A DNA stretch of 64,000 bases from Planctomycetota bacterium (GTDB lineage Bacteria > Planctomycetota > UBA1135 > UBA2386). Below the pieces are notes generated by a model. It was not told the origin of the DNA, made no database searches, and saw only the letters and a list, made by a program, of their open reading frames with translations. A program made the translations under genes and the position numbers. Below are positions 1-64,000 of the stretch, piece by piece. The stretch covers positions 5,120,001 through 5,184,000 of the forward strand of contig OZ245006.1 of NCBI GenBank assembly GCA_965223545.1, in the 5' to 3' direction. The first letter of the stretch is position 1. The number at the start of each line of letters is the position of its first letter.

Positions 1-664
1 CGTCCGGCAGGCGGTCGCGGGCTTTCGGCTTGCGCCGCAAGCCGAACACCTCGGCCTTGCCCTTGGCGTCGATGTAGCCCTTGCCGTCGCAGGCGAACGG
101 TTCGCAGGCGATGGTCTGGTTGGCCTTCAATCGGCCGGCGCCGGTGTCCGGGTAGTTGGGAATGCTGGGCGCGCAGTGGATCACGAAGCGCGCGACGCCG
201 TGCCCGGTCAGGTTGTAGACGGGGTTGAAGCCGAACTGCTTGATCGTGGCTTCGATCTGCCGGCCGATCTCGGTGATCGACACGCCCGGGCCCATGACGC
301 TGATCGCTGCCTCCAGCGCCATCTCGCTCGCCGAGACGAGCGCGGAGCCGGGCGCACCGACGTCCACCGTGGTGGCGTTGTCGGTGACGTAGCCGTCGAC
401 GTGCGTGCCGAGGTCGAGCTTGATGATGTCGTTGGGCTGGACCGTCGTCGGATCGCCGGGCGGCGAGCAGTAGTGCGCGGCGATGTTGTTGCGCGAGAGC
501 TGCGCGGGGAACGCCGGCTCGCCGCCCTCTTCGCGGATGATCTCCTCTGCACGGTTGGCGATGTCCTCCAGCCGCGCCCCGGGCCGGATCATTTGCTTGC
601 AGGTCTCGCGTGCCAGCGCCGAGATCCGGCCGGACTCCCGCAACTTGTCGAGATCGGGTTTCAC
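1..664 (-). CDS. map: Methionine aminopeptidase, type II (archaeal/eukaryotic-like); 3' end runs off the window
   Basis: Hand translation from GTG at 664 (not in ORF track): MKPDLDKLRESGRIS...AFPAQLSRNNIAAHYCSPPGD...DIIKLDLGTHVDGYVTDNATTV...NLTGHGV...IH...ACEPF. These are the M24 metal ligands with type II spacing. Confidence 0.88.
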   Translation of the reverse strand, partial: MKPDLDKLRESGRISALARETCKQMIRPGARLEDIANRAEEIIREEGGEPAFPAQLSRNNIAAHYCSPPGDPTTVQPNDIIKLDLGTHVDGYVTDNATTVDVGAPGSALVSASEMALEAAISVMGPGVSITEIGRQIEATIKQFGFNPVYNLTGHGVARFVIHCAPSIPNYPDTGAGRLKANQTIACEPFACDGKGYIDAKGKAEVFGLRRKPKARDRLPD

Positions 665-680
665 CGCGTTCTTGGCCCCG

Positions 681-1868
681 CTACTGCAGCACGCCGAGCT
701 CGCGCCCCACGGTGACGAACGCCGCGGCGGCGCGGTCGAGCTGCTCGACCTCGTGCGCGGCGCTGACCTGCACGCGGATGCGCGCCTGTCCCTTCGGCAC
801 CACCGGGAACGAAAAGCCGATGACGTAGATGCCGTGCTCGAGCAGCTTGGCCGCCATCTGATTGGCCAGCACGGCGTCGCCCAGCATGATCGGCACGATC
901 GGGTGTTCGCCGGGGATGATCTCGAAGCCGGCTTCCGTCATCGATTTGCGGAAGTGGACGGTGTTCGCGGCGAGCTTGTCGCGCAGCTGGGTCGTCGAGG
1001 ACAGCCGGTCCAGGCAGGCGATCGTCGCGCCGACGATCGCGGGCGCGACCGTGTTGCTGAACAGATACGGCCGCGATCGCTGCCGCAGCAGCTCGACGAT
1101 CTCCTTGCGGCCCGAGGTGAAGCCGCCCGATGCGCCGCCCAAGGCCTTGCCCATCGTCGAGGTGATGACGTCGATGCGGTCCTGCACCCCGTGGTACTCC
1201 GGCGTGCCGCGTCCCGTCGGCCCGAAGAATCCGGTCGCGTGGCTGTCGTCGACCATCACCAGTGCGTCGTGCTTGTCCGCCAGATCACAGATCGCCGGCA
1301 GGTTGGCGATGTGTCCATCCATGCTGAACACGCCGTCGGTGCAGATGATGCGCGAGCGCGCGTCGGCCGCGTCCGTCAGACAGCGCTCGAGCTGCTGCAT
1401 GTCGTTGTTGGCGTAGCGAAACCGCTTGGCCTTCGACAACCGCACTCCGTCGATGATCGAAGCGTGGTTGAGCGCGTCCGAGATGATCGCGTCCTCCGCG
1501 CTGGTCAACGTCTCGAACAGGCCGCCGTTGGCGTCGAAGCACGACGTGTAGAGGATCGTGTCCTCCGTGCCCAGGAACGCCGACACCTTCTGCTCCAGCT
1601 CCTTGTGCAGATCCTGGGTGCCGCAGATGAAGCGCACACTGGAGAGGCCGAGCCCATAACGGTCCAGCGCATGTTGGGCGGCTTCCATCAGCGCCGGGTC
1701 GCTGGAGAGCCCGAGGTAGTTGTTGGCGCAGAAGCAGAGGACTTCGGCGCCACCGACCTGGATCACGGCCCCCTGCGGCCCCTCCAGCACCCGCTCGACC
1801 TTGTACAGGCCGCTGGAACGGATGTCGTCGAGCTCGGCGCGGATGCGGTCGCGGACAGTCGGATACAT
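681..1868 (-). CDS. kbl: Glycine C-acetyltransferase (2-amino-3-ketobutyrate CoA ligase)
   Basis: [68 protein letters not shown]; start set at MYPTV (1868). Confidence 0.95.
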
Positions 1869-2050
1869 GGATGGGCTCCTCTGGGCGGGGCTACACGGTA
1901 GGAATCCACAGCGGAGGGGCAAGTAGAAGCAGCCCTCGGTGGCCTGGCCGCTCTCGCCCCTTGGTACGGGGTCTAAAGCACCGCCGCCGGCCCAGCCGAA
2001 GGCAGGGATGGAGCGGTCCGCTTTGGTGGCGGGGCTCCTTGGATTCTCGA

Positions 2051-2476
2051 TTGACGTCTCTCCGCAGTGTCATCCTGGCCGGGCTGCTGCTCGTGGTGCT
2101 GTCGGCGTGCGCCGGGCTGCCCCCGGTGCCCGAATACGCCCCCCGGCTGGTGCGCAGCCTGCAGACCTTCGAGCTGTGGGTCGACGGACGCCAGGTCGGC
2201 GCGGTGACCCAGCTGCAGATCGAGGATCCCTCGGCGCCGCCGCCGTTCTTCCAGGTGACCAATACGCACGGCCAATGGCTGGGTCACGTCGACCACCAGG
2301 GGCGGGTCTACCAGCGCGTGCCGTTCTCGTTCGACGACGTCTTCCGCGGCGTGCACCCACTGACCGAGGGCATCGGCCTGCTGGTCGGGGCCCGCGGGCC
2401 GGTCGCCATCCGGACTCCTCGGGATGCCGGCGTCGCGCCGCGCGAGGCCGCGCTGCGGGTTTCTCTGACCCCCTGA
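2051..2476 (+). CDS. Putative small lipoprotein
   Basis: Hydrophobic stretch [10 protein letters not shown] followed by lipobox LSA-C; TTG start at 2051 inferred within ORF 1871..2476. Confidence 0.55.
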
Positions 2477-2517
2477 TCGCGCCCCGGATCGCGCCGCGGA
2501 TCGGCTAGCCTGCGTCG

Positions 2518-2991
2518 ATGAGCCAAGCCAGCCGGCCGGTTTCCGCCTCCCGCGTGGAGATGACCGAGATCGTGATGCCCAACGACACCAATCCGCTCGG
2601 CAATGTCATGGGGGGGCGGGTGATGCACTGGGTCGACGTCTGCGCTGCGGTGGCCGCCGGCCGCCACGCGCGGACGCCGGTCGTGACTGCCAGCGTCGAT
2701 CAGCTGGACTTCCACCGGCCGGTTCCGGTTGGCGGCATTCTGGTGCTGCTCGCGTCGGTCAACTACGCCGGCCGGACCTCGATGGAGGTCGGCGTCAAGG
2801 TCCTCCGCGAGGACCGCGCCAGCGGCAACCGGGACCACGTCGTCTCGGCCTACCTCACCTTCGTATCGCTCGATCCGGACACCTGCGCGCCGCGCGAAGT
2901 GCCGCGGTTGGAGCTGGAAACGGCGGAAGACGAGCGCCGCCACCGCCAGGCGGCGGCGCGGCGCGCCGCGCGCCGCGCCGCCCAGGCCTGA
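2518..2991 (+). CDS. Acyl-CoA thioesterase (hotdog fold, YciA-like)
   Basis: VMPNDTNPLGNVMGGRVMHWVD, VVTASVDQLDF, GRTSMEVGV, SAYLTFVSLD. Confidence 0.92.
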   Translation: MSQASRPVSASRVEMTEIVMPNDTNPLGNVMGGRVMHWVDVCAAVAAGRHARTPVVTASVDQLDFHRPVPVGGILVLLASVNYAGRTSMEVGVKVLREDRASGNRDHVVSAYLTFVSLDPDTCAPREVPRLELETAEDERRHRQAAARRAARRAAQA

Positions 2992-3167
2992 CGCACGAGG
3001 GGCGCAACTCGCGGGCGGGCTGCGGTTTGGCCAGCCCCTGGCCCAAGCGGCGGGCGCGGCGTTGCGCAGCGGCCGGTGATGCACCAAGATGCTGCGTCGG
3101 CCCGCACTTGCCTGGGTCGCCGCACTGCACTACAGCCACGCCAGTCTTGTCGAAAGCTTCGGCCACA

Positions 3168-3623
3168 ATGTTGGATGGGTTCTCTGAGAAGGCGGTCAAG
3201 GCCGTCGAGGAAGCCAAGGCGCTCGCCGAGCGGCTCGGCGACGAGTCGGTGGCGACGGGCCACCTGATCTACGGTCTGACGGTCGACCGTGGGGTCTGCC
3301 TGTTCCATATCTTCCAAGACCTCAACGTCGACCCGGACATGTTCTCCGAGTACGTCCAGAGCCTGCCGCGCGAGCCGGCCATGGACGGCGAAGAGCCGTT
3401 CAACCGCCACTGCCGCACCGTGTTCGAGCGGTCGCGCGAGTGCGCCGACGAATTGTCTTCCAAGCAAGTGCTGCCCGAGCACGTCGCCGTCGCCCTGATG
3501 TCGGTCAAGGCCGGGTCGTGCTACGAGACGCTGAAGGAGTTCAGCATCGACCCGGCGTACGTGCGCATGCTCATCATGGAGAGCATGGGGCTCGAGACCG
3601 AGGCCGCCCCCGACTGGTTCTGA
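3168..3623 (+). CDS. Stand-alone Clp N-terminal (Clp repeat) domain protein
   Basis: FSEKAVKAVEEAKALAERLGDESVATGHLIYGL and second repeat ...QVLPEHVAVALM; no AAA domain. Confidence 0.75.
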   Translation: MLDGFSEKAVKAVEEAKALAERLGDESVATGHLIYGLTVDRGVCLFHIFQDLNVDPDMFSEYVQSLPREPAMDGEEPFNRHCRTVFERSRECADELSSKQVLPEHVAVALMSVKAGSCYETLKEFSIDPAYVRMLIMESMGLETEAAPDWF

Positions 3624-3639
3624 TTCGGCTCGCGGCGCG

Positions 3640-5229
3640 TCAGCGCCGCACCAGCCGTTGCTCGAACAGCTGGAACAGCGTGCCGGTGGTCCAGAACAGC
3701 ATGCACCCGGCGGGGAACGGGTAGAACAGGATCGTCAGGGCGATCGGCATGAAGAACAGTGCGGCGCCGCCGCCGCCCTCGTCGCCGGCGGTCATCGAGC
3801 GCGCGGTCCACAGCTGGGCGGCGAGCATGATGATCGGCAGCAAGTTCACGTAGCTCCCCAACCACGGCAAGGTGAACCCCAGCGGCAGCAGCCGGTCGGT
3901 CAGCGTGAGATCGTCGATCCACAGGAACGACTCGCCGAGGAGGTCGTACGACGTCAACAGCAGGTTGAACAGGGCGATCAGCACCGGCAGCTGCACGAGC
4001 AGCGGAGCGCAGCCCTTGAAGTGGCTGAACGGGCTGACACCGTGCTGCTTGTAGAGCTTGAGAATCGCCTCGTCGCGCGCCTCGGAGTTCTTCTTGTGCT
4101 TCTCCTTGAGCGCGGCGACGAGCGGCTTGAGCTCCGCCATCTTGTCCTTCATCAGCAGCTGCTGGCGCTGGCCGTAGATCGACAGCGGGAGGGTGACGAT
4201 GCGGAACAGGATGGCGAACACGACGATGGCGAGACCCCAGCTGCCGAGCAGTCCGTGCAGCCAGGCGAGGATGCTCTGCAGTGCCAGGCACACGGCGGCG
4301 AGCCAGTCCCACAAGTGGTGGAACAGGACCGGCTCGAGGCTCGGGTCTTCGGCCAGGAGCTGGGCGCGGTCTTTGGGGCCCGCGTAGACGGTGTACTCGG
4401 CGACGTCTTCCGCTCCGGCTGCCAGCGTCACGCCGGGCCGGATCAGGGTCACGCTCGGGTAGTTCTCAAAGTCCTCGGCGGCGATCAGGTTGGCCACCCC
4501 GTCGGCCGGGTCTCGCCCGATCCGCGCCTGCTCGAACGGTTGTGACGCGGCGTCGCGGACCGCGACGAAGAAGAACTGGCTGTGCAGGCCGCCGCCGGCA
4601 AGGCCGGTGCCCTCCTCCGGATACGTGCTCTCGAACGGTTCCTCGCTGGCGACGCCGGCGCCGTAGATGCTGCCGTCGCGGAAGAAGAACGGCAGCATGT
4701 CGGTGACCCGTCCTTCCTCGTACAGCTCAGGCCGGCGTCCGACCGAGTAGCCGAGCCCGGGGCCGACCGTGATGCCGGGCGTCAGTGCGATCGGCGCAGT
4801 CCCGCGATTGCGCAGCGTCACGGTCATCGCCAGCGTCGACCGGTCGCCGTCGACCTGATAGCGGACCTCGACTTCCAGGCCGTCGGCGCGCTGCGGTGCG
4901 GTGAAGACGACGGTGGTGTCGCCATCGCGCCGCGCGGTATAGGTCGGCGGTTGCGCGTCGCCGTCGAGACGCAGGGACAGCATCGGCCAAGTCGCCGCTG
5001 CCGCGACTTCGGGATCGATCAGTGCGTGTTCGGCCGGCCCACCGGCCCGCGCGCCGGCAGGGTCGGCGATGGTCCAACCGACGATCCCGGCGCCACGCTC
5101 GGCGAAGTCGATCGAGAACGCTCCCGACTCGACGCGTGGACCGTTCGGTGCGGATTGGGCGCGGGGTTGTGCCTGCGCGAGGCCGCACGCAGCGATGACC
5201 AGAACTGAGGACAGCAGGCGAGCTGACAT
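3640..5229 (-). CDS. yidC: Membrane protein insertase YidC
   Basis: Periplasmic domain ending YAGPK, then SWGLAIVVFAILFRIVTLPL, LYKQHGVSP..GCAPLLVQLPV, FLWIDDL, PAGCMLFW. Confidence 0.9.
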   Translation of the reverse strand: MSARLLSSVLVIAACGLAQAQPRAQSAPNGPRVESGAFSIDFAERGAGIVGWTIADPAGARAGGPAEHALIDPEVAAAATWPMLSLRLDGDAQPPTYTARRDGDTTVVFTAPQRADGLEVEVRYQVDGDRSTLAMTVTLRNRGTAPIALTPGITVGPGLGYSVGRRPELYEEGRVTDMLPFFFRDGSIYGAGVASEEPFESTYPEEGTGLAGGGLHSQFFFVAVRDAASQPFEQARIGRDPADGVANLIAAEDFENYPSVTLIRPGVTLAAGAEDVAEYTVYAGPKDRAQLLAEDPSLEPVLFHHLWDWLAAVCLALQSILAWLHGLLGSWGLAIVVFAILFRIVTLPLSIYGQRQQLLMKDKMAELKPLVAALKEKHKKNSEARDEAILKLYKQHGVSPFSHFKGCAPLLVQLPVLIALFNLLLTSYDLLGESFLWIDDLTLTDRLLPLGFTLPWLGSYVNLLPIIMLAAQLWTARSMTAGDEGGGGAALFFMPIALTILFYPFPAGCMLFWTTGTLFQLFEQRLVRR

Positions 5230-5315
5230 GGGCCGGGAGATTACTCGCCGACTCCGAGCGTGTGGCAGGATTCGACCAGAACCCGAGCCTCGCCGCTCCG
5301 GTCTCGGGCAGCGAC

Positions 5316-7070
5316 TCAGCCGTGGTCGCGGCGCTGCTTCTCGATCTCGGTCATCCGGGCGCGCAGTGCATCCGGCGTGCTCTCCGTCGCGATGCTGGTC
5401 TTGCCGACGCTGAGGTACGCGGTGGCGACGTCGGTCTGCGGGTAGCCACCCCGCTCGATCAAGATCGGGTCGTCCTTCGGGTCGAGCATCTGCACGATCC
5501 TCGAGGGAACGTAGCCCGAGAGCGCAGCTTGTCGCAGGGCGTCGGTGGCATCGCTGGCACGGTTGCCGACCACGGTGACGATCAGCGGCGCGTAGAAGAT
5601 CAAGTCGATGGCGCGGCCGTAGCCGGCGACGTAGTAGCCGTATTCCTTGTAGTCGCTGGTGAACGCCTCGAGCGTGCGCAGTGCCTCGTCGTAGAACTCT
5701 CCACGGCGCGACAAGTAGGACAGCCGGACCAAGGCCTCGGCCATCACCGAGTTCTCCAAGATGCTGCGGTTGCGGCGCTGCATCGAGCCGCGGTAGGCGG
5801 GCTCGCGGCGGATGTCGTAGAAGCCTCCGCCCGGCGCGCGCTGGCGCTGGATCACGTTCTCGGCGATCTGTTCCGCCGGTAGCAGTAGGTCGGCGTCGCC
5901 GGTCAGCTGCGATGCGTCGATCAGCGCGCGGATCACGTGTGCCTGATCGGACAGCATGCCCGGCAGGTGGTAGGTGCCGTCCCAGTAGTGGTACACCTCG
6001 CCGTCGCGGTCGATGAGATTGCGCTGCAGGAACTCGAGCGCCTGCATCGCGTAACGGCGCAGCTCGGCACGCTCGAGAACCACCGAGGCCTTGAGCAGGT
6101 TGGACACCGCCATCGCGTTGGCGTGCGCGTAGATCGTTCGGTCGACGCTCGGCCGGTTGGCGTTTGCCCTCTCGCTCGCGGGCAAGGCGTAGTAGCCGGC
6201 ATCGGCGTCTTGGCTGCCGAAGAACGCGCCGGAGGCCTCGTCGCGCATGAACTCGATCATCCAGCGCACGGTGCCCTCGGCGACCTCGCGATAGCTGTCG
6301 TTGCCGAGCAGCTGGTGCGCCTCGAGGTAGCAGCGCATGCGCTGCACGTTGGCGTCGAGGACCTTCTCGTAGTTGGGCGTGCGCCAGTCCGGAGTCTTCG
6401 AGTAGCGGAAGAAGCCGCCGTCGATGTCGTCGTGGATCGCGCCCTCCATCATCCGGTCGAGGGTGACGGTGACCACCTGCCGCATGCGGTCGTCAGCGCG
6501 CTTGGCGATCTGCACCAGGGCGAAGTCGATGGCCTCGGGGTGCGGGAACTTCGAGCCCTCGCCCCAACCGCCGAAGCGATGATCGAAGCGCTCGTAGATC
6601 GCGTTGCAGACGTGGTCGACGATCTCCAGCGACAGCTCCCCCGTCGGCGCCGACTCGTGCGAGGCCTGCTTGTGCTGCCACATTTCGCGCACACCGGCGG
6701 CGATCTCGCCACCGTGCGCGGCGTAGTGATCCCGCACCTGCGCCAACAGCTCGGCGAGCGGGTCGGCGTCCATGTACAGCTCGTGCGCGATCAGATCGCC
6801 ATCCGGGGTGAGGAAGGCGACCGTCGGCCAGCCGCCGGCGCCGTAGCGCTCGTTGACATCAGGCCGTCGGTCGGCGTCCGCGTGCACCGCGACGAACGAG
6901 GACTGCACGAGGTCTGTGACCTTGGGGTGGGCGAACGTCGTGGTCAGCAGCTCCCGGCAGTGGGCGCACCACGAGACGGTGATCGCCAGCACGATCGGTC
7001 GGCCCTCGCGTTTGGCGATCTCGAGTGCGGTGGGGTCGAACTCCCGCCATTCCACGGTCGGTGTCGGCAT
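5316..7070 (-). CDS. Thioredoxin-domain protein YyaL/SSP411 (DUF255 plus alpha/alpha barrel)
   Basis: WCAHC, DADRRPDV..RY..GGWPT, KFPHP, DGGFFRYS...W.TPNYEK, FFGSQDAD. Confidence 0.88.
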   Translation of the reverse strand: MPTPTVEWREFDPTALEIAKREGRPIVLAITVSWCAHCRELLTTTFAHPKVTDLVQSSFVAVHADADRRPDVNERYGAGGWPTVAFLTPDGDLIAHELYMDADPLAELLAQVRDHYAAHGGEIAAGVREMWQHKQASHESAPTGELSLEIVDHVCNAIYERFDHRFGGWGEGSKFPHPEAIDFALVQIAKRADDRMRQVVTVTLDRMMEGAIHDDIDGGFFRYSKTPDWRTPNYEKVLDANVQRMRCYLEAHQLLGNDSYREVAEGTVRWMIEFMRDEASGAFFGSQDADAGYYALPASERANANRPSVDRTIYAHANAMAVSNLLKASVVLERAELRRYAMQALEFLQRNLIDRDGEVYHYWDGTYHLPGMLSDQAHVIRALIDASQLTGDADLLLPAEQIAENVIQRQRAPGGGFYDIRREPAYRGSMQRRNRSILENSVMAEALVRLSYLSRRGEFYDEALRTLEAFTSDYKEYGYYVAGYGRAIDLIFYAPLIVTVVGNRASDATDALRQAALSGYVPSRIVQMLDPKDDPILIERGGYPQTDVATAYLSVGKTSIATESTPDALRARMTEIEKQRRDHG

Positions 7071-7214
7071 TGATGTCCAGTGTTCACCGGTGCCGCGATC
7101 TGTCCAGACGCGGCGCTCCCGGCGGAGGGTGCGCTCCAGGTCACCATCGGCACGGCGGCGGGCTCCGCCTGAGAGGTCTCCCCGGTTGCGGTGGCGCGCA
7201 GGTTGGGTGATCCG

Positions 7215-7646
7215 TCAGGAGCGCACGCGGTCGGCACCGCCGTTGGCGTCCGGTTGGATCTCCCAGCCGAGGTCGGGAGCGGCGCCACCCCGGGGTTCCG
7301 CCGGCGTGAACTCGAGGCGTGGAACATCCGCCCACAGCCCCTCGAGGTCGTAGAAGGAGCGGGCTTCGGCCTGGAACATGTGGACCACGACGTCGTCGAA
7401 GTCGAGCAGGACCCAGGAGCCCTCGCCGTCCATGCCTGCGTTGTTCCGACAGAAGCGACCGTGCCGCTTCATGTTGCGCAGGACTTCGCCGGCGATTGCC
7501 CGGGCGTGACGGGCGTTGCGGGCGCTGGCGATGACGAAGTGGTCGGCGATGACCAGTGGACCGGAGACGTCGAGGATCTCGATGTCCTCCCCTTGCTTGT
7601 CGACGATGATCTGGGCGATCTCGCGCGCCAGTTCCTTGGATTCGAT
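7215..7646 (-). CDS. rsfS: Ribosome silencing factor RsfS (Iojap)
   Basis: DKQGEDIEILDV...IADHFVIAS...WVLLDFDDVVVHMF..EARSFYDLEGLW at the C-terminus of ORF 7215..8912. Start uncertain (ATC at 7646 behind AGGAG, or ATG at 7718). Confidence 0.9.
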   Translation of the reverse strand: MESKELAREIAQIIVDKQGEDIEILDVSGPLVIADHFVIASARNARHARAIAGEVLRNMKRHGRFCRNNAGMDGEGSWVLLDFDDVVVHMFQAEARSFYDLEGLWADVPRLEFTPAEPRGGAAPDLGWEIQPDANGGADRVRS

Positions 7647-7768
7647 GGTTCGTACTCCTGACGGGTGCGTCGTTGCGGGGGCGCCGAGTGGCGTCCACTC
7701 GGCTCTGGGCCCCACCATAACAGTCGGCGAAAGAGCCGTAACCTCCCCCTGATTTCTGCGTGACGGTG

Positions 7769-7798
7769 ACCGGAGGGGCCGGATCGGCCGCTCCGGTG
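7769..7798. terminator. GC-rich hairpin downstream of hppA
   Basis: ACCGGAG-G-GGCCG-GAT-CGGCC-G-CTCCGGT inverted repeat; no U-tract. Confidence 0.4.
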
Positions 7799-7834
7799 GG
7801 GGGTTGCGCGTGGCGGTCGCCGCCGCGTCCGTCC

Positions 7835-9922
<2,088 letters not shown>

Positions 9923-10022
9923 GGAAAAAACGGGGTCTTTGGTCGGCGGCTCGAGGCCGATCCGGGCGAAAAATGGACGGGGACGATAGCTGCCGCCTCC
10001 GGTCCCGACAAGCGAATGCGGA

Positions 10023-10808
10023 CTACCGTTCGGGGCCGTCGGGAGGCGGCGCAGCGGGGTCGCCGGCAGCCGGGGCGTGGCCGTCGGATCCCGCGTTTGC
10101 GGGCGGTGCTCGGTCCGGCGCGGCCGCGCCCTCGTCCGCCGGCGCCTCCCGCGGGGTCGGCTGGATCGTCGGTTCCACGTAGGTCTCCGAGCGGCGGCCC
10201 GCGATCTGTGCGTTCCGGCGGTGGGAGCGGACCCAGTACAGCAGCACCGCGAGTGCGATCGACACCACGACGGCGATCTGGATGCCGCGTTCGACCTGGG
10301 TGACGCGCTCGATCGCGTCATCGATGATGTGGCCGAAGCGGTAGCCGATCCAAATGAAGGTCGGCACCACCAGGGCGATGCCGAGCAGGTCGAGCGTCAA
10401 GAACCGGCGGTACGACATCCGCATCGTGCCCGCGGTGAAGTAAGCGACGACGCGCAGACCGGCGATGAACCGGGCGAAGAAGATCACCAAGTCCCCGCGG
10501 CGGCGGAACCAGCGGTCGAAGCGCGACAGGCGACGCTTGTTGACCAAGAGCCGCAGTGGTCGCAGGCGGAGCAGTCTCGTTCCGAAGGTCTTGCCGAGAA
10601 AGAAGGGCAGCAGGTCGCCCAGCAGGATTGCGCCAGCACTGGCGCTCATCATCCACGGCCACTCCGCCCAGCCGCGGAAGCAGACGTAGCCTGCCGCGAT
10701 CAACACCAGCTCTTCGGGCAGCGGCAGTCCGATGCTGCAGAAGAAGAAGGCGACCGCGACCCCGAGGTAGGGGTACGCGGTGAAAGCGTCGACGAGCCAG
10801 TCAAACAT
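10023..10808 (-). CDS. DedA family membrane protein
   Basis: [36 protein letters not shown]. Confidence 0.92.
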
Positions 10809-10940
10809 GGTGGCGGGGGAGCGCGGACCACCCCCTTGGCCGTGAGTCGTCGAATTCCGCAGCGGGACTTGAAGAAGTCGTCGCGCGACTCCGGCTCGGA
10901 GTCGGGTGTCGAAGTTCGCGCCACCGTGTTGCGCGCAGCA

Positions 10941-11765
10941 TCACGGCAGCAGCTCGGCGAGCAGTGGATGGGCCGCGACCTGTGCGCGCGTGACCGCCGG
11001 GTCGCCGTCCAGCCATCGAACCAGCAGATCGAGGCTCTGCGAGAGGTCCGCGATGGCGTTGGCAAGCCCCGCGCGTTCTTCGGCGGCCAAGCGGGGTTCG
11101 ACTCCGCGGAACAAGCGCGCGGCGCGCGTGGCCAGTCGCCGCGCTCGTGCCGGCTGCTCCTGGGTCAGCGCCAAGCCGATCATGCGCACCATGACGTAGC
11201 CGTGCTCGACCTCGGCATCCAGCCCCGGATCGCGCGCACGCGCGCGCTCGATCAATGCTTCCCCCAGGTGCAGCGGCGTCTGCCCGGTGCGGTCTCGAAC
11301 TGCTGCGCCAACGGTGGGCTCGTCTTCTGCGCGCATCCGCAGCAGTACCGCGGCAGCCAGCAGCAGCCGCCCGGCCTGGTCGGGGCGGCGCGCGGCGGCG
11401 TCCTCGAGCATCGCGACCGCCGTCAACAGGCGGTCGGCGGCTTCTCCGGCATCCACCGCCCGTTCGACCCCTTCGAACGCCAGGAGGTCGGCGACGTAGA
11501 CGTGGCCGTCGGTCCACTCCGGAAGGAGCTGCATGAGGCGCCGGCCACGTGCCACGGCAGCGCCGAGCTCGCCGGCGCGGCTGTGACGGGCCATCGCCGA
11601 CCACAGGGCCGGCAACACCGCGGGTCTGGCCAGCACGCGGCCCCAGTCGGTGAGGCCGGCATTGCCGAGGCCCGGGTCCGCGGGCCCCGCCGCGGACGGT
11701 GCCAGTGCCGCGGCGCCGGCGAAGGCGACGGCGGACGCGAGCAGTGGTAGTGGCCAGGGAGTCAA
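10941..11765 (-). CDS. Hypothetical helical (TPR-like) exported protein in ABC operon
   Basis: Coding-like C-terminal part of ORF 10941..13037 with an N-terminal hydrophobic segment; TTG start at 11765 inferred. Confidence 0.5.
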   Translation of the reverse strand: MTPWPLPLLASAVAFAGAAALAPSAAGPADPGLGNAGLTDWGRVLARPAVLPALWSAMARHSRAGELGAAVARGRRLMQLLPEWTDGHVYVADLLAFEGVERAVDAGEAADRLLTAVAMLEDAAARRPDQAGRLLLAAAVLLRMRAEDEPTVGAAVRDRTGQTPLHLGEALIERARARDPGLDAEVEHGYVMVRMIGLALTQEQPARARRLATRAARLFRGVEPRLAAEERAGLANAIADLSQSLDLLVRWLDGDPAVTRAQVAAHPLLAELLP

Positions 11766-11851
11766 GGTGTCGGAAGACGGCCTGTGACCATCATGCAACG
11801 GGAATCGAACGGTATTCCCAGTGATTTCCGCTCGGTGCGGCTCTCGGAATG

Positions 11852-12877
11852 TCAGCGTCTCCGGCGCGCGGCGATCGCGATCGCCCCGAGTACCAGGCAG
11901 ATGGTGATTGCCCATGGGCCGCCCAACGATTCCGCCGGCAGCCAGCGTTGCCCGCCGTATGCGTCGATCGCCCGTGCCGAGGGCAGCGCCTCGCTCCGAC
12001 TGGCGACGAGGAGGACGCCGGCCGCCGCCGGGATCGCCACTGCCAGGGACATCGAGTGGCGCAACAGCATGGCCAGCAACAGGGCGAGCGCGCAGGGAAG
12101 ACCGAACGTCAAGGCGGCCAGGGCCGCGTTGAGCCAGGCCGGGTACCGGCCGGTTCCGAGTCCGACGACCGACCCCTCGGGCCACAGCAGCCACAGACCG
12201 TCGCCGCTGCCCTCGATCTCGAGCTCCTTCACGGTGGTATCGGCGAACTGCAAGTGCAGGCCGGCGCCGCTTCCCTCGATCCGCAGCGTCCCCTCGTGCA
12301 GTGGGCGACCATCGGCGCGCACCGCGATCTCGGCCGCCGCCGCATCCCCTTGCCCCGCGTGCACCGCCAACGGGCTGATCCGGACCGCCGACAGACTCCG
12401 GTCGGAGTTCGCCAGCAGCCGCAGCACCGGTTGTTCCGGGCCGAGGATCGGCCGCCCCTGCGCCAGAAACGCGACGTGCGCGCGCACGGGGCCCGCGTCG
12501 CGTTCCGACAATGCCAACAAACCGTGGAAGGCGATGCCGACGATCGGCAGGGCGAGCGACAGCACCAGGAGGGCACCGGCCGCCATCGGCAGGCAGCCGT
12601 CGACCGCAGCGGGGTGAAGGCGCGCGACCAACCCGGCACCCGCGCGGTCGCGGGTCATGAGCGGCCACCCCTGCAGCGCCGCGGCGACGCCGGCGATCGC
12701 CACCAGCAGGACCGGTAGCTGCAGCCAGAGGCGGGCGTCGCTGTGCAGGTCGATGCCGGCGTCGGCCAGGACCGGAATGCTGTGCACGCCGAGGGCGGAG
12801 AGGCCGAGGCCGAGCGCCGCCGGGGCCCATACGTGCCGCGCGGTGTGCAGCGCGCCCAGGAGTGCTACGGCCTTCAC
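11852..12877 (-). CDS. Multi-pass membrane protein, probable ABC permease partner
   Basis: Several hydrophobic helices; GTG start overlaps the TGA of the ABC ATPase (GTGA at 12874-12877). Confidence 0.6.
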   Translation of the reverse strand: MKAVALLGALHTARHVWAPAALGLGLSALGVHSIPVLADAGIDLHSDARLWLQLPVLLVAIAGVAAALQGWPLMTRDRAGAGLVARLHPAAVDGCLPMAAGALLVLSLALPIVGIAFHGLLALSERDAGPVRAHVAFLAQGRPILGPEQPVLRLLANSDRSLSAVRISPLAVHAGQGDAAAAEIAVRADGRPLHEGTLRIEGSGAGLHLQFADTTVKELEIEGSGDGLWLLWPEGSVVGLGTGRYPAWLNAALAALTFGLPCALALLLAMLLRHSMSLAVAIPAAAGVLLVASRSEALPSARAIDAYGGQRWLPAESLGGPWAITICLVLGAIAIAARRRR

Positions 12878-13758
12878 CGTTGCTCCGGCTCCCGGTCGGG
12901 CGCGCGCTCGCCGGCCACGGGCTCGCCGGCCGCCAGGCGCCGGTAGAGGGAGTAGAGGTGCCGGCGCTCGGCGCGCACCTCGACGAGCTCGCCGCCCGCG
13001 CCGGCGATGGCGTGCTCGACCGTCGGCATCGCCGCATCGGTCAGCCCCCGGACCACGAGCTCGCGGGCGCCGGTCGCCAACAGCGCGTCGAGGGCGCCGC
13101 TGGCCCGGCACTCGCCGCCGTGCAGGACGTAGACCCGGTCGCACAGCTGCTCGATCTCCTGCAGATCGTGTGATGCGATCAGCGCGGTGGCGCCGCCGTC
13201 GACGCGGGCGCGGATCAGATCGCGCACCATCAGCGAGCCATCGGGATCCAGGCCGGAAGTCGGCTCGTCGAGCAGGAGGACTTCGGGTGTCGCCATCAAC
13301 GCCGCCGCCAGCGCCAGCCGGCGGCGCATGCCGGTGGAGAACGTGCCGTGGCGTCGGTCTGCCACCGCGCTGAGGCCGAGCTGGTCGAGATGCGTGGTGG
13401 CGTGCATCTGCGCGGTGCGGCGGTCGAAGCCCATCAGTGTCCCGGTCAGCGTCAGGAAGGTCTCCGCCGACAGGTTGGCGAACGGGAGCGGGCCCTCCGG
13501 TTGGTAGCCGACACGGCCGGTCAGTGTGCGGCTGGTCGGCGCGGTGCCCAGCACGCGGGCGTGGCCCGCGCTGGGTCGTTGGACCCCGGCGAGGACCGCG
13601 AGCAAGGTGCTCTTGCCGGAGCCGTTGGGGCCGAGCACGCCGACGATCTCGCCGGCGGCGGCAGTGAGCTCGAGATCGCGGAGTGCGGCTACCGGTGTGC
13701 GTCGCCAACCGCGCCGAAACGTGACCGACAGACCGGAGGTGGAGACGGCGGGTTCCAC
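12874..13758 (-). CDS. ABC transporter ATP-binding protein
   Basis: Walker A GPNGSGKST, signature FSTGM, Walker B LLLDEPTSGLD, H-loop SHDL. Confidence 0.93.
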   Translation of the reverse strand: MEPAVSTSGLSVTFRRGWRRTPVAALRDLELTAAAGEIVGVLGPNGSGKSTLLAVLAGVQRPSAGHARVLGTAPTSRTLTGRVGYQPEGPLPFANLSAETFLTLTGTLMGFDRRTAQMHATTHLDQLGLSAVADRRHGTFSTGMRRRLALAAALMATPEVLLLDEPTSGLDPDGSLMVRDLIRARVDGGATALIASHDLQEIEQLCDRVYVLHGGECRASGALDALLATGARELVVRGLTDAAMPTVEHAIAGAGGELVEVRAERRHLYSLYRRLAAGEPVAGERAPDREPEQR

Positions 13759-13862
13759 TGAACGCTCGATGATGTCTTTCTAAAACGGGCTGTCGGTTGA
13801 TGCTATCGTGCACGGCGCGCCCCGGCCCGCCACTGCAAACAGCCAAGGTCCGCCTCCGCAAG

Positions 13863-14642
13863 ATGTCTGGTATCCTCGTGTTTCCCGACGGCAACACCGT
13901 CGACGTTCGCGATGGCCTCGTGATCGGCCGCGTCGCGCAGTGCGACGTCACGATCGCCGACACCAAGGCGTCGCGCCGGCACGCGCGGCTCGTGGTGCAG
14001 GGCACGGTCGTCGAGATCGAGGACCTCGGCAGCAGCAACGGCACGTTCTTGAACGGCTCGCGCGTGCAGCGGCGGGTGCTGCGCAGTGGCGACGAGATCG
14101 CCATCGGCAAGACGGTCCTGCGGTTCTCGGATGGTGCGGGTGCGGGCGCCGGGCACGGCGACGAGCCTGCCGCCGGCGAGGATCTGTTCGGCGATGTCGA
14201 GGGCACCGGGATGCCCGGCGCCGATCTGGAGGGCGATCCGCGGACCGGGTTCGTCGAGCCGCCGCCGCCGTCGCGGCCGGCTGCGGGATCGACGCCCGCT
14301 GCCCGGGACGGGGTGACCGAGGGCAAACCGCCGGCACCGGCCGACGCCCCGCCGCCGGCTGCCGAGGAGGTCGAGGTCTTGGAGTTCGTCGACGAGGTGG
14401 TCGAGGTGCGCAAGGCCCCGCCGCCGCCGCGCACCGCGTCGCCGCCGCGCTCGACGCAGGCGCGTTCCGCCGCCAACCGGCAGGGCGGCGTGCTGCAGTA
14501 CCAGGCCACGGCGCGCGGCAAGAGCGGGTTGTTGGGCGACGATCTGCAGCAGATGTCGACGCCGATGCGGTGGGGGCTCGTCGCCCTGGCGGTCGCGGCC
14601 GCCGCCGGTCTCGGCTACGGCGCGATGCTGCTGGTGTCCTGA
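13863..14642 (+). CDS. FHA domain protein with Pro-rich linker and C-terminal TM anchor
   Basis: IGR, SRRHA, DLGSSNGTFLNG, LRSGDEIAIG. Confidence 0.88.
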   Translation: MSGILVFPDGNTVDVRDGLVIGRVAQCDVTIADTKASRRHARLVVQGTVVEIEDLGSSNGTFLNGSRVQRRVLRSGDEIAIGKTVLRFSDGAGAGAGHGDEPAAGEDLFGDVEGTGMPGADLEGDPRTGFVEPPPPSRPAAGSTPAARDGVTEGKPPAPADAPPPAAEEVEVLEFVDEVVEVRKAPPPPRTASPPRSTQARSAANRQGGVLQYQATARGKSGLLGDDLQQMSTPMRWGLVALAVAAAAGLGYGAMLLVS

Positions 14643-14656
14643 AGCGGCCGACCACC

Positions 14657-15568
14657 GTGACGATCGCCGTCTTCAGTCACGCGACCTGTGCCCGGCATCA
14701 GGCCGGCGTCGCGCATCCCGAGCGGCCGGAGCGGCTCGCAGCGGTGGCGCGCGGAGTGCGCGCCGCCGGGGTCGTGTTGGAGCACGTCGACGCGCCGGCC
14801 GCTGAGCGCGCGCAGGTGACGCGCGTGCACACGGCGGCGTTGGTGGACGCGATCGAGCAGCACGCGCCGGAGCAAGGCCTGGTGCAGATCGACGCCGACA
14901 CCGCGATGGGGGCCGCCTCGCTCGAGGCCGCCTACCGCGCCGCCGGCGCCTGCGTCGCCGCGGTCGACCGGGTCTTGTCCACCGCGCAGCGCGCCGCGTT
15001 CTGCGGTGTGCGGCCGCCCGGACACCACGCCGAGCGCGGCCGCGCGATGGGGTTCTGCTTGTTCAACAACGTCGCGATCGCGGCGCGCCACGCGTTGGAA
15101 TGCCACCAGCTGGAGCGAGTGGCGATCGTCGACTTCGACGTGCACCACGGCAATGGCACCGAAGACGCGGTCGCCGGCGACCCCCGAGTGCTGTTCTGCT
15201 CGTCCTTCCAAGAGGGCATCTACCCCGGCACCCCGCCGCCGCCCGCGGCCAACGTCGTGCACACGCCGCTGCCGGCGGGCACGGCGACGGCGGGCTTTCG
15301 CCGCGCGTTGGAGACGAGCTGGTGGCCGCGGCTCGAGCAGTTCGACCCCCAGCTGTTGTTGATCTCCGCCGGCTTCGATGCCCACGCGCGCGACCCGCTC
15401 GCCGGCCTCGCCCTGCAGGCGGAGGACTACGAGTGGGTGACGCGCCGGCTGCTGGAAGTCGTCGGTGACGCCACCGGTGGACGGGTGGTGTCGACGCTCG
15501 AGGGTGGCTACGACCTGCAGGCGCTCGAGGAGAGCGCGGCGGCGCACGTCGCCGGGCTCGCGGGGTAG
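14657..15568 (+). CDS. Histone deacetylase family protein
   Basis: HPERPER, RPPGHHA, GFCLFNNVA, DFDVHHGNGT, SAGFDAH..DPL, LEGGY; GTG start at 14657. Confidence 0.94.
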   Translation: MTIAVFSHATCARHQAGVAHPERPERLAAVARGVRAAGVVLEHVDAPAAERAQVTRVHTAALVDAIEQHAPEQGLVQIDADTAMGAASLEAAYRAAGACVAAVDRVLSTAQRAAFCGVRPPGHHAERGRAMGFCLFNNVAIAARHALECHQLERVAIVDFDVHHGNGTEDAVAGDPRVLFCSSFQEGIYPGTPPPPAANVVHTPLPAGTATAGFRRALETSWWPRLEQFDPQLLLISAGFDAHARDPLAGLALQAEDYEWVTRRLLEVVGDATGGRVVSTLEGGYDLQALEESAAAHVAGLAG

Positions 15569-15820
15569 GGCAGTGCGTCGAGAGTAGAACCAAGTGCCGG
15601 CCGGCGCGCCTTGGATAATCGTGGGAGACCTCCACGATGCGAGTTGCGGTTCGACCACGCCGACAGACGAGGGTACGCGGCTCATGAAGTTCGCGCGATC
15701 GCGCGCGCACGACCCGTTTCTTTACAGCGCCTGCACGAACTGCAAGGGAGGTGTTTGATATCTCCTAAGTCATGTCAAGGGGTTTTCGCTGGGGCTCGAC
15801 ATCGCGTGTGCACGGCTTGT

Positions 15821-17323
15821 TCAGGACTCTTCCACAAGACCAGGGAAGTGTTCTTGCATGAGATCACCGATCGGGTGAGGTTGACGTGGGGATTCCACGG
15901 CCAGGCCTGTGGCGTCCATTGGGCGGCCACTCAAGTCCCTCGTCGTCGGAGTCCCCACTCGTCCCTGTCGCCGTTGGTCGCGCTCATGCCGCTGTGGCGC
16001 GACGATGCTGCGCGTGAACTTGGCTGCGATGAGCGCGCGCGCGGCAACCTTCGTGAGCTCGTTGCCGTCGGCGTCTCGCAGGACGTAGCGGACTTGCGTC
16101 GACGCCGGCTTGTCATCGGCGCGCTGGCTGTCGCGACGCTTCAGGAGGGCGTAGACGCGGCGCGCCATCTTGCCAGCCAATGCGATGAGGATGAGGTTGT
16201 GGTGATCACCTGCGGCGTAGCGGCGAGCGTAGTACGCCGCGAAATCCGGATCCCACTGGCGAGCGACGTCAGCTGCTAGGTAGAGGTACTTCTTGAGTAC
16301 TCGTTGGCCGGTTTTGGTGATTGGCATCGAGGGGTCGCTCATGCCCGTCTGCTTCCGGCGTGGACACAGTCCGCAGTAGCTCACGAACTTCTTGCCGTTC
16401 GAGAACCGCGCGATGTCGCCTACCAAGGCTTCGATGGCCGCAGCGATCGTGGGACCGACGCCGCGCAGTTGCTCGAGTGTTCGGTCAGGATCGACGCCCA
16501 GGTAGAGCTTCTTGATCTTTGCGTCGAGCTTGCGAACGTCCGTGTTCTTGCGCTCGATCTCATCCAGCTCGTACACCACATCCTCTTGGATGGCCTCGTA
16601 GTCGAACGGCATCTGCCCCGCAGCTCGCAGCTCAGCGTAGTACTCGGCGGCCTGTCGGCAGGACTCGAGCACGCGGTCGACCAAGCACGGGTCATGCGTT
16701 CCCTTGGATCGCTTCGTCAAGAAGCGCTCCAAGCGACTCTTCCCAAGGCCGACCGCTTTCACCGGATCGACGTAGCGCCGCAGAAACCCCATCTTAGCGG
16801 CACTGAACTTCTCTGCCCCCAAGGCCTTCATGAGGCTGGGATTCGCCAGTACCAGTATCGCGTGCACACGACGCTTGTGGTCGCTGAGCTCGCGCGCCAA
16901 CCGCTCACGCCGCTTCACGAGTCGACGGATCGTCGTCTCGTCGGCAGTTGGAACACGCAGCTGGTGGACGCCCTTTGGATCCATCTGCGGCAGACGCGCA
17001 GCGGCCTCGGCGTCTACTACGTCGGTTTTGGTGTGCTTGCTATAGAACTTCCGCAGGTCGCTCAGCTTCTGTGGTTTGCTCACGTAGATCTGGAACCCTG
17101 CGGCGTTCACGTGCGCCGCGATGGGCAGCCACGCCAACCCCGTTGGTTCCATCACGAAGCTCACCGGACCCTCGGCACCTTCCTGTGCACGGCGCAGCAG
17201 AAGGTCAATACCCTCACGGCTGTTCTCGACTGAAAACGGTCTGCCCCGAGACTTCGCACCATCCAGAACGACGGCTCGGTGCTTGCTCCTCAAGCCGAGA
17301 TCCAATCCAACGAATCGATTCAT
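15821..17323 (-). CDS. IS110-family DEDD recombinase/transposase with C-terminal extension
   Basis: VGLDLG (D), VMEPTG (E), KTDVVDA (D,D); Tnp domain LRGVGP...GDIARF....FVSYCGL.P...QTG; IALAGKMAR. Confidence 0.93.
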   Translation of the reverse strand: MNRFVGLDLGLRSKHRAVVLDGAKSRGRPFSVENSREGIDLLLRRAQEGAEGPVSFVMEPTGLAWLPIAAHVNAAGFQIYVSKPQKLSDLRKFYSKHTKTDVVDAEAAARLPQMDPKGVHQLRVPTADETTIRRLVKRRERLARELSDHKRRVHAILVLANPSLMKALGAEKFSAAKMGFLRRYVDPVKAVGLGKSRLERFLTKRSKGTHDPCLVDRVLESCRQAAEYYAELRAAGQMPFDYEAIQEDVVYELDEIERKNTDVRKLDAKIKKLYLGVDPDRTLEQLRGVGPTIAAAIEALVGDIARFSNGKKFVSYCGLCPRRKQTGMSDPSMPITKTGQRVLKKYLYLAADVARQWDPDFAAYYARRYAAGDHHNLILIALAGKMARRVYALLKRRDSQRADDKPASTQVRYVLRDADGNELTKVAARALIAAKFTRSIVAPQRHERDQRRQGRVGTPTTRDLSGRPMDATGLAVESPRQPHPIGDLMQEHFPGLVEES

Positions 17324-17329
17324 GTCCCC

Positions 17330-17615
17330 TCCATGTTCAACGAGTGAGTGTCGACGAGAGGACTCTCCCTACCCGCGCAGTCCGCCTGAGGAGGCGAGTC
17401 GCCAAAACGGTTCGTGTTTCGGGGCCGTGATTTCTCACGCCGCCAATCTCCTAAATCGGGTCCCCCACGCGGGAGGAGAGTCGCAGAACCAAATGAGGGG
17501 CCGCTCGAAGCGCCACCATTGCGGCAGATCGCGAAACCTCTCCGTCGCACGCCGGGGGACCCTAAGCTCTCTTGCGGCCGATGACCAGACTCCCGACACG
17601 ACTCCTGCGGCTGCA
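17330..17615 (-). ncRNA. Candidate bridge RNA of IS110 element 1
   Basis: 9-bp stem 17458-17466/17554-17562, CGTGA-GAAA-TCACG hairpin, and TTAGGAGAT (17446-17454) identical to the element right end (15760-15768). Boundaries approximate. Confidence 0.6.
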
Positions 17616-17795
17616 CCATCGCGCGAGTCTTCCACACCGCTACGGCGCGACGGGTGTGGAGAACTCTAGCTTCGCAGATCATGGAACCACACATACCGTT
17701 GCGGCGGTGGCGCCGAGAGTTCGGCGCCAGTTCCGGCGCCCAACGGGGATTTCGCGGATCGGTCCGGCACTTGGCGGCAAACCGATCTTTGACAG

Positions 17796-20498
17796 ATGAT
17801 GGAACCCGTGCGCGGCAATCCCCGGTTGATCGATCACACTTCCTTTCTGCGTCGCCTGGCCCGCACCCTGGTCGCCCAGGAGGAACTCGCCGAGGATCTG
17901 GTGCAGGAGACCATGCTGGCTGCAATCGAACGACCGCCGGCGGCTGGCTGGGAGTTGAGAGCGTGGTTGGCCGGGGTGCTGCGCAACCGCAACCGCCTGC
18001 AGATGCGCAGGGAGAGGCGACGCAGGGAACGCGAACAGGCCAGGGCCGCTGAGGGTTGGGAACCGTCCGCTAGCGCTCAGGCGGAGCAGCTCGATCTAGC
18101 GCGACACATCCTCGATGCGGTCCACGCCCTGCAGCCGGCGCAGCGCCAAGTCGTCCTGCTGCGGTACTTCGAGGGGCTGCCGCCACGGGAGATTTCGGCC
18201 AGGCTCCGACTACCCGTCAACACCGTTCGCAGCCGCCTCCGCCGAGCAATTCGCCAACTCCGTGCCAAACTCGACCGACAGTACGGGGCGCGTAGCGTAT
18301 GGGTGTGGGTGCTTGTGCCGCAGCTCACCCCACCGCCCACACCCGTTTGCGGCGAGCCTAAGCCGTTGGCGGTGGGGGGCGCCGGGGCGACACTCTGCTC
18401 GGGTGTGTTGTTATTGGCGGCCGCAGTCGGTGTCTCTTTGCTGCCGGGAGCATTCTCCCAGCGGCTCGGTGACAGCGACCAGGTCGTTCCTGTGACCTTC
18501 GCTAACTCACGGCAGGACCGAATGGGTCACGGTCCGGCAAATCGCGACGTGGCGGCCGGCCACGCGCCGGTCATGGGTCCGCCCAGGTTGCTCGTTAAGC
18601 CCGAGGCCGCACCGTTCTTGATCCGAGGTACGGTCCTCGATGCCGGCTCCCGAACGCTGGCAGGCGTGGACATTCGGGCGCGGATGTGGGTTGGATTCAA
18701 CTCCGAGGACGATCCAGAACGGGAGCACGTCCTTTGCAGCGATGCGAACGGTCGTTTCTGTTGGAGACTCGAACGGCCAACGGAAGCGGCTACCGTCGAG
18801 TTCTTTGTCGACGGACTGGGTTACGAATCTTGGCCATTGAGGTCGCGCATCTTTCGTGACCAAGTAGAAGCGCCGTACATCACCCTCAGGGTGGTCTTGC
18901 TCGACTGCGTGATCGTGGGGCGTGTCTTAGGCGCGGGCGGTCTGCCGGTCGCTGCGGCGCAGGTTGGGCGTTCACCGGATGCTCTGCAGGACTGCAATGG
19001 AGACGGTAGTTTCTCCATACCCGGGCCATCGAACCTGCCGCTGGTCTACGTCTTCGCCAAGGCACCAGGCTACGCCATCGCGCGCGTTGCGCTTCGTACG
19101 GGCGGAAGTGGATCTTGTAATCGGGCGCAGATTCAGCTGCGACCGCGCGTCGTGCTACAGGGCCGCGTGCGAGACGGCTCAGGCAATGGCATTGCCGGGG
19201 CGCGCGTGCGCACGTTCTACTCGCACAATCCCGATGCGACAACCGATGCAGATGGGCGCTACGAGCTCCTGCTCGACGCGAGACGTCGTTACGACAAGAT
19301 CTTCGCCAGCTATCCGGGGTACGCACGTTCCACCGCCCGAATAGCAATTGGATCGAAGGATTTGATGCTGAGAGATCTTGTTCTGGAGCCCGGAGTTGCT
19401 TTGCGCGGCCACGTATTCGACGAAATGGGACGCCCATTGTCCGGCGCGGAGGTCTATTTCGGTGCAGGGCCAAATGATTCCGCTCGGGTTCACGGATTAT
19501 CGCGGGATGATGGGAGTTTCGAGCTACTCGACCTACCCTCGCGGAGGCGTCTGCTTGTTACGAGCAAGACGGGTTATGCCCCGGATGTTCGCCAGCTGCT
19601 CCCGGCGGGATTGTCGGCGCGCGTCGTTCTTGCGCAAGGACAGTCGGTGCAAGGCACGGTAGTCGATCACGAGGGGCAACCGCTGCCAGGAATCCGACTC
19701 AACGCCTTGCAGCGAGTCGGGGAAGACTTGGTTAGTCTCGAGATGCATAGCGCGAGCGATGCCAGTGGCCGTTTCTACTTCGGGCAATTGCCGGTAGGAC
19801 CGCTCGTGCTTTCGAGCTACGCCGAAGGTTATCGGGGCAGCGAAATCGAGCTCGGCCATCCACGACCCGAAGAAATACGAGTCAAGATCTCGCGGGCAGG
19901 TTCGCTCGCCGGTCGCGTGCTCGACGCGCGCACTGGGACACCCGTGGAGTCGTTCTGTGTGCGTTTACTGGAAGCTTTGCCGGGTCCGGGCGAGAAGCCC
20001 GGTTCGGCTGCCGGCTCGACCTGGGCACGCGAAGGCTACACCTTTTCTGCAGGCGACGGATACTGGAGTACGGCCGGTACCAACCTCGAGTCCGCGGCGG
20101 CGTTCATAGTTCAAGCCAGTTCTCCGGGCTACGCGCCAGCGTTCGCCAAGGCAGTCAGTAGGCCCGAGCCTGAGCTTCTTGTTCTACACCTCCAACCGGA
20201 GGCCAGTATCAGAGGCATCGTAACCGTCGGCGAGGCAGCCCAACCGTTGGAGGGTGCCTTGGTGACATTATCTGGTGGTTCGGCTGCGCACCGCGAGATC
20301 CTCGCCGAGGATAGCTATCGTCGCGTGCTCGCGCGTACCGGGCCTGACGGACGGTTCCAGCTCAAAGCCGGAGCAGGCAGGTTGCTGCTCGAGGTGCAGC
20401 ACCCGACTTGCGCCACCCGTATCGACGGACCATTCGAAGTCGCCCCGGGAGGTACCGTGAATCGCGTCATCCACGTTCGGGCTGGTGTCCCCAATTAG
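17796..20498 (+). CDS. ECF sigma factor fused to TM helix and repeated carboxypeptidase-regulatory-like (Ig-like) domains
   Basis: AEDLVQET, LRAWL, LRYFEGL...EIS.RL..PVNTVRSRLRRA; then TM and repeated GxVxDxxGxPxxGA / TDxxGRF modules. Confidence 0.85.
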   Translation: MMEPVRGNPRLIDHTSFLRRLARTLVAQEELAEDLVQETMLAAIERPPAAGWELRAWLAGVLRNRNRLQMRRERRRREREQARAAEGWEPSASAQAEQLDLARHILDAVHALQPAQRQVVLLRYFEGLPPREISARLRLPVNTVRSRLRRAIRQLRAKLDRQYGARSVWVWVLVPQLTPPPTPVCGEPKPLAVGGAGATLCSGVLLLAAAVGVSLLPGAFSQRLGDSDQVVPVTFANSRQDRMGHGPANRDVAAGHAPVMGPPRLLVKPEAAPFLIRGTVLDAGSRTLAGVDIRARMWVGFNSEDDPEREHVLCSDANGRFCWRLERPTEAATVEFFVDGLGYESWPLRSRIFRDQVEAPYITLRVVLLDCVIVGRVLGAGGLPVAAAQVGRSPDALQDCNGDGSFSIPGPSNLPLVYVFAKAPGYAIARVALRTGGSGSCNRAQIQLRPRVVLQGRVRDGSGNGIAGARVRTFYSHNPDATTDADGRYELLLDARRRYDKIFASYPGYARSTARIAIGSKDLMLRDLVLEPGVALRGHVFDEMGRPLSGAEVYFGAGPNDSARVHGLSRDDGSFELLDLPSRRRLLVTSKTGYAPDVRQLLPAGLSARVVLAQGQSVQGTVVDHEGQPLPGIRLNALQRVGEDLVSLEMHSASDASGRFYFGQLPVGPLVLSSYAEGYRGSEIELGHPRPEEIRVKISRAGSLAGRVLDARTGTPVESFCVRLLEALPGPGEKPGSAAGSTWAREGYTFSAGDGYWSTAGTNLESAAAFIVQASSPGYAPAFAKAVSRPEPELLVLHLQPEASIRGIVTVGEAAQPLEGALVTLSGGSAAHREILAEDSYRRVLARTGPDGRFQLKAGAGRLLLEVQHPTCATRIDGPFEVAPGGTVNRVIHVRAGVPN

Positions 20499-20569
20499 TG
20501 GTTTGATCTAGATAATTTCGGCGTTCAGGCAATCTCAGAAGCCAGACAACCTCGCCATGGAGCCCGTCA

Positions 20570-22201
20570 ATGGACCTGCACTCAACCCTCACCTTTCCGA
20601 TCATCGTGCTCGCTTCCATATGCACTGCTGCTCAGCATCCGGATGTCGAGCAACCGGCAGAGATGTTCAGTCGTGCCGTCGATCACTATAACTCTGCTCG
20701 CTTCGAGCAGGCGAGAATCGGCCTCGCCAAGTTGATCGAGCGGCACCCGCGCCATTTTCGGGGCTACGCGCTCTACTGGGACTCAGTTGGAAAAACCCGG
20801 AGCGCCACCGAGCAATTGCAAATTGTGCGCGATCAGATGAAGCTGCTGCGCGGAGTTCCCGTCGAAGCCCGTGATGAACAGTTCTACTATACGATACTCG
20901 CCGGCGAAAAGCGGCTCGGAAGGGAAGAGGAAGCAGAGTCTTGGCGACTCGAAGCAATTGAGCGCATCCCGCGCGGGCTAATGGCTCAGCAAGCCAAGCT
21001 CAAAGAGGCGAGAGAAGAAGCTGATGTGTCGAAGGCCTGCGGGCTCTTTGCTCAGTACATGCGAGATTTTCCGGAGAATGTAAGCTGGTGTCAGTCGGCG
21101 GCCTACTATATCTTCGAGCGCATGTTCAAGAACCCTACGCGGTTCGAGAAAGAAGATGTCGTTGCCGCGGGGCGGATTCTCGACGAACTCACGGGGAAGG
21201 AAGTTGAGCTGATCGGCAACCCGAGGCGATTGTTGCTGTTGCGACATGTCATAGCCCGTGAACTGCTGCCGTTTGACGCCGCGCAATCTGCGGAGTTTGC
21301 TGACCGAGGCATTGAGTTCGTTGCCGCCACGGAGCGAGCGACCGACGAGTTCGAGGCGTCCGCCGCGCGCATCTATCACGAAGTGGCCCTTCTGGCGCGC
21401 GTGGAGCTGAGTCAGTGGGATCAGGCAGCCAACCACGCAGAGGAGATTTTCGGTGGAACAAAGCTCGTGGAGGCGATTGAGCCGCTGGCGGGCGCGTCAC
21501 TCTTTCCAGCCCACAGTGCTTACGGCGAAGCAGAACTTCGGTGGGCGCATGCTCGAGTGTTGGCGGAGCGCGGGCACGTCGAGGCGGCCTTGGAGCAGGC
21601 AGGATATGCGGCCTATTTGGCCCCGGAGCTCGAGACCGAATTGGAAGCCATGTTGGAAAACGAAGCCATGCTAGCGAATCCCGCAGTGGAGCGTCGGAGC
21701 TGGTTGGAATCACGGGTCGCCGCCTTTGCTGAGGGACGAGTGGGCCTGCGTCGGAAGCGCTTGCTCGAGCAAGAGGTTGTACAACGGGCGCCGGCCTTTG
21801 GATTGCTGGACCTGGACGGAAAGGAGGTCTCCCTCTCGGACTTTTCGGGGCAAGTCGTGCTCTTGTCGTTCTGGGCGACCTGGTGCGGTCCCTGCCTTGC
21901 CGAGCTCGATCAGCTCCACAAGGAATACGAGCGATTGAGTCAGCAATCGGTGGCGGTAATCGCCGTCAGCGTCGACACGCAGAAGGACAAGGTACCGACC
22001 TTGGTGGCGGAAAAGAGCTACCCGTTTACGATCGCGTACGCGGATGGGTCGATCGAGAGGTTATATGGGATCAGTTCGGTCCCGTGGCTGTTCGTGATCG
22101 ACGCCAGTGGCAACATCCGTTTCCGCCGGAGGGGGTTCCGCCCGGGGCACTTCCAGGAGAAGCTCTGGTGGATGGTCGAGGCCGCAGGAATTGTACGCTG
22201 A
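20570..22201 (+). CDS. Exported TPR-like plus TlpA/redoxin disulfide reductase
   Basis: Signal peptide, helical region, APAFGLLDLDG..VSLSDF.G.VVLLSFWATWCGPC, YGISSVP. Confidence 0.85.
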   Translation: MDLHSTLTFPIIVLASICTAAQHPDVEQPAEMFSRAVDHYNSARFEQARIGLAKLIERHPRHFRGYALYWDSVGKTRSATEQLQIVRDQMKLLRGVPVEARDEQFYYTILAGEKRLGREEEAESWRLEAIERIPRGLMAQQAKLKEAREEADVSKACGLFAQYMRDFPENVSWCQSAAYYIFERMFKNPTRFEKEDVVAAGRILDELTGKEVELIGNPRRLLLLRHVIARELLPFDAAQSAEFADRGIEFVAATERATDEFEASAARIYHEVALLARVELSQWDQAANHAEEIFGGTKLVEAIEPLAGASLFPAHSAYGEAELRWAHARVLAERGHVEAALEQAGYAAYLAPELETELEAMLENEAMLANPAVERRSWLESRVAAFAEGRVGLRRKRLLEQEVVQRAPAFGLLDLDGKEVSLSDFSGQVVLLSFWATWCGPCLAELDQLHKEYERLSQQSVAVIAVSVDTQKDKVPTLVAEKSYPFTIAYADGSIERLYGISSVPWLFVIDASGNIRFRRRGFRPGHFQEKLWWMVEAAGIVR

Positions 22202-22206
22202 CCACT

Positions 22207-22246
22207 GCCCGGCGCACGGAACATTGCCGTGCACTGGTGCCCGGGC
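22207..22246. terminator. Hairpin between convergent genes
   Basis: GCCCGGCGCAC...GTGCCCGGGC imperfect inverted repeat between stops at 22201 and 22249. Confidence 0.35.
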
Positions 22247-22248
22247 GC

Positions 22249-23346
22249 CTACAGCCGCTGCGCCCGCCGCCAAACCTGTAGCAAACGCGCCCCCGCATCG
22301 TCCCAACGAAACGCGCGCGCCCGCAGCCGTCGCTTGCGCGCCTGTGCCTCGGTCGGCTCGGTCTGCCAGGCGTCGAGCAACGCTGCGCACCACGCCTCGG
22401 GTTGATCGGCGGGCAGGACGCGCGCCGCGCCGCCGACGATCTCGGGCAGCGCCCCCTGGTCGCTCACCATCAGCGGCTGCCCCATGGCCAGCGCCTCGAG
22501 CGCGGGCAGGCCGAAGCCCTCGTACAGCGAAGGGAAGAGGATCGCCGTCGCGCCGCCGTACAGGTCGATCAGCGCGCGCTCGTCGACCGAGTCGTCGAGC
22601 AGCACGCGGCCGCGCAGGCCGAGCTGCGCGATGCGGCGGCGCAGCGCGCGGGCGTGGCCGTGGTCGCGGCCGACCAGGCGCAGGGCGGGCGGCGTCGGCT
22701 GGCCGGGAGCGCGCTCCAGAAACAGCGCGTAGGCTTCGAGCAGCATCGCCAGGTTCTTGCGCGGTTCGATGTGACCGACGTGCAGGAAGTACGGCTGCGC
22801 CGGTTCGGCGATGACGTGGCGAAAGAACGCCTCCTCGACGCCGCCGGGGACGATGGTGATCGGAGGTGCCGTCTCGGACAGCGCCGCGCGCAGCGCCCGC
22901 GCGGTGAACGCGCTCGGCGTCACCAGCTGGTCCACGCGGGCCGCGCTGCGCCGCAACGCCGCGCGCGCCAGCCGGCGTGGCCGGCGGCGAAACCTGGTGA
23001 GGTCGCGCAGATCGTGCACCGTGAGCACGACCGGGCACGACAGGCGGTGCGGCACTGGCAGGGTGCCCAGGTCGAGCACGGTCGCGCCGATGTCGGCGAG
23101 GATCCCGGGCAGGGCGCGGCGCTCGGCCAGCACGCGCCGCCAGGTCGGAGCGGCGGGGATCGGTACCCGGCGGACCTCGACTCCGGGCGCCGGGTGCAGC
23201 TCCGGGGCATCGGGCGCGCAGAGGATCGTCATCCGCTCCCCTTCGAGCAGGTGGCTCGCCACTGCCCGCAGCAGCGACAGCTGGCGCCGGTTGGCGCCCG
23301 AGGGCTCCGGACCGAGCTGCCACGCCGCGACCGCGACGTGCAGCAT
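22249..23346 (-). CDS. Glycosyltransferase family 4
   Basis: VLTVHDL, VGHIEPRKN, PSLYEGFGLPALEA. Confidence 0.92.
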   Translation of the reverse strand: MLHVAVAAWQLGPEPSGANRRQLSLLRAVASHLLEGERMTILCAPDAPELHPAPGVEVRRVPIPAAPTWRRVLAERRALPGILADIGATVLDLGTLPVPHRLSCPVVLTVHDLRDLTRFRRRPRRLARAALRRSAARVDQLVTPSAFTARALRAALSETAPPITIVPGGVEEAFFRHVIAEPAQPYFLHVGHIEPRKNLAMLLEAYALFLERAPGQPTPPALRLVGRDHGHARALRRRIAQLGLRGRVLLDDSVDERALIDLYGGATAILFPSLYEGFGLPALEALAMGQPLMVSDQGALPEIVGGAARVLPADQPEAWCAALLDAWQTEPTEAQARKRRLRARAFRWDDAGARLLQVWRRAQRL

Positions 23347-23518
23347 CGGTACGTAGGCGGGGACCGAGAGATCGGTGTCGTGTTCTACCACCGCGCTCTC
23401 CGAGGGGTCTCCTCCCGCACCGGTCGGCGGGTGCGCTCCGGAGCTGTGAGCATCGAATCGGAAGGCGGGGCAGCGTAGCAGGAAGCCGCGCGGCCGCCCC
23501 CTCCCGGTTTGCCCAACC

Positions 23519-25849
23519 CTACTCGGGAGTGATGCGAAACGCCGCCACGCCGTGGCGGGGGACCTCGAGAGTACAGACGTGGTGGGGCGCCTTGTGCGCC
23601 GAGCTCCAGAGCTCGACTCGATACTCGCCCGGCGCGATGTCATTGCCGGCGAAAGCGCCGGAGCCGGCTTCGACCGGCAGCGTGTGCATGCGGCGCGCTT
23701 CGTCGGCGACGGTCGAGGTCATCACCACCCAGAAGCGCTGCTCTTTCTCGAGCAGGGTGGGGTCGACGGTGCCGCGCACGGACACGGGGTCCGGCGGCGC
23801 CGGTGCGTTGGTCGGCGGTGCTGCCTCCGCAGCCGACAGCAGCCAACTCAGCTGCGCTTGCAGGCGTTCGAGGTCGAAGTTGGTTGCCGGCGCGGCGCCG
23901 ACCTTCGGGTTCCAGATCAGCGTGGCGTCGGGAGTGAGCTCGCGCAGCTCGACGGCGGCGGTGTTGCCGGTCCGCGCGTCGAACGCGGCCAACAGTGTTG
24001 GACCCGCTCCCACGCCGGTGAGCGCGAAGCTGCCGTCATGCGCGGTGCGCGCGAGACGCCAGCCGATGGCGGCATCGAGCCGGCGGTCCACGGCGGCCAC
24101 GATCAGCGCACGAGGGGCGGCGCCATCCGCGGCCATCGCCTGTCCGCGCACCGTCGCGCCCGGCAGCAGAGCGAGGTCGACTTCCGCCGGCGGCACCTCG
24201 CCGACCGCGATCTCGAGCCGGGCTTGGTGGCCGCGACCGTCGCTCACGCAGAGCAGATACCGCGCCGGTGCCAGCGCGGCGAACTCGAACTTGCCGCTGG
24301 CGTCCGGCCGACAGAAGCGAGCCGGGAAGCGGCGCGCTTCTGGCGCCAACGGGTACGCCGCAACCAGCGCGGGGTGGCGCGCGTCGGTCCCGCTCAAAGC
24401 TCCTCGCAATCCCTGGCCGTTGGCGACGGTGAGCACCACCGGTTCGGCGGGTGGTTGCCGCAGGTCGATCCTGGCGAACGGCGACACGCCGCCGTCCACC
24501 GTCTCCGCCCACAGCCGAGTGCGGCGGCTCTGCGCCAGCGCGACCGCGAAGCTGCCGTCGGCGCCCGCCTCCGCGAGGGGCATCGGCGGATAGAGCGCGC
24601 GCCCCCCGCTCTCGGAACAATAGAGACGGGCGTACGGGGCGGTTTCGCCGTGCTGATCGACGACTCGCCCGCGCACGATCGCGTGGCGGCCGAGCTCGAT
24701 GCGCCAATCGGTATCCTCGCGCAGAGTGCGGGCAACCGACCCCTGGCTGTCGCTGAAGCGAACGCGCACGGTGCTGCCGGCGGGGACGCGGAAGCGCGCG
24801 TAGCCGCCGCCGTCCGTGACCGCGCGGTGCACACTGTGGAACGTAGTGCGCAGGGTCGGCAGTTCCGCCGATTCGGCGAGCGCCAGCCCGATGGCAACTC
24901 CTTCGACGCCACGGTGCGCGGCGTCGACTGCGCGCACGCGGACGTCGATCTCGGTGTTCTCGGGGGTGCTAGTGTCGGTGTTTTGGGGCGCCGCGTCGCC
25001 GATCGCGGCGCGGGCCAGTGGCGTTGCGGAACCGCCAGTGCCCGGGTTGTCCCCGGCCGCGCTGTCCGGCGCGCGCGCGGCCGGCGGTGCGCTGCTCGGC
25101 GCCGGCCACCACGCCCACGCTCCGGCACCGAGGATCACCGCGGCGACCGCAGCCGCGGTCCACCCCCACTGCCGCACACCGAGCGGGGTTGCCGCCGGCG
25201 GTTGCGCGCCCGCTGCGCCGGCCGCTCCGGATGCGTACTTTGCCACTGCCTGCGCCGCCAGTCGCTCGATGCCGAACATGCCCAGCGCCGCCGCGGTCAT
25301 GCCGGCGGGCATCGCGGTCCGCAGCTGTTCGATACCCCGCGCGATCTGCGTGCGCACCGTGCTGGGTGTGCGCTGTAGGCGCGAGGCGATGGCATTGGCG
25401 GGCACTTGCTCGACGTAGTAGAGGTGCACGACTTCGCGGTACGTGGAGGGCAGCGCTCCGACGCTCCGCATCACCGTCTCGCGCGCCTCTTGCAGCGCCG
25501 CGTTCTCGCCCGGGTCTTCGCCATCGACGACCTCACCGCTCAGGTGGGTCGTGCCGCGCCGCCGCTGGGTGCGCCGCGACATCCGCACCTTGTTCTGCAT
25601 GATCCCGCGCAGCCACCCGACGAACGACTGGCCGGGGTCGAAGCGCGCCGCGGACAGGATGGCGGACAAGTAGGTCTCCTGGACCAGGTCCTCGATGTCG
25701 GCAGGGTTTGCCCGCGTCCGGCGCGCTTGCCGGACCATGTCGCCGCTCGTGCGGTCGAACAGCTCGGCAAACAGCTGTGGATCGCCGCTCTCTCGATACT
25801 CCACGAACAGGTCTTCGACCGAGTTTGCGGGGGGAAGGGGGGTGGGCAT
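23519..25849 (-). CDS. ECF sigma factor with TM helix and extracytoplasmic carboxypeptidase-regulatory-like repeats
   Basis: IEDLVQETYL...FDP...FVGWL; LP..YREVV.L.Y...IA..L....STVRTQIARG; TM AAAVAAVILGAGAWAWW. Confidence 0.85.
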   Translation of the reverse strand: MPTPLPPANSVEDLFVEYRESGDPQLFAELFDRTSGDMVRQARRTRANPADIEDLVQETYLSAILSAARFDPGQSFVGWLRGIMQNKVRMSRRTQRRRGTTHLSGEVVDGEDPGENAALQEARETVMRSVGALPSTYREVVHLYYVEQVPANAIASRLQRTPSTVRTQIARGIEQLRTAMPAGMTAAALGMFGIERLAAQAVAKYASGAAGAAGAQPPAATPLGVRQWGWTAAAVAAVILGAGAWAWWPAPSSAPPAARAPDSAAGDNPGTGGSATPLARAAIGDAAPQNTDTSTPENTEIDVRVRAVDAAHRGVEGVAIGLALAESAELPTLRTTFHSVHRAVTDGGGYARFRVPAGSTVRVRFSDSQGSVARTLREDTDWRIELGRHAIVRGRVVDQHGETAPYARLYCSESGGRALYPPMPLAEAGADGSFAVALAQSRRTRLWAETVDGGVSPFARIDLRQPPAEPVVLTVANGQGLRGALSGTDARHPALVAAYPLAPEARRFPARFCRPDASGKFEFAALAPARYLLCVSDGRGHQARLEIAVGEVPPAEVDLALLPGATVRGQAMAADGAAPRALIVAAVDRRLDAAIGWRLARTAHDGSFALTGVGAGPTLLAAFDARTGNTAAVELRELTPDATLIWNPKVGAAPATNFDLERLQAQLSWLLSAAEAAPPTNAPAPPDPVSVRGTVDPTLLEKEQRFWVVMTSTVADEARRMHTLPVEAGSGAFAGNDIAPGEYRVELWSSAHKAPHHVCTLEVPRHGVAAFRITPE

Positions 25850-26101
25850 CGGGGGAAACGCTTCCGCTTCACAGGAGGTGTGCGGCCAGCAGATGTTGCG
25901 GTGGGGCAGTCGTCAAGTCCCTGCAAAGGCGGCATTTGCGACGTCGAAAGAAGTTTCGCAAATCCTGGGACACCGGTCCTTGGCCGGCAAAGAACCGCCT
26001 GCGGGCTGGTTGTAGCGGCATCGGTTTGGCAGCGGCGGAGGGGCCAATCCGATCGGCAGGATCGCGGGACGCGGCGCCCCCTGCGGTCAACAGCACCACC
26101 G

Positions 26102-28207
26102 ATGCAACGCTACTCGACCAAACGGATTGGCGCGCGACGCCCGCCCTCGATCGCGCTCGCCTTGGGCTTGGCCACGTTGGCCGCGGCGCAGGATCCGCCG
26201 CCCCCGGTCGGCGGCTTCTCCGTCGCCGAAACGCTGTCGCTGCCACTCGGTTTTGCCGACGGCTACCGCACGTACGTCGACCTCCGCTATCCCGACCCCG
26301 CTGCCGTGGCGCCGCCGGCCACCGGCTGGCCGGCTCTTCTGCTGGTTCCGTCCTGGGGAGACAGCCGCCGCGGCCAGCGGTTGCCGGCGATCGAGTTCGC
26401 CGGGCGGGGCTACGTCACCATCTCGTACGATGTGCGCGGCCAGGGCGATACCCCGGGTCTCAATCCGACCGGCGGCGGCACCATCGTCGGTGGTCTGGAG
26501 AAGGGCGACATGGTCGAGGTGCTGCAATTCGCGGCGGCACGGCTGGGTCCGCTGTTGGACTTCGCGCGCCTGGCGGTGCGGGGAACGTCGCAGGGCGCGT
26601 CCCACAGCTGGGCGGCCGCGGCATGGAGTGGCAAGCCCCTGCTGGCCGCGCGCGGAGCGCACACGCACTTTCCGGTGATCACCGCGGTGTCGCCCGGAGC
26701 CTTCAACCCGGACATGGCGGAGACGATCGCGCCGGGTGGCGGCGCCGCCTTCTCCGGCCGGATGATCCTCAAATGGTTTCGGCCGGGGCCGCTGCTCGAG
26801 CCGGCGTTCCTCGCTGCCGGCCGCCAGGCGTTCCTCAATCAGGACTTCACCGCGTGGCGCGCGGCGATCTACACGCCTTGGCGCGATGACCCCGATCTGA
26901 TCGTGGACAGCACGGTGGCGGTGTACGCGCACAACGCGTGGTACGACTGGTGGGCGCCGGTCAACCCGATGGCGGCGGCGATCAACCGCATGCCAGCGGC
27001 GACACCGCGCCTGGTGCACGTGTCGACTGGCGAGCACGGCTCGCCGCTCAACGACCTCGAGCGCGCGACGCGGGAGGAGCAGGAGCGCCGCTGGTTCGAT
27101 CATTTGTTGAAAGGGCGCGCCGACGAGATCGCGCGGCTGCCGCGCTTCCAGCTCTCCATGCCACCCGCCGATCCCGCCGAATACCTGGCGATCGGTAGCG
27201 CTTGGCAGACGCGGCACTACGCGCAGTTCCCGGACACCGGCGCGACCGCGGCCAAAGTGTTCTACTTGGCGGCGGAAGAGAACCTCTCGAGCACCGCGCC
27301 CGCCGGGGCCGAGGCGACCGATCGAATCCGGCACCGCGTGCCCGCCGGCTACGGCCCGACGGCATGGCTGCAGACCAACAACGTCGCCAGCGCGGTCCTG
27401 GCGGATATCCCGCTCGACACGGTCGCGTATCGGTCTTCGGCCGTCACCGTCGAGACCGAGCTGGTCGGCGTGCCGACGCTCGACGTGCACATCGACTCGG
27501 CCGCCGCCAACCTGCAGCTGCACGCGGTGTTGTTCGACGAGTCTCCCAGCGGAGCACGGCGCTGGATCACGGACGGATTCGCGCTGTTGCGCGGCCGTAC
27601 CGGCGGTCCCCAGCAGCTGTCGATCGACTTCGCGGCGATGCAGTATCAGCTGCCGATCGGCCACCGTTGGTTGCTGGTCCTCGAGAACCACACCTATCGC
27701 CGGCCTCCGGGCCGCACCGACATGCACACGGTGCCGTACTTCGAGAGTTACGACATCGAGGTCGCGCACGACGCCGCGCGCCCTTCGCGCCTGGTATTGC
27801 CTCTGCGCGCCGCGGGTTTCTCCGGGCGGGCCGCCGTCGCGCGCCTGCCGATCTCGACGGGCGGCTCGATCGACATCGGTGTTCGCGGCGCGTCGTCGCG
27901 CGGTGGCTTGCTCTACGCTGCCCTGGTCAGCGCGTCGGGTACCGTTCCGGGCATTCCGCTGTTCGGCACGCAGGTGCCGATCAACTTCGACCCGCTGACG
28001 GCGGCGGGCCTGTCGGGGGGCGGCTTGGTGCGGGGCTTCGTCGGAGTGCTGGACGCCACCGGGCGCGGCGACGCGCAGCTGACTCTGCCGCCGGGCCTGG
28101 CGCCGCCGTCGGCAGTGGGCTCGGTGTTGTCGTTCGCCGCGATCGCGCTGAACAATGCATCGAGCATCACCGCCTCGGCGGCAAGCGACGTTCACCTCGT
28201 GTGGTGA
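26102..28207 (+). CDS. Exported CocE/NonD (S15 X-Pro dipeptidyl-peptidase-like) alpha/beta hydrolase with extra C-terminal domain
   Basis: YDVRGQG, GTSQG nucleophile, WFDHLLKG, PepX-like C-domain (LVGVPTL, ITDG). Confidence 0.78.
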   Translation: MQRYSTKRIGARRPPSIALALGLATLAAAQDPPPPVGGFSVAETLSLPLGFADGYRTYVDLRYPDPAAVAPPATGWPALLLVPSWGDSRRGQRLPAIEFAGRGYVTISYDVRGQGDTPGLNPTGGGTIVGGLEKGDMVEVLQFAAARLGPLLDFARLAVRGTSQGASHSWAAAAWSGKPLLAARGAHTHFPVITAVSPGAFNPDMAETIAPGGGAAFSGRMILKWFRPGPLLEPAFLAAGRQAFLNQDFTAWRAAIYTPWRDDPDLIVDSTVAVYAHNAWYDWWAPVNPMAAAINRMPAATPRLVHVSTGEHGSPLNDLERATREEQERRWFDHLLKGRADEIARLPRFQLSMPPADPAEYLAIGSAWQTRHYAQFPDTGATAAKVFYLAAEENLSSTAPAGAEATDRIRHRVPAGYGPTAWLQTNNVASAVLADIPLDTVAYRSSAVTVETELVGVPTLDVHIDSAAANLQLHAVLFDESPSGARRWITDGFALLRGRTGGPQQLSIDFAAMQYQLPIGHRWLLVLENHTYRRPPGRTDMHTVPYFESYDIEVAHDAARPSRLVLPLRAAGFSGRAAVARLPISTGGSIDIGVRGASSRGGLLYAALVSASGTVPGIPLFGTQVPINFDPLTAAGLSGGGLVRGFVGVLDATGRGDAQLTLPPGLAPPSAVGSVLSFAAIALNNASSITASAASDVHLVW

Positions 28208-28223
28208 GCGAATGCAGCGCGCG

Positions 28224-29372
28224 TCAACGCACGGCGAGAGTAGTCTGCGCGTGGCTGGCGATCGCCTGACCGACGAGCGCGTAGCCGCGGCTGCTGAGGT
28301 GGCCGTCGGCGACGTAGTGTGGCTCCGCTCGGTCCTCGTTCTCTACGCCCAACATCGCGTGCGTCGACAGCAACTCGATCCCAGAGCGTCGTGCCACCGC
28401 GGTGTGGCAGGCCTGCACCGCAGGTTTGGCGAACGCGCCGCCGGGGTACGTCAGCAGCACCGGGATCGCGCCGGCGTCACGGCACAACTCGATGATGCGG
28501 TCGAGGTGGCGACCGAGAGTCGCGGCCGCCCGGTCGCCGGGGCCCGCGCGTCGGTGGGCGAGCTCCTCGCGCAGAGCGTGGTGTAGGTCGCCGGCTGCTG
28601 CAGCGCGGCGCGGTGCCTCGCGCGCGGTGTCGGGCGCGCCGCGCTGTAGTGTCAGACTGGTCGGCCACGCCTGCACGCGCATGCGCAGCTGATCGTTGTC
28701 GATGCTCCACTCGATCGGTTGGCGCCAACCGCTGTCGCCGACCACGAACAGGTCGCCATCCTCGAGCACCCACTGCCCGTCGACGCCGTCGAGCCAGAGC
28801 CGGCCGTCCTCGCCGAACCACACGACCGTGTCGCCGGTGTGCCAGGCGCCGGCGAACGGCGGTGCCGCCCGGTCGCCGTCGCCGCGCCACCAGTCCGCCA
28901 CCAACCGGGCGAAGCGGCGAGTGCGCCAGCGCCAGGGAAAGCCGTCGTCGCCGCCGGCCGCGCGCGCCGCGGCGAGTTCGTCGGGCGTCACCTCCGCTGG
29001 GTGTTGCCACAAGTCGTTGGTGCCGACCCAGACGTAGACCAGCGCGGGCCGGTGGCGGTTCAGCTGGCGCGGTAGTCGCAGCAAGACGTCGCGTGAGGTC
29101 TGTCCCGCCCAGCCGCCGTTGATGAAGCCGATCGGCCTGCCGGCGGCGGCGCAGGCGCGTTCGGCGACGGCGGGCCACGCGTCCTCGGTGGTGCTGGCGC
29201 CCAGGCCGTAGGTGAACGAGTCGCCGACGCAAAGCGCAGTGGGCCCGTCGCCGCCATCGGCGGCAGGCCCGGCACCGAGCCAAACGAACAGGGCGATCGC
29301 CTGCAGCGCGGCCTCGAACGCCGCCAGCGCGCCAGCGACCCCGAGGGTGACGAGCATCGTGCGCCGGCGCAT
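28224..29372 (-). CDS. SGNH/GDSL hydrolase, membrane-anchored
   Basis: VGDSFTYG, NGGWAG, VGTND, DGHL. Confidence 0.85.
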   Translation of the reverse strand: MRRRTMLVTLGVAGALAAFEAALQAIALFVWLGAGPAADGGDGPTALCVGDSFTYGLGASTTEDAWPAVAERACAAAGRPIGFINGGWAGQTSRDVLLRLPRQLNRHRPALVYVWVGTNDLWQHPAEVTPDELAAARAAGGDDGFPWRWRTRRFARLVADWWRGDGDRAAPPFAGAWHTGDTVVWFGEDGRLWLDGVDGQWVLEDGDLFVVGDSGWRQPIEWSIDNDQLRMRVQAWPTSLTLQRGAPDTAREAPRRAAAAGDLHHALREELAHRRAGPGDRAAATLGRHLDRIIELCRDAGAIPVLLTYPGGAFAKPAVQACHTAVARRSGIELLSTHAMLGVENEDRAEPHYVADGHLSSRGYALVGQAIASHAQTTLAVR

Positions 29373-29480
29373 CACCGTCACTCTACGGCGGCGGTCCGCG
29401 GCCGCGACCGTTTCTCGACAACTGGGCGGCGGGGTCGACCTACCGTTGCAGCTCCGTGCTGGCGAGAGCTGGCGGTCATC

Positions 29481-31292
29481 GTGTCGTCGAACCAACCCCG
29501 AGGATTCCGTTGGACCGTGGTCGCACTGGTCTCCGGTGTGGCCCTGATCGCGGTCGTCGTCGTCGACGCGCAGCGGGCGCTCCGCGTCCACCGCGAGCGC
29601 GAGCTGTTGGCCGCGAGGGACGCCGCCGCTCGAGCGGCGCGCGCGCTCGCGGCGCAGTGGCACGATGCCGGCGCCTGGCGGACTTGGCCGCCGGCGGCGC
29701 GGTTCACCACGGCCGGCGACCGGCTCGCGATTCCGCCGGAGCTGCAGTGGGTCGAGCCCTCGCCCCGCGACGATTGGCGGCTGCGGCTCGATCCGGTGCT
29801 GGCGGCCAAGTTGAGCGAATGCGAGCGCGGGCGGCCGGGGGCAATCGCGGCGCTGCGCAAAGCGGCCGGGGAGCTGCCGCCGATGCTGCGGCTGTGGCTC
29901 GCCTGGGCGCTGCACCGCGGTGGCGACGCGCGCGGCCGTGATCAGCTGCTGGCGGGTGACCTGTCGCTGCCGACGGCGGAGGGGCGCGCATCCGCGCTCC
30001 TGCTCCGTGCTCTCGCCGGTTCGCCCCGTCCAGCCGGTCGCCCTCTGCGCACCACGCTCTGCCTGCTGCCGCGCTGGCACGCGCTCGCGATCCTCGATCG
30101 CATGCTCGCCGCCCGTGCGTTGACCGCCGGCGAGCGTTCCACTCTCGGTGCCGCCGTCGAGCACACCGCGACGCGGCGCGCACAGCTGGCCGAAGTCGAG
30201 ACCGCATTGCGCGCGGTCGCGCCGTTGACCGCGGCCATCACGGTGCGTGCGGTGCGCGGCAAGCTGCTATGGGTCGATCGCGAGCGTGGGCGCGGCGCGC
30301 TGGTCGACGCCGACACCGCGCTTGCCCTGGCGACCGAGATCGCGCGCGCCGAGAGTGGCCCCGCAGTCGATGTTCTCGCTCCGCAGGCTGCCGTCGACCG
30401 CAGCCCCGAGGGCACCGCGGTTGCCGTTCCCGGCTTGCTCACCATGGCGCCGGCCGCGACCGTCGCGACCGCTCGCTTCGACGGGCCAGTGGGGTGGGCG
30501 TTGTTGGTCGTCGCCCTGGCGTGTCTGTGCGGCTCGGCCACTCTGTTGGCGGCGCGCGCAGTACGGCGCGAGACCGAAGCGTCGCGGTTGCGAGCGGAGT
30601 TCGTGACGCTGGTAACACACGAGCTGAAGACTCCGCTGGCGGGGATCCGCTTGATCGCCGAGCTTCTCGTCGAGCAGCGCGTCGGCATCAGCGAGCGCTC
30701 GGTCTGGTTGCAGCGGTTGCGTGGCGAAGCCGGGCGCCTGGGGCTGTTGATCGAGAACGTGCTGGACTTGGGGCGCGGCGAGCGCGGCGAGCTGGCGTGC
30801 GACGTGCGGCGCCACGACCTGGTCGCCGTGGTGCGCGACGCGGTGGAGCTGCTGGAGTCGCTCGCCGCGCGGGATGGCTTGCGCCTCGAGCTCACCGCGC
30901 CGGAGGAGCCGATGTGGAGCGAGGTCGACCGCAACGCCATGCTGCAGGTCTTGCTCAACTTGTTGGACAACGCGCTGAAGTACGCCGCCGACGGCGGCCT
31001 CGTCACCCTCGATCTGTGGCCCTGCCGCGGCCGTGGCCATCTGATCCGCATCCGCGATCGAGGACCGGGCATCGCGCCGGGGGATCGGGAGCGAGTGTTC
31101 GAGCGCTTCGTCCGCGGTCCGGGCAGCGCGAGCGGGACACCGCCGGGGGTCGGTCTCGGCCTGCACCTGGCCCGCGCGATCGCCGCGCGGCACGGCGGGA
31201 CGTTGCGGTTGGTCGACACGTTCGACGGTGGTCCGGGCGCGTGCTTCGAGCTGTCGGTGCCGGCCGCGCCGCCGGCGGAGGCGATCGCGTGA
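29481..31292 (+). CDS. Sensor histidine kinase
   Basis: THELKTPL, NLLDNALKY, DRGPGI, FERF, GVGLGL; two TM segments. Confidence 0.93.
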   Translation: MSSNQPRGFRWTVVALVSGVALIAVVVVDAQRALRVHRERELLAARDAAARAARALAAQWHDAGAWRTWPPAARFTTAGDRLAIPPELQWVEPSPRDDWRLRLDPVLAAKLSECERGRPGAIAALRKAAGELPPMLRLWLAWALHRGGDARGRDQLLAGDLSLPTAEGRASALLLRALAGSPRPAGRPLRTTLCLLPRWHALAILDRMLAARALTAGERSTLGAAVEHTATRRAQLAEVETALRAVAPLTAAITVRAVRGKLLWVDRERGRGALVDADTALALATEIARAESGPAVDVLAPQAAVDRSPEGTAVAVPGLLTMAPAATVATARFDGPVGWALLVVALACLCGSATLLAARAVRRETEASRLRAEFVTLVTHELKTPLAGIRLIAELLVEQRVGISERSVWLQRLRGEAGRLGLLIENVLDLGRGERGELACDVRRHDLVAVVRDAVELLESLAARDGLRLELTAPEEPMWSEVDRNAMLQVLLNLLDNALKYAADGGLVTLDLWPCRGRGHLIRIRDRGPGIAPGDRERVFERFVRGPGSASGTPPGVGLGLHLARAIAARHGGTLRLVDTFDGGPGACFELSVPAAPPAEAIA

Positions 31293-31987
31293 CGCGGGCG
31301 CGGTTGTTGGTGATCGAGGACGACGCCACTCTGCGCGATGGTCTGCGCGCCGCGCTGCGCAGCGAGGACTTCGAAGTGCACACCGCGTCGGACGGCGAGG
31401 CTGGTGCCCGACGGCTGGCGGAGGAGCAGTTCGATCTGGTGCTGCTCGATCTGATGCTGCCACGGCGCAGTGGGCTCGACGTGCTCCGCGGTCTGCGCGC
31501 GCGCGACACCGACACTCCGGTCCTGATCCTCACCGCGCGGGGTGAGGAGTCCGACAAGGTGCTCGGCCTCGAGCTCGGCGCCGATGACTACGTCACCAAG
31601 CCGTTCGGCATCCGCGAGCTCGTCGCCCGCGTGCGCGTGCAGCTGCGCCGGGGGCGCAAGGCTGTCGATGATGCACCGGCGCCGTTTCGCCTCGGCGATC
31701 GGAAGATCGATCTGGCAGCGTATCGGATCCTGCATGAGGACGGTGGCGAGCGCGCGTTGTCGCCCCGCGAAGCCGGCATCCTCGGACTCCTGTATCGGGC
31801 CCGCGGGCGGGCGGTGTCGCGCGCCGAGATCCTCGATGCCGTCTGGGGCAGTGGTCGCTACGTGTCCAACCGCGGCATCGACACCCACGTGCTGCACCTG
31901 CGGCAGAAGGTCGAGGCCGACCCGCGCCGGCCGCGCTTCCTGCTGACGGTGCACGGCGTCGGCTACCGCCTCGACCTCGATGCGTGA
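31289..31987 (+). CDS. OmpR/PhoB-family response regulator
   Basis: LVIEDD, LLDLMLP, ILTA, GADDYVTKPF, TVHGVGY; GTG overlaps kinase stop. Confidence 0.95.
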   Translation: MTRARLLVIEDDATLRDGLRAALRSEDFEVHTASDGEAGARRLAEEQFDLVLLDLMLPRRSGLDVLRGLRARDTDTPVLILTARGEESDKVLGLELGADDYVTKPFGIRELVARVRVQLRRGRKAVDDAPAPFRLGDRKIDLAAYRILHEDGGERALSPREAGILGLLYRARGRAVSRAEILDAVWGSGRYVSNRGIDTHVLHLRQKVEADPRRPRFLLTVHGVGYRLDLDA

Positions 31988-32002
31988 GGCGCCGGTGATC
32001 GG

Positions 32003-34990
32003 TCACTGCCGCCAGTAGCTGCCGAGCACCTGCACGCCGGGCGCGGGCACGGTCGCGACGCGGCGCCCGCTACCGACCTCGAGGACGTCGACCACGCCGG
32101 CGTCGGCGAGGCCGACGAACAAGAACTTCGGCTCCAGGGCGGGGCGCGGTGGACCGTTGAGCTTGACGGTGCCCTTGCCCGAATGGCCCAGGGGATTGGA
32201 CGACTTCAACAAGCTGCCGCTCACCTGGTCCGGTGCTGCGCCCCAGTTGAAGATCTCGTCGTACGCGAGATCGACCGGCGCGTTGCCGGACAGCTGCTCG
32301 CGCACCGGCGTGGACGGGTTGCCGCCGCCGTAGCGCTGCGTGACCCGCCACACTTTTTGCCGGAAGGTCGGCGGCAGCGTCACTCCACCGGCCGTCGGCG
32401 CGGTCGGGCGCGGACCGATCGGAGACGACGTCAGCTCGAGGCGTGAGATCTGACCGAGGCCGCGGGGATCGCGGTGCGCGACCAGAGCGCCCGACATGCC
32501 CGCCAGAGGATCGTGCACGATGCGCGTGGCGCCGTCGAACCGCACTCCCGGCACCTGACCGGTGATGTCGTCGAAGCCTAGGCCGTTGATGCCCGCGGGG
32601 CCGGACTCGTAGATCGCCACCGTGCCGTCGCGGTTGAGCAGGTAGGCGTAGTAGAGCTGAGACGTGTTGCCGGTCAGGGAGTAGCGCTCGGTGACGGCCA
32701 GATCGATCGGCTCGCTCAGCGAGCCGCTCAGCACTTTGCGCACCGAGAAGTCCGGCTGCAGCAGGCTCAGTGCATTGGCACCGGGGCTGAGGACGAGGAT
32801 GGCCTCGCCGTCGGGTTGGTAGGCCACCTTCGTCGGCCCGGGCTCGACCCTGGTCTCGCCGATGATCTGGTGGAAGCCGGGGCTCAGCGGGTTGATGTCG
32901 ATGAACGTGACCGAGTCCGAGCCGAAGTTGGTGACCGCGAGAACGCGCAGGTCGGGCGCGATCGCCATATCGGTCGGGTCGCTGGTGTGGATCGAGTCGA
33001 GCACGGTCATGCGGTTGCTGTTGAGCACCAACACCTTCCTTTGATCCCGGTCGAGCACGTAGAGGAAGTGGCCGACCTGCTGGCGGGAGCTGTAGGGGCA
33101 GAACGGTGTCGGCGGCGGCGGCGAGGCCGGTGGTGGCTGTGGTCCTGCGAACACACCGAGGACGGCGCCGCCGAAGACGCCGATCTGGCCCGGAGTGTTC
33201 GCGTTCGGGTTGCCCTTGCCGAGGAGGTTGACCGGCGACGCGAAGCACGGCGGGGAGGCGAGCACGATCCGACCCGGGGGGCCCTGCGTGGACGTCACCG
33301 TCGGCTCGTCGGTGAAGATGCCGCGCGCCGGGTTGGGCGGCGGAAACACCAGCCGCGGGGGGTTGGGGTGCGGCGCAAGCGAGATCGTGTTGCCGGGTTG
33401 GTTGACGCCGACGATCGGGTTGTCCTGCAGCGCGCCGCTGGCGTTGCGGTTGATGTTCTCGTTGTTGAAGACCAGATCGAGGGGCTGCCCGATCTGGATG
33501 TCGCCCACGTGCACCAGCAACGGGTCGCGGACCAGCCGAGTTTGCCCGCGCGCGCTCTCGGTCAGCGTGAACACGCCGGCGCCGCCGCCGTCGATCGCGC
33601 TGGAACCCGGCTGCAGCGGGGGAAAGACCGGTTGGCCGAGGTTCGGGTTGAGGGAGAACCGCGACTTTGCCGGATCGCCGGTGCCCTGGCCGAAGCCGTT
33701 GAGGTCCATTACCGACACCCCCGGGTTGGAGCCCGACAAGCCGATGTACAGCGCTTCCGGCGCCACCGGTGCATTGACCAGATCCGGACCCGCGCCGGTC
33801 GTGAAATCCGTGGTCGCATCCGCACCGAGGGCCATGCCGTGCAGCGACCGCACCGTCGCGGCATTGACGGTCACCGTGATCTTGGTGTCGCCCTCGAGCG
33901 GCCACGCCGGGCGCAGCGCGTAGCGCGTGAAGTCGCCAAACGACACCGGGTCGGCGTGGTAGGGCACGGTGTACCGCTTGCCGCCCGTTTCGGCGGCCAG
34001 CGTCACGCCGCCCGCCGGCGGCGTCGGGTTGCCGGTGACGAACAGCGCGCCGACGCTGCTCGGCCGCACTGGCTTGTCGAATTGGATGACGATCTCGGTG
34101 GCGGGATCGACGCCGGTCTCGCCGTTGCCGGGCTGGATCGATGGCGGCCGACCGGCGCTGACGCCGAGCACGTCGGCGGGGTGCGGGTCCGGCCCCACCG
34201 TCGTCGCGGTCTGCACCTCGTGCGTCAGCGGCGCGCCGTGCAGATCGCGCACCGCGGCGGAGACGCCGATGCGCAGCAGCCGGTCGCGCGGGAAGGTCTC
34301 CAACGTCGCCAGATCACCGTCTTTGTCGGCGACGAAGACGAACGCCGAGGGTGCGACCAGTGCTGTATCGCCGGGAAAGCCGCTTGGGAAGCCGTTGGCC
34401 ACCGGGTCGACGACTTCCAAGCGACCGCCCCGGTCGACGACGGCGGTGACCAGCTCGAGGCCACCGCCGCGTTGGACCACGGTCTTGCCGCCGACGAACG
34501 CGCGGCCGGCGAGGGGTTCGGTGCGCTCGGTGTCTTCGTCGTACGTCGTCAGCGCGATCGCCGTCGTCAGGCCCGCACTCGTCTGGGCGGCGAGCTGTGT
34601 GCTCAGCACACTCTGCTCGTCGAGCGCGTGGCTGAACGAGATCGCGAGGTACTGATTGCCGGCCCGGCCGTCGGGAAGCGTCGCCGTGGTGCCGAAGGCC
34701 GCGACCGGCAGCACCGGGTTGGTCGGCGTCTGGTTGCGCCGCAAGACGTCGATGCTGTCGATGTTGACCACCGCCGTCGTCGCCGTGCCGTTGGCGCCGA
34801 CTTGGCGGATGCGATGCGGATAGACCTGACCCAAGCCGGTGGTCACACTCCGTACCGAGAAAGGGCCGCGATTGTTGGGATCTCCCGCGCCGCCCGATCC
34901 ACAACCGGCCAGCGCCAACGCGGAGATCGCGATGCCGACGCCGGCGCATCGCCTGGGGCGCAAAAACGATGGGGAGTGGGTGTTGTTCAT
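32003..34990 (-). CDS. Large lipoprotein with Ig-like (Big_5-like) domain and YVTN-type beta-propeller
   Basis: Lipobox LAG-C; PGNGETGVDP..IVIQFDKP; AVTNFGSDSVTFID. Start uncertain (34990 or 35047). Confidence 0.65.
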   Translation of the reverse strand: MNNTHSPSFLRPRRCAGVGIAISALALAGCGSGGAGDPNNRGPFSVRSVTTGLGQVYPHRIRQVGANGTATTAVVNIDSIDVLRRNQTPTNPVLPVAAFGTTATLPDGRAGNQYLAISFSHALDEQSVLSTQLAAQTSAGLTTAIALTTYDEDTERTEPLAGRAFVGGKTVVQRGGGLELVTAVVDRGGRLEVVDPVANGFPSGFPGDTALVAPSAFVFVADKDGDLATLETFPRDRLLRIGVSAAVRDLHGAPLTHEVQTATTVGPDPHPADVLGVSAGRPPSIQPGNGETGVDPATEIVIQFDKPVRPSSVGALFVTGNPTPPAGGVTLAAETGGKRYTVPYHADPVSFGDFTRYALRPAWPLEGDTKITVTVNAATVRSLHGMALGADATTDFTTGAGPDLVNAPVAPEALYIGLSGSNPGVSVMDLNGFGQGTGDPAKSRFSLNPNLGQPVFPPLQPGSSAIDGGGAGVFTLTESARGQTRLVRDPLLVHVGDIQIGQPLDLVFNNENINRNASGALQDNPIVGVNQPGNTISLAPHPNPPRLVFPPPNPARGIFTDEPTVTSTQGPPGRIVLASPPCFASPVNLLGKGNPNANTPGQIGVFGGAVLGVFAGPQPPPASPPPPTPFCPYSSRQQVGHFLYVLDRDQRKVLVLNSNRMTVLDSIHTSDPTDMAIAPDLRVLAVTNFGSDSVTFIDINPLSPGFHQIIGETRVEPGPTKVAYQPDGEAILVLSPGANALSLLQPDFSVRKVLSGSLSEPIDLAVTERYSLTGNTSQLYYAYLLNRDGTVAIYESGPAGINGLGFDDITGQVPGVRFDGATRIVHDPLAGMSGALVAHRDPRGLGQISRLELTSSPIGPRPTAPTAGGVTLPPTFRQKVWRVTQRYGGGNPSTPVREQLSGNAPVDLAYDEIFNWGAAPDQVSGSLLKSSNPLGHSGKGTVKLNGPPRPALEPKFLFVGLADAGVVDVLEVGSGRRVATVPAPGVQVLGSYWRQ

Positions 34991-35234
34991 GCTTGCAGAG
35001 CTCGCTGGTTCGTGGGCGGGTGCCGTAGTCACTGGTGGCGTGCTCATCACTCGTTCGGGTTGGCGGCCCGGGTGCAACGAACCGCGCAATCTCGCGGTCC
35101 GCGGGCGGCTCTGCGGAAGTGCACGAGTTTTCGGCGGTCGATTGGTGGCGAGCGGCAACCGGTGGCGAGGAGCGCGGCGCCTCGGACGCACGGCCCCGCG
35201 AACGCGTGCGGCTGCAGCTCCGAGGTTGATTCGC

Positions 35235-36665
35235 ATGAGGCATCCCAAACAACACCCCTCGGCCGCGGCGCGGTCGGTCTTCCTCTTCGGTCTCGCCTTG
35301 CTGCCCCTGGTTCATCTGCGTGCGCAAACGCAGTGGCGTCGCCTCGCGATCGGCGCCAGTCCGCCGCCGCGGCATCAGGCATCGATGGCATACGACCCGG
35401 TCCGCGATCGTTGCCTGATGGTCGGTGGAATCGGCGACGCCGGGCCCACCATCGCCGATGCGTGGGAGTGGGACGGCTCCGCTTGGCAGCGCGTGCCGTA
35501 CCCCGTGCGCTTCGGACATTTCAGTCCGCCGATGGCGCATGACCCGGTGGGCGGCGGCATTCTCGTCCTGCTGTTCGACAATGCTGGTCTGCCGTCGACT
35601 TGGCGGTGGAACGGCGGCTGGACCCAGGTCGCCACCGCCGCGCAGTCCCCGCCGCTGGGGTCGTTCGCCGAGAGTGCCATCTCCACCGCACCGGGGGGCG
35701 TCCTGGTCTTCGGGGGCGGTTCCTTGCCGATGGACGAGACTTGGTTTTGGGACGGCGCGCGTTGGACGCGGCAGGGCTCGGTGGTCACGCCGCCGGGCCG
35801 CCGCGCCGCGCACATGGCCTATGACGCGCGCCGCCAACGCGTGCTGATGTCGGGAGGGACCGTGCCGCCGGTGCTCTTCAACGACACCTGGTCGTGGGAT
35901 CGCCGCAACGGGTGGACGCCGGTCGCGGTCGGTCCGTCGCCGTCGTTCTGGCGCATGGAGTACGACCACCGGCGCGATCGCATGGTCAAGGTCGGCTGGG
36001 GTGGTGGGCCGTCGTCGGGGTCGCCCGGGGGGCCGCCGTCGGGCTATGCCTTCGGCACCTACGAGTTCGATGGTGGGGCGGTGCGCTGGGACGCGCGCGC
36101 GCCGGTGGGTGCGCCGAGTGGTCGGTCGGGCTTCGCGATGGCCTACGACCAAGCGCGCGGCCAGGTGGTGATGTTCGGCGGCTTCCCCGGCATGGCAACG
36201 GACGAGACCTGGGTGTACGAGCCAGTGGTCGCGGCTTCGTTTCAGACCAACGGGCCGGGCTGCAGCGGCGCGGGCTTACCCGCTCTGACGACCACCATGG
36301 CGAGCGGGCTGCCGTGGTCGGGGCAGCGGTTCGAAGTCGCGGTGTCCAACGTCCCCGGTCCGACGCGTGTTCCGGTCGCTCGGCTGATGATGGTCGGTGG
36401 CTCGATCTCGCGGTGGGGCGCGGTGGCGTTGCCGCTCGACCTCGGCGGGTTCGGCCTTCCAGGCTGCCGGTTGCTGGTCAGTCCCGACGTCATCTCTCCA
36501 CTGGTCGCGTTGCCCGGCGGAGGCTGGGGCTGGGCCGCCGACATCCCGCCGTCGCCGGGATTGCTCGGCCGGTCGTTCTACCTTCAGGCGCTGGTGTCTT
36601 CGGTCGCGCAGCCGGCGCAGCTCGTGGTGAGCGACGCGGGCCTGGCGCTCATCGGCGGTCTGTAG
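35235..36665 (+). CDS. Exported Kelch/galactose-oxidase-like repeat protein with C-terminal beta domain
   Basis: Repeats MAYD..R...LM.GG...DTW.WDG..W; signal peptide. Confidence 0.8.
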   Translation: MRHPKQHPSAAARSVFLFGLALLPLVHLRAQTQWRRLAIGASPPPRHQASMAYDPVRDRCLMVGGIGDAGPTIADAWEWDGSAWQRVPYPVRFGHFSPPMAHDPVGGGILVLLFDNAGLPSTWRWNGGWTQVATAAQSPPLGSFAESAISTAPGGVLVFGGGSLPMDETWFWDGARWTRQGSVVTPPGRRAAHMAYDARRQRVLMSGGTVPPVLFNDTWSWDRRNGWTPVAVGPSPSFWRMEYDHRRDRMVKVGWGGGPSSGSPGGPPSGYAFGTYEFDGGAVRWDARAPVGAPSGRSGFAMAYDQARGQVVMFGGFPGMATDETWVYEPVVAASFQTNGPGCSGAGLPALTTTMASGLPWSGQRFEVAVSNVPGPTRVPVARLMMVGGSISRWGAVALPLDLGGFGLPGCRLLVSPDVISPLVALPGGGWGWAADIPPSPGLLGRSFYLQALVSSVAQPAQLVVSDAGLALIGGL

Positions 36666-37104
36666 CGCGGTGGTCGCCGCTGCCGGGATCGGTGGTGAAC
36701 AGCACCTGCAGGCGTCTACCGGTTGCGTCGCCGTTGAGGAGATCCGGCGGCAGCGCGAGCCGGAGCTCGAGGGGGCCCTGCCCCGGAATCTGCACGGTGA
36801 TCGGCCGTGGACCGTTCTCGTCGACCACGACGCGATGCACGCCGCCGCCGCGCTCCGTCCCGTCGTGCAGCAACCGGACCTCGACCGAGAGCGTGCGCAA
36901 GGTGCGTGCGGTGGCGTAGCCCGCTCCGGCGCACGCCGCCAGCACCGGTGCGAGCAGCCACAGCTGACGGCGGCGCCGCCGCGTCTCGGTCGATCGCCGC
37001 GCGCGGAGCTGCTCGCGGAGCTGCGCTGGCGCCGGCGACCCGAACCAGTGCTGCTCCGCCAAGCGGGCGAGCGCGGCGTCCAGCTCCGCCACGGTCAGCG
37101 CCAT
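36649..37104 (-). CDS. Small single-TM protein, putative anti-sigma factor
   Basis: Overlaps the stop of the upstream ECF; basic patch then TM LWLLAPVLAACAGAGYA. Confidence 0.55.
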   Translation of the reverse strand: MALTVAELDAALARLAEQHWFGSPAPAQLREQLRARRSTETRRRRRQLWLLAPVLAACAGAGYATARTLRTLSVEVRLLHDGTERGGGVHRVVVDENGPRPITVQIPGQGPLELRLALPPDLLNGDATGRRLQVLFTTDPGSGDHRATDRR

Positions 37105-37685
37105 GGAGTGCTCCGGCGGTCGAGGACCTGACGCAGAGTGGCTCGAGCCCGGGACAGCCGCGACTTGGCCGTGCCCTCGGCGATGGCGAGGGTCTTGGCG
37201 ACTTCCTTCAACGGGATCCCCTCGAGGCAATGCAGCGAGACCACCGCTTGTTGGCTAGCCGGCAGGGAGTCGATCGCGGCGCGGGTGTGGCGCAGCTCGT
37301 CGCGGCTGTCGGCCGACCGATCGGGCGCGGCGTGCGTGGGGAACAGTGGCGCCAGCAGCGCGCGGGTGCGCCGCTCCAGAGTGCGCCGTCGGAGGTGGCG
37401 GGAGACCGTGAACGTCGCGATGCCCAGCAGCCAGAACTCGATGCCGACATCGCCGCGGAACTGCCGCCGGTTGCGAAACGCAGCCAAGAACACTTCGGCG
37501 GTCAGCTCGTCGGTGGCATCGCGTTGGCCGAGCCGGCGATAGATGTGCGCGGCGATGCGGCGGTAGTGCTGCTCGTAGATCGCGACGAAGCGGTCCGTCG
37601 CGGGGCCCGTTGGCGCGGCCGGGCGCGCCGACCCCGCCAGTCGGGTCAGGGGGGCGTGGCTCTGCGGAACGGGGCAATCGGACAT
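37095..37685 (-). CDS. ECF RNA polymerase sigma factor
   Basis: DELTAEVFL.AF, FWLLGIA, LP..QQAVVSL...EG....EVA..L....GTAKSRLSRAR. Confidence 0.9.
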   Translation of the reverse strand: MSDCPVPQSHAPLTRLAGSARPAAPTGPATDRFVAIYEQHYRRIAAHIYRRLGQRDATDELTAEVFLAAFRNRRQFRGDVGIEFWLLGIATFTVSRHLRRRTLERRTRALLAPLFPTHAAPDRSADSRDELRHTRAAIDSLPASQQAVVSLHCLEGIPLKEVAKTLAIAEGTAKSRLSRARATLRQVLDRRSTPWR

Positions 37686-37775
37686 CGAGGCCAACGTAGT
37701 GTCTCGAATGCGGCGTGGGTTCCCGACAAAGTTCGATGGTGGAACCCGGTCGACGGTCGGGATACTCCCGTTGGC

Positions 37776-39113
37776 ATGTGGGCTTTCGGTGCCGAGCGTT
37801 CGCTGTCGGCCGCCGTTGCGGCGGCGCTTCTCTGGGGTGTGAGCACGCCCGCCCAGTCGGGCGTAGTGCCGTGGAGCGAGGTGCTGGGTGCTCCGCGCGG
37901 CGCCTGGCCCGAGCCCGCCGACGCAGTCGTCTGGCGCGACGATCTGCCCACGGCGTTGCGCGAGGCACGCGACAGCGGAAGACCGCTGTTCGTCACCTTG
38001 CGATGCCTGCCGTGCCAGCAGTGCGCCGCCTTCGACCAAGATGTGCTCGAAGGTGGGGAGGAGCTCTCGCCCCTGCTCTCGCGGTTCGTCACCGTGCGGT
38101 TGACCGACGCGGCGCAGATCGACTTGACGCGGCTGCCGGTGGAGGGGTTCCAGGATCTGGACTTGTCCTGGTGGGGGTACTTCTTGTCGCCGCGCGCCGA
38201 GCTGTACGGCGTGTTCGGTGGCCGCGACCACGTGTCGGACGCGACGCGCATCAGCGCGCCCGCCCTCGTCAACGCGCTGCGCCGCGTGCTGGATCACCAC
38301 TCGGACCCGCGCCGCGAAGGCTGGGGCATCGACGGACCGCCGGTCGCCGCCGACCGCGCCGCGCGCACGCCGCTCGAGCTGGCCGGCTACGGCTCCTGGC
38401 GCGAGCGCAACCCGCAGGCGGCGGCACAGACCTGCTTGCACTGTCACCAGGTCGCCGAGGTGCTCCGCCAGCCGGCGCTCGACGAGGCGCGGTTCGACAA
38501 GGCGCGGGCCATGGCGGTCTGGCCGCTGCCGGAGAATGTCGGGATCACCTTGGATCGCGATGACGGGCTGTTGGTGACCGCTGTCGCGCCGGACTCGGCC
38601 GCGGCGGCGGCGGGGGTTGAGGTCGGTGATCGCTTGGCGGCGGCCGGCGGGCGGCGCTTGTTCAGCCAGACCGACTTTCGCGGGGTGCTCCACCGCGGCG
38701 CCGACCCGGCGGGCGAGATCACCCTGCGTTGGCTGCGCGGTGCGCGCGCCATGCACGGTCGCCTTCGCCTGGCATCCGGCTGGCGTCGCACGGTTCTCGA
38801 CTGGCGCATGTCGATCTCCCAGGGCAACGTCGGCGCCGACCCGGGGTTCTTCCCGCTGGCGGCGCGCGGCGAGGCCGACGGCATGGCGGTGACGCCGTTC
38901 TTTGGCCGTGACGCGGCGCGCAGCGCCGCGTACGCGGCCGGCCTGCGGCCACACCACGTCGTCGTGGCGGTGGATGGAGTGCGCGACCGCATGGCGGGCC
39001 GCTCGTTCCTGGTGTGGTTTCGGCTTCGCTACGACCCGGGCGACGCCGTCGTGTTCACGGTGCGCGACGGTGGTGAGGAGCGCGACATCCGCGTCGTCCT
39101 GGGCTCGCGCTAG
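37776..39113 (+). CDS. Thioredoxin_7-like / CxxCH / PDZ domain protein
   Basis: WRDDL..AL.EA...GRPLFVTLRCLPCQQC; TCLHCHQ; PDZ-like V.PDSAAAAAGVEVGD and SAAYAAGLRP. Confidence 0.75.
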   Translation: MWAFGAERSLSAAVAAALLWGVSTPAQSGVVPWSEVLGAPRGAWPEPADAVVWRDDLPTALREARDSGRPLFVTLRCLPCQQCAAFDQDVLEGGEELSPLLSRFVTVRLTDAAQIDLTRLPVEGFQDLDLSWWGYFLSPRAELYGVFGGRDHVSDATRISAPALVNALRRVLDHHSDPRREGWGIDGPPVAADRAARTPLELAGYGSWRERNPQAAAQTCLHCHQVAEVLRQPALDEARFDKARAMAVWPLPENVGITLDRDDGLLVTAVAPDSAAAAAGVEVGDRLAAAGGRRLFSQTDFRGVLHRGADPAGEITLRWLRGARAMHGRLRLASGWRRTVLDWRMSISQGNVGADPGFFPLAARGEADGMAVTPFFGRDAARSAAYAAGLRPHHVVVAVDGVRDRMAGRSFLVWFRLRYDPGDAVVFTVRDGGEERDIRVVLGSR

Positions 39114-39226
39114 CGTGGGCGGCGGGTGGCTCGCGCGCCGGTGCCGGCGGGGTCTCGATCGTTTCTCGACATCGGCGCGAGCCGAGCCCGACAACCGAGG
39201 ACCGCGGTTAGGCTCCAGTCGTGCGC

Positions 39227-42142
39227 ATGCAGCGAGCTCTTCATTGGTGGTGTCTCCTCGTGTGTGCGCTGGCGCCGGCCGGCGCCGCGCAGGAGTTGCC
39301 GGTCTCCGAGGCGTTGGCGCGGGCGGTGGTCTTGGACGAGCAAGAGCACGACGCGCGGGGTGCCCTCGCCGCCTATCTCGCGGTCGCGGATGACGAGGCC
39401 GAGGGGGATGGTGTGCGCCGGCACGCGGCGCTGCGCGCGGCGGTGATCCAGCGGCGGCTCGGCGTCGACGAGGCCGAAGTGCGCGCGCTGCTGGAGCGCG
39501 CGATCGGTGGGGAGGGAGTGGCTGCCGATGATGGAGTGGCGGAACGTGCGCGGGCGCTGTTGGCGCAGCCGCTGGAGGCGGAGGCGAGGGCGCGGGAGCT
39601 GCACGCGCGCGCGGCGGCGCTGTGCGCGCGCATTGCCGACACGCCGGGGCAGGAGGCGGAGCTCGTGCAGGATCTGCTGTGGTTGGGAGAAGCGGCGGTC
39701 CCCGCGGTGATCGATGCGCTTTCGACCGCGCTGGATCAACCGTACGCCGGCGCCCCTCGCAGCGTCGTGTTTGCGCAAGTTCTGTGGCAGTTGGGGGGGA
39801 CGCGTGCGGCGGCTTTCCTGCGCCGGAAGCGCGATGCACCGGAGGAGCACCGGCTCGTGCTCGCGGAAGCCAGCAGAGTGGTGGCGCCCGACCTGGTTGA
39901 AGAGCACGCGGCACTCCTCGTCGATGCGGATGCGGCCGTGGTCCAAGCTGTCGTGGACCGCTTGCCGAAGCACGGCGTGACGCTGCGGCCGGCCCAGCTG
40001 GTCGCGGCGTTGGACCATGAGTCCGTCGAGGTCAGAGTTCGAGTTCTCGAGTACCTGCGGGGGCACCTGCACTTCTGCGAGGGCGCGCGAATGTCGGCGT
40101 TCGTCGAGCGTCTGGTGCCGCGACTGGGGCTCGCCCTGGACAGCGTCGATCCGGCCGAGGGCCGGGTGGCGGTGCGCGTCCTGCGTGCAATCGCAATGCA
40201 GACCCGTTCGTCTCGCCACCTGCTGATGGATCGATTGACGAGCGGGCCGCTGACGGGGGCGCAGCGCGACGCCTTGGTTCTGTCCAACGGCCAGACGTAC
40301 GAGCCGCGCGTCCCGGTCTCGATCGGGTCCGCCGAGGACGTCGATCGCGTCGGTGCGATGCTTGTCGCGTTGCGGGACTCGGTCGATGGTGAGTCCGCGG
40401 GTACTCTCTCGAACGGTCTCATCCCCCAGCTACTGAAGCTCTACATGAACGCGTGGCAGCGGCCAGCGCTGCCCGTGGTCGTGAGTGCATACCAGCTCCG
40501 TGCACTGCACCCGAATCTGGTCTACCAGTGGCTGCGCGACCACGCGGCCGCGGACGACGTCGCCGAGGTCCTCGGGCAGATCGAGGGCATGCCGTTCGAC
40601 CCTTCTCTGCTCAACGCGCTGCCAACGGGTGCCGCGCACTGGCCGTTGATTCGCGCTTGGGCAGAGCGTTCCGGTGTGCAGCCGGGGGGGGACGGCGACG
40701 CCGTTGCCGCTGTGCTGTACCGGGCGAGTCGGGCCGCGACACCGGATGCATTGGCGCTGGTGCGGGCGTGGTTGAGCCGGCCGGCAGTCGCCAAGCACTG
40801 GGAGGCTTGTCTCAGCGGACTGCTGGAGTCTGGCGGACAGTCCAATGCCCCCGGCGTGGCGGCGTTGATGCACGAATTGGCAGTGTGGCCGGTCGAGGAC
40901 AGTTCGCGCGAGCACCGGTTTCGCAACGGCGTGGTCGCGTGGCTGACCCGGCAGGGCGACGTGCGCCTGGCAGAGATCACCGAGGCGGTGGTCTCCATGG
41001 TTGGGAATCACCAGGACTCCTACGTCCCCGGCGTGGATGCGTCCCGCGTAGAGCAGGCGCTGCCGCTGACGCCCGGTGGTACCCGTCAGGCCCGCCGGTG
41101 GCCGACCGGGGCGGAGTGGCTCATCGCCGGCGCGTGGCGCGGCAACGTCTGGCAGCCGTGGCACGGCTTCGACGAAGCCCAGTGGATCGAGCTGCTTCGG
41201 CCTCGGGCAAGCAACGACCTCAAGTTTGCCGCGCGCGCCTTTGCTGCGGGAGGCAGCGCGCAGGGTTACGGCGTGGCCACTCCAGCTCTGGTCGACCTGG
41301 TCGCGGAGGTCTGCCTGCGCGCGCTGCGTGCGGGGCGCGCGGACAAGTTGCTGCACGACGCAGCGCGTGCGGTGCTCGGCGCCGCCCGGCAGGCGGCCTA
41401 TGAGGGCGAGCGCGTCGGCACGCTTTGGCGGGAGCTCTTGTTGTCCGGGCAAGCGCAGCTGCAGAAGGCCGCGCTGGGATGGCTCGCCGGTCCGCCGGAG
41501 CCCGCCCAACACCGCACGCTGCTCGATGCGCTCGGCCGGACGGTCGACCGGCAAGTCGCCGAGGAGATCGCCGCCGCGCTGCGCACGGGCGGCGCCGAGC
41601 TCTCGGTCGAGGACTTGGCCCGGGCCCTGCAGAGCGATCGAGCGCCGGTGCTGGAGGTGGTGTTGGCCAAGCTCGCGCCGCAGCTCGGGGCGGCCGCGCT
41701 GCCGCAAGTGTTGCCGGTGCTACAGCGCGAGCCGGGTGCCGTCCGCGCCGCCGCCTGCGCCTATCTCGGCAGCCTCGGCGACCTCCGCGCCGTGCCGCCC
41801 CTGCTGGTCGCGCTGCGCGATGCCGATGCCGGTGTGCGCGCCGCGGCGACCGAGGCGCTGCGCGCGGTGCGCTTCTACCACGAGCAGAAGGCGCACTGGG
41901 ATCGCGTCGCCGCTGGCCAACCGCAGTTGTCCAGCCAGGCCGCCGCGGCGGCGCTGCTGCAGCAGGCCTCCGCCGATCAGCCGCGCGCGCGTCGGCTGCT
42001 GGCGATCGCGGCGTTGGGCCGGCTCGGGGTGCCCGAGGCGTTGCCGCAGCTGATCGAGTGGGTCGACGACGCTGATGCGGAGATTGCGGCGGCTGCGACC
42101 GCGGCCATCGCGCAGGTCCAAGCCGGCGGCAAGGCGCGGTAG
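39227..42142 (+). CDS. Exported HEAT-repeat protein
   Basis: Signal peptide; VRAAAC.YLG.LGD.RAVPPLLVAL.D.D.GVR.AA.EAL repeats. Confidence 0.72.
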   Translation: MQRALHWWCLLVCALAPAGAAQELPVSEALARAVVLDEQEHDARGALAAYLAVADDEAEGDGVRRHAALRAAVIQRRLGVDEAEVRALLERAIGGEGVAADDGVAERARALLAQPLEAEARARELHARAAALCARIADTPGQEAELVQDLLWLGEAAVPAVIDALSTALDQPYAGAPRSVVFAQVLWQLGGTRAAAFLRRKRDAPEEHRLVLAEASRVVAPDLVEEHAALLVDADAAVVQAVVDRLPKHGVTLRPAQLVAALDHESVEVRVRVLEYLRGHLHFCEGARMSAFVERLVPRLGLALDSVDPAEGRVAVRVLRAIAMQTRSSRHLLMDRLTSGPLTGAQRDALVLSNGQTYEPRVPVSIGSAEDVDRVGAMLVALRDSVDGESAGTLSNGLIPQLLKLYMNAWQRPALPVVVSAYQLRALHPNLVYQWLRDHAAADDVAEVLGQIEGMPFDPSLLNALPTGAAHWPLIRAWAERSGVQPGGDGDAVAAVLYRASRAATPDALALVRAWLSRPAVAKHWEACLSGLLESGGQSNAPGVAALMHELAVWPVEDSSREHRFRNGVVAWLTRQGDVRLAEITEAVVSMVGNHQDSYVPGVDASRVEQALPLTPGGTRQARRWPTGAEWLIAGAWRGNVWQPWHGFDEAQWIELLRPRASNDLKFAARAFAAGGSAQGYGVATPALVDLVAEVCLRALRAGRADKLLHDAARAVLGAARQAAYEGERVGTLWRELLLSGQAQLQKAALGWLAGPPEPAQHRTLLDALGRTVDRQVAEEIAAALRTGGAELSVEDLARALQSDRAPVLEVVLAKLAPQLGAAALPQVLPVLQREPGAVRAAACAYLGSLGDLRAVPPLLVALRDADAGVRAAATEALRAVRFYHEQKAHWDRVAAGQPQLSSQAAAAALLQQASADQPRARRLLAIAALGRLGVPEALPQLIEWVDDADAEIAAAATAAIAQVQAGGKAR

Positions 42143-42181
42143 CGGGGGCCGCGATTGATGAATCGGAGCCTGACCTGAAAC

Positions 42182-43564
42182 TCACCCAGCCTCGGCGATC
42201 GGTATGAGCTTGTACCCGAGGGATTTAGCGTTCTGTCGGAGTCCGACGATGCGTCGCTGGGTGAAGCGCTCCTCGTAGGCCTTGGCGCCTTCGTCTACGT
42301 AGTCCTGGCCGAACTTCAGCATGCGGTAGATGAGCAGGGCCAGTTTGCGGGCGATGGCAAAGATGGCGACGTTGCCGTCCTTCGCGCGGGCGATCTTGCG
42401 GAAGTGTGCGCCGAGAGCTGTCTGAGTACGTTGGAGGGACAGGGCGGCCATCCGGAGGACCGTGGCGATCCTGCTGACCGCGATGTTGTTGCGGTGCTTC
42501 TTGATGCGCTTTCCACCCGAGACGGCTTGACGTGGGCACAGGCGTAGCCAGGAGACGAAGTGCTTCTCGGTCGGGAAAGCTTCGAGGTCGTAGCCGACCT
42601 CGGTGAGCACGATCATGGCCGTGCTCGGGCTGATACCGTCGATTCGCGTGAGATCACACCCGACGAGCCGGCAGAGGGCATCGCGAAGCTCCCGGCCGCC
42701 CTTCGTTCGGATGCTCCTCTCCTTGCGGGGGTCTGGATGCTCGGGGACGTCGGCCGTCTTGGCTTCCTCCGGTTGCAGGTCCTCGATCATCGCCATCAAT
42801 CGCTTCTCGACCGACTCGATCTCGTGGTCGGTGTGCTCGAGCATCCGCAAGCCCGAAGCGAGAGTGAAGATGTGCTCCTCGATCCAGGTCCCTTGCAAGT
42901 GATCCGCGAGCTCCTTCTCGGAGATCTTGCAGCGCGGATCACGCAGTCTGGCGAGCGCTCGAGGGTCGCGTTCACCAGCGAGAATCGCGCGGATGATCGC
43001 GAGGCCGGTCTTGCCGGTGATGTCCGTTACCGCGCGATGGATCGCCACGTTCATCTGATCCAGTGACCGCTGCATCAACTGCGTGTGGCGCGTGCGCTGC
43101 GCGATCAAAGACGCGGCATGGCGTTGCAGGGTCCGCAACGCACAGATGTCCTTCGGAGGCCGGAACGAAGCGCGAATGAGGCCATAGGTGTGTAGCTTCT
43201 GCAGCCAACTGCAATCGCTGGCATCGGACTTGGAGCGGCCCGGCACGTTCTTCACCTCGCGGGCATTCGCGAGGATGACCTCGAAGCCTCTCGACTCGAG
43301 TAGCTCGTAGACGGGAATCCAGTAGACATAGGTGCTCTCCATCGCGACGGATCGCACTCCGAGCTCCTCCAGCCAGTCCGCGAGCGCCTCTAGCTGGGGC
43401 GTCGTCGTTCCGAATCGCTTGATCGGACGACTGCCGTCGGGTGCTGCTGCGCACACCCAGTGCTCGCGGCTGCCGATGTCGATTCCGGCGGCGTTGGGCT
43501 TCACGACTGGCAATACTTCCGCTGCGGGCTTCTTGCCCTTCCTCGTTCTGCTCTTCCCAGCCAT
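42182..43564 (-). CDS. IS110-family recombinase/transposase (copy A)
   Basis: AGIDIG, AMESTY, KSDASD; IDGIS...F....FVSWL.LCP...SGGK; AIARKLA. Protein identical to 59897..61279. Confidence 0.95.
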   Translation of the reverse strand: MAGKSRTRKGKKPAAEVLPVVKPNAAGIDIGSREHWVCAAAPDGSRPIKRFGTTTPQLEALADWLEELGVRSVAMESTYVYWIPVYELLESRGFEVILANAREVKNVPGRSKSDASDCSWLQKLHTYGLIRASFRPPKDICALRTLQRHAASLIAQRTRHTQLMQRSLDQMNVAIHRAVTDITGKTGLAIIRAILAGERDPRALARLRDPRCKISEKELADHLQGTWIEEHIFTLASGLRMLEHTDHEIESVEKRLMAMIEDLQPEEAKTADVPEHPDPRKERSIRTKGGRELRDALCRLVGCDLTRIDGISPSTAMIVLTEVGYDLEAFPTEKHFVSWLRLCPRQAVSGGKRIKKHRNNIAVSRIATVLRMAALSLQRTQTALGAHFRKIARAKDGNVAIFAIARKLALLIYRMLKFGQDYVDEGAKAYEERFTQRRIVGLRQNAKSLGYKLIPIAEAG

Positions 43565-43814
43565 ACTTCATCCTCATTGTTGTGGTGGGCCCGGCCCGAG
43601 GCGGCGATCAAACGAATCTGACCTGCGGGAGTGGGCACGGCGACGTGCCCCTCACCAGTGAAGGATGGCCAACTCGGACCCAGACTGGCTCTGGGGCAAA
43701 CGTGCTCCAGTGGCTATTGGGGGCGTAGCTGCCGGGCCCCTCACACGTTCCCCTCCCCCTTCCTCAGCGGCTAGTTTCCTGCCCTGAAGGGCCGACAAAT
43801 CTGCCGGGGCAGGA
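43565..43814 (-). ncRNA. Candidate bridge RNA, IS110 element 2 copy A
   Basis: Same non-coding left end as copy B. Confidence 0.6.
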
Positions 43815-43828
43815 CTGGCTCCGTACTT

Positions 43829-44776
43829 TCAGCGCAAGCGTGTGAGGGTGGTGTGGCGGGCGGCGAGGAAGTCGCGGTAGGCGCGGGAATCGCCGACTGC
43901 CTTCTCTAGCGCGGCGAGGCCTTCCGCGTAGAGGTCGAGGTCGGGCTTGTCGCGCGTTTCGAGGTAGAGCAGGATGCCGCCCCAGAAGTCGCGGGACGGG
44001 TTGCGGGCCACCGGGCGCTTGCCGGCGCGCCACATCGCGTAGAGCTGGCGGCCGACGTCGGCGCGGCCGGCTTCGTCGAAGCGGTCGTGCGCGGCGAGGA
44101 GGTCGAGCACTTCGAGGTCGGTCAGATAGCCGGCGACGCGGTCGGCGTCGGCGGGCGGCAGCGCGCCGGCGCGGGCCAGGAGCTGGCGGGCGGAATCGAG
44201 GTCGAGCGTGCGCTGCTCGACGCCGCGCAGCAGCAGGCGACGGTAGGCGGCGGCGACCGTGTTCTCGGTTTCGCGTTCGGCTTGCAGGAAGCTCTGCGCG
44301 CGGTCGACGAGGCCGCGCAGCTCCGCGACCGACTTCTCTCGCCAGCTGGGGTGCTGGCCGAGAATGCGGCCGCTGGCGTCGAGCACGGCGTGGTGCGGCC
44401 AGCCGCTGCCGCCGTGTGCGAACAGCAGTTGGTCGTAGCCGGCATCGAGATGCGCGGTGACGTGGCAGTAGAGCACGACGTCGCTGGCCAGCGCGGCGAA
44501 CTCGGGTGCCGAAAGGACCTGCCGCTCGCAGCGGATCGAGGTGCCGCAGGGCACGTAGCTGCGGGTGAAGTGGGCGAGGATCAGCTTGCCCTCGCGGGCG
44601 GCCACCTGCCGCGCCTTGTCCAGATCCGTGTGCCACTCCGCGCGGGTCACGAACGGCGCCGCGAGCTTGTCGTGCCGGCGCGCGCGCAGCGTTTCGGGGG
44701 CGGTCGAATCTTGGCATGGAGCCGGGGCCGCGGCGAAGGCCAAGGCGAGGGCGAAGGAGGTCGGCGGAAGTCGCAT
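43829..44776 (-). CDS. Exported thioredoxin-like fold protein
   Basis: Signal peptide; WHTDLDKA..VA.REGKLILAHFTRSYVPC; GGSGWP...VLDA.G. Its TGA stop begins the palindrome arm flanking IS110 copy A. Confidence 0.65.
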   Translation of the reverse strand: MRLPPTSFALALAFAAAPAPCQDSTAPETLRARRHDKLAAPFVTRAEWHTDLDKARQVAAREGKLILAHFTRSYVPCGTSIRCERQVLSAPEFAALASDVVLYCHVTAHLDAGYDQLLFAHGGSGWPHHAVLDASGRILGQHPSWREKSVAELRGLVDRAQSFLQAERETENTVAAAYRRLLLRGVEQRTLDLDSARQLLARAGALPPADADRVAGYLTDLEVLDLLAAHDRFDEAGRADVGRQLYAMWRAGKRPVARNPSRDFWGGILLYLETRDKPDLDLYAEGLAALEKAVGDSRAYRDFLAARHTTLTRLR

Positions 44777-44931
44777 GGTGGGCGCTTCGACGCACGAAGC
44801 GGCACTGGACTCCTGCACGGAGTCGGGAGACGTTCCTCGGTTTGCTGCGCCAACGCCGCTGCGACCGAGTCCGGCGGGTATCCTCGGCGGTCTCCGTGTT
44901 TGCCCGAGGTTTGCCCCCCAGGAGGTCACGC

Positions 44932-47900
44932 ATGCCGTCAGCCCGTCGATGGACTCCGTTCTTGGTCGCCGCTTGCGCGCCCTTGTTCGCCGGCGAGAGC
45001 GCGACGGCGCAGCAGCTGCTGCGCAACATCCGCGGCCTGACCACCGATCCGGGCTCGTTCGCCGCCGACTTCACCTCGACCGGCGCCGAGGCGTTCTTCG
45101 TCGCCTACACGCAGCAATGGGGAGTCGAGCTGTGGAAGACCGACGGCAGCGCGGCGGGCACCGCGATGGTCGCCGACATCCACGCCGGCCGCGCGGGGTT
45201 CACCTCGTCGTCAGCGGGGTTCACCAGCGCGCGGCTGGCGGCGGTCGGTGCGCGCTTGTTCTGCGTCGGAGTCGACGGCACCACCTTCGGGCCGGAGCTG
45301 ATCGTGAGCGACGGCACTGCGTCCGGCACGTTCGTCGTGAAGCACATCAATCCGACGGGCCAGTCGTTCGTCTCCGCGCTGACGCCGCTGGGCAACGACG
45401 TCGTGTTCGCCGCCCACGACGGAGTGACCGGCAGCGAGCTGTGGTTCAGTGACGGGACTGCCGCCGGGACCCGGTTGGTGCGCGACATCGAGCCCGGCGC
45501 TGCTGGCTCGCTCAACGTCCTCGGTCTGGAGATGTATCCAGCGCACGGAGACGTTTATCTGCCGGCGGCCACCAGCGACTTCGGCCGTGAGTTGTGGGTC
45601 ACGGATGGCACCACCGCGGGCACGCGCATGCTCGGTGACATCTGGCCCGGCACCCTGTCGTCGAGCCCGCGCGACGTCGTTCCGCTGCCGACGGGGGACG
45701 TGCTCTTCTCGGCGGCCGCGCCGGGCGAAGGGCGCGAACTGTGGCGCGCCGATCCGGCCGCCGGTCGCGTCGAGCGGGTCGCCGAGCTGATGCCGGGTGC
45801 CGGGAGCGCTGATCCGAGTGAGCTGATCCGCTATCGCGCGCGCGTGTTCTTCGCCGCGTTGAGCCCGACGGGCGTGCGCGAAGTGTGGCATAGCGACGGC
45901 ACCGCGGTCGGGACCGCGCTGCTGGCCGATGGCGTCGGTACCGACCCGCGCAGCTTCACCGTGGCCGGCGGGCTGCTCTACTTCAGCGCGACCACGCCGG
46001 CGGCCGGCCGCGAGCTGTGGCGCACGGATGGCACGATCAGCGGCACGTTCATGGTCGCCGATTTGTTTCCGGGGACGATGGGATCGATCCCCATCCTGAC
46101 CGAGATGCAGCCGGTGTCGGGCGACGCGATCGTCTTCATCGCGGTCGACCCGATCGGCCGCTCGCTGTGGTACACCGATGGCACGCCCGGCGGCACGCGC
46201 CGCCTTCTGTCATCGCCAGTGCTCTACGATCTCGCCGCGGTCGGCGGCGGTCGGGTGGTGTTCACCGCGGACGACGGCCAGTCCGGCGACGAGCCGTGGA
46301 TCACCGACGGAACCGTGGCAGGCACCCGCTTGCTGCTCAACATCAACCCCGCGGTCGAGGGCTCTTCCGCGCCGCGCGTCTTCACTCCGTCGGGCGACCT
46401 GGTCTACTTCGTGGCCACCGACACGGCCACCGGTGCCGACGTCTACCGCACCGATGGAACCGAGGCGGGCACCATCTTGCTGCACGATCTGCCGGCGGCG
46501 GTGCAGGGCGATCCGCAGTTCTTGACCGATGTCGGGGGACGGTTGTTCTTCCGTTCGGGGCTGCAGCTGTGGACCTCGGACGGAACGCCGCAGGGCACGG
46601 TCGGCGGCCCGGTGTTCCCCGGCTCGGTCGGCCTCAACGGCATCGCCGGGCTCGACTCCCGGGCGCTGATCGCAGCGCGCGCCGGGTTGTTGGAGCAGCT
46701 CTACATCACCGACGGGACCGTCGCCGGCACGTCGTTGGTCAAGCGGGTCAATCCCACCGGCAGCGCGCAGATCCGCGAGATGACCTCGCACCGCGGGCTC
46801 GTCTACTTCGCCGGAACCGAGACGTCGATCGGTTCGGAGCTGTGGCGCAGCGACGGCACGGCGGCCGGCACGCGGCCGGTGCAGGACATCCAACCGGGGA
46901 TTGGCAGCGCGTTTCCCACGCAGATCACGCCGTCCGGAGATCTGCTCTACTTCGTCGCCGACAACGGCGTCGCCGGCCGCGAGCTCTGGGTGACGGACGG
47001 CACCGAGGCCGGCACGCAGATGCTGCGCGACATCGGGCCGGGCGCGGCATGGGGCGACGTGCGCGAGCTGGCTCCGATGTCGGCCAACCGGCTGCTGTTC
47101 GTCGCGGACGATGGCGTTTCCGGCGCCGAGCCTTGGGTCACCGACGGTACGCCGGCGGGCACGGTGCCGCTCGGCGATCTCGTGCCGGGCGGGGACTCGT
47201 CCGACGTCACCGACTTCGGTGCCGCCGCGGACGTGGCCTATTTCGCCGCCACCACGCCGGCGGTTGGCCGCGAGCCGTGGATCACCGATGGCACGCCCGC
47301 CGGTACCCGGCTGCTGCTCGACATCGTGCCCGGCGCCGGCGGCTCCGATCCGAGCGGTTTCCAGGCGGCGGGCTCGAGCCGGCACGCGGTGTTCGCCGCG
47401 ACCACGGCCGTCGGCACCGAGCTGTGGAGCACGGATGGCACCGCGGCGGGGACCGGGCTGCTCGCCGACCTCGATCCCGGCGCCGGCTCGTCGGCGCCCG
47501 CCGAGTTCACCCGGCTGGGCACCCGCTTGGTATTCGCCGCGCGCAGCCAAGCGGTGGGCCGCGAGCTGTTCGAGGTCGGCCTCGGCCCGATCGGCGCGGC
47601 GTTGCTGGAGAGCTATGGGGTGGGATGCGCCACGGGTTCCCCGCCGACGCTGACCGGCAACGGCGTGCCGCGCCTCGGCGCGTCCCTCGGTCTCGAAGTC
47701 GGCAGCACACCGGCCAACGCGCCGGTCCTGCTGCTGCTCGGCAGCGGGCGCGCCGCGATCGCGATCGGAGGCTGCCAGCTCTGGCTGCAGCCCGTGGCGG
47801 CGTTGAACGGCACCGCCAGCGGTGCGGGTCGGGCGTCGTTCCCGATCGCCATTCCGGCCAGCCCCGCGCTCCTCGGCGTCGAGGTCGCCGCGCAGGCAGT

Positions 47901-47976
47901 CGTCGGGCGCGCCGGTGGCGCGTTCGCCGGCGTCGCGGACGTCACGGCAGGGCTGGCGATCGTCGCCGGACGTTGA
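44932..47976 (+). CDS. ELWxxDGT repeat protein (exported beta-propeller) with C-terminal beta domain
   Basis: Many G.ELW.TDGT..GT repeats; GGAGG SD before ATG 44932. Confidence 0.92.
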   Translation: MPSARRWTPFLVAACAPLFAGESATAQQLLRNIRGLTTDPGSFAADFTSTGAEAFFVAYTQQWGVELWKTDGSAAGTAMVADIHAGRAGFTSSSAGFTSARLAAVGARLFCVGVDGTTFGPELIVSDGTASGTFVVKHINPTGQSFVSALTPLGNDVVFAAHDGVTGSELWFSDGTAAGTRLVRDIEPGAAGSLNVLGLEMYPAHGDVYLPAATSDFGRELWVTDGTTAGTRMLGDIWPGTLSSSPRDVVPLPTGDVLFSAAAPGEGRELWRADPAAGRVERVAELMPGAGSADPSELIRYRARVFFAALSPTGVREVWHSDGTAVGTALLADGVGTDPRSFTVAGGLLYFSATTPAAGRELWRTDGTISGTFMVADLFPGTMGSIPILTEMQPVSGDAIVFIAVDPIGRSLWYTDGTPGGTRRLLSSPVLYDLAAVGGGRVVFTADDGQSGDEPWITDGTVAGTRLLLNINPAVEGSSAPRVFTPSGDLVYFVATDTATGADVYRTDGTEAGTILLHDLPAAVQGDPQFLTDVGGRLFFRSGLQLWTSDGTPQGTVGGPVFPGSVGLNGIAGLDSRALIAARAGLLEQLYITDGTVAGTSLVKRVNPTGSAQIREMTSHRGLVYFAGTETSIGSELWRSDGTAAGTRPVQDIQPGIGSAFPTQITPSGDLLYFVADNGVAGRELWVTDGTEAGTQMLRDIGPGAAWGDVRELAPMSANRLLFVADDGVSGAEPWVTDGTPAGTVPLGDLVPGGDSSDVTDFGAAADVAYFAATTPAVGREPWITDGTPAGTRLLLDIVPGAGGSDPSGFQAAGSSRHAVFAATTAVGTELWSTDGTAAGTGLLADLDPGAGSSAPAEFTRLGTRLVFAARSQAVGRELFEVGLGPIGAALLESYGVGCATGSPPTLTGNGVPRLGASLGLEVGSTPANAPVLLLLGSGRAAIAIGGCQLWLQPVAALNGTASGAGRASFPIAIPASPALLGVEVAAQAVVGRAGGAFAGVADVTAGLAIVAGR

Positions 47977-48022
47977 CCCGGCGGTGTTTGACGCCGCGCA
48001 CGCGCGCGCGGACGCTGTGCCG

Positions 48023-50155
<2,133 letters not shown>

Positions 50156-50165
50156 GCGCGCCGCA

Positions 50166-50630
50166 TCAGACGCGTTCGAGCCGCCCCCACATGTGGCGCC
50201 GCAGCGCGGGCCATACCGGCGTCGCCAGCCAGAGCTCCTTGTCGATCCCGTCCGCGTCGAAGCGCAAGACGCGGCGCGTCGCCCGCACCTGCAGGCGGTC
50301 GTTGAAGAACTGCTCGCTGTCGGTGCGCAGGGTCGAGGGCTCCCAGAGCGCGCGCCCGTGCTCGAGGCGGCCGCTGTTCATCGCCAGCGCGACCTCCCAG
50401 CCGCCGTCGGGCGCGGGCCGCAGCGTGCCGGCCTCTTCGTGCAGGATCGTGCCGTCGTCCGCGCGCTCGGCGCGCTGGCGGTAGCGCACCCACTCGTCGG
50501 CGCGTTCGAGGGACAGCTCCTCGCGGTAGCGCACTTCGATACCGGTGGGGCAGATGCCGGTGCCGGGCTCGCGACTGCGAAACAGGCCGAACATCGAGGG
50601 GTCGAGGTCTTGCGCGGTTGGTGGAGGCAT
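50166..50630 (-). CDS. Small beta-barrel protein, nitrobindin/THAP4-like
   Basis: YREELSL...YRQR...HEEAG.LR...H...LERV pattern; C-terminus of ORF 50166..51893. Confidence 0.55.
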   Translation of the reverse strand: MPPPTAQDLDPSMFGLFRSREPGTGICPTGIEVRYREELSLERADEWVRYRQRAERADDGTILHEEAGTLRPAPDGGWEVALAMNSGRLEHGRALWEPSTLRTDSEQFFNDRLQVRATRRVLRFDADGIDKELWLATPVWPALRRHMWGRLERV

Positions 50631-51691
50631 CAGGGTGTAGTGAGGAGGGGCTGCAGGGAGTTCTGCGCGAGTGCGGCGCGGTGCGCGCGGCGCCATGCCG
50701 CGGCGGCGCGCGCAGGGGTCTGGCGGCGCGCACGCTGCCGGCCGCGCTGCGCGAGTCGCCTGCGCAGCGGCGCATCGCGATGGATGCGCACCATGGCGGC
50801 GGCGATGGCGTCGCAGTCGGTCGGTGCGACCGCCAACACCGCGTGCCCACCGACTTCGCGCAACGCCGCGATGTCGCTGCACAGCACTGGTGTGCCAGCG
50901 GCCATCGCCTCGAGCACCGGCAGGCCGAAGCCCTCGTGCAACGCGACGTGCACCAGCGCGCGGCAGCTGCGCAACAGCTCGCTCTTGTCCGCCTCGGAGA
51001 CGAACTCGAAGCCCGGTCCGATCTGCCGCAGCGGCGGCAGGCTCGGCTCGGTGGTGCGCGCGCGGCGGTGTGCCTCGCGGATCCTGCGCCCGTTCTTGCG
51101 CGCGCGGTCGTCGCCGATCACCAGCAGCGGACCGTGGCGCTCGATCGGCGCTGCGTCCGTTGTGGCGGGGATGCCGTGGCGGGCGAGCCAGAGCCTGTCG
51201 TCCACCGCCGGTCCGCAGGCAGTGCGCACGGCGTTGGCGGTGGAGCGGCTGGGCACGAGCAGTGCCTGCGCGCGGCGCGCGGCGAGCCGGAGCGCCAGGC
51301 GGTGGCGCCAGGAGCAGCCCGGCTCGTCGCGCAGCTCGGGGAACCGGGCGGCCGCCAGCCACGGCACGTCGTGCACGGTAGCGACGACGGCGCAGGGTGC
51401 GCGCAGGGGGATGGCCGCCACCGGCGAGTGCAGCAGGTCGGCGGCCAGGCGGCGCAGCAGTGCTGGCAGGTGTTGCTGGCGGGCGGTCGGTCCGGCGCGG
51501 ACTTCGATCACGTCGACGCTGGACGGCAACCAGTCGGGCGGCGTTCGATCGCGTGCCCACAGCACGACGCACCGGTGTGGTGCCGTCTCGGCGTAGGCGG
51601 CCAAGGTGAGCGCGAACGACCGCGTCACCCCGGTCGGTGGCTCCGCCGCGAGCGGGGACGCGTCGAACACCACGGTGAGGCGCCGGCTCAT
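50630..51691 (-). CDS. Glycosyltransferase family 4
   Basis: ATVHDVPW, RKN, HEGFGLPVLEAMAAGTPV. Confidence 0.9.
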   Translation of the reverse strand: MSRRLTVVFDASPLAAEPPTGVTRSFALTLAAYAETAPHRCVVLWARDRTPPDWLPSSVDVIEVRAGPTARQQHLPALLRRLAADLLHSPVAAIPLRAPCAVVATVHDVPWLAAARFPELRDEPGCSWRHRLALRLAARRAQALLVPSRSTANAVRTACGPAVDDRLWLARHGIPATTDAAPIERHGPLLVIGDDRARKNGRRIREAHRRARTTEPSLPPLRQIGPGFEFVSEADKSELLRSCRALVHVALHEGFGLPVLEAMAAGTPVLCSDIAALREVGGHAVLAVAPTDCDAIAAAMVRIHRDAPLRRRLAQRGRQRARRQTPARAAAAWRRAHRAALAQNSLQPLLTTP

Positions 51692-52797
51692 GCGCCTGCC
51701 TCGATCGCTTCGTGCGCGGCGGCGGCGCGGTAGACGGCGGCGTGCGCGGCGGCGCAGCGGTCCCAGCGCAGCTGCCGCGCGCGCTCGATGCCGCGACGGC
51801 AGCGCGCGCGGCGCTCTGCAGCGTCGGCGTCGACGCGCTGCACCGCGGCCGCGATCGACCTGGGGTCGCTGCCGTCGCAATACCACGCCGCATCGCCGAG
51901 GGTCTCGCGCAGGGCGGGAATGTCGGCGGCGATCACCGGCACACCGAGGGCCATCGCTTCGAGCGGCGGAAAGCCGAAGCCCTCGAGCGCCGATGGATAC
52001 AGCAGCGCGCGGGCGCCGGCGATGGCGGCAAAGGTCTCGGCGTCGTCGAGTCCACACCGCCAGCGCAGCTGGCCGCTGGAGTGGGCCGCGCGCAGCGCGC
52101 CGACGATTGCCTCGCACTCCCAACCGGGCGCGCCGATGATCTCCAGCGGCGGCGCCGCGGTCATCTGTCGCCATGCGCGGAGAACGTTGTCGTGGTTCTT
52201 GCGCGGCTCGATCGTGCCGACCATCACCACCGGCCGGACGTCACCCGGTGCCGCGGTGCGCGCCGACGGCTGCACGTGATCGACGCCGAACGGAATCACG
52301 CGCACGCGCGTCTCGGGGATGGCGAGGTGGCGGAGCACGGCGTCCGCCGTGGCGCGCGTCGGCGTCAGCACGATGCGAGCGCGGGCGGCGGCGCGGCGCG
52401 TGCGTTCGAGCAGCAGGGCCGACTGCCGGCCGTGGAACCGCCGGTCCTCCGCGAACGCCAGATCGTGGACGGTCAGCACCGCGACTGCGCGGCGCACCGG
52501 CGGGTGGATGTAATCGGTCCAGTGGAACACGCGACAGCCTCCCGCCAGTCGTGCCGCGTCGACGCCGAAGCGCGCCAGCGCGGGCAGCGCGCGGCCCGGC
52601 AGCCGGCGCCGGTGTAGCCGGGCACCGTCCGGAGGCGGGTCGGGGCGCCGCACCCCGGCCCACGAGTGCGCGAACAGGTGTGTTTCGAGGTCGTGCCGCC
52701 GGGCCAGGGCGCGCGCCAGCTCGCGCACGGCGCGGCCGATACCGGCCGAGCTCAGCATGGCTGGGCGGTAGTCGAGGGCGACGGCGAGACGGGCCAT
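51688..52797 (-). CDS. Glycosyltransferase family 4
   Basis: GIGR, LTVHDLAF, VGTIEPRKN, EGFGFPPLEAM. Confidence 0.92.
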   Translation of the reverse strand: MARLAVALDYRPAMLSSAGIGRAVRELARALARRHDLETHLFAHSWAGVRRPDPPPDGARLHRRRLPGRALPALARFGVDAARLAGGCRVFHWTDYIHPPVRRAVAVLTVHDLAFAEDRRFHGRQSALLLERTRRAAARARIVLTPTRATADAVLRHLAIPETRVRVIPFGVDHVQPSARTAAPGDVRPVVMVGTIEPRKNHDNVLRAWRQMTAAPPLEIIGAPGWECEAIVGALRAAHSSGQLRWRCGLDDAETFAAIAGARALLYPSALEGFGFPPLEAMALGVPVIAADIPALRETLGDAAWYCDGSDPRSIAAAVQRVDADAAERRARCRRGIERARQLRWDRCAAAHAAVYRAAAAHEAIEAGA

Positions 52798-52933
52798 GGC
52801 AGCGGACGTTAACCGGTGGGCACGGCGTGCGGTGGGCCGGCGGTGCGTGTCACCGGCCGAGCCGTGCGAGCTATGCTTCTGACGGACCGCCGCGCCCATC
52901 CCTTGTGGCCTCGCGGCCGACTTTTCTTTCGCG

Positions 52934-54436
52934 ATGCACCGCCGCGCTCACGTTCTCCTGCTGCTGCTCGCGGCCCTGTTGGCCGGCGCGACGGCGTTTG
53001 CCGGCCTGATGATCTCGACCGGCCCGGTGCAGCCGGCAGAACAGGGGTCGGGGGAGAACGGTCCGGGCGAAGAGCCGGCGGCGCCGGCCGTGCTGCGCGG
53101 GGGCCCGGAGGGGGCGTTGCCGACGGTGGTGGTGTCGGTGAGCGTTCGGGGCGAGTATCACGCGCCGGCGGTCGCGCCCCCGCGGCCCGTGCTGGCGCGC
53201 GCGGACGGAACTCACGCCGAAGTCGAAGTCGAGTGGGTGGCGGGCACGGCGGCGCTGCCTTGGCTGCCCGCTGCCCGCCGCGGCCCGCAGCTGGCGCGCA
53301 TTCGCTTCGGCGCGGCGGGGGACGCCGACGACGAGTATCGCGTCGTGCGACTCGACGGTGACGAACGCGTGGTGGCGTTCCCGTTCGACGGACCGCACGG
53401 GTTCGAGGGAGTGGTGGCCGACGTCGAGGGCGCGCCGGTTGCCGGCGTCGAGATCTGGCTCGCCGGGCAGCGCACCCGCAGCGACAGCGCCGGCCGGTTT
53501 GCGGTCAGCGGGCTGCGCGGCGGCAGCGGTCTGCCGCTGGTGCTGCGCGCCGAGGGATACGCCGCCCACTATCGCGAAGTCGACGCGCGCCAGCCGGTGC
53601 GCGGCGCCTTCGTGCTGCGGCCGGCGGCGCGCCTCGACGTGGGACTCGCGGCGGAGGGCGCCGAGACCGTGTCCGTGCTGCCGGCCTCCGGCGCGGCGGC
53701 CGGTAGCACGGCGCTGCGCCACTACCCGTTCTTCATGGCCGCGCTCGAGCCGCGAGCGCCGGTGAACGAGCGGTGGTCGTTCGACGATCTTCCGCAAGCG
53801 GTGGAGGTGCGCGCTGCGACCGGCACGGGGCTGACCGCCTCCGTTCCGCTGCGTGCCGCGCCGCGTGCGGTGACTGTGCCGACGCCGGCGTTGCGTCGCG
53901 TCAGCGGCCGCGTGGTGGATGGCGCGGGCGCGCCGATCGCCGCGGCGTGGGTGCTCGCGGGTCGCACCGGCGACGCCGGGCGTCACCGCGACGATGCGTT
54001 TCTGTTGTCGCCCGCGGCGCTGCTGGCGGGGACCGCGCACACGCGTACGGGGGAGGATGGTCGCTTTTCGCTGTGGGCATCTGCCGACTGGCGCGGGCCG
54101 TTGACGGTGATCGCGCCCGGGTGCCTTCGGCTGGAGGCGACCGCCGACCGGGATGAGGTCGGCGAGCTGATCTGCCTCGCGGCCGATGTCGAGCAAGCGG
54201 CGGCGCTGCGGTTCACCGCGGGGGCGGGGCTGCGCTTGGTGTTGGAGCGCGGCAGCTCTCGCGACGCCGGCCGAGCACTGGCCGCCGGGGAGTCGTGGTC
54301 GTGGACCCTGCCGCGACCGGCGTTGTTGGACGTGCGCGTTGGTGTGGGGGCGGTGCTCGGTGAAGTCCAGCGGCTCGCCGTCGCCGGCGCGACGCCGCTG
54401 CCGCTGGCGGTGCCCGCCGGCGCGCCTGGTCAGTAG
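52934..54436 (+). CDS. Membrane-anchored carboxypeptidase-regulatory-like domain protein
   Basis: N-terminal TM; GVVADVEGAPVAG, SDSAGRF, GRVVDGAGAPI, TGEDGRF. Confidence 0.6.
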   Translation: MHRRAHVLLLLLAALLAGATAFAGLMISTGPVQPAEQGSGENGPGEEPAAPAVLRGGPEGALPTVVVSVSVRGEYHAPAVAPPRPVLARADGTHAEVEVEWVAGTAALPWLPAARRGPQLARIRFGAAGDADDEYRVVRLDGDERVVAFPFDGPHGFEGVVADVEGAPVAGVEIWLAGQRTRSDSAGRFAVSGLRGGSGLPLVLRAEGYAAHYREVDARQPVRGAFVLRPAARLDVGLAAEGAETVSVLPASGAAAGSTALRHYPFFMAALEPRAPVNERWSFDDLPQAVEVRAATGTGLTASVPLRAAPRAVTVPTPALRRVSGRVVDGAGAPIAAAWVLAGRTGDAGRHRDDAFLLSPAALLAGTAHTRTGEDGRFSLWASADWRGPLTVIAPGCLRLEATADRDEVGELICLAADVEQAAALRFTAGAGLRLVLERGSSRDAGRALAAGESWSWTLPRPALLDVRVGVGAVLGEVQRLAVAGATPLPLAVPAGAPGQ

Positions 54437-54519
54437 CCGCGTCGCGTCGCGCGGCTGGCGTTCGCGTCGCCGGTGCGGCATCCTGCCGGCATGTTCGCGC
54501 GCGCTCGTCCTCGGCGGAG

Positions 54520-55878
54520 GTGTCGGTGACCGATCCCCGACGGGGTACCGTCGTGATGCGCGATCCGGTGCACGGCGACATCGAGCTGTCCCGCGAGGAG
54601 CTCTCGGTGATCGATACCGCCGAGTTCCAGCGCCTGCGGGGCGTCAAGCAGCTCGGCACGGCCTATCTCGTGTACCCGGGTGCGTCGCACACCCGCTTCG
54701 AGCACTCGATCGGCACGCTGCACATGACCGAGCGGCTGCTCGACGCCGTCAACCGCCACGCCGCGCGCGACAGCAGCTGCGCGGCGGTCGATGGCGAGGC
54801 GCGGCGCGTGCTGCGCTTGGCGGCGCTGTTGCACGACATCACGCACGTGCCGTTCGGCCACAACATCGAGGATCAGACCGGCTTGCTACCGCGCCACGAC
54901 ACGCCTGATCGGTTTGCTCGGGTCTTGGGCGATACCGAGGTCGGGGCCGTGCTGGAACGCGCAGGCGTGCGCGATGCGGTGCTGGCGGTGCTCGCCGGGC
55001 GCGGCCCGGAGGTGCCGGTGTTCTGGCGTCAGGTGCTGTCCGACACCATCGACAGCGATCTGATGGACTACCTGCGGCGCGATGCCTACTACACCGGGCT
55101 CGAGCTGCGCTACGACCAGCGCGTGGTCGGCGATTTTCGCGTCGATCGACAGAGCCAGCGCCTGTTCGTCGACTGCGAAAAGCAGGGGATGCTGCGCGAG
55201 GACATCATGTCCGAGCTGATCCGGCTGCTCGAGATCCGCTACCACTTCTCCGAGCGCGTCTACTACCACCACGCCAAGGTCGCCGCCGGCGCGTTGATCG
55301 CCCGCATGGTCGAGCTGGCGATGCGCAGCGGCCAGCTGACCGCGGCCGCGCTGCAAGAGGCCACCGACCAGTCGCTGTTAGACCACCTGACCCGCGCCGG
55401 CGAGGCCGGCGACGCGCGCCTGCTGCGCTTCGCCCGCCGCTTTGCCCGCCGCGAACTGCCCAAACGCGTCCTGGTGTTGCCGATGTACCTCAACCGCGGC
55501 GTACAGGACGCGCTGCTGGAGCACTACTTCCAACCCGGCGCCGCCGAGACCCGGCGCGCGTGGGAGCGCGACGTCGAGGAGCGCGCCCGCGCCGTCCTCG
55601 GGCTCGACCTGGACGTGATCCTGTACTGTCCGGCGCGCGCGATGCAGCTCAAAGAGGCGCGCACGCTGGTGCGTCTCCCCGGCAGCGGCGACCGCATCGT
55701 GCCGCTGTCCGACTTCGCCGATCAATTACCGCGGCTGCGCGACCTGGAGGCGAGCTACCCGCGGCTGTGGAAGCTCTACGTGCTCACCTCTGCCCGTGAG
55801 CTTCCTGTGCGCCGCAAGCTGCAGGAGCTCTGCATGGAGGCGCTGCCCGACGGTTGCGTCAACGCGCTGCGCCTCTGA
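54520..55878 (+). CDS. HD-domain phosphohydrolase (YdhJ/SAMHD1-like, possible dNTPase)
   Basis: RDPVHG, FQRLRGVKQLG, HTRFEHS.G, ALLHD..H.PFGH, D.D.MDYL.RD, VYYHH. Confidence 0.9.
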   Translation: MSVTDPRRGTVVMRDPVHGDIELSREELSVIDTAEFQRLRGVKQLGTAYLVYPGASHTRFEHSIGTLHMTERLLDAVNRHAARDSSCAAVDGEARRVLRLAALLHDITHVPFGHNIEDQTGLLPRHDTPDRFARVLGDTEVGAVLERAGVRDAVLAVLAGRGPEVPVFWRQVLSDTIDSDLMDYLRRDAYYTGLELRYDQRVVGDFRVDRQSQRLFVDCEKQGMLREDIMSELIRLLEIRYHFSERVYYHHAKVAAGALIARMVELAMRSGQLTAAALQEATDQSLLDHLTRAGEAGDARLLRFARRFARRELPKRVLVLPMYLNRGVQDALLEHYFQPGAAETRRAWERDVEERARAVLGLDLDVILYCPARAMQLKEARTLVRLPGSGDRIVPLSDFADQLPRLRDLEASYPRLWKLYVLTSARELPVRRKLQELCMEALPDGCVNALRL

Positions 55879-55994
55879 CGCGAGTGTGCGGGTTCTGTGC
55901 CGCAGGCCAGGTCTGGGACGCTGCATTCTGGGAGCCCCACCGTCAACCCGGTTACCCGTGGGATAAGATCACGCCCGGGAGGTCGAGGTTCGCC

Positions 55995-56162
55995 ATGATC
56001 CACGCTGTCAGGTGTCCCCTGTTCTTCGTCTTGCTCGGCGCCGTGATCACGCCATCGCGAGGTCAATCCCCCGCCCAGCGGAGCGCCGAGGGAGCGCACG
56101 AGGCTGACGGAGCACTACTCCGTCCGGCCCGAAGGCCTGGAGTTTGCCGTCGAGCTCGGTGA
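55995..56162 (+). pseudogene. Possible 5' remnant of an exported-protein gene
   Basis: GGAGG/GAGG SD, ATG and signal-peptide-like MIHAVRCPLFFVLLGAVITPS, then an early stop. Confidence 0.3.
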
Positions 56163-56230
56163 GATTCCGGCGGTACAGGAGACTTGGTCGTGAGATTCTC
56201 GATGGCGTTGGATCGCCGTGGAGTAGTTCC

Positions 56231-56743
56231 CTATTGGATCACGTCGTAGCCCTGGACACTGACAAGGCCACGATCCTGGACATTGCCGGACGGATAGCGC
56301 TCGATGTCTGCGGTGAGCTTCAATGAGCGCGCGCGGCCGCGCCATCGGACAAGGACACTCATGCCGCGCGGGGCTATCCCCCCTTGGCGTGCGAGCCCTA
56401 GGATGCTGTTGTCGATCGGAAGCCTGACCTTGCCAAAGCTCGGCAGGATCGCCCCCGCGAGACCAGAGAAAGTCGCGGTGACGTTGCCGCTAGCGTCGAG
56501 GATACTCACATTGCCAAGTGTGATCGGCTGGGACTCGCTCACGTTCGTGATATGACATACCGTATCGTATAGGTAGCGATTGCCACCCTCGCGAAAGTAC
56601 TCGGCACGTACGACGGTGGCTCTTAGGTCGTTATTCTGGGGTCCGGCTGGCCAGGTGTGACTTGCGAGTTCTGCCGGCTTGAAGGCGCTGATGAGGATGG
56701 CGCACGCCAAGAGCGCCGTGAGTGAGGCAAATGTGAGCTTCAT
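56231..56743 (-). CDS. Exported hypothetical protein (weakly DUF3124-like)
   Basis: AGGAG SD; signal peptide MKLTFASLTALLACAILISA; HITNVS..PITL..V...D.SG pattern. Confidence 0.6.
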   Translation of the reverse strand: MKLTFASLTALLACAILISAFKPAELASHTWPAGPQNNDLRATVVRAEYFREGGNRYLYDTVCHITNVSESQPITLGNVSILDASGNVTATFSGLAGAILPSFGKVRLPIDNSILGLARQGGIAPRGMSVLVRWRGRARSLKLTADIERYPSGNVQDRGLVSVQGYDVIQ

Positions 56744-57032
56744 CTGGTGCTCCTTTGGTAGATAGAGGATCCTCGACGCGCCAGCCCCCAAGCCACAGGC
56801 GCACTCTGCCACGATACCACGGATCCGAGCGAGCACCGATCGGCCACTCGACCGAGCGCCAGCGAGGCACATCCGCGGCGGGGCAGCCCGCTGATTGCGA
56901 TTGGCGCGTGATTGGCCACGACCAGGTCCCCGTACGTCCGAATCCGTGGAGGGGCGTGAGGCCTCGGCCTGCTCGACGGCCCGATTACAAACCTGCCGGC
57001 GTGCGAATGCACCGCCGCCAAGTGAGAAAAGC

Positions 57033-57051
57033 GAGCCTGACACCGTACGTC
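57033..57051 (-). repeat. Degenerate partial copy of the REP-like palindrome
   Basis: - strand GACG-TACGGTGTCAGGCTC vs GACGGTACGGAGTCAGGCTC at 57873-57892 (one gap, one mismatch). Confidence 0.55.
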
Positions 57052-57067
57052 TCGTAATCTCGGGACG

Positions 57068-57874
57068 ATGGTTGGCATGCGCTTGATCTCCGTTGTCCTG
57101 TTGGCAGCTTCCGCGCCCTGCTTCGTTCTCTCGGAGCCGCGCCGCGAGCAGAGCGCCGTCGCGGTCCTTGGCACGTTTCACATGGCCAACCCCGGCCGTG
57201 ACGTGGTCAACGCAAACGTCGACGACGTGCTCTCCGAGGATCGTCAGCAGCAGCTCCAGGAGCTGTGTGACCTCTTGGCTGCCTTCGAACCGACGCACAT
57301 CGCGGTCGAGGCCGTGCCGGACCGCGCCGACGAGTTGGCGCGGCGCTACGCGGAGTACCGCGCCGGCACGCTGGAGCCCGATCGCAACGAGATCGTGCAG
57401 GTCGCGTTCCGCCTCGCGGACGCACTCGGGCACGAGCGCGTTTGGCCCGTGGACCATCGGCAGGACATGGCGATTGGCTCGGTGATGCAGTACGCGCAGC
57501 AGAACGACCCCGCCGCCGCCGCGCTGCTGGGCGAGTGGCGCGGGAAGATGCAGGCCACGCTGGACGAGGTCATGGCCAAACCGATCGTCGACATCTTCCG
57601 CTGGGCGAACCACCCCGACCGCGCCGCGGAGCACGACGCCGTCTACCTTCGCATGGCGCAGATCGGCGGTGGAGACACAATGGTCGGAGCGCAGGCGGTC
57701 GGCACATGGTACGCGCGCAACCTCGCGATCTTCGCGAACGTCGCCGCACTGGCCAGCGATCCTGACGCGCGGGTGCTGGTCCTGATCGGCGCCGGACACG
57801 CCCCTCTCCTCTGCGACTTCGTCCGCGGCGCGGACAACCTCGACCTGATCGACATCACCGAAGTCCTGAAGTGA
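57068..57874 (+). CDS. DUF5694-like exported protein
   Basis: VLGTFHMANPG.D, DDVLS..RQ, F.PTHIAVE, NEIVQ.AFRLA, WYARNL.IF.N, LIGAGH. Confidence 0.8.
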   Translation: MVGMRLISVVLLAASAPCFVLSEPRREQSAVAVLGTFHMANPGRDVVNANVDDVLSEDRQQQLQELCDLLAAFEPTHIAVEAVPDRADELARRYAEYRAGTLEPDRNEIVQVAFRLADALGHERVWPVDHRQDMAIGSVMQYAQQNDPAAAALLGEWRGKMQATLDEVMAKPIVDIFRWANHPDRAAEHDAVYLRMAQIGGGDTMVGAQAVGTWYARNLAIFANVAALASDPDARVLVLIGAGHAPLLCDFVRGADNLDLIDITEVLK

Positions 57875-57903
57875 CGGTACGGAGTCAGGCTCCGTACCGT
57901 CAG
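57871..57903. repeat. REP-like palindrome, unoccupied IS110 target homolog
   Basis: GTGACGGTACGGAGT-CAG-GCTCCGTACCGTCAG; 31/33 identical to the site reconstituted around IS110 copy B. Confidence 0.9.
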
Positions 57904-57921
57904 GCTCGGTACGGAGATCCG

Positions 57922-59697
57922 ATGGCACATGGCTTCGTTCGCTCGCTCGTCCCAGCCCTGGTCTTGATACCGGCACTGGCCGCAGCCACCCAAGACCGGT
58001 CGCAGCGGGCAGCCGAGGAACGTGCGCTGATCGAGGGGGCAGTGGGCGATCCGCTGTCGCAGCGCGCGGCCGAGGCGTTCAACAAGCGCGACTGGCAGGA
58101 GGCCGAGCGAGCCTACGCCGCGCTCGTCGAGCGGGACCCGGCCGACGAGCGCGCTTGGTTGCGGCTCGGAACGGCACTGCACGCGCAGCAGAAGCTGGAC
58201 GCGGCGCTGCGGGCGTACGAGCACGCACTGGACTTCCCCAGCGCTGCCTACAACGCCGCTTGCATCCATGCGCTGCGCGGCGCTACGGACTTGGCACTCG
58301 ACCGGCTCCGCTCCGCGGTTGAAGTTGGGTTCCTCGATTTCGAGCACGCGCGGCGCGACCCGGATCTGTCGAACCTGCACGAAGACCCGGCCTTCGCGGC
58401 CGTGCTCGCGGCGATGGAGCGGCGGATGAAGACGCCGCTGCCCGAGGCGGTCCTCGGTCAGGCCGCGCCCGACTTCGAGCTCACCGACGTCGACGGCCGA
58501 CGCCATCGGCTCGAGTCGTACCGTGGGCGAATCGTCGTCCTCGAATGGACGAGCCACACGTGCCCGACGGTTGCACGCTACCACGAGTCGGCGAGACTGC
58601 CGGCGTCGGTCGCCGGTGTGACCGGCGATGACCTCGTGTGGCTCGCCATCGACTCCGGCGCAGAATGTGACGAGTGGGTCGACGCGATCCGAGAGTGGCG
58701 CTCGACGGTCGGCCACCGCCGCCCCTACCTGCTGGACCCATCGGGCGCGACGGGTCACCGCTACGGAGCGCAGGCGACACCTCAGATTTTCGTGATCGAC
58801 GGTTCCGGAGTGCTGCGCTACTCGGGGACTGTCGACGACGAAGGCGCGACCATCGACTACGTCGCCGCGACGGTCGCGGCGTTGCGCGAGGGTCGCGACC
58901 CGGCACCGACTTCCACCGAGCTCCGTGGCTGCACGATCAAGTACGCATCGGTGCTGCCAGGATTCGTCGCTGCCGACGTGTGGCAGTGCCCGCCCTGCGG
59001 CCTGCCGTGCGATCGCATCGTGTTCGCGACGCCGGGCCGCTGCCCGCAGTGTCGCATGGTCCTGGCCGCTCGAGTGCGGCGCAACGTGCAGACCGCGGCG
59101 AAGCCACACGCACAGCCGTTGTTCGACGCGGCCCGGATCGCCGCAAGAGCGGGTGAAGCGCAGCCGTGTCTCGCGAGCTTGCGTGCCGCGTTGGTCGCCG
59201 GCTTCGCGACACCCTCCAGGGTTCTGAGCGACGACGCGTTCGCCCCGCTGCTCGCCGTGCCCGAACCGCGCGCGGCGCTCCGCGAGCTGTTGGCCGAGTT
59301 CGCGAGCGAGTCGACGGCGACCATTGTCCGCAGCACGGAGCCCGGCAATCGCCTGCGGCTCGAGCTCACGATTCATGAAGCGGCGGGTACGCCCGTCGTC
59401 GACGCGCGCGTGGACCTGTACCAGACCGACGCTGCGGGCATCTACGATCCGGTGCACGGTTCGGAGAACCCACGTCTGTTCGCCAGCCTCGTTAGCGATC
59501 GCGACGGCCGCCTGGTCATCGACACGATCGTGCCCGCGGGCTACCCGGACGCGGACGTCTCCCCGCACGTTCACTACGTCGTCGAGACTGCCGGCGGGAC
59601 ACGCGACAGCGGCGAGATCGTGAGGAGAGTGACGGTACGGAGCCAGTCCTGCCCCGGCAGATTTGTCGGCCCTTCAGGGCAGGAAACTAGCCGCTGA
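57922..59697 (+). CDS. Multidomain exported protein: TPR + redoxin + CxxC metal-binding + intradiol-dioxygenase-like; 3' end reads into IS110
   Basis: TPR (AWLRLG..L, YNAAC..AL.G), APDFELTD.DG...VVLEWTSHTCP, WQCPPC...C...PGRCPQC.M, YQTDAAG.Y..., TIVP..YP...PHVHY; last 17 or so codons come from the IS left end. Confidence 0.78.
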   Translation: MAHGFVRSLVPALVLIPALAAATQDRSQRAAEERALIEGAVGDPLSQRAAEAFNKRDWQEAERAYAALVERDPADERAWLRLGTALHAQQKLDAALRAYEHALDFPSAAYNAACIHALRGATDLALDRLRSAVEVGFLDFEHARRDPDLSNLHEDPAFAAVLAAMERRMKTPLPEAVLGQAAPDFELTDVDGRRHRLESYRGRIVVLEWTSHTCPTVARYHESARLPASVAGVTGDDLVWLAIDSGAECDEWVDAIREWRSTVGHRRPYLLDPSGATGHRYGAQATPQIFVIDGSGVLRYSGTVDDEGATIDYVAATVAALREGRDPAPTSTELRGCTIKYASVLPGFVAADVWQCPPCGLPCDRIVFATPGRCPQCRMVLAARVRRNVQTAAKPHAQPLFDAARIAARAGEAQPCLASLRAALVAGFATPSRVLSDDAFAPLLAVPEPRAALRELLAEFASESTATIVRSTEPGNRLRLELTIHEAAGTPVVDARVDLYQTDAAGIYDPVHGSENPRLFASLVSDRDGRLVIDTIVPAGYPDADVSPHVHYVVETAGGTRDSGEIVRRVTVRSQSCPGRFVGPSGQETSR

Positions 59698-59896
59698 GGA
59701 AGGGGGAGGGGAACGTGTGAGGGGCCCGGCAGCTACGCCCCCAATAGCCACTGGAGCACGTTTGCCCCAGAGCCAGTCTGGGTCCGAGTTGGCCATCCTT
59801 CACTGGTGAGGGGCACGTCGCCGTGCCCACTCCCGCAGGTCAGATTCGTTTGATCGCCGCCTCGGGCCGGGCCCACCACAACAATGAGGATGAAGT
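59647..59896 (+). ncRNA. Candidate bridge RNA, IS110 element 2 copy B
   Basis: Stems TCCTGCCC/GGGCAGGA, GGGCCCGGC(59722-59730)/GCCGGGCCC(59866-59874), GGGCACG/CGTGCCC; target-like GAGCCAG (59770-59776); donor-like CAGGTCAG (59836-59843). Confidence 0.65.
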
Positions 59897-61279
59897 ATGG
59901 CTGGGAAGAGCAGAACGAGGAAGGGCAAGAAGCCCGCAGCGGAAGTATTGCCAGTCGTGAAGCCCAACGCCGCCGGAATCGACATCGGCAGCCGCGAGCA
60001 CTGGGTGTGCGCAGCAGCACCCGACGGCAGTCGTCCGATCAAGCGATTCGGAACGACGACGCCCCAGCTAGAGGCGCTCGCGGACTGGCTGGAGGAGCTC
60101 GGAGTGCGATCCGTCGCGATGGAGAGCACCTATGTCTACTGGATTCCCGTCTACGAGCTACTCGAGTCGAGAGGCTTCGAGGTCATCCTCGCGAATGCCC
60201 GCGAGGTGAAGAACGTGCCGGGCCGCTCCAAGTCCGATGCCAGCGATTGCAGTTGGCTGCAGAAGCTACACACCTATGGCCTCATTCGCGCTTCGTTCCG
60301 GCCTCCGAAGGACATCTGTGCGTTGCGGACCCTGCAACGCCATGCCGCGTCTTTGATCGCGCAGCGCACGCGCCACACGCAGTTGATGCAGCGGTCACTG
60401 GATCAGATGAACGTGGCGATCCATCGCGCGGTAACGGACATCACCGGCAAGACCGGCCTCGCGATCATCCGCGCGATTCTCGCTGGTGAACGCGACCCTC
60501 GAGCGCTCGCCAGACTGCGTGATCCGCGCTGCAAGATCTCCGAGAAGGAGCTCGCGGATCACTTGCAAGGGACCTGGATCGAGGAGCACATCTTCACTCT
60601 CGCTTCGGGCTTGCGGATGCTCGAGCACACCGACCACGAGATCGAGTCGGTCGAGAAGCGATTGATGGCGATGATCGAGGACCTGCAACCGGAGGAAGCC
60701 AAGACGGCCGACGTCCCCGAGCATCCAGACCCCCGCAAGGAGAGGAGCATCCGAACGAAGGGCGGCCGGGAGCTTCGCGATGCCCTCTGCCGGCTCGTCG
60801 GGTGTGATCTCACGCGAATCGACGGTATCAGCCCGAGCACGGCCATGATCGTGCTCACCGAGGTCGGCTACGACCTCGAAGCTTTCCCGACCGAGAAGCA
60901 CTTCGTCTCCTGGCTACGCCTGTGCCCACGTCAAGCCGTCTCGGGTGGAAAGCGCATCAAGAAGCACCGCAACAACATCGCGGTCAGCAGGATCGCCACG
61001 GTCCTCCGGATGGCCGCCCTGTCCCTCCAACGTACTCAGACAGCTCTCGGCGCACACTTCCGCAAGATCGCCCGCGCGAAGGACGGCAACGTCGCCATCT
61101 TTGCCATCGCCCGCAAACTGGCCCTGCTCATCTACCGCATGCTGAAGTTCGGCCAGGACTACGTAGACGAAGGCGCCAAGGCCTACGAGGAGCGCTTCAC
61201 CCAGCGACGCATCGTCGGACTCCGACAGAACGCTAAATCCCTCGGGTACAAGCTCATACCGATCGCCGAGGCTGGGTGA
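59897..61279 (+). CDS. IS110-family recombinase/transposase (copy B)
   Basis: DEDD motifs and SGGK serine motif; identical to 42182..43564. Confidence 0.95.
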   Translation: MAGKSRTRKGKKPAAEVLPVVKPNAAGIDIGSREHWVCAAAPDGSRPIKRFGTTTPQLEALADWLEELGVRSVAMESTYVYWIPVYELLESRGFEVILANAREVKNVPGRSKSDASDCSWLQKLHTYGLIRASFRPPKDICALRTLQRHAASLIAQRTRHTQLMQRSLDQMNVAIHRAVTDITGKTGLAIIRAILAGERDPRALARLRDPRCKISEKELADHLQGTWIEEHIFTLASGLRMLEHTDHEIESVEKRLMAMIEDLQPEEAKTADVPEHPDPRKERSIRTKGGRELRDALCRLVGCDLTRIDGISPSTAMIVLTEVGYDLEAFPTEKHFVSWLRLCPRQAVSGGKRIKKHRNNIAVSRIATVLRMAALSLQRTQTALGAHFRKIARAKDGNVAIFAIARKLALLIYRMLKFGQDYVDEGAKAYEERFTQRRIVGLRQNAKSLGYKLIPIAEAG

Positions 61280-61312
61280 GTTTCAGGTCAGGCTCCGTAC
61301 CGTCACCCCTAC

Positions 61313-63301
61313 CCCAACTTCCGCAGTTCGACGGGTCGTCACGTTGAAAAGCAACGACTTACGTCGATTGGTTGGCACTACATCGCGGTCGAACGGAGTG
61401 GCGCGGGGACGGATAGCCTCCTGGGTAGCTGGATGCCGAGCCGGTCGAGCAGGTGCGCCTGCGCCTCGTTGGGGGTGACCACGCAGCGGACCCGGAGTTC
61501 GCGGCCGTCAGTAGTTGGCAGGAGCACGTCTGCGCTTTGGACCTGACGGAGCTCCTCGAGGATGGCGGCCGGGCTGTTGCCGAGTCCGGCCTTCTCCTGC
61601 CAGAGCTCGAGCGTTTTCCACAAGGCGTAGGCGAGGAAGCAGACGAGGATGTGCGCCCTGACCCGGTCCTCGCGTTGATGCCACACCGGGCGGATCGACA
61701 GCTCGGACTTCTGGATCCGAAACGCGGACTCAGCATCAGTGAGCTGGATGTACGTCCGCCAAAGCTCCTCATCTGTCCAACCCGTCACGTTGGACCTGAG
61801 CAGGTAGCACCCGGCGCTCTGGTCCACCCAGTTCGTGTTCTCACAAGCCTCCACGGCAAGCCCCGATGGTCGATCCGGGGCTTCGATCAACGAAACCGAG
61901 AAGCACGTGGAGGCCCGCGAGTTCTGGGCCAAGATGCGTCCGATCTGTTGATTGACGCGGTCCCGTTCGATCGACTTCTTCGACGCCGCCAGTCGGCGTT
62001 CGAGCGACGCAAGCCTCGCGCGAATGCGTTCGGCTGCTCGCGCGACAATTGCGGCGTCCTTCTCGATGCGCGCCTGGGAGCGACACAGGATGAACGTCTC
62101 CTCCCCGTCCTCGCTCGGGCAGAGCTTGACCTCGACATCCTCACGAATGCTGCGCCAGTCTCGACGGTCGACGATCTCCTGTTCGAAGCGGCGCAGGTCC
62201 GAACGCGATGCGCCGATGACGTACCGTCGCCTTCCCTCCTTCAACCATTTCAGGTTGCGCTTGCTCACCATTCCGCGGTCCATGACCCAGATGCGATCAG
62301 CAGCACCGAATCGCCGCTCCATCGTCTCGACGATCTCGCGGACCGTCGTGACGTCAGTCCGATTGCCGTCGAACACTTCGTGCGCAAGAGGGATTCCCTG
62401 TCTGGTCACGACCAGAGCGATGCAAACCTGTTTGCAGTCAGGCCGGTGATCTCGGCTGTAGCCACGCTGCGCCTGGGGGTTGCCCAGCATGAGGCCTTCG
62501 AAGTAGGTCGAGGTCACGTCGTAGAGCAGCAAGTCGTACTGAACGTCGAACAACTCGCCGAGCCGTGCGCGGAGATGCTGCTCCAGCGCCTCTTTGTGCG
62601 GCAGGATCTGGTCGAGAGCCCGGTAGAGCCGGTCGTCGTTGACCTTGCCTTCCGGCAGGCCAAGCAGGTCGTCAAGCGCGGTCTGGCGGTACAGGACTTC
62701 AGCCAGGTGCAGCTCGCTGGAGGGCATGCACAACCGACAGATGACCATCGCTGCCGCCATCGTCGACCACGGGACATCTTCACGGCCCCGCGGCATGAGC
62801 TCCCAGAGTGCGTCGTCGAACTTCAGTGCGTGCCACAGCGCCAGGCCGACGAAAACGTCGCCGAAGCGGCGTGTCCGGTCGAGGCTGACCTCCTTCAAGC
62901 GAATCGACTCGACCGGGTCGTCGTCTGTCACCGGTGGCTCAAACAGGCTCGGGTGCATTCGGCGACCGGTCATCCGATCTGCCAGCGCACGAGCCCGGCG
63001 TCGCCCCTTCGCATCCAGTTTGCCCAGCTGCGCGATCACCTCCTGCCGCACTCGACGACCGTGCCGCACCGACCGAACGAGGAGCCAGTACTCGTGGGTC
63101 TTGCCGTTCTTTCTGACCGTCTTGCGTCGCAGGTACACGTCCGCCGCCTCGCACACAGTTGTCGTGCTCCCTGCCACACCGATCAACGGGGCGGGTTGGC
63201 ACTACACGGCCGATCTGCGCCGCCGCGACGGTGGATAGCGGGCTGGCGCCGCGCCGAGGCTCCGAATTGGCCTCAAAAATCGTCGAGCTGCGGAAGTTGG
63301 G
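61313..63301 (-). mobile_element. IS1634-family insertion sequence
   Basis: Terminal IRs CCCAACTTCCGCAG(T/C)TCGACG, 20/21 (61313-61333, 63281-63301); flanking direct repeat CTAC (61309-61312, 63302-63305). Confidence 0.92.
61378..63138 (-). CDS. IS1634-family DDE transposase
   Basis: LYDVTSTYFEG, RGYSRDHRPDCKQV, VMDRGM, Y..L..AESAFR..K..L..RPVWHQ...RV.AHI.VCFLAY; GTG start at 63138. Confidence 0.94.
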   Translation of the reverse strand: MYLRRKTVRKNGKTHEYWLLVRSVRHGRRVRQEVIAQLGKLDAKGRRRARALADRMTGRRMHPSLFEPPVTDDDPVESIRLKEVSLDRTRRFGDVFVGLALWHALKFDDALWELMPRGREDVPWSTMAAAMVICRLCMPSSELHLAEVLYRQTALDDLLGLPEGKVNDDRLYRALDQILPHKEALEQHLRARLGELFDVQYDLLLYDVTSTYFEGLMLGNPQAQRGYSRDHRPDCKQVCIALVVTRQGIPLAHEVFDGNRTDVTTVREIVETMERRFGAADRIWVMDRGMVSKRNLKWLKEGRRRYVIGASRSDLRRFEQEIVDRRDWRSIREDVEVKLCPSEDGEETFILCRSQARIEKDAAIVARAAERIRARLASLERRLAASKKSIERDRVNQQIGRILAQNSRASTCFSVSLIEAPDRPSGLAVEACENTNWVDQSAGCYLLRSNVTGWTDEELWRTYIQLTDAESAFRIQKSELSIRPVWHQREDRVRAHILVCFLAYALWKTLELWQEKAGLGNSPAAILEELRQVQSADVLLPTTDGRELRVRCVVTPNEAQAHLLDRLGIQLPRRLSVPAPLRSTAM

Positions 63302-64000
63302 CTACCAGTCGTCGCGGAATCGGAGGACGCGGTCGCGCATGGCGTGGTAGACCGCGGTGGTCGCGCGCACGTCGTGGGCGTTGTACTCGCAGATGCGCTG
63401 CAGCTGGCCTGCCTCGTAGGCCGGTGCCACCATCGAGCCGTCCATCGATTCCTTCGGGCTCTCGATGCCCAGTGCCCAGCACAGCACGTCCAGGTTGGCG
63501 GGGCCGGCGATGCGCTCGCCGTGCGCCAGCACGCGGTGCAGGTCGAGGTGCGGGCGTAGGCCGAAGCGATTGCCCAGCAGGTCGACGCGCGCGGGGACGT
63601 CGAGGAGGAGGCTGCGCACGACCAGAAAGGGCACGTCGAAGCCGCGGCCGTTGAAGCTGACCACGGTCTCGGCCAGCGCCGCCAGCGACCACCACGCCTC
63701 GAGCAAGTCGCGCTCGGGCATGGGGCGAATCCACTCCGGCAGGTCGTCGCTTGCGGCGCCGTCGCGGGGGACCGCGAGCACGGTCACCGGTTGGTCTTTG
63801 GGGTCGAGGTCGCCGTTGCCCACCGCGATCGAAACGACCTTGCCGAACAGCGGCGAAAGCCCCATCAGCTTGGCCTCGTCCGAGTCGAAGCGCTCGGCGT
63901 GGCGCGCCAGCGCCTCGGCGACCGTCGTCGGCAGCGCGCGGCGGTGGGTCGCCGGCACGGTTTCGATGTCGAACACCAGCGTCGGACAGACGAGATCGCG
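63302..64000 (-). CDS. PolB-like 3'-5' exonuclease domain protein (5' end outside window)
   Basis: LVFDIETVP, SFNGRGFDVPFL, HLDL, LG..SPK..MDG..V, I.EYN..DV.AT. Confidence 0.85.
   Translation of the reverse strand, partial: RDLVCPTLVFDIETVPATHRRALPTTVAEALARHAERFDSDEAKLMGLSPLFGKVVSIAVGNGDLDPKDQPVTVLAVPRDGAASDDLPEWIRPMPERDLLEAWWSLAALAETVVSFNGRGFDVPFLVVRSLLLDVPARVDLLGNRFGLRPHLDLHRVLAHGERIAGPANLDVLCWALGIESPKESMDGSMVAPAYEAGQLQRICEYNAHDVRATTAVYHAMRDRVLRFRDDW

Follow-up and report, generated by a model that had tools for sequence, protein, structure and literature searches.

The question raised by this locus is whether an IS110-group element can be moved by a bridge RNA when its end and its target have no bases in common at the point of exchange. 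Genome-editing tools are under development from bridge recombinases, and the chief sequence constraint on them is that donor and target must have a core in common; a natural clade that tolerates C, G, or T in the target at the nick, with the donor unchanged, would remove this constraint. The locus lies in a 64,000-nucleotide stretch of a Planctomycetota genome (the window, in whose numbering all positions are given), and an earlier note described it as an IS110 at 15760–17619 with a two-loop bridge RNA and an AT core. Here, the feature at 15758–17697 is found to be a genuine IS110 with an upstream two-loop bridge RNA, and we consider it likely (probability about 0.8) that this IS110-group element is mobilised, by top-strand copy-out, through coreless recombination guided by its bridge RNA.

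The 500-aa product passes the IS110 family model NF033542 (NCBIfam) with 208.7 bits against a cut-off of 140, in agreement with the earlier identification of the ORF as an IS110 transposase, and all motifs named in the earlier note lie where it placed them. The host genome (8.1 Mb, 70% GC) carries 11 identical copies, and the element is, judging by these, recently active. Positions 15754–17705 are common to all 11 copies, the outer 8 and 4 bases being host DNA; public contigs collapse to the identical 1,952 bp. The insertion site is GCCGCAAC^CAAA within a REP-like repeat of about 195 bp, often tandem. The target 12-mer, GCCGCAACCAAA, is counted 95 times in the host genome, 93 of these in REP context, and joining the flanks restores it in 11/11 copies; hence, the element comprises 15758–17697 (Table 1). 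Insertion is thus sequence-specific and without target-site duplication (11/11 copies against 95 empty sites; empty sites were verified in the host genome only, and for the homologs the flanks were taken from short contigs, in which those of different insertions may be joined). The copy in the window is intergenic, and its site is not a full REP.

The comparison of copies with empty alleles, named earlier as the way to place the ends, moves the left end from 17619 to 17697, the position common to 11/11 copies. Of the proposed right flank ATCAAA, CAAA is indeed target, and AT turns out to be the last two bases of the element. TCGCGCGAT (17618–17626), taken as the site for a guide TTTCGCGAT, lies about 75 nt inside the element, and therefore its 7/9 match to TTTCGCGAT is not a guide–target pair; a second 9-mer with two mismatches is present in the same 200 bp. 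The non-coding regions (374 bp before and 63 bp after the ORF) and the RNA in the left end follow the IS110-group layout. Traits of the IS1111 group are absent: reading the ends directly reveals no sub-terminal inverted repeats, and the non-coding region is upstream, not downstream. As stated in the earlier note, the element is unrelated to the other IS110 of that note, its element 2 (about 26% identity over residues 283–417; the ends differ).

Table 1. Features of the element and its insertion site (all coordinates are those of the window).
Feature	Coordinates	Strand	Basis or remark
IS110 element, 1,940 bp	15758–17697	-	starts GGTAT, ends TTAGGAGATAT; 11 identical copies
Target left half GCCGCAAC, host DNA	17698–17705	-	found in 95 empty sites
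Target right half CAAA, host DNA	15754–15757	-	copies and empty sites
Transposase/recombinase, 500 aa	15821–17323	-	PF01548 and PF02371; DEDD RuvC domain, Tnp domain, C-terminal extension
Thr326 codon, at the IS621 Ser241 position	16346–16348	-	HMM alignment of KQ[S/T]G with ESG
-35 hexamer TTGACA of predicted circle-junction promoter	15773–15778	-	17 nt from left-end TAT once ends are joined
RNA strand A, closes target-binding loop by pairing with B	17538–17553	-	folding
Left target guide GCCGCAA (target -8 to -2)	17519–17525	-	covariation 165 vs 87 permuted, n = 27
Hairpin within target-binding loop	17497–17517	-	compensatory pairs
Right target guide TTTG-GTT (target -3 to +4)	17487–17493	-	91/96 bases vs 34 permuted, n = 24
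RNA strand B, pairs with A or alternatively C	17466–17480	-	folding
Left donor guide TTAGGAGAT (donor -11 to -3)	17446–17454	-	9/9 here; 176/216 vs 163 permuted, n = 24
Hairpin within donor-binding loop	17421–17445	-	compensatory pairs
Right donor guide ACC-GTT	17406–17411	-	predicted pairing: ACC with element GGT; GTT with target AAC after strand exchange
RNA strand C, alternative partner of B, encloses donor loop	17363–17379	-	folding
Left donor site: 9-mer 15760–15768 and terminal AT	15758–15768	-	end sequences, homologs
Right donor site: GGT 17695–17697 and -10-like TATGTG 17690–17695	17690–17697	-	homologs, joined ends
DnaA-box-like motif 1, TTCTCCACA, 1 mismatch	17655–17663	-	shares TCTCCACAC with host dnaA–dnaN box
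DnaA-box-like motif 2, separated by 18 nt from motif 1 (head-to-head)	17628–17636	+	pair can form hairpin
DnaA-box-like motif 3, at ORF end	15828–15836	+	on 11-bp ladder of homologs' right-end boxes

A close homolog is absent from 40 related genomes with the query used (best about 31–36% identity); one of the 40 has 19 intact targets and only a distant IS110, and this transposase was not found in it. Circle-junction joints were not seen in contig sets X1, X2, and X5 (X1 and X2 possibly derive from the source sample itself), contigs being known to drop rare forms. A phylum-wide search for the left-junction 13-mer is uninformative, its matches (44/401 genomes) being at the level of the reversed control. 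Copy orientation shows no clear strand bias relative to replication.

For the analysis of the RNA we used 85 homologous loci (5 of 8 from one search and all 80 kept of 93 from another). Guides were parsed in 39 sequences of at least 37% identity, this element included; L056 (too short) and L029 (no donor guide) were dropped, and the remaining 37 sequences collapse to 29 distinct guide sets, with the end length of L031 and the guide columns of L079 set by hand. As proposed in the earlier note, the region upstream of the transposase encodes a two-loop bridge RNA, in which four guides are found, and by sequence comparison these guides covary with the flanks or ends across the 29 homologous guide sets. 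Both loops, with the common scaffold recognised earlier, are present in the consensus fold, and 20 of the 35 predicted pairs have compensatory changes. TTTGGT(T) is the right target guide, as suggested; the left target guide is GCCGCAA and not TTTCGCGAT; and a right donor guide, reported as missing, exists (ACCGTT). The 9-mer TTAGGAGAT is the left donor guide and occurs twice in the window against 0.03 expected; its end copy, however, is sub-terminal, 2 nt (AT) before the right end 15758. As to its covariation with the end, asked for in the earlier note, the score is 176/216 against 163 permuted (n = 24): the 9-mer is largely invariant, and it matches at 9/9 in this element only. Among the homologs, L040 fits neither guide at position -1, and L045 has a poor left target guide match (3/7). 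A suspected 10-bp duplication in the L049 clade was discarded, the guides showing that the target itself is a direct repeat.

Strand B can pair with A or C in all 29 sets (means of -29 and -28 against -21 and -19 kcal/mol across elements), the A–B closing stem dominating in 24/27. This alternative may stabilise a processed donor-loop RNA; a translation switch was also considered and found no support (blocking A lowered ribosome-site accessibility in 6/27, raised it in 1, and had no effect here). A comparison of the element with Rfam gave no match near the gathering score.

At the crossover, the target reads AAC followed by CAA; the element ends in TAT and begins with GGT. Zero bases are common to the two, and hence there is neither a duplication nor a core. 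We discarded a GCCGCAAA target with CAA or AA as the core, since the empty site commonly seen is the 12-mer, to which the right target guide is matched. At positions -2/-1 the target has AC and the donor AT, without the shared core of IS621 type; the AT core of the earlier note therefore does not hold for this element, AT being shared in 8 of the 23 homologs having both ends. Among these 23, the dinucleotide is shared in 9 (8 AT, 1 AC) and unshared in 14. The core states interleave on a quick ML tree: this element has C against T in L038, L030–L035 have C against T in L034, and C stands against G in another clade.

A shared core could be rescued if the true target were a rare REP variant holding GGTAT, so that the element starts at 17692–17694 and recombines at a shared AT or TAT, a scheme near to that of the earlier note. 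Two such empty-looking sites exist, TAT is found near both ends, and donor-loop ACAC could, by direct reading, pair with GTGT just inside the boundary. This pairing, however, is not conserved among homologs; in 27 homologs whose targets are unrelated the element begins with GGTAT/TGTAT (a motif that also served to find the left ends of homologs, which partly presupposes TAT at +3), and the guide ACC/ACA follows this start, the ACC part of the right donor guide giving 79/81 matches to the donor; the right target guide is perfectly complementary to the common target; and the RNA has no sense copy of AACGGT. In addition, one of the variant sites lies in a tandem array whose neighbour unit has an intact target, and the variant is missing from the relative with 19 intact targets. 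We regard such a target as very improbable and retain the coreless crossover.

The bases that would guide a core behave accordingly in the alignment. The three bases following ACC in the right donor guide track the target (60 matches against 38 permuted, p = 5e-5) and not the donor (43 against 41 permuted, p = 0.26), although the homologs are kin rather than independent, and hence these p values overstate the case. In 26/27 cases the donor guide correctly gives the target base at position -1; the donor base there is T in 21/23. Judged by this covariation, the "core" bases of the donor loop follow the target base, not the element's own end. All 22 junctions of the 11 copies keep target AAC on the left and donor TAT on the right. 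Core loss alone is not new, since insertion without duplication is known and surveys admit IS110 elements without a predicted core (10.64898/2026.10.21.760802). In the literature searched (most subscription journals, supplements, and figures lie outside its coverage), we found no report of target-tracking core guides, of scars such as those described below, or of a threonine nucleophile. The clade suggests a design rule, namely that donor-loop bases should match the target. A mismatched core is also a natural strand marker: the 22/22 junctions carry the top-strand sequence, an observation relevant to the debate on whether Holliday-junction exchange or top-strand copy-out takes place.

In the mechanism that we favour, the right and left ends would be joined on the top strand into a circle, and the circle junction would create a promoter for the RNA and the transposase. 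The target loop would then bind the REP site and the donor loop the junction, and the top strands would exchange after cleavage at position 0 through a phospho-threonine link. Of the donor guide, the three bases serving as "core" guide in IS621 would be mismatched with the donor until exchange and then paired with the target; the former core guide bases would in this way act as handshake guides driving insertion, an extension of the handshake rule described for donor-loop pairing (PMC11208158, PMC13626964). Replication or repair would fix the top-strand sequence at both junctions, as read in the 22 junctions. DnaA might serve to prime the circle, in the manner of an A-site hairpin, to open the ends, or, as in Tn5 ends, to regulate expression. 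Top-strand copy-out is reported for CazIS110-1 (10.1101/2025.10.25.684509) and IS621 (10.64898/2026.08.31.748434).

Several known systems share parts of this scheme. IS621 and ISCro4 (IS622), as described, have the DEDD and Tnp domains, the fold, the upstream two-loop RNA, and the four guides (PMC11208160, PMC11208158, PMC13626964), and also a junction promoter, a REP target, and a donor loop that pairs with target bases in handshake fashion; they differ in sequence (about 21% identity) and length (about 326 aa against 500 aa here). The CT core of IS621 is described as invariant (PMC13626964), whereas the element here has no shared core; IS621 has Ser241 where this protein has Thr; the left guides here end 0–2 nt before the nick; and the DnaA-box-like end motifs and alternative A–B/B–C closing stems are further differences. 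The element is thus not of IS621 type, as both the shared core and the catalytic serine were looked for and neither is present. ISEc21 and other seekRNA elements of IS110/IS1111 likewise have abutted circle ends that form a promoter, and duplicate no target bases (PMC11187229); there, shared bases are counted as part of the IS end, and the available text states no target tracking by the donor loop and makes no mention of Thr or DnaA (PMC11187229). CazIS110-1 is another multi-copy long IS110, with its nucleophile at residue 312 (326 here), and its top-strand copy-out and integration fit the junction pattern seen here; it produces loop-only RNAs and, in contrast to this element, has a serine nucleophile (10.1101/2025.10.25.684509). 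CazIS110-1 may itself be coreless, the word "core" never being used in the available text (10.1101/2025.10.25.684509). ISPpu9 and ISPpu10 also insert into REPs in a stem-loop context; however, they recombine at shared AG or CT dinucleotides (PMC12288879; 10.64898/2026.03.19.712850).

The DEDD residues of the RuvC domain are D8, E59, D101, and D104. The structure model has pLDDT 85, with low confidence in the tail of the C-terminal extension; its best fold matches are ISCro4 and IS621, at about 21% identity, and residues 400–460 match only unnamed clusters in the ESM Atlas. The residue equivalent to Ser241, scored in 103 homologous proteins, is T in 43 and S in 52, with 8 unscored (43/95 scorable are T), and the T/S state switches several times on a quick ML tree. 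As the 11 identical copies imply recent activity, Thr326 is likely the nucleophile, replacing the catalytic Ser of IS621; if true, this would extend IS110 chemistry. Ser329, three residues from Thr326, could be the nucleophile instead.

The earlier reading of TTGACA as the -35 box of a junction promoter agrees with its position: joining the ends places TATGTG 17 nt away, with TG just upstream. The spacing from -35 to TAT is 17 nt in 24/24 right ends, in L031 via a compensating indel, and five homologs have TATAAT at the -10 place. A -10, which the earlier note did not find, is thus present, although TATGTG has only 3/6 consensus bases. A promoter scan of the linear element found none, and the promoter is predicted to be rebuilt across the joined ends.

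The DnaA-box consensus is TTWTNCACA, from which each of the three motifs in Table 1 has one mismatch, within the limit of at most two for oriC basal unwinding. Across the homologs such boxes concentrate at the ends: 33 in the left 110 bp (4.6 in shuffled sequence; 18/27 elements) and 26 in the right 160 bp (5.8 shuffled; 15/24 elements), against 0.85 per kb in coding regions. The left boxes form a head-to-head pair at +34 to +38 and +62 to +68. At 53 distinct right ends, 35 boxes are on one strand and 3 on the other, with an 11-bp phase (R = 0.72); the peptides they encode are 7-fold enriched in protein tails (75 proteins). The head-to-head pair occurs 11 times in the 8.1-Mb chromosome, always within this IS, and in 0/17 other IS110 loci. 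By identity, it is present in 13/16 loci at 49% or more, 4/20 at 37–48%, and 4/37 below 37%; its absence from 16/20 and 33/37 of the lower-identity loci means that it is not required family-wide. The host has dnaA, and its origin maps to the dnaA–dnaN gap, where a box beside an AT-rich tract shares TCTCCACAC with the left box of the IS (TCTCCACAC has 15 copies outside the IS; the chance of sharing is about 0.001, post hoc). From these patterns, DnaA probably binds the element ends at the level of the family; for this copy, with its degenerate boxes, the odds of binding are even. In the literature searched (most subscription journals lie outside it), we found no report of DnaA boxes in IS110 ends.

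The boxes could also be something other than DnaA sites, namely an RNA 5' hairpin or sites for the transposase C-terminal domain, with their consensus likeness kept by descent. The left pair does form an inverted repeat that falls within the predicted transcript and folds into a hairpin, the IS621 RNA has a 5' stem-loop (PMC11208160), and many family members have no boxes. What such a reading leaves aside are the perfect TTATCCACA/TGTGGATAA pairs in six loci of 33–52% identity (L036, L039, L063, L064, L065, L067), the right-end ladder, which is outside the RNA, on one strand, and phased by 11 bp, and the identity of the left box with the box of the host dnaA–dnaN gap, at the post hoc chance given above; we consider it improbable.

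DnaA-trios are 3'-GAT-5' repeats beside a box (PMC8287927). Tandem NAG runs of at least 2 occur in 7/17 left spacers (1.4 shuffled), and of at least 3 in 4/17 (5, 5, 4, and 3); 17 of 21 spacers were counted, two alternative registers, L049, and L079 being left out. The longest NAG run of this copy is 1, against the oriC criterion of at least 3 trios within 16 bp of a box. The hairpin stem has 7 bp here and the full 9-bp box stem in L036, L039, L041, L063–L065, and L067. A role of DnaA at the ends in priming or opening the copied element is a tentative suggestion, and one in timing expression is unlikely. DnaA might do nothing but regulate, by controlling the junction promoter or competing with the transposase, as reported for the ends of Tn5, which DnaA binds (PMC3347997). 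The phased array mostly precedes the -35 by 25–81 bp, and the pair comes after the start site, 35–70 bp into the element, as regulation would have it; the TAG runs between the left boxes, in the excess given above, would then go unexplained, and regulation alone seems doubtful to us.

A bolder reading, to which we give rather low credence, is that of a coreless, phospho-threonine subfamily with its own DnaA-dependent mini-origin. The head-to-head boxes would form, on the single-stranded circle that is copied out, a hairpin resembling an A site or, alternatively, combine with the phased right-end array and the trios at the junction; the host initiator would prime double-strand conversion, tying transposition to the initiation of replication. 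That conversion of the single-stranded IS110 circle has been attributed only to "host repair" in the available text (10.64898/2026.08.31.748434). Precedents for the parts are the DnaA box adjoining TAG trios in oriC basal unwinding, matched here in homologs only (PMC8287927), the DnaA box in the stem of a single-stranded hairpin at the ABC-primosome A site (PMC6127211), and the DnaA site in a transposon end in Tn5 (PMC3347997). The putative boxes here differ in belonging to an RNA-guided IS, in being head-to-head and not tandem, and in having a separate phased array at the other end. The end motifs may show how such elements get copied, and the DnaA-like boxes and trios make the double-strand conversion of the circle testable with a few point mutations.

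Finally, two REP copies, at C1:611325 and C1:537464, read GCCGCAACGGTATCAAA, i.e., the target and the first five bases of the element. These are the variant sites discussed above, one of them in a tandem array beside an intact unit, and the variant is absent from the relative with 19 intact targets. Such scars imply real loss of the element via the TAT near both ends, the agent being the transposase, acting in a shifted register, or a host IEE-like AEP-TOTE helicase. It is nearly an even chance that they are host-made deletions between TAT microhomologies, e.g., by an IEE-like primase-helicase during copy-out, and not shifted-register excisions by the transposase: the host encodes an 876-aa AEP-TOTE and SF2 helicase protein, and IEE-type losses use 2–4-bp microhomologies, although IS621 is reported as not excised by IEE (10.1101/2023.06.07.543989). 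The two scars have the same sequence, which points to a directed register and away from a host origin.

The main element, a coreless bridge-RNA IS110, has its target in a REP-like repeat of about 195 bp, present in tandem arrays and in about 100 copies across the host genome. The repeat, which is previously undescribed, has CTCA at its bounds and long inverted arms. Its GCCGCAACCAAA-type motif occurs 19 times in a relative (G018) and is also the target of three homologous IS from unrelated metagenomes (L031, L032, and L037).

Of the copies of the main element, 10 of 11 lie in one replichore of the host chromosome (G000:C1, 4.0–8.1 Mb). Empty targets, i.e., uninterrupted 12-mers, are spread across both replichores (43 vs. 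52), and both scars, REP copies holding the target and the first five bases of the element, lie in the replichore opposite to the one with most copies.

A third IS110-family element of the host, of IS1111 type with sub-terminal inverted repeats, uses the same REP as the main element, but a different insertion site. It is present at the tabulated locus and in three other places; one of these four copies directly adjoins a copy of the main element. For element 2, the unrelated IS110 of the window, the left flank reads GTACGGAGC and the right flank is GCTCCGTAC-like; the two are inverted repeats, and several copies occur in paired or tandem-like contexts.

Among the homolog RNAs, the end of the left target guide varies by clade, at −1, −2, or −3 from the nick, while the loop length is constant. 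In one subclade (L049, L053, L055, L060, L061, and L062), the target is a direct repeat of TGTGCCA with approximately 11-bp spacing, presumably resembling integrase arm-type sites; here, SA, not SG, follows the nucleophile, and the junction carries a perfect TATAAT. The left-target 9-mer, CGGCCGCAA, occurs once more in the main element; this extra copy is not kept in homologs and could be a self-targeting relic or due to chance.

Features of the window and of the host chromosome (G000:C1)
Feature	Coordinates	Strand	Remark
Second copy of CGGCCGCAA	window 17572–17580	−	just upstream of target-binding loop
Large ECF sigma factors with fusions to several carboxypeptidase-regulatory-like domains	window 17796–20498; 23519–25849	+; −	
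Element 2	window ~42100–43850; ~59650–61350		23 copies
Third IS110-family element	G000:C1:614400–615900		4 copies
Primase-helicase L121	G000:C1:1806720–1809350		876 aa; AEP-TOTE primase + SF2 helicase; IEE-like
Candidate oriC, dnaA–dnaN gap	G000:C1:4017000–4017520		GC-skew minimum at 4016777
REP-like repeat (example)	G000:C1:5215624–5216800		

About 100 bp separate the first ECF sigma factor gene from the left end of the main element, which is upstream of it. The dnaA–dnaN gap likely holds the host oriC; DnaA boxes are present there only in degenerate form, and two more matches to the DnaA C-terminal domain are found elsewhere in the genome. The host genome, which encodes the IEE-like protein, is rich in IS elements.

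Follow-up and report, generated by a model that had tools for sequence, protein, structure and literature searches.

An IS110-family element with a predicted guide RNA interrupts the centres of REP-like palindromes in a Planctomycetota genome

The DNA analysed here (the window) is a stretch of 64,000 nucleotides from a Planctomycetota bacterium (GCA_965223545.1, OZ245006.1:5120001-5184000). Near its end an IS110-family element interrupts a palindrome, a second copy lies on the opposite strand, and an unoccupied variant of the palindrome is found upstream. The features are as follows:

59647..61291, plus strand: IS110-family element, 1645 bp with the right-hand core copy AG (61290-61291) counted in
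42170..43814, minus strand: copy A of this element, flanked by GAAAGTACGGAGCC-AG and AG-GCTCCGATTCATCA
59897..61279, plus strand: transposase (bridge recombinase), 460 aa (Pfam, NCBIfam, IS621 alignment)
59629..59644, plus strand: left arm of the interrupted REP (left target), GTGACGGTACGGAGCC (window sequence)
59645..59646, plus strand: left core dinucleotide AG, CT on the minus strand (window sequence, junctions)
61292..61306, plus strand: right arm of the interrupted REP (right target), GCTCCGTACCGTCAC (window sequence)
57871..57903, plus strand: unoccupied variant REP, GTGACGGTACGGAGTCAGGCTCCGTACCGTCAG (window sequence, genome count, folding)

The element begins with TCCTGCC at 59647 and ends with GTTTCAGGTC-AG (61280-61291). 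Its non-coding left end comprises 250 nt, and its right end 12 nt after the stop codon. The transposase was matched by Pfam PF01548 (E = 1.3e-26) and PF02371 (E = 4.7e-14), and by NCBIfam NF033542 ('IS110 family RNA-guided transposase') with 247.9 bits at a cut-off of 140. Alignment to the IS621 chain 8wt6_A (E = 2.3e-10) placed D29, E76, D114, D117 and S349 at catalytic positions; in 20 relatives E76, D114, D117 and S349 were invariant and D29 was at least 90% conserved. Among 8000 scored candidate proteins, 7954 were at E <= 1e-20. As is typical of the IS110 family, the very ends carry no terminal inverted repeats, the target duplication consists of the short shared core only, and insertion is site- and orientation-specific.

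The genome holds 23 full copies of the element with 99.1-100% identity, 17 of them 1645 bp and 6 of them 1646 bp long. Twelve of the 23 are identical, and the transposase reading frame is open in all. The copies thus look young and the insertion sequence looks active, in agreement with the recent activity suggested by the first-pass annotation. On its guess of a probable planctomycete, PF07596, a family expanded in planctomycetes, gave 0 matches, a result of little weight since the control genomes yielded none either.

Element boundaries were set by comparing filled sites with 85 empty ones. Deletion of 59647-61291 restores a 33-nt palindrome, as the first-pass annotation had noted for this copy; copy A rebuilds the same core without the long arms. 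The C and G of the 'CAG loop' in the 33-nt palindrome also pair, leaving just one A/T at the centre of the duplex. The left junction is GAGCCAG|TCCTG in 23/23 copies, 21 of which read GTACGGAGCCAG, and even the two atypical left arms (AATCGGAGCCAG and GTACCGAGCCAG) retain precisely the 7 guide-matching nucleotides. The right junction is GGTCAG|GCTCC in 22/23 copies; the exception, at C1:4826231-4827875, has no GCTCC right flank. Flank alignment of all copies thus bore out the common target that had been proposed from the window. Arms beyond the ~7-bp core are rebuilt by only 8 of the 22 regular copies (right flank GCTCCGTAC...), and right arms like GCTCCGATTCATCA are seen in the remaining 14. 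All copies have the same orientation with respect to the central A/T.

Uninterrupted GGAGCC-A-GGCTCC sites, reading GGAGCCAGGCTCC, were counted 85 times in the genome. GAGCCAG occurs as 1969 7-mers, only 86 free ones of which continue with GCTCC, and all 22 regular insertions are at GAGCCAG-GCTCC sites. Filled and empty sites, both of which had been reported from the window, form a pattern that is far beyond chance genome-wide. The site at 57871-57903, earlier put forward as an empty homolog, is indeed present (31/33), but it is a rare variant: the form GGAGTCAGG occurs 2 times in the genome, this site included, and has T in place of the guide-expected C adjoining the core. The alternative boundary 59643-61287 (target GGAG^TCAGG) rests on this rare variant and is refuted by the 85 regular GGAGCCAGGCTCC sites.

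The consensus of 85 empty and 22 filled sites is TGAACGTACGGAGCC-A-GGCTCCGATTCATCA, a short, imperfect, multicopy palindrome. Fourteen pairs of sites in the genome lie less than 150 nt apart, inverted. Of the 85 empty sites, 54 carry TGA in their left arm and 71 carry TCA in their right arm. Within the window one gene stops inside a REP arm, the TGA at 57872-57874 in the variant REP being the stop codon of a DUF5694 gene (57068-57874); the left arm of the interrupted REP holds a TGA at 59630-59632. Elsewhere in the genome (L173, 1933-2934) a Y1 transposase of 333 aa matches PF01797 with 37.8 bits (cut-off 23), and its best NCBIfam model is REP_Tyr_transpos ('REP-associated tyrosine transposase') with 63.5 bits, under the model's cut-off of 80. 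This RAYT-like gene is flanked by the inverted REP halves GCTCCAATTCATCA and TGATGAATCGGAGC, each of which holds one copy of the IS110 element. Because the gene sits between two of them, the target palindromes look like true REPs. Both REPs around it are occupied, which would mean that two kinds of selfish element compete for the same repeats. REP targeting by IS110 elements has long been known, as stated in the available portions of Durrant 2024 (PMC11208160) and of the ISPpu10 preprint.

Since arms are found beside every copy, they might be taken for terminal inverted repeats of the element, or for its target duplication or footprint, instead of a pre-existing host repeat. This is extremely improbable: 85 uninterrupted sites without the element refute it, the arms outside the core vary between copies, AG alone is common to both junctions, and the RAYT-like gene lies between two such repeats.

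The left end was analysed for structured RNA together with the left ends of relatives. The features of the RNA core are (plus strand throughout):

59720..59876: putative bridge-RNA core, a three-way junction (nhmmer, RNAalifold, pair counts)
59720-59730 with about 59866-59876: P1 helix of the RNA core (RNAalifold)
59737-59740 with 59780-59783: stem P2 of the target loop, hairpin 59753-59768 (RNAalifold)
59784-59788 with 59861-59865: stem P3 of the donor loop, hairpin 59805-59834 (RNAalifold)
59741..59752: target-loop 5' strand, CCAATAGCCACT, with the nearly invariant motif CAYT
59770..59776: target-loop 3' strand, target guide GAGCCAG, equal to left flank plus core
59777..59778: handshake-like dinucleotide TC, equal to the element's first two bases
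59836..59843: donor-loop 3' strand, donor guide CAGGTCAG, equal to the element's final 8 nt
61284..61291: left donor plus core, CAGGTCAG, with the core AG at 61290-61291

The RNA core was found upstream of the transposase in relatives by nhmmer, with 83 hits and then 122. In the alignment of relatives 94.3% of cells in the five helices were paired, versus 34-57% when the helices were slid, and compensatory changes were present in 24 of 33 RNA pairs (0/500 shuffles as high). The single-sequence fold of the left end was weakly better than shuffles (z = -1.97), and a search of the left end against Rfam matched no family. Covariation of this kind indicates a conserved structured RNA encoded in the left end.

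Guide assignments were compared with junctions across relatives. In the element itself, the RNA-guide match in the left arm (59629-59644) comprises its last 5 nt plus AG; being identical to left flank plus core, the target guide GAGCCAG would pair with the bottom strand. The target guide's own 7-mer was present at the left junction in 37/79 instances (24/37 guide types) versus 21/1580 swapped guides, the sites of many relatives being imperfect or unresolved. For the donor guide, the own 7-mer was at the right end in 61/66 instances (29/34 types) versus 10/1320 swapped guides. The first base of the handshake equalled element base 1 in 40/47 unique relatives (24 C-C, 15 T-T), and the second base matched in 17/47. 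Across relatives, the loop segments that match target and donor covary with the junctions, and the earlier proposal of a REP-targeting bridge recombinase gains a structured RNA with loops that match both partners.

The target loop's 5' strand holds AGC (59746-59748), a possible pairing partner of the right-flank GCT, and a CT that could likewise pair with the AG of the core. Of 88 unique pairs, 45 show pairing between right-flank base 1 and the guide base adjoining CA; for bases 2, 3 and 4 the counts are 34, 31 and 32 (off-register about 13-32). The right-flank signal is weak, with 3 nt in this element and ~35-51% pairing versus ~25% background in relatives. No guide for the element's first bases (right donor) was found on the donor-loop 5' strand.

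The core had been given as CAG or AG. It is read here as AG, not CAG, because AG ends 120/121 target guides and 121/121 donor guides in relatives, and because the tandem-duplication junction at C1:4826-4830 kb, with the parental site GCCGT-AG-CAGACACC, crosses over in AG after T, not C. That a C precedes AG both in the left flank and at the right end of the element is a coincidence.

The same dinucleotide had been called a 'non-CT core', which is probably a matter of labelling and strand, AG on the gene strand being CT on the other. Read on the minus strand, the core is CT, the 3' guide GAGCC+AG and the handshake TC, an exact fit to the IS621 scheme; in the IS621 designer code the 5' guide is target[:9] and the 3' guide revcomp(target[7:]), followed by the handshake as revcomp(donor p6p7). 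The mirror reading is probable since guide order and handshake dinucleotide fit IS621 there. CT is also the conserved core of IS621 relatives, with T read by the protein backbone, according to the accessible text of Hiraizumi 2024. A different account, which we consider rather unlikely, takes AG on the gene strand as the true core, with the long left-target and left-donor guides moved to the 3' loop strands and with chemistry or strand order unlike IS621. The long guides do have the same DNA partners as in IS621, with the sense unchanged for each (left-end flank and right element end), and the upstream location of the non-coding region agrees with the IS110 group (Siddiquee 2024). Against it stand the 2 nt after the target guide, which act as an IS621 handshake only on the other strand, the conserved CT of IS621 relatives just mentioned, and the reversed guide order in IS1111-type RNAs, which gives a strand flip precedent as far as the consulted text of Siddiquee 2024 goes. 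With the mirror reading, the chemically defined top strand would be the strand opposite the gene.

Taken together, the element is very probably an IS110-family, bridge-RNA- or seekRNA-guided DEDD/Ser recombinase system that inserts at AG in REP centres. The mechanism proposed is as follows. The element would excise as a circle with the junction GTTTCAGGTC-AG-TCCTGCC (= GTTTCAGGTCAGTCCTGCC), a prediction that follows from the element boundaries; circle or tandem junctions gave 0 matches in the assembly with up to 1 mismatch allowed. A structured RNA of ~155 nt from the left end (59720-59876) would bind the recombinase. The loop with GAGCCAG + TC would read the left half of the REP centre and the core and, after strand exchange, the element's first bases, while the opposite strand of that loop (AGC..CU) would probably read the right half (GCT) and the core. 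The second loop, with CAGGTCAG, would read the right end of the element. Recombination at AG (CT on the other strand) would then yield one orientation at the central A/T of GGAGCC-A-GGCTCC, the one position at which the palindrome is not symmetric. We infer the circle, RNA expression, RNA-protein binding and the right-flank guide, and the guide order, the reverse of that in IS621, means that part of the scheme is carried over from IS621 by analogy.

Inverted repeats near the element ends were recorded separately:

59647..59684, plus strand: terminal hairpin of the left end, an inverted repeat that starts at the element's first base
59683..59692, plus strand: left subterminal inverted repeat GAAACTAGCC, partner 61275-61284
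61275..61284, plus strand: right subterminal inverted repeat GGTGAGTTTC, ending 7 nt before the element end

Over 8 nt the hairpin arms TCCTGCCC and GGGCAGGA show full complementarity. In the 6 variant copies the inner CCGGCA/TGTCGG stem becomes perfect through a G>A change and one additional T. The left subterminal repeat lies 33-44 nt from the left end in 38/38 unique relatives, and its bases beyond GAAAC covary with the right end. In the 38 unique elements own repeat pairs averaged 7.8/10 matches versus 6.5 for swapped pairs, giving a covarying repeat of ~7-10 bp.

These repeats bear on a further possibility, namely that DNA structure gates targeting, with a hairpin or cruciform, or easier melting at the palindrome centre, being necessary besides RNA pairing. 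All 22 regular insertions are at a palindrome centre, the right-half RNA guide is short, and the variant site at 57871-57903 folds strongly as single-stranded DNA (-16 kcal/mol, z = -6.1, 0/200 shuffles as good). The donor junction also lies within inverted repeats (terminal hairpin and subterminal repeats), and the available text of the ISPpu10 preprint describes a target stem-loop as a second specificity layer. We nevertheless judge a structural gate unlikely: 14 of the 22 sites are palindromic only over the ~7-bp core, and relatives with the same RNA architecture use targets that are not palindromic, such as CAAGCC-AG in a Bryobacterales MAG. Moreover, the 7+3-nt match (GAGCCAG+GCT) already narrows the genome to ~126 sites, 108 of them these REPs, and accounts for the pattern without a structural term. 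Targeting by RNA pairing is thus retained as the preferred reading.

RNA-guided IS110 recombinases are under development as genome-writing tools, and natural diversity of RNA scaffolds is of practical use. The genome offers an unusually clean natural experiment, with 23 intact copies, ~85 unused cognate sites, ~1,900 half-matching sites that were never used and one off-target rearrangement. The RNA family suggests that guide position in the loops and the core strand can depart from IS621 with the RNA still upstream of the gene.

Compared with IS621 of Escherichia coli (Durrant 2024, Hiraizumi 2024), the element shares a DEDD + Ser recombinase with the same Pfam domains, a long non-coding left end upstream of the gene with a very short right end, and an RNA whose two internal loops, each in the order stem, strand, hairpin, strand, stem, match target and donor plus a 2-nt core. 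Insertion into REP and a handshake dinucleotide after the 3' guide are further likenesses, going by the accessible parts of these papers. The two differ in that protein similarity is low (E = 2.3e-10; 460 aa here, 328 in the solved chain), both loops here sit on a common closing helix in a three-way junction, same-sense guides are on the 3' loop strands here and on the 5' strands in IS621, the core is AG on the gene strand (CT on the other), and subterminal inverted repeats of ~7-10 bp are present.

With ISPpu10 and ISPpu9 of Pseudomonas putida, as described in the available text (for ISPpu9, PMC12288879), it has in common a multi-copy element that uses one REP point in one orientation and leaves many REPs empty, and REPs that often occur as inverted pairs (here 14 pairs < 150 nt). 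For ISPpu10 the same text describes duplication of CT and, 5' of the target, a stem-loop, whereas the crossover here is at the palindrome's very centre. Unlike these two, the present element is known from sequence alone.

For IS1111-type elements (ISEc11, ISPa11, ISKpn4) with their seekRNA, and for the IS110 group (ISEc21, IS621), the comparison draws on the portion of Siddiquee 2024 that was accessible. The element shares with the IS1111 type a top-strand complement located 5' of the bottom-strand match, as well as subterminal inverted repeats, and the 7 nt between its right repeat and the element end recall the IS1111 7-bp terminal extension. Unlike nearly all IS1111 elements, where the non-coding region is downstream, it is upstream here. 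The repeats are also shorter and less perfect than the 11-13 bp of IS1111, and the left one is 33-44 nt inside the end, behind a hairpin, compared with IS1111 extensions of 7 bp and 3 bp. In the IS110 group the bottom-strand match is 5' of the top-strand complement, in contrast to the same-sense guides 3' in both loops here.

An upstream RNA (IS110 group) combined with the guide order and subterminal repeats of the IS1111 group, a three-way junction and a CT core opposite the gene might mark a large subfamily with no description in the literature searched, a tentative reading that we hold to be doubtful. If it were true, the recombinase-RNA complex would bind target and donor in mirror orientation to its own gene, and the 23 filled sites, 85 empty sites and one off-target duplication would constitute a specificity data set for a new scaffold. 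As regards mechanism, the element is a clean further example of a known one and does not change it.

Direct reading of 59629-61306 gave GTGACGGTACGGAGCC-AG, the element (TCCTGCC to GTTTCAGGTC-AG) and then GCTCCGTACCGTCAC. The element is 1645 bp long (59647-61291). Its removal rebuilds a 33-nt palindrome, as the first-pass annotation had stated. The following features (window coordinates) were assigned to it:

59647-59896, plus strand: non-coding left end, 250 nt
59720-59730 with ~59866-59876, plus strand: closing helix of the RNA, carrying two arms
59770-59776, plus strand: target guide GAGCCAG, 3' strand of the first loop, equal to the left flank plus AG
59836-59843, plus strand: donor guide CAGGTCAG, 3' strand of the second loop, equal to the last 8 nt of the element
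59897-61279, plus strand: transposase ORF, 460 aa, the single ORF of the element

The right end after the stop codon comprises merely 12 nt. Pfam domains PF01548 and PF02371 are both present in the ORF, and the protein passes the NCBIfam model NF033542 'IS110 family RNA-guided transposase' with 247.9 bits (cut-off 140). Alignment to the solved recombinases was weak (IS621, E = 2.3e-10; ISCro4, E = 2.7e-9) and placed their DEDD and Ser positions at D29, E76, D114, D117 and S349. In an alignment of 20 relatives, E76, D114, D117 and S349 were invariant and D29 was at least 90% conserved. A subterminal inverted repeat is formed by GGTGAGTTTC (61275-61284) with GAAACTAGCC (59683-59692). Among 38 unique relatives, its own pairs had 7.8 of 10 matches on average versus 6.5 when swapped, with covariation visible in the bases past GAAAC.

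Copies were collected by BLASTN from the whole genome (8.1 Mb, 70% G+C, two contigs), which yielded 23 full copies with 99.1-100% identity and one fragment near 988 kb. The full copies occur in two length forms (1645 bp in 17, 1646 bp in 6) and as six distinct sequences; twelve are identical, and none has internal stops. The expectation that the copies share their flanks held on alignment: the left junction reads GAGCCAG/TCCTG in 23/23 copies (GTACGGAGCCAG in 21, AATCGGAGCCAG in one and GTACCGAGCCAG in one), and the right junction GGTCAG/GCTCC in 22/23. What the 23 left flanks have in common is limited to the 7 bases that match the target guide. The palindrome core, earlier said to be rebuilt by both window copies, recurs at the 22 regular copies, but long arms like those around 59647-61291 (right flank on into GCTCCGTAC) are rebuilt in only 8 of them; right arms such as GATTCATCA or CGTTCATCA were found in the other 14. 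The predicted circle junction was looked for in the assembly and not found.

PF07596, a family expanded in planctomycetes, had 0 matches in this genome and none in the control genomes either, a result of little weight for a planctomycete origin. No close relative was found in 40 genomes from the same family or order (best match 38% identity, in one genome). With its copies nearly identical and these 40 nearest genomes devoid of it, the element would fit a recent burst. The fragment (G000:C1:988107-988640, where C1 is the contig that holds the window, at 5120001-5184000, and G000 its genome) consists of 114 nt around the ORF start with the final ~12 nt of the right end attached; it adjoins a degenerate DDE IS copy and represents a decayed composite. 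None of the public runs listed as containing the stretch was an RNA run; four runs were compared as contigs. In one of these (X2, window region 59200-61700), contig depth was 68.6 for the IS110 contig versus 7.3 for the unique flank (~9x) and 132 for the DDE IS (~18x), compared with 23 and 8 copies in the assembly; the mismatch could stem from contig depth as such or from a genuine difference between samples. Three runs are labelled as other organisms. Their loose contig ends match the flanks of copies in the present genome, so these runs contain this organism or one very close to it and provide no independent evidence of spread.

Scanning 59500-61400 against Rfam at E <= 10 produced chance-level matches only and no bridge-RNA family, and a single-sequence fold of the left end was barely better than shuffles. 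Evidence for the RNA was therefore taken from relatives. Protein searches gave thousands of transposase relatives at ~58% identity, and 72 loci from named genome assemblies plus 80 from metagenomes were used; the best match of the metagenome scan had 61% identity, and the 72-83% relatives of the protein search were absent from its results. Element ends were read directly from multiple copies in nine genomes. Left ends of relatives align well, and a profile built from nine of them found a ~155-nt region upstream of the transposase at 83, then 122 places. RNAalifold predicted five helices from 41 distinct sequences. In these, 94.3% of cells were paired versus 34-57% with partners slid by 1-3 columns, and both sides changed in 24 of 33 pairs; the observed values were reached by 0/500 shuffles. 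Each arm consists of stem, strand, hairpin, strand and stem, the same as in the loops of IS621 (Hiraizumi 2024).

Two stretches, located on the 3' strands of the first and second loops, vary between relatives amid otherwise conserved RNA. Behind the gene, the donor guide's own 7-mer stood where expected in 61/66 instances (29/34 guide types), and in 10/1320 when guides were swapped between types. The 7-mer of the target guide lay upstream of the RNA, at a distance of 50-130 nt, in 37/79 instances (24/37 types; swapped, 21/1580). Where this match was found in relatives, the element start was a conserved GC-rich motif at fixed distance. A right-donor guide was sought by comparing the 5' strand of the donor loop with the first 12 nt of the element on antisense and same-sense diagonals; this revealed conservation only and no covariation. 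For several relatives, the target guide has its match in the right end (GTTTCA....AG) of sister elements, so these elements insert at each other's ends in head-to-tail arrays. Such arrays were seen at fetched loci L026-L043 (Opitutales MAG) and L042-L046 (Versatilivorator and Terriglobia MAGs).

The genome contains 1969 GAGCCAG 7-mers. TCTGG follows in 24 (mostly the guide inside element copies) and TCCTG in 25, of which 23 are element left junctions. Only 86 free GAGCCAG sites have GCTCC directly after them, and all 22 regular insertions lie at such sites; something must therefore read the right half-site. In the target loop, the 5' strand (59741-59752) has a nearly invariant CAYT at its end. 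The bases immediately before this CA are complementary to right-flank bases 1-4 in, respectively, 45, 34, 31 and 32 of 88 unique pairs, above off-register values; in the studied element AGC lies opposite GCT, and CT opposite the core. The hairpin itself could also have a role in targeting, as reported for the ISPpu10 target. GAGCCAG followed by GCT occurs at ~126 places, 108 of which are these REPs, so pairing with the RNA alone could account for the insertion pattern.

The core had been given as CAG or AG. CAG was rejected, since guides end in AG in 120/121 (target) and 121/121 (donor) relatives and a tandem duplication places the exchange in AG. The C before AG is part of the left flank at one junction and part of the right element end at the other. 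The duplicated copies lie at C1:4826231 and 4828049, with the same 173 nt before each. At the first, the right-end junction reads GGTC-AG-CAGACACC; the parental site, which lies 175 nt upstream, is GCCGT-AG-CAGACACC, and the exchange thus occurred within AG, after the T. The duplication supports a 2-nt core. The duplicated unit (G000:C1:4826050-4829720) comprises the 173-nt flank plus the IS, with a novel AG junction at a site unlike the target. The duplication resembles the product of an off-target or unequal sister exchange by the recombinase.

Uninterrupted sites GGAGCCAGGCTCC were counted 85 times in the genome, oriented by the central A, with the consensus TGAACGTACGGAGCC-A-GGCTCCGATTCATCA. 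GTAC precedes 79/85; TGA is in the left arm of 54/85 and TCA in the right arm of 71/85. Fourteen site pairs are less than 150 nt apart. The palindromes appear to be REPs. An empty homolog reported at 57871-57903 is present and folds well as DNA, but it is a rare variant (GGAGTCAGGCTCC) with 2 occurrences in the genome. The alternative boundary 59643-61287 rests on this rare variant, and the 85 regular empty sites rule it out. In the same region (57868-57906), the TGA within the REP arm is the stop codon of a DUF5694 gene (57068-57874), and the repeat seems to be positioned right at gene ends.

A Pfam search of the genome gave a 333-aa Y1 transposase ORF at C1:3914532-3915533 (1933-2934 of the fetched locus L173) with PF01797 at 37.8 bits (cut-off 23). 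Its best NCBIfam match, 'REP-associated tyrosine transposase', reached 63.5 bits, under the model cut-off of 80. This RAYT-like ORF is flanked by GCTCCAATTCATCA and the inverse TGATGAATCGGAGC, which are two inverted REP halves. Both are cut by copies of the IS110 element that face each other, an arrangement that may block REP or RAYT mobility.

Further mobile elements lie in the window:

15821-17323, minus strand: other IS110-family transposase, 500 aa, PF01548 and PF02371
61378-63186, minus strand: DDE_Tnp_1 transposase of a second IS, 602 aa

The transposase at 15821-17323 has only ~26% identity to the studied one, and the genome search gave 11 places of this second type. The second, unrelated IS (61305-63310, ~2.0 kb, terminal inverted repeats about TAGCCCAACTTCCGCAG) directly adjoins the right REP arm. 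It has 8 genome copies with 99.7-100% identity, and the remaining copies lie away from REPs. The gene upstream of the IS110 element, at 57925-59697 (TPR, redoxin, Dioxygenase_C), has a reading frame that crosses the REP arm and extends 17 codons into the element. Its dioxygenase match covers profile positions 13-99 of 182 only, so the gene seems to be truncated at this cluster of mobile elements.

Overall, the first-pass observation of IS110 insertion into a palindrome was real and its main interpretation right; for IS110 elements, REP targeting and guide RNAs are already established. Three features are worth retaining: guides laid out in mirror image within an upstream RNA, a natural data set on specificity, and two REPs beside the RAYT-like gene that are both occupied.

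As for the 'non-CT core', the AG of the gene strand corresponds to CT on the opposite strand, where the IS621 scheme fits. CT is the core of IS621 and relatives (Hiraizumi 2024). The IS621 designer code (Durrant 2024 supplement) takes target[:9] as the 5' guide and obtains the 3' guide by reverse-complementing the core plus right target; the two bases after the 3' guide come from donor positions 6-7, again as the reverse complement. On the minus strand, the target becomes ..GGAGC-CT-GGCTC.. and the donor GGCAGGA-CT-GACCTG. From these, the scheme predicts GAGCC+AG with TC after it as the target 3' guide, and CAGGTC+AG as the 3' guide of the donor; these are the actual 59770-59778 and 59836-59843. 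The base after the target guide equals element base 1 in 40/47 unique relatives (24 C-C, 15 T-T), and the second base agrees in 17/47. Based on this fit and the handshake-base agreement, we think that 'non-CT' is a matter of labelling and that, with respect to its own gene, the subfamily binds DNA in a mirrored orientation. The literature searched, which included part of the Durrant 2024 supplements, gave no description of an element that combines an upstream RNA with reversed guide order; these supplements may contain relevant bridge-RNA models. According to Siddiquee 2024, IS1111-type and IS110-type RNAs carry their top- and bottom-strand matches in opposite order, and exceptions to the location rule exist, e.g. 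ISMtsp17. The studied element has the same guide order as the IS1111-type and the same upstream RNA location as the IS110-type.

What the first reader, a model, noticed from the sequence alone, without database searches (positions are those of the whole stretch)
59647..59896. Candidate bridge RNA with visible target-like and donor-like guide segments
Seen: the 250-nt non-coding left end is highly structured, with a 9-bp stem (59722-59730/59866-59874) enclosing several hairpins. Inside, in the order expected from IS621 (target loop, then donor loop), are GAGCCAG (59770-59776; 7/7 to left target plus core) and CAGGTCAG (59836-59843; 8/8 to the element right end plus core). Both end exactly at the CAG core. 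Caveats: GAGCCAG can also fold into a CCCAGA/TCTGGG hairpin that mimics the target loop, GGAGC at 59753-59757 is an alternative target guide, and I could not confidently place the right-hand guides.
Basis: partly seen in the sequence, partly recalled or inferred. Interest (0 to 1): 0.82.

Follow-up and report, generated by a model that had tools for sequence, protein, structure and literature searches.

The report
Bridge RNA of an IS110-family element
The 250-base left end of a 23-copy insertion sequence encodes a folded guide RNA with one short stretch matching the insertion site and another matching the element's own end, as in known bridge RNAs but laid out differently.

Summary

- **Element.** 59647-61291 is an IS110-family insertion sequence: 250-nt left end, 460-aa DEDD/Ser recombinase, 12-nt right end. 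The genome holds 23 full copies.
- **RNA fold.** The left end folds into a conserved RNA. 23 of 34 pairs show compensatory changes across 91 distinct homologues.
- **Target guide.** GAGCCAG (59770-76) tracks the left flank. In 45 of 67 homologous loci the locus's own 7-mer lies upstream, against 53 of 4280 mismatched pairings. There are 42 distinct 7-mers.
- **Donor guide.** CAGGUCAG (59836-43) tracks the right end in 53 of 56 loci. 9 of 12 loci with a variant guide match their own end.

Corrections:
- The family-invariant core is AG, not CAG.
- GGAGC (59753-57) is a stem strand, not a guide.
- The CCCAGA/UCUGGG hairpin is not conserved.

Differences from IS621:
- Both left guides lie 3' of their module's stem-loop.
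- No right donor guide was found, and the right target guide signal is weak. Multi-copy relatives share no right flank.
- A 5-bp subterminal inverted repeat (GTTTC/GAAAC) covaries.

RNA expression could not be tested.

The parts
59640..59646 (+). Left target GAGCC (59640-44) plus core AG (59645-46), part of a REP-like palindrome
   Evidence: 23 of 23 copies have ..GAGCCAG on the left. 86 empty sites read GAGCCAG+GCTCC.
59647..61291 (+). IS110-family insertion sequence, 1645 bp including the right copy of core AG
   Evidence: 23 full copies at 99.4-100% identity, with boundaries set by the flanks.
59654..59669 (+). GC-rich terminal hairpin (CCGGCA..TGTCGG) just inside the left end
   Evidence: Read. 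A hairpin sits at the same place in the homologues. In the 6 variant copies G59657A makes the stem perfect. Role unknown.
59683..59687 (+). GAAAC, inner arm of the subterminal inverted repeat
   Evidence: Reverse complement of GTTTC in the right end. Variant pairs covary in 4 of 6 cases.
59722..59730 (+).
   Evidence: 9 of 10 P1 pairs show changes on both sides across 91 distinct sequences. Coordinates.
59737..59783 (+). Target module: P2 (59737-40/59780-83) encloses a 5' loop, hairpin P3 (59753-57/59764-67) and a 3' loop carrying the target guide
   Evidence: Consensus fold and pair counts.
59746..59752 (+). Tentative right target guide: AGC (59746-48) complementary to GCT of the right flank, CA unpaired, CU (59751-52) complementary to core AG
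   Evidence: In 55 unique loci the loop bases before the conserved CAYU pair with right-flank positions 1-3 more often than in permutations (z 3.2). Multi-copy relatives share no right flank, so this is weak.
59770..59776 (+). Left target guide GAGCCAG (5 nt plus core AG), same sense as the top strand of the left flank
   Evidence: Own 7-mer lies 60-200 nt upstream in 45 of 67 loci, against 53 of 4280 mismatched pairings. 42 distinct 7-mers.
59777..59777 (+). Base after the target guide. It tends to equal the first base of the left end, so it may act like a handshake position
   Evidence: Identical in 46 of 57 loci, MI 0.58 bit.
59784..59865 (+). Donor module: P4 (59784-88/59861-65) encloses a 5' loop ending CACU (59801-04), the long hairpin P6 (59805-16/59823-34) and a 3' loop carrying the donor guide
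   Evidence: The G:C to A:U change at pair 96:154 in 3 sequences favours extending P6 over the predicted P5.
59836..59843 (+). Left donor guide CAGGUCAG, same sense as the last 8 nt of the element (family level: 7 nt, 59837-43)
   Evidence: 53 of 56 loci match their own right end by at least 7 nt. 9 of 12 loci with a non-majority guide match their own variant end.
59866..59874 (+). P1 3' strand
59897..61279 (+). IS110-family recombinase, 460 aa. D29, E76, D114, D117 and S349 align with the IS621 catalytic residues
   Evidence: Pfam. NCBIfam NF033542. PDB alignment to IS621 8wt6. Residue numbers.
61280..61284 (+). GTTTC, outer arm of the subterminal inverted repeat, directly after the stop codon
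   Evidence: Present in 53 of 59 unique right ends. Variants covary with the left-end arm.
61285..61291 (+). Left donor AGGTC plus core AG (the element's right terminus)
61292..61296 (+). Right target GCTCC (other arm of the REP-like palindrome)
   Evidence: 22 of 23 copies.
42170..43814 (-). Second identical copy of the element in this window

Best explanation
59647-59896 is the non-coding left end of an active-looking IS110-family insertion sequence. Its core, about 59719-59879, encodes a bridge RNA read from the + strand.

Fold. Stem P1 closes a junction that holds two look-alike modules. Each module reads: stem, a 5' loop ending CAYU, a stem-loop beginning GG(N)G, one spacer base, then a 7-8-nt guide ending in AG.

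Guides. The first module's guide, GAGCCAG, has the sense of the top strand of the left target plus core. [quoted passage not shown] The second module's guide, CAGGUCAG, does the same for the element's right end in the excised or joined donor form.

Reaction. The recombinase (DEDD plus Ser) would exchange strands at the AG core. The element would then land in ..GAGCC-AG-.. sites, here the centre of a REP-like palindrome.

Right halves. They appear to be read little or not at all by RNA. The conserved YU of CAYU may pair only with the core, and in this element AGC may add three pairs to the right flank. A covarying 5-bp inverted repeat (GTTTC in the right end, GAAAC in the left end) probably helps define the donor.

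Shown here: element boundaries, copy number, recombinase family, structure covariation, and guide/target and guide/donor covariation.

Inferred: that the RNA is made and bound by the recombinase, the pairing strands, the chemistry (by analogy with IS621), and the roles of YU and of the inverted repeat.
For: Boundaries and target:
- 23 full copies share exact ends and the left flank ..GAGCCAG. 22 of 23 have GCTCC on the right.

Recombinase:
- NF033542 'IS110 family RNA-guided transposase', 247.9 bits against a cut-off of 140.
- Pfam DEDD_Tnp_IS110 plus Transposase_20.
- Catalytic D/E/D/D and Ser align with IS621.

Structure:
- MAFFT alignment of 12 homologues: 36 predicted pairs, 15 with compensatory change.
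- 96 model hits, 91 distinct: 96.8% of cells paired against 85.0% in shuffles and 34-56% when the partners are slid. 23 of 34 pairs change on both sides. 0 of 500 shuffles reach the observed value.
- G-U pairs, for example 58 of 91 at the first P2 pair, fit only the + strand.
- The model hits 37 places in 75 homologue loci, all on the ORF's strand.

Target guide:
- 45 of 67 loci against 53 of 4280 controls, with 42 distinct 7-mers.
- 40 of the 45 matches lie 66-79 nt upstream of P1.
- At the boundary so found, 44 of 57 left ends read GCC at positions 5-7. This is an independent check of the boundary.

Donor guide:
- 53 of 56 loci. 9 of 12 loci with a variant guide match their own right end.

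Single-sequence chance of both words: 0.14%.

No base differs among the 23 copies within 59719-59879.
Against: - No RNA evidence. No run on record as RNA holds the stretch, and the simple scans found no sigma-70-like promoter or terminator in 59500-60000.
- Rfam 15 has no matching family.
- The fold of the single sequence is only marginally better than shuffles (z -1.99).
- Two of the four guides that define the IS621 bridge RNA were not found. Anchored complementarity to core plus right target, or core plus right donor, equals the controls (means 3.98 vs 3.87 and 3.81 vs 3.83). Region-wise tests are flat.
- 22 of 67 loci lack a 7-nt match of their own guide upstream, and 3 of 56 lack a match at the right end.
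- Left boundaries in the homologues were placed using the guide match itself. Hence the per-column identity is circular, and only the mismatched-pairing control and the window's own 23 copies are independent.
- A2 was fitted to the model's structure, which flatters the pair counts.
- Metagenome loci were retrieved with a pattern that fixes some scaffold bases, though no guide or flank base.
Confidence: 0.88

Rival explanations
1. It is a canonical four-guide bridge RNA like that of IS621. Right target and right donor guides exist but are short, discontiguous or misaligned, so my tests missed them.
For: - The 5' loop bases before CAYU pair with right-flank positions 1-4 above permutation: position 1, 0.58 vs 0.41 (p 0.0055); position 4, 0.55 vs 0.34 (p 0.0005); sum over positions 1-3, z 3.2.
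- In this element AGC 59746-48 is complementary to GCT of the right flank.
- 22 of 23 copies sit in REP-type sites, although these are only 5.5% of the 1969 GAGCCAG heptamers (binomial P about 4e-27). So something beyond 7 nt acts.
- The IS621 right target guide has only 2 non-core bases and its right donor guide is discontiguous (passages of PMC11208160 and PMC11208158).
Against: - Three copies of one relative share the left flank GCTCTAG but have right flanks ATCCCG, GTCGGG and CGCACG.
- Six bounded copies of another relative have six unrelated right flanks.
- No column or segment covaries with the first bases of the left end apart from position 1.
- The REP bias could instead come from target DNA structure (abstract of preprint 10.64898/2026.03.19.712850) or from selection against insertions in genes.
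Confidence: 0.35
2. The matching words act as DNA, not RNA. They would be internal copies of the junction sequences serving as recombinase binding or decoy sites, with the conserved fold incidental.
For: - No transcript evidence.
- The inverted repeat GTTTC/GAAAC shows that DNA-level or end-to-end symmetry matters in this family.
Against: - Helices keep pairing through compensatory changes and G-U pairs that would be A-C on the other strand. That is selection on a single-stranded + strand molecule.
- The protein belongs to the family shown experimentally to use such RNAs (passages of PMC11208160 and PMC11187229).
Confidence: 0.04
3. It is a structured 5' leader that controls translation of the transposase, and the guide-like matches are chance.
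For: - The structure ends 22 nt before the start codon, next to a GAGGA ribosome-binding site.
- Each word alone is not rare by chance: 7.5% and 1.5%.
Against: - The words change with the flanks in homologues: 45 of 67 against 1.2% in controls, with 42 distinct 7-mers. Variant donor guides follow their own ends.
- A leader role is not excluded as a second function.
Confidence: 0.03

Closest known systems
IS621 bridge RNA (IS110 group; Durrant et al. 2024, PMC11208160; Hiraizumi et al. 2024, PMC11208158; passages and section 12 read)
   Same: - Encoded in the long left end upstream of a DEDD/Ser recombinase, with a short right end.
- Two pseudo-symmetric modules, target first and donor second.
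- The left guides have the sense of the top strand and include a 2-nt core.
- The target guide varies freely among relatives, while the donor guide is more conserved.
- The target is a REP-like palindrome.
   Different: - The core is AG, not CT.
- The guides are 7-8 nt, against 9 and 8 in IS621.
- The left guides lie 3' of each module's stem-loop. The IS621 order is stem, LTG, stem loop, RTG.
- The right target guide is at best weak, and no right donor guide was found.
- A single P1 closes both modules.
- A covarying 5-bp subterminal repeat replaces the 2-3 bp one.
- The recombinase is 460 aa against 326 aa, and only distantly similar (E 2e-10).
seekRNAs of IS1111-family elements (Siddiquee et al. 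2024, PMC11187229; passages read)
   Same: - Subterminal inverted repeats are present.
- If the 5' loop is the top-strand reader, the order is top-strand match 5' of bottom-strand match, as reported for the IS1111 type.
   Different: - The non-coding region lies upstream of tnp, which is the IS110-type location.
- The repeat is 5-6 bp, not 7-17 bp, and its inner arm lies about 37 nt inside the left end.
- The top-strand match is not established here.
- The protein's place in the IS110/IS1111 tree was not tested.
ISPpu10, and REP-targeting IS110 elements generally (preprint 10.64898/2026.03.19.712850, abstract read; ISPpu9, PMC12288879, search listing only)
   Same: All insertions fall in copies of one repeated intergenic palindrome. 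Specificity exceeds what the guide length alone explains.
   Different: A requirement for target stem-loop structure is untested here. The relation between these elements and the present one is unknown.

Membership tests
IS110-family bridge RNA (IS621 type) | Lies in the non-coding end of an element encoding a DEDD (RuvC-like) plus Tnp (Ser) recombinase | tested here: met
   Pfam PF01548 plus PF02371. NF033542 at 247.9 bits. D29/E76/D114/D117/S349 align with IS621.
IS110-family bridge RNA (IS621 type) | Conserved structured RNA with two modules (target-binding and donor-binding) | tested here: met
   15 of 36 pairs compensatory on the MAFFT alignment. 23 of 34 on 91 distinct sequences, with 0 of 500 shuffles as high.
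IS110-family bridge RNA (IS621 type) | Left target guide covaries with left target plus core | tested here: met
   45 of 67 loci against 53 of 4280 mismatched pairings. The window's own 23 copies agree.
IS110-family bridge RNA (IS621 type) | Left donor guide covaries with the right end plus core | tested here: met
   53 of 56 loci. 9 of 12 variant guides match their own end.
IS110-family bridge RNA (IS621 type) | Right target guide complementary to the top strand of core plus right target | tested here: inconclusive
   Weak register-specific signal (z 3.2). Anchored and segment tests are flat. Multi-copy relatives share no right flank.
IS110-family bridge RNA (IS621 type) | Right donor guide complementary to the top strand of core plus left-end start | tested here: not met
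   No column, anchored or segment signal. Only position 1 of the left end follows the base after the target guide.
IS110-family bridge RNA (IS621 type) | Within each module the order is stem, left guide, stem loop, right guide | tested here: not met
   Here the left guides follow the stem-loops P3 and P6. IS621 order from passages of PMC11208158.
IS110-family bridge RNA (IS621 type) | Conserved core dinucleotide at both junctions and in both guides | tested here: met
   AG is invariant in both guide columns of A1 and at both junctions. The dinucleotide is AG, not CT.
IS110-family bridge RNA (IS621 type) | RNA is expressed and bound by the recombinase | not testable with these tools
   No RNA run is listed for this organism.
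IS1111-type seekRNA | Non-coding region downstream of tnp | tested here: not met
   The left end is 250 nt and the right end 12 nt.
IS1111-type seekRNA | Subterminal inverted repeats of 7-17 bp | tested here: inconclusive
   A covarying repeat exists but is 5-6 bp and asymmetric.

The most novel reading that the evidence does not exclude
Only the left half of the target and the left half of the donor (5-6 nt plus AG) are read by programmable guides. These guides sit on the 3' side of each module. The right halves are touched only at the core, by a fixed YU. The donor is further defined by a covarying GTTTC/GAAAC repeat. That would be a natural minimal design. It fits recent claims that IS110 elements move mainly by top-strand transfer (abstract of preprint 10.1101/2025.10.25.684509). 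It would also explain why some relatives insert exactly at the right ends of sibling elements.
Probability: 0.4. Interest if true: 0.65.

Novelty: new variant of a known kind. Interest (0 to 1): 0.52.

Why it matters
Bridge RNAs are being developed as programmable recombination tools, and almost all mechanistic knowledge comes from IS621 and close relatives. This clade offers natural material for several questions:
- It has a different core (AG), a different placement of the guides, and apparently no programmable right-hand guides.
- It therefore gives a natural test of which guide contacts recombination really needs, and of how specificity is topped up. REP structure and the subterminal repeat are candidates.
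- 42 or more naturally reprogrammed target guides are on hand for comparison.

For the genome itself, the finding explains a 23-copy repeat and its strict association with one REP family.

Tried and rejected
- **Rfam 15** scan of 59000-62000 at E up to 1: only three chance hits (snoRNA, miRNA, HOTAIR), no IS110 RNA family.
- **Promoter and terminator** scan of 59500-60000: none found. A junction promoter spanning right end and left end is at best 2-3 of 6 per hexamer by eye.
- **Sequencing runs:** no RNA holder listed. Read laying was not used, because the four holders are DNA contigs.
- **Right target and right donor guides.** All of these tests were flat: column-wise complementarity and mutual information, anchored contiguous pairing with or without G-U, and longest matches per RNA segment in both senses, including the 5' part of the left end. 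The one exception is the weak 5'-loop register.
- **GGGCAGGA 59677-84**, complementary to the left-end start in this element, is not conserved in relatives.
- **GGGGCA in P6**, complementary to left-end bases 4-9, is seen in a few relatives only and was judged chance.
- **P5 hairpin** (GCCA/UGGU) of the RNAalifold fold was rejected. It has no compensatory change and 13 and 10 unpaired cells. It is broken in the three sequences that keep the alternative pair 96:154.
- **Naming via plasmids.** tblastn against plasmids returned only 'IS110 family transposase', so placement in the IS110 versus IS1111 protein tree was not done.
- **Plasmid relative.** Model R1 finds nothing in a Citrobacter plasmid relative at 43% protein identity.
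- **Earlier findings:** none on record.
[quoted passage not shown] No supplements were opened.
Full report
**What is there.** The region 59647-59896 is followed by a 460-aa ORF (59897-61279). The ORF carries Pfam DEDD_Tnp_IS110 (residues 26-171, E 1.3e-26) and Transposase_20 (305-383, E 4.7e-14). It scores 247.9 bits against NCBIfam NF033542 'IS110 family RNA-guided transposase', whose cut-off is 140. Against solved structures it matches only the IS621 and ISCro4 transposases (E 2.3e-10 and 2.7e-09). The acidic residues and the serine that are catalytic in IS621 line up with it. These are D29, E76, D114, D117 and S349 (numbering; IS621 residues D11/E60/D102/D105/S241 from passages of PMC11208158).

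**Boundaries, copies and target.** The window's genome (8.1 Mb, 2 contigs) holds 23 full-length copies at 99.4-100% identity.
- Aligning the flanks puts the element at 59647-61291. That is a 250-nt left end, a 12-nt right end after the stop codon, and 1645 bp in all.
- 17 copies are of this form. 6 are a 1646-bp variant.
- All 23 left flanks end ..GAGCCAG (22 read GTACGGAGCCAG), and 22 of 23 right flanks begin GCTCC.
- The uninterrupted target is a REP-like palindrome..GTACGGAGCC-A-GGCTCCGTAC... 86 empty sites of the form GAGCCAG+GCTCC remain in the genome.
- Among the 23 copies the left end varies at only four places (59657, an insertion after 59661, 59707, 59885). None lies within 59719-59879.
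- A second identical copy lies in this window at 42170-43814 on the minus strand.

**Check of the observation.** The 9-bp stem, GAGCCAG at 59770-76 and CAGGTCAG at 59836-43 are all as described.
- In 20000 dinucleotide shuffles of the left end, the two words occur in 7.5% and 1.5% of shuffles, and together in 0.14%.
- The single-sequence fold is only marginally better than shuffles (-115 kcal/mol, z -1.99).
- Rfam has nothing for the region.
- So within this one sequence the case is suggestive, not strong.

**Comparative evidence: structure.** A protein-guided scan of species-representative genomes gave 75 loci with relatives at 33-78% identity.
- The 12 closest distinct left ends align with a conserved scaffold and variable patches.
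- RNAalifold predicts 36 pairs, 15 of them with compensatory change.
- A covariance model built from that alignment (R1) hits 37 places in the 75 loci, all on the ORF's strand.
- A scaffold-only DNA pattern, with N at every guide position except the AG core, found at least 120 stretches in metagenome contigs.
- R1 then aligned 96 hits, 91 of them distinct (A2).
- On A2, 96.3-96.8% of cells are paired, against 85% in column shuffles and 29-56% when partners are slid by 1-3 columns. 22 of 36 pairs (stored structure) or 23 of 34 (my revision) change on both sides. 0 of 500 shuffles reach the observed values.
- A2 is fitted to the model, which favours it. The MAFFT result is the unfitted check.
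- Frequent G-U pairs fix the strand as +.

**The fold in window coordinates.**
- P1: 59722-30 with 59866-74.
- Target module: P2 59737-40 with 59780-83; a 5' loop 59741-52 ending CACU; hairpin P3 59753-57 with 59764-67; then CA; the guide 59770-76; and UCU.
- Donor module: P4 59784-88 with 59861-65; a 5' loop 59789-804 ending CACU; the long hairpin P6 59805-16 with 59823-34; then G; the guide 59836-43; and a 17-nt tail.
- I replaced RNAalifold's small hairpin P5 with two more pairs on P6. P5 has no compensatory change and 13 and 10 unpaired cells. Pair 96:154 is G:C in 88 sequences and A:U in exactly the three sequences that break P5.
- With that change the two modules read alike:
  - Target module: CAYU-GG(N)GC..GC-CC-N-guide-AG.
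  - Donor module: CAYU-GG(N)GAG..CUC-CC-N-guide-AG.

**Comparative evidence: the guides.** I tested each locus's own guide words against its flanks.
- Target guide. I took the 11 bases ending at the target-guide AG column. I then looked 60-200 nt upstream of P1 for a site ending in the same bases.
  - Among 67 loci with unique and sufficient upstream sequence, 45 have a match of exactly 7 nt and 51 a match of at least 6 nt.
  - With guides from other loci, 53 of 4280 pairings reach 7 nt (1.2%).
  - There are 42 distinct 7-mers. 40 of the 45 matches lie 66-79 nt upstream of P1.
  - At the boundaries so found, the left end begins with four variable bases and then GCC in 44 of 57 loci, followed by a GC-rich hairpin. 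This is an independent sign that the boundaries are real.
- Donor guide.
  - 53 of 56 unique loci with a complete ORF match their own sequence by 7-8 nt within 120 nt after the stop codon, mostly 11-13 nt after it.
  - The guide is usually AGGUCAG (44 of 56).
  - Of the 12 loci with another guide, 9 match their own variant right end (ACACTAG, TGGTTAG, AGGTGAG, AGAGGAG, AGGGGAG, AGGCCAG, and three with GGGTCAG). 3 do not (L026, L027, L150).
- Core. Both guide columns end in invariant AG. The preceding base varies.
- Strand. Both guides have the sense of the top strand. [quoted passage not shown] I looked for the equivalents in several ways.
- Column-wise complementarity and mutual information against 14 nt of right flank (58 loci) and of left-end start (57 loci).
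- Contiguous pairing anchored on the core anywhere in the left end. Means were 3.98 vs 3.87 for the right target and 3.81 vs 3.83 for the right donor.
- Longest matches per RNA segment, in both senses.
- All of these are flat, with two exceptions:
  - The base after the target guide (59777) equals the first base of the left end in 46 of 57 loci.
  - The 5' loop bases just before CAYU pair with right-flank positions 1-4 more often than in permutations. Position 1 is 0.58 vs 0.41 (p 0.0055), position 4 is 0.55 vs 0.34 (p 0.0005), and z is 3.2 in that register against -1.0 to 2.0 in seven other registers.
- In this element that register gives AGC 59746-48 opposite GCT of the right flank.
- Against a general right target guide, two multi-copy relatives share no right flank:
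  - Three copies of one relative in one genome share the left flank GCTCTAG but have right flanks ATCCCG, GTCGGG and CGCACG.
  - Six bounded copies of another relative have six unrelated right flanks.
- My reading is that right-half recognition is minimal in this clade. The conserved YU of CAYU in both modules is complementary to the AG core and may be all there is, with occasional extensions such as AGC here. This is inference, because invariant bases cannot show covariation.

**Extra specificity in this genome.** GAGCCAG occurs 1969 times on both strands, against about 1913 expected from base composition. REP-type sites make up 5.5% of these, yet they hold 22 of 23 insertions (binomial P about 4e-27). 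Candidate explanations are the AGC contact, the target's stem-loop (reported as a specificity layer for ISPpu10; abstract of preprint 10.64898/2026.03.19.712850), and purifying selection against insertions in genes. I cannot separate them.

**Subterminal inverted repeat.** The right end reads stop-GTTTC-AGGTC-AG. The left end carries GAAAC at 59683-87, about 36 nt before P1.
- Of 59 unique right ends, 53 have GTTTC, and 49 of those have GAAAC upstream. At least three of the four without it (L115, L120, L171) have truncated upstream sequence.
- Variants covary in four cases: GTCTC with GAGAC (twice), GTCAC with GTGAC, and GTTAC with GTAAC in L027.
- Two loci with GTTAC do not covary (L024, L175).
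- The test of the 5' left end against the left donor picks up only this signal: 23 of 37 loci against 14% in controls.
- Whether it acts as DNA or RNA is open.

**Comparison with known systems.**
- It works like an IS110 bridge RNA in its location, two modules, module order, left guides with a 2-nt core, variable target guide, conserved donor guide and REP target.
- It differs from IS621 in the following ways (for the IS621 layout):
  - the core (AG rather than CT);
  - guide length;
  - placement of both left guides 3' of the stem-loops;
  - no detectable right donor guide, and a doubtful right target guide;
  - one closing stem around both modules;
  - a longer, covarying subterminal repeat;
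  - a recombinase about 130 aa longer.
- Siddiquee et al. report that IS1111-type seekRNAs carry the top-strand match 5' of the bottom-strand match, and that the one IS110-type example has the reverse order (passages of PMC11187229). If the 5' loop is the top-strand reader, this clade has the IS1111-type order in an IS110-type location.
- Durrant et al. state that bridge RNA structures are diverse across the family (section 12 of PMC11208160). Their drawings are not held, so I cannot exclude that this layout is among them.
- My two literature searches ('bridge RNA' with IS110, and 'seekRNA') turned up no description of an AG-core clade or of left-guide-only recognition. That is not proof of absence.

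**Verdict.** It is a bridge RNA of a previously uncharacterised IS110 clade, with an architecture that departs from the IS621 model in testable ways. RNA expression and guide function remain unshown.

Noticed in passing
window 42170-43814 (-): Second identical copy of the same element in this window, again between ..GAGCCAG and GCTCC.. of a REP-like site.
   Followed up: yes
L114 1939-2103 and 3564-3720; L142; L169; L219; L223, L227, L229-L232: Some relatives carry a target guide (A/G)GGUCAG that equals the right end of sibling elements. They sit directly after ..GTTTCNGGTCAG, that is, at another element's right junction. One genome has six or seven such copies. These insertion sequences appear to be aimed at the ends of related insertion sequences and form arrays.
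   Followed up: partly
G000:C1:4826058-4829693 (outside the window): Tandem duplication of a unit made of 173 bp of flank plus the element. The first copy's right end is joined to ..GCCGTAG|CAGACACC, a site that ends in the AG core but otherwise matches the guide poorly. This could be an off-target or half-matched recombination, or an assembly artefact.
   Followed up: partly
window 59683-59687 and 61280-61284: A covarying 5-bp subterminal inverted repeat (GAAAC/GTTTC) in an element with the IS110-type layout. Its inner arm lies about 37 nt from the crossover and its outer arm 7 nt.
   Followed up: yes
window 59777: The base following the target guide's AG equals the first base of the left end in 46 of 57 relatives. 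This would extend pairing onto the left junction product, on the bottom strand. The IS621 handshake guides act on the top strand.
   Followed up: partly
window 57871-59697 (+): The upstream ORF (608 aa; TPR, Redoxin/AhpC-TSA and Dioxygenase_C domains) runs 51 nt into the element before reaching a stop. The insertion has therefore replaced its original 3' end or stop.
   Followed up: no
window 61378-63186 (-): A 602-aa DDE_Tnp_1 transposase ORF lies about 90 nt downstream, so a second, unrelated insertion sequence sits next door.
   Followed up: no
genome-wide: A REP-like family with the centre GTACGGAGCCAGGCTCC has 86 empty and 22 occupied sites, often in pairs or with a second arm ..ATTCATCACC.
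   Followed up: partly
left flanks of relatives: Many left targets carry TTC or TCC just 5' of the five guide-matched bases, resembling the GTTTC that precedes the donor's matched bases. This hints at a shared non-programmable contact. It was not quantified, and this window's own target (GTACG) lacks it.
   Followed up: no
L216 (Citrobacter freundii plasmid NZ_CP141648.1): Recombinase relatives at 43% identity sit on many Enterobacterales plasmids (66 Citrobacter records among 1333 matching records). Model R1 does not detect a similar RNA next to the one I fetched.
   Followed up: partly
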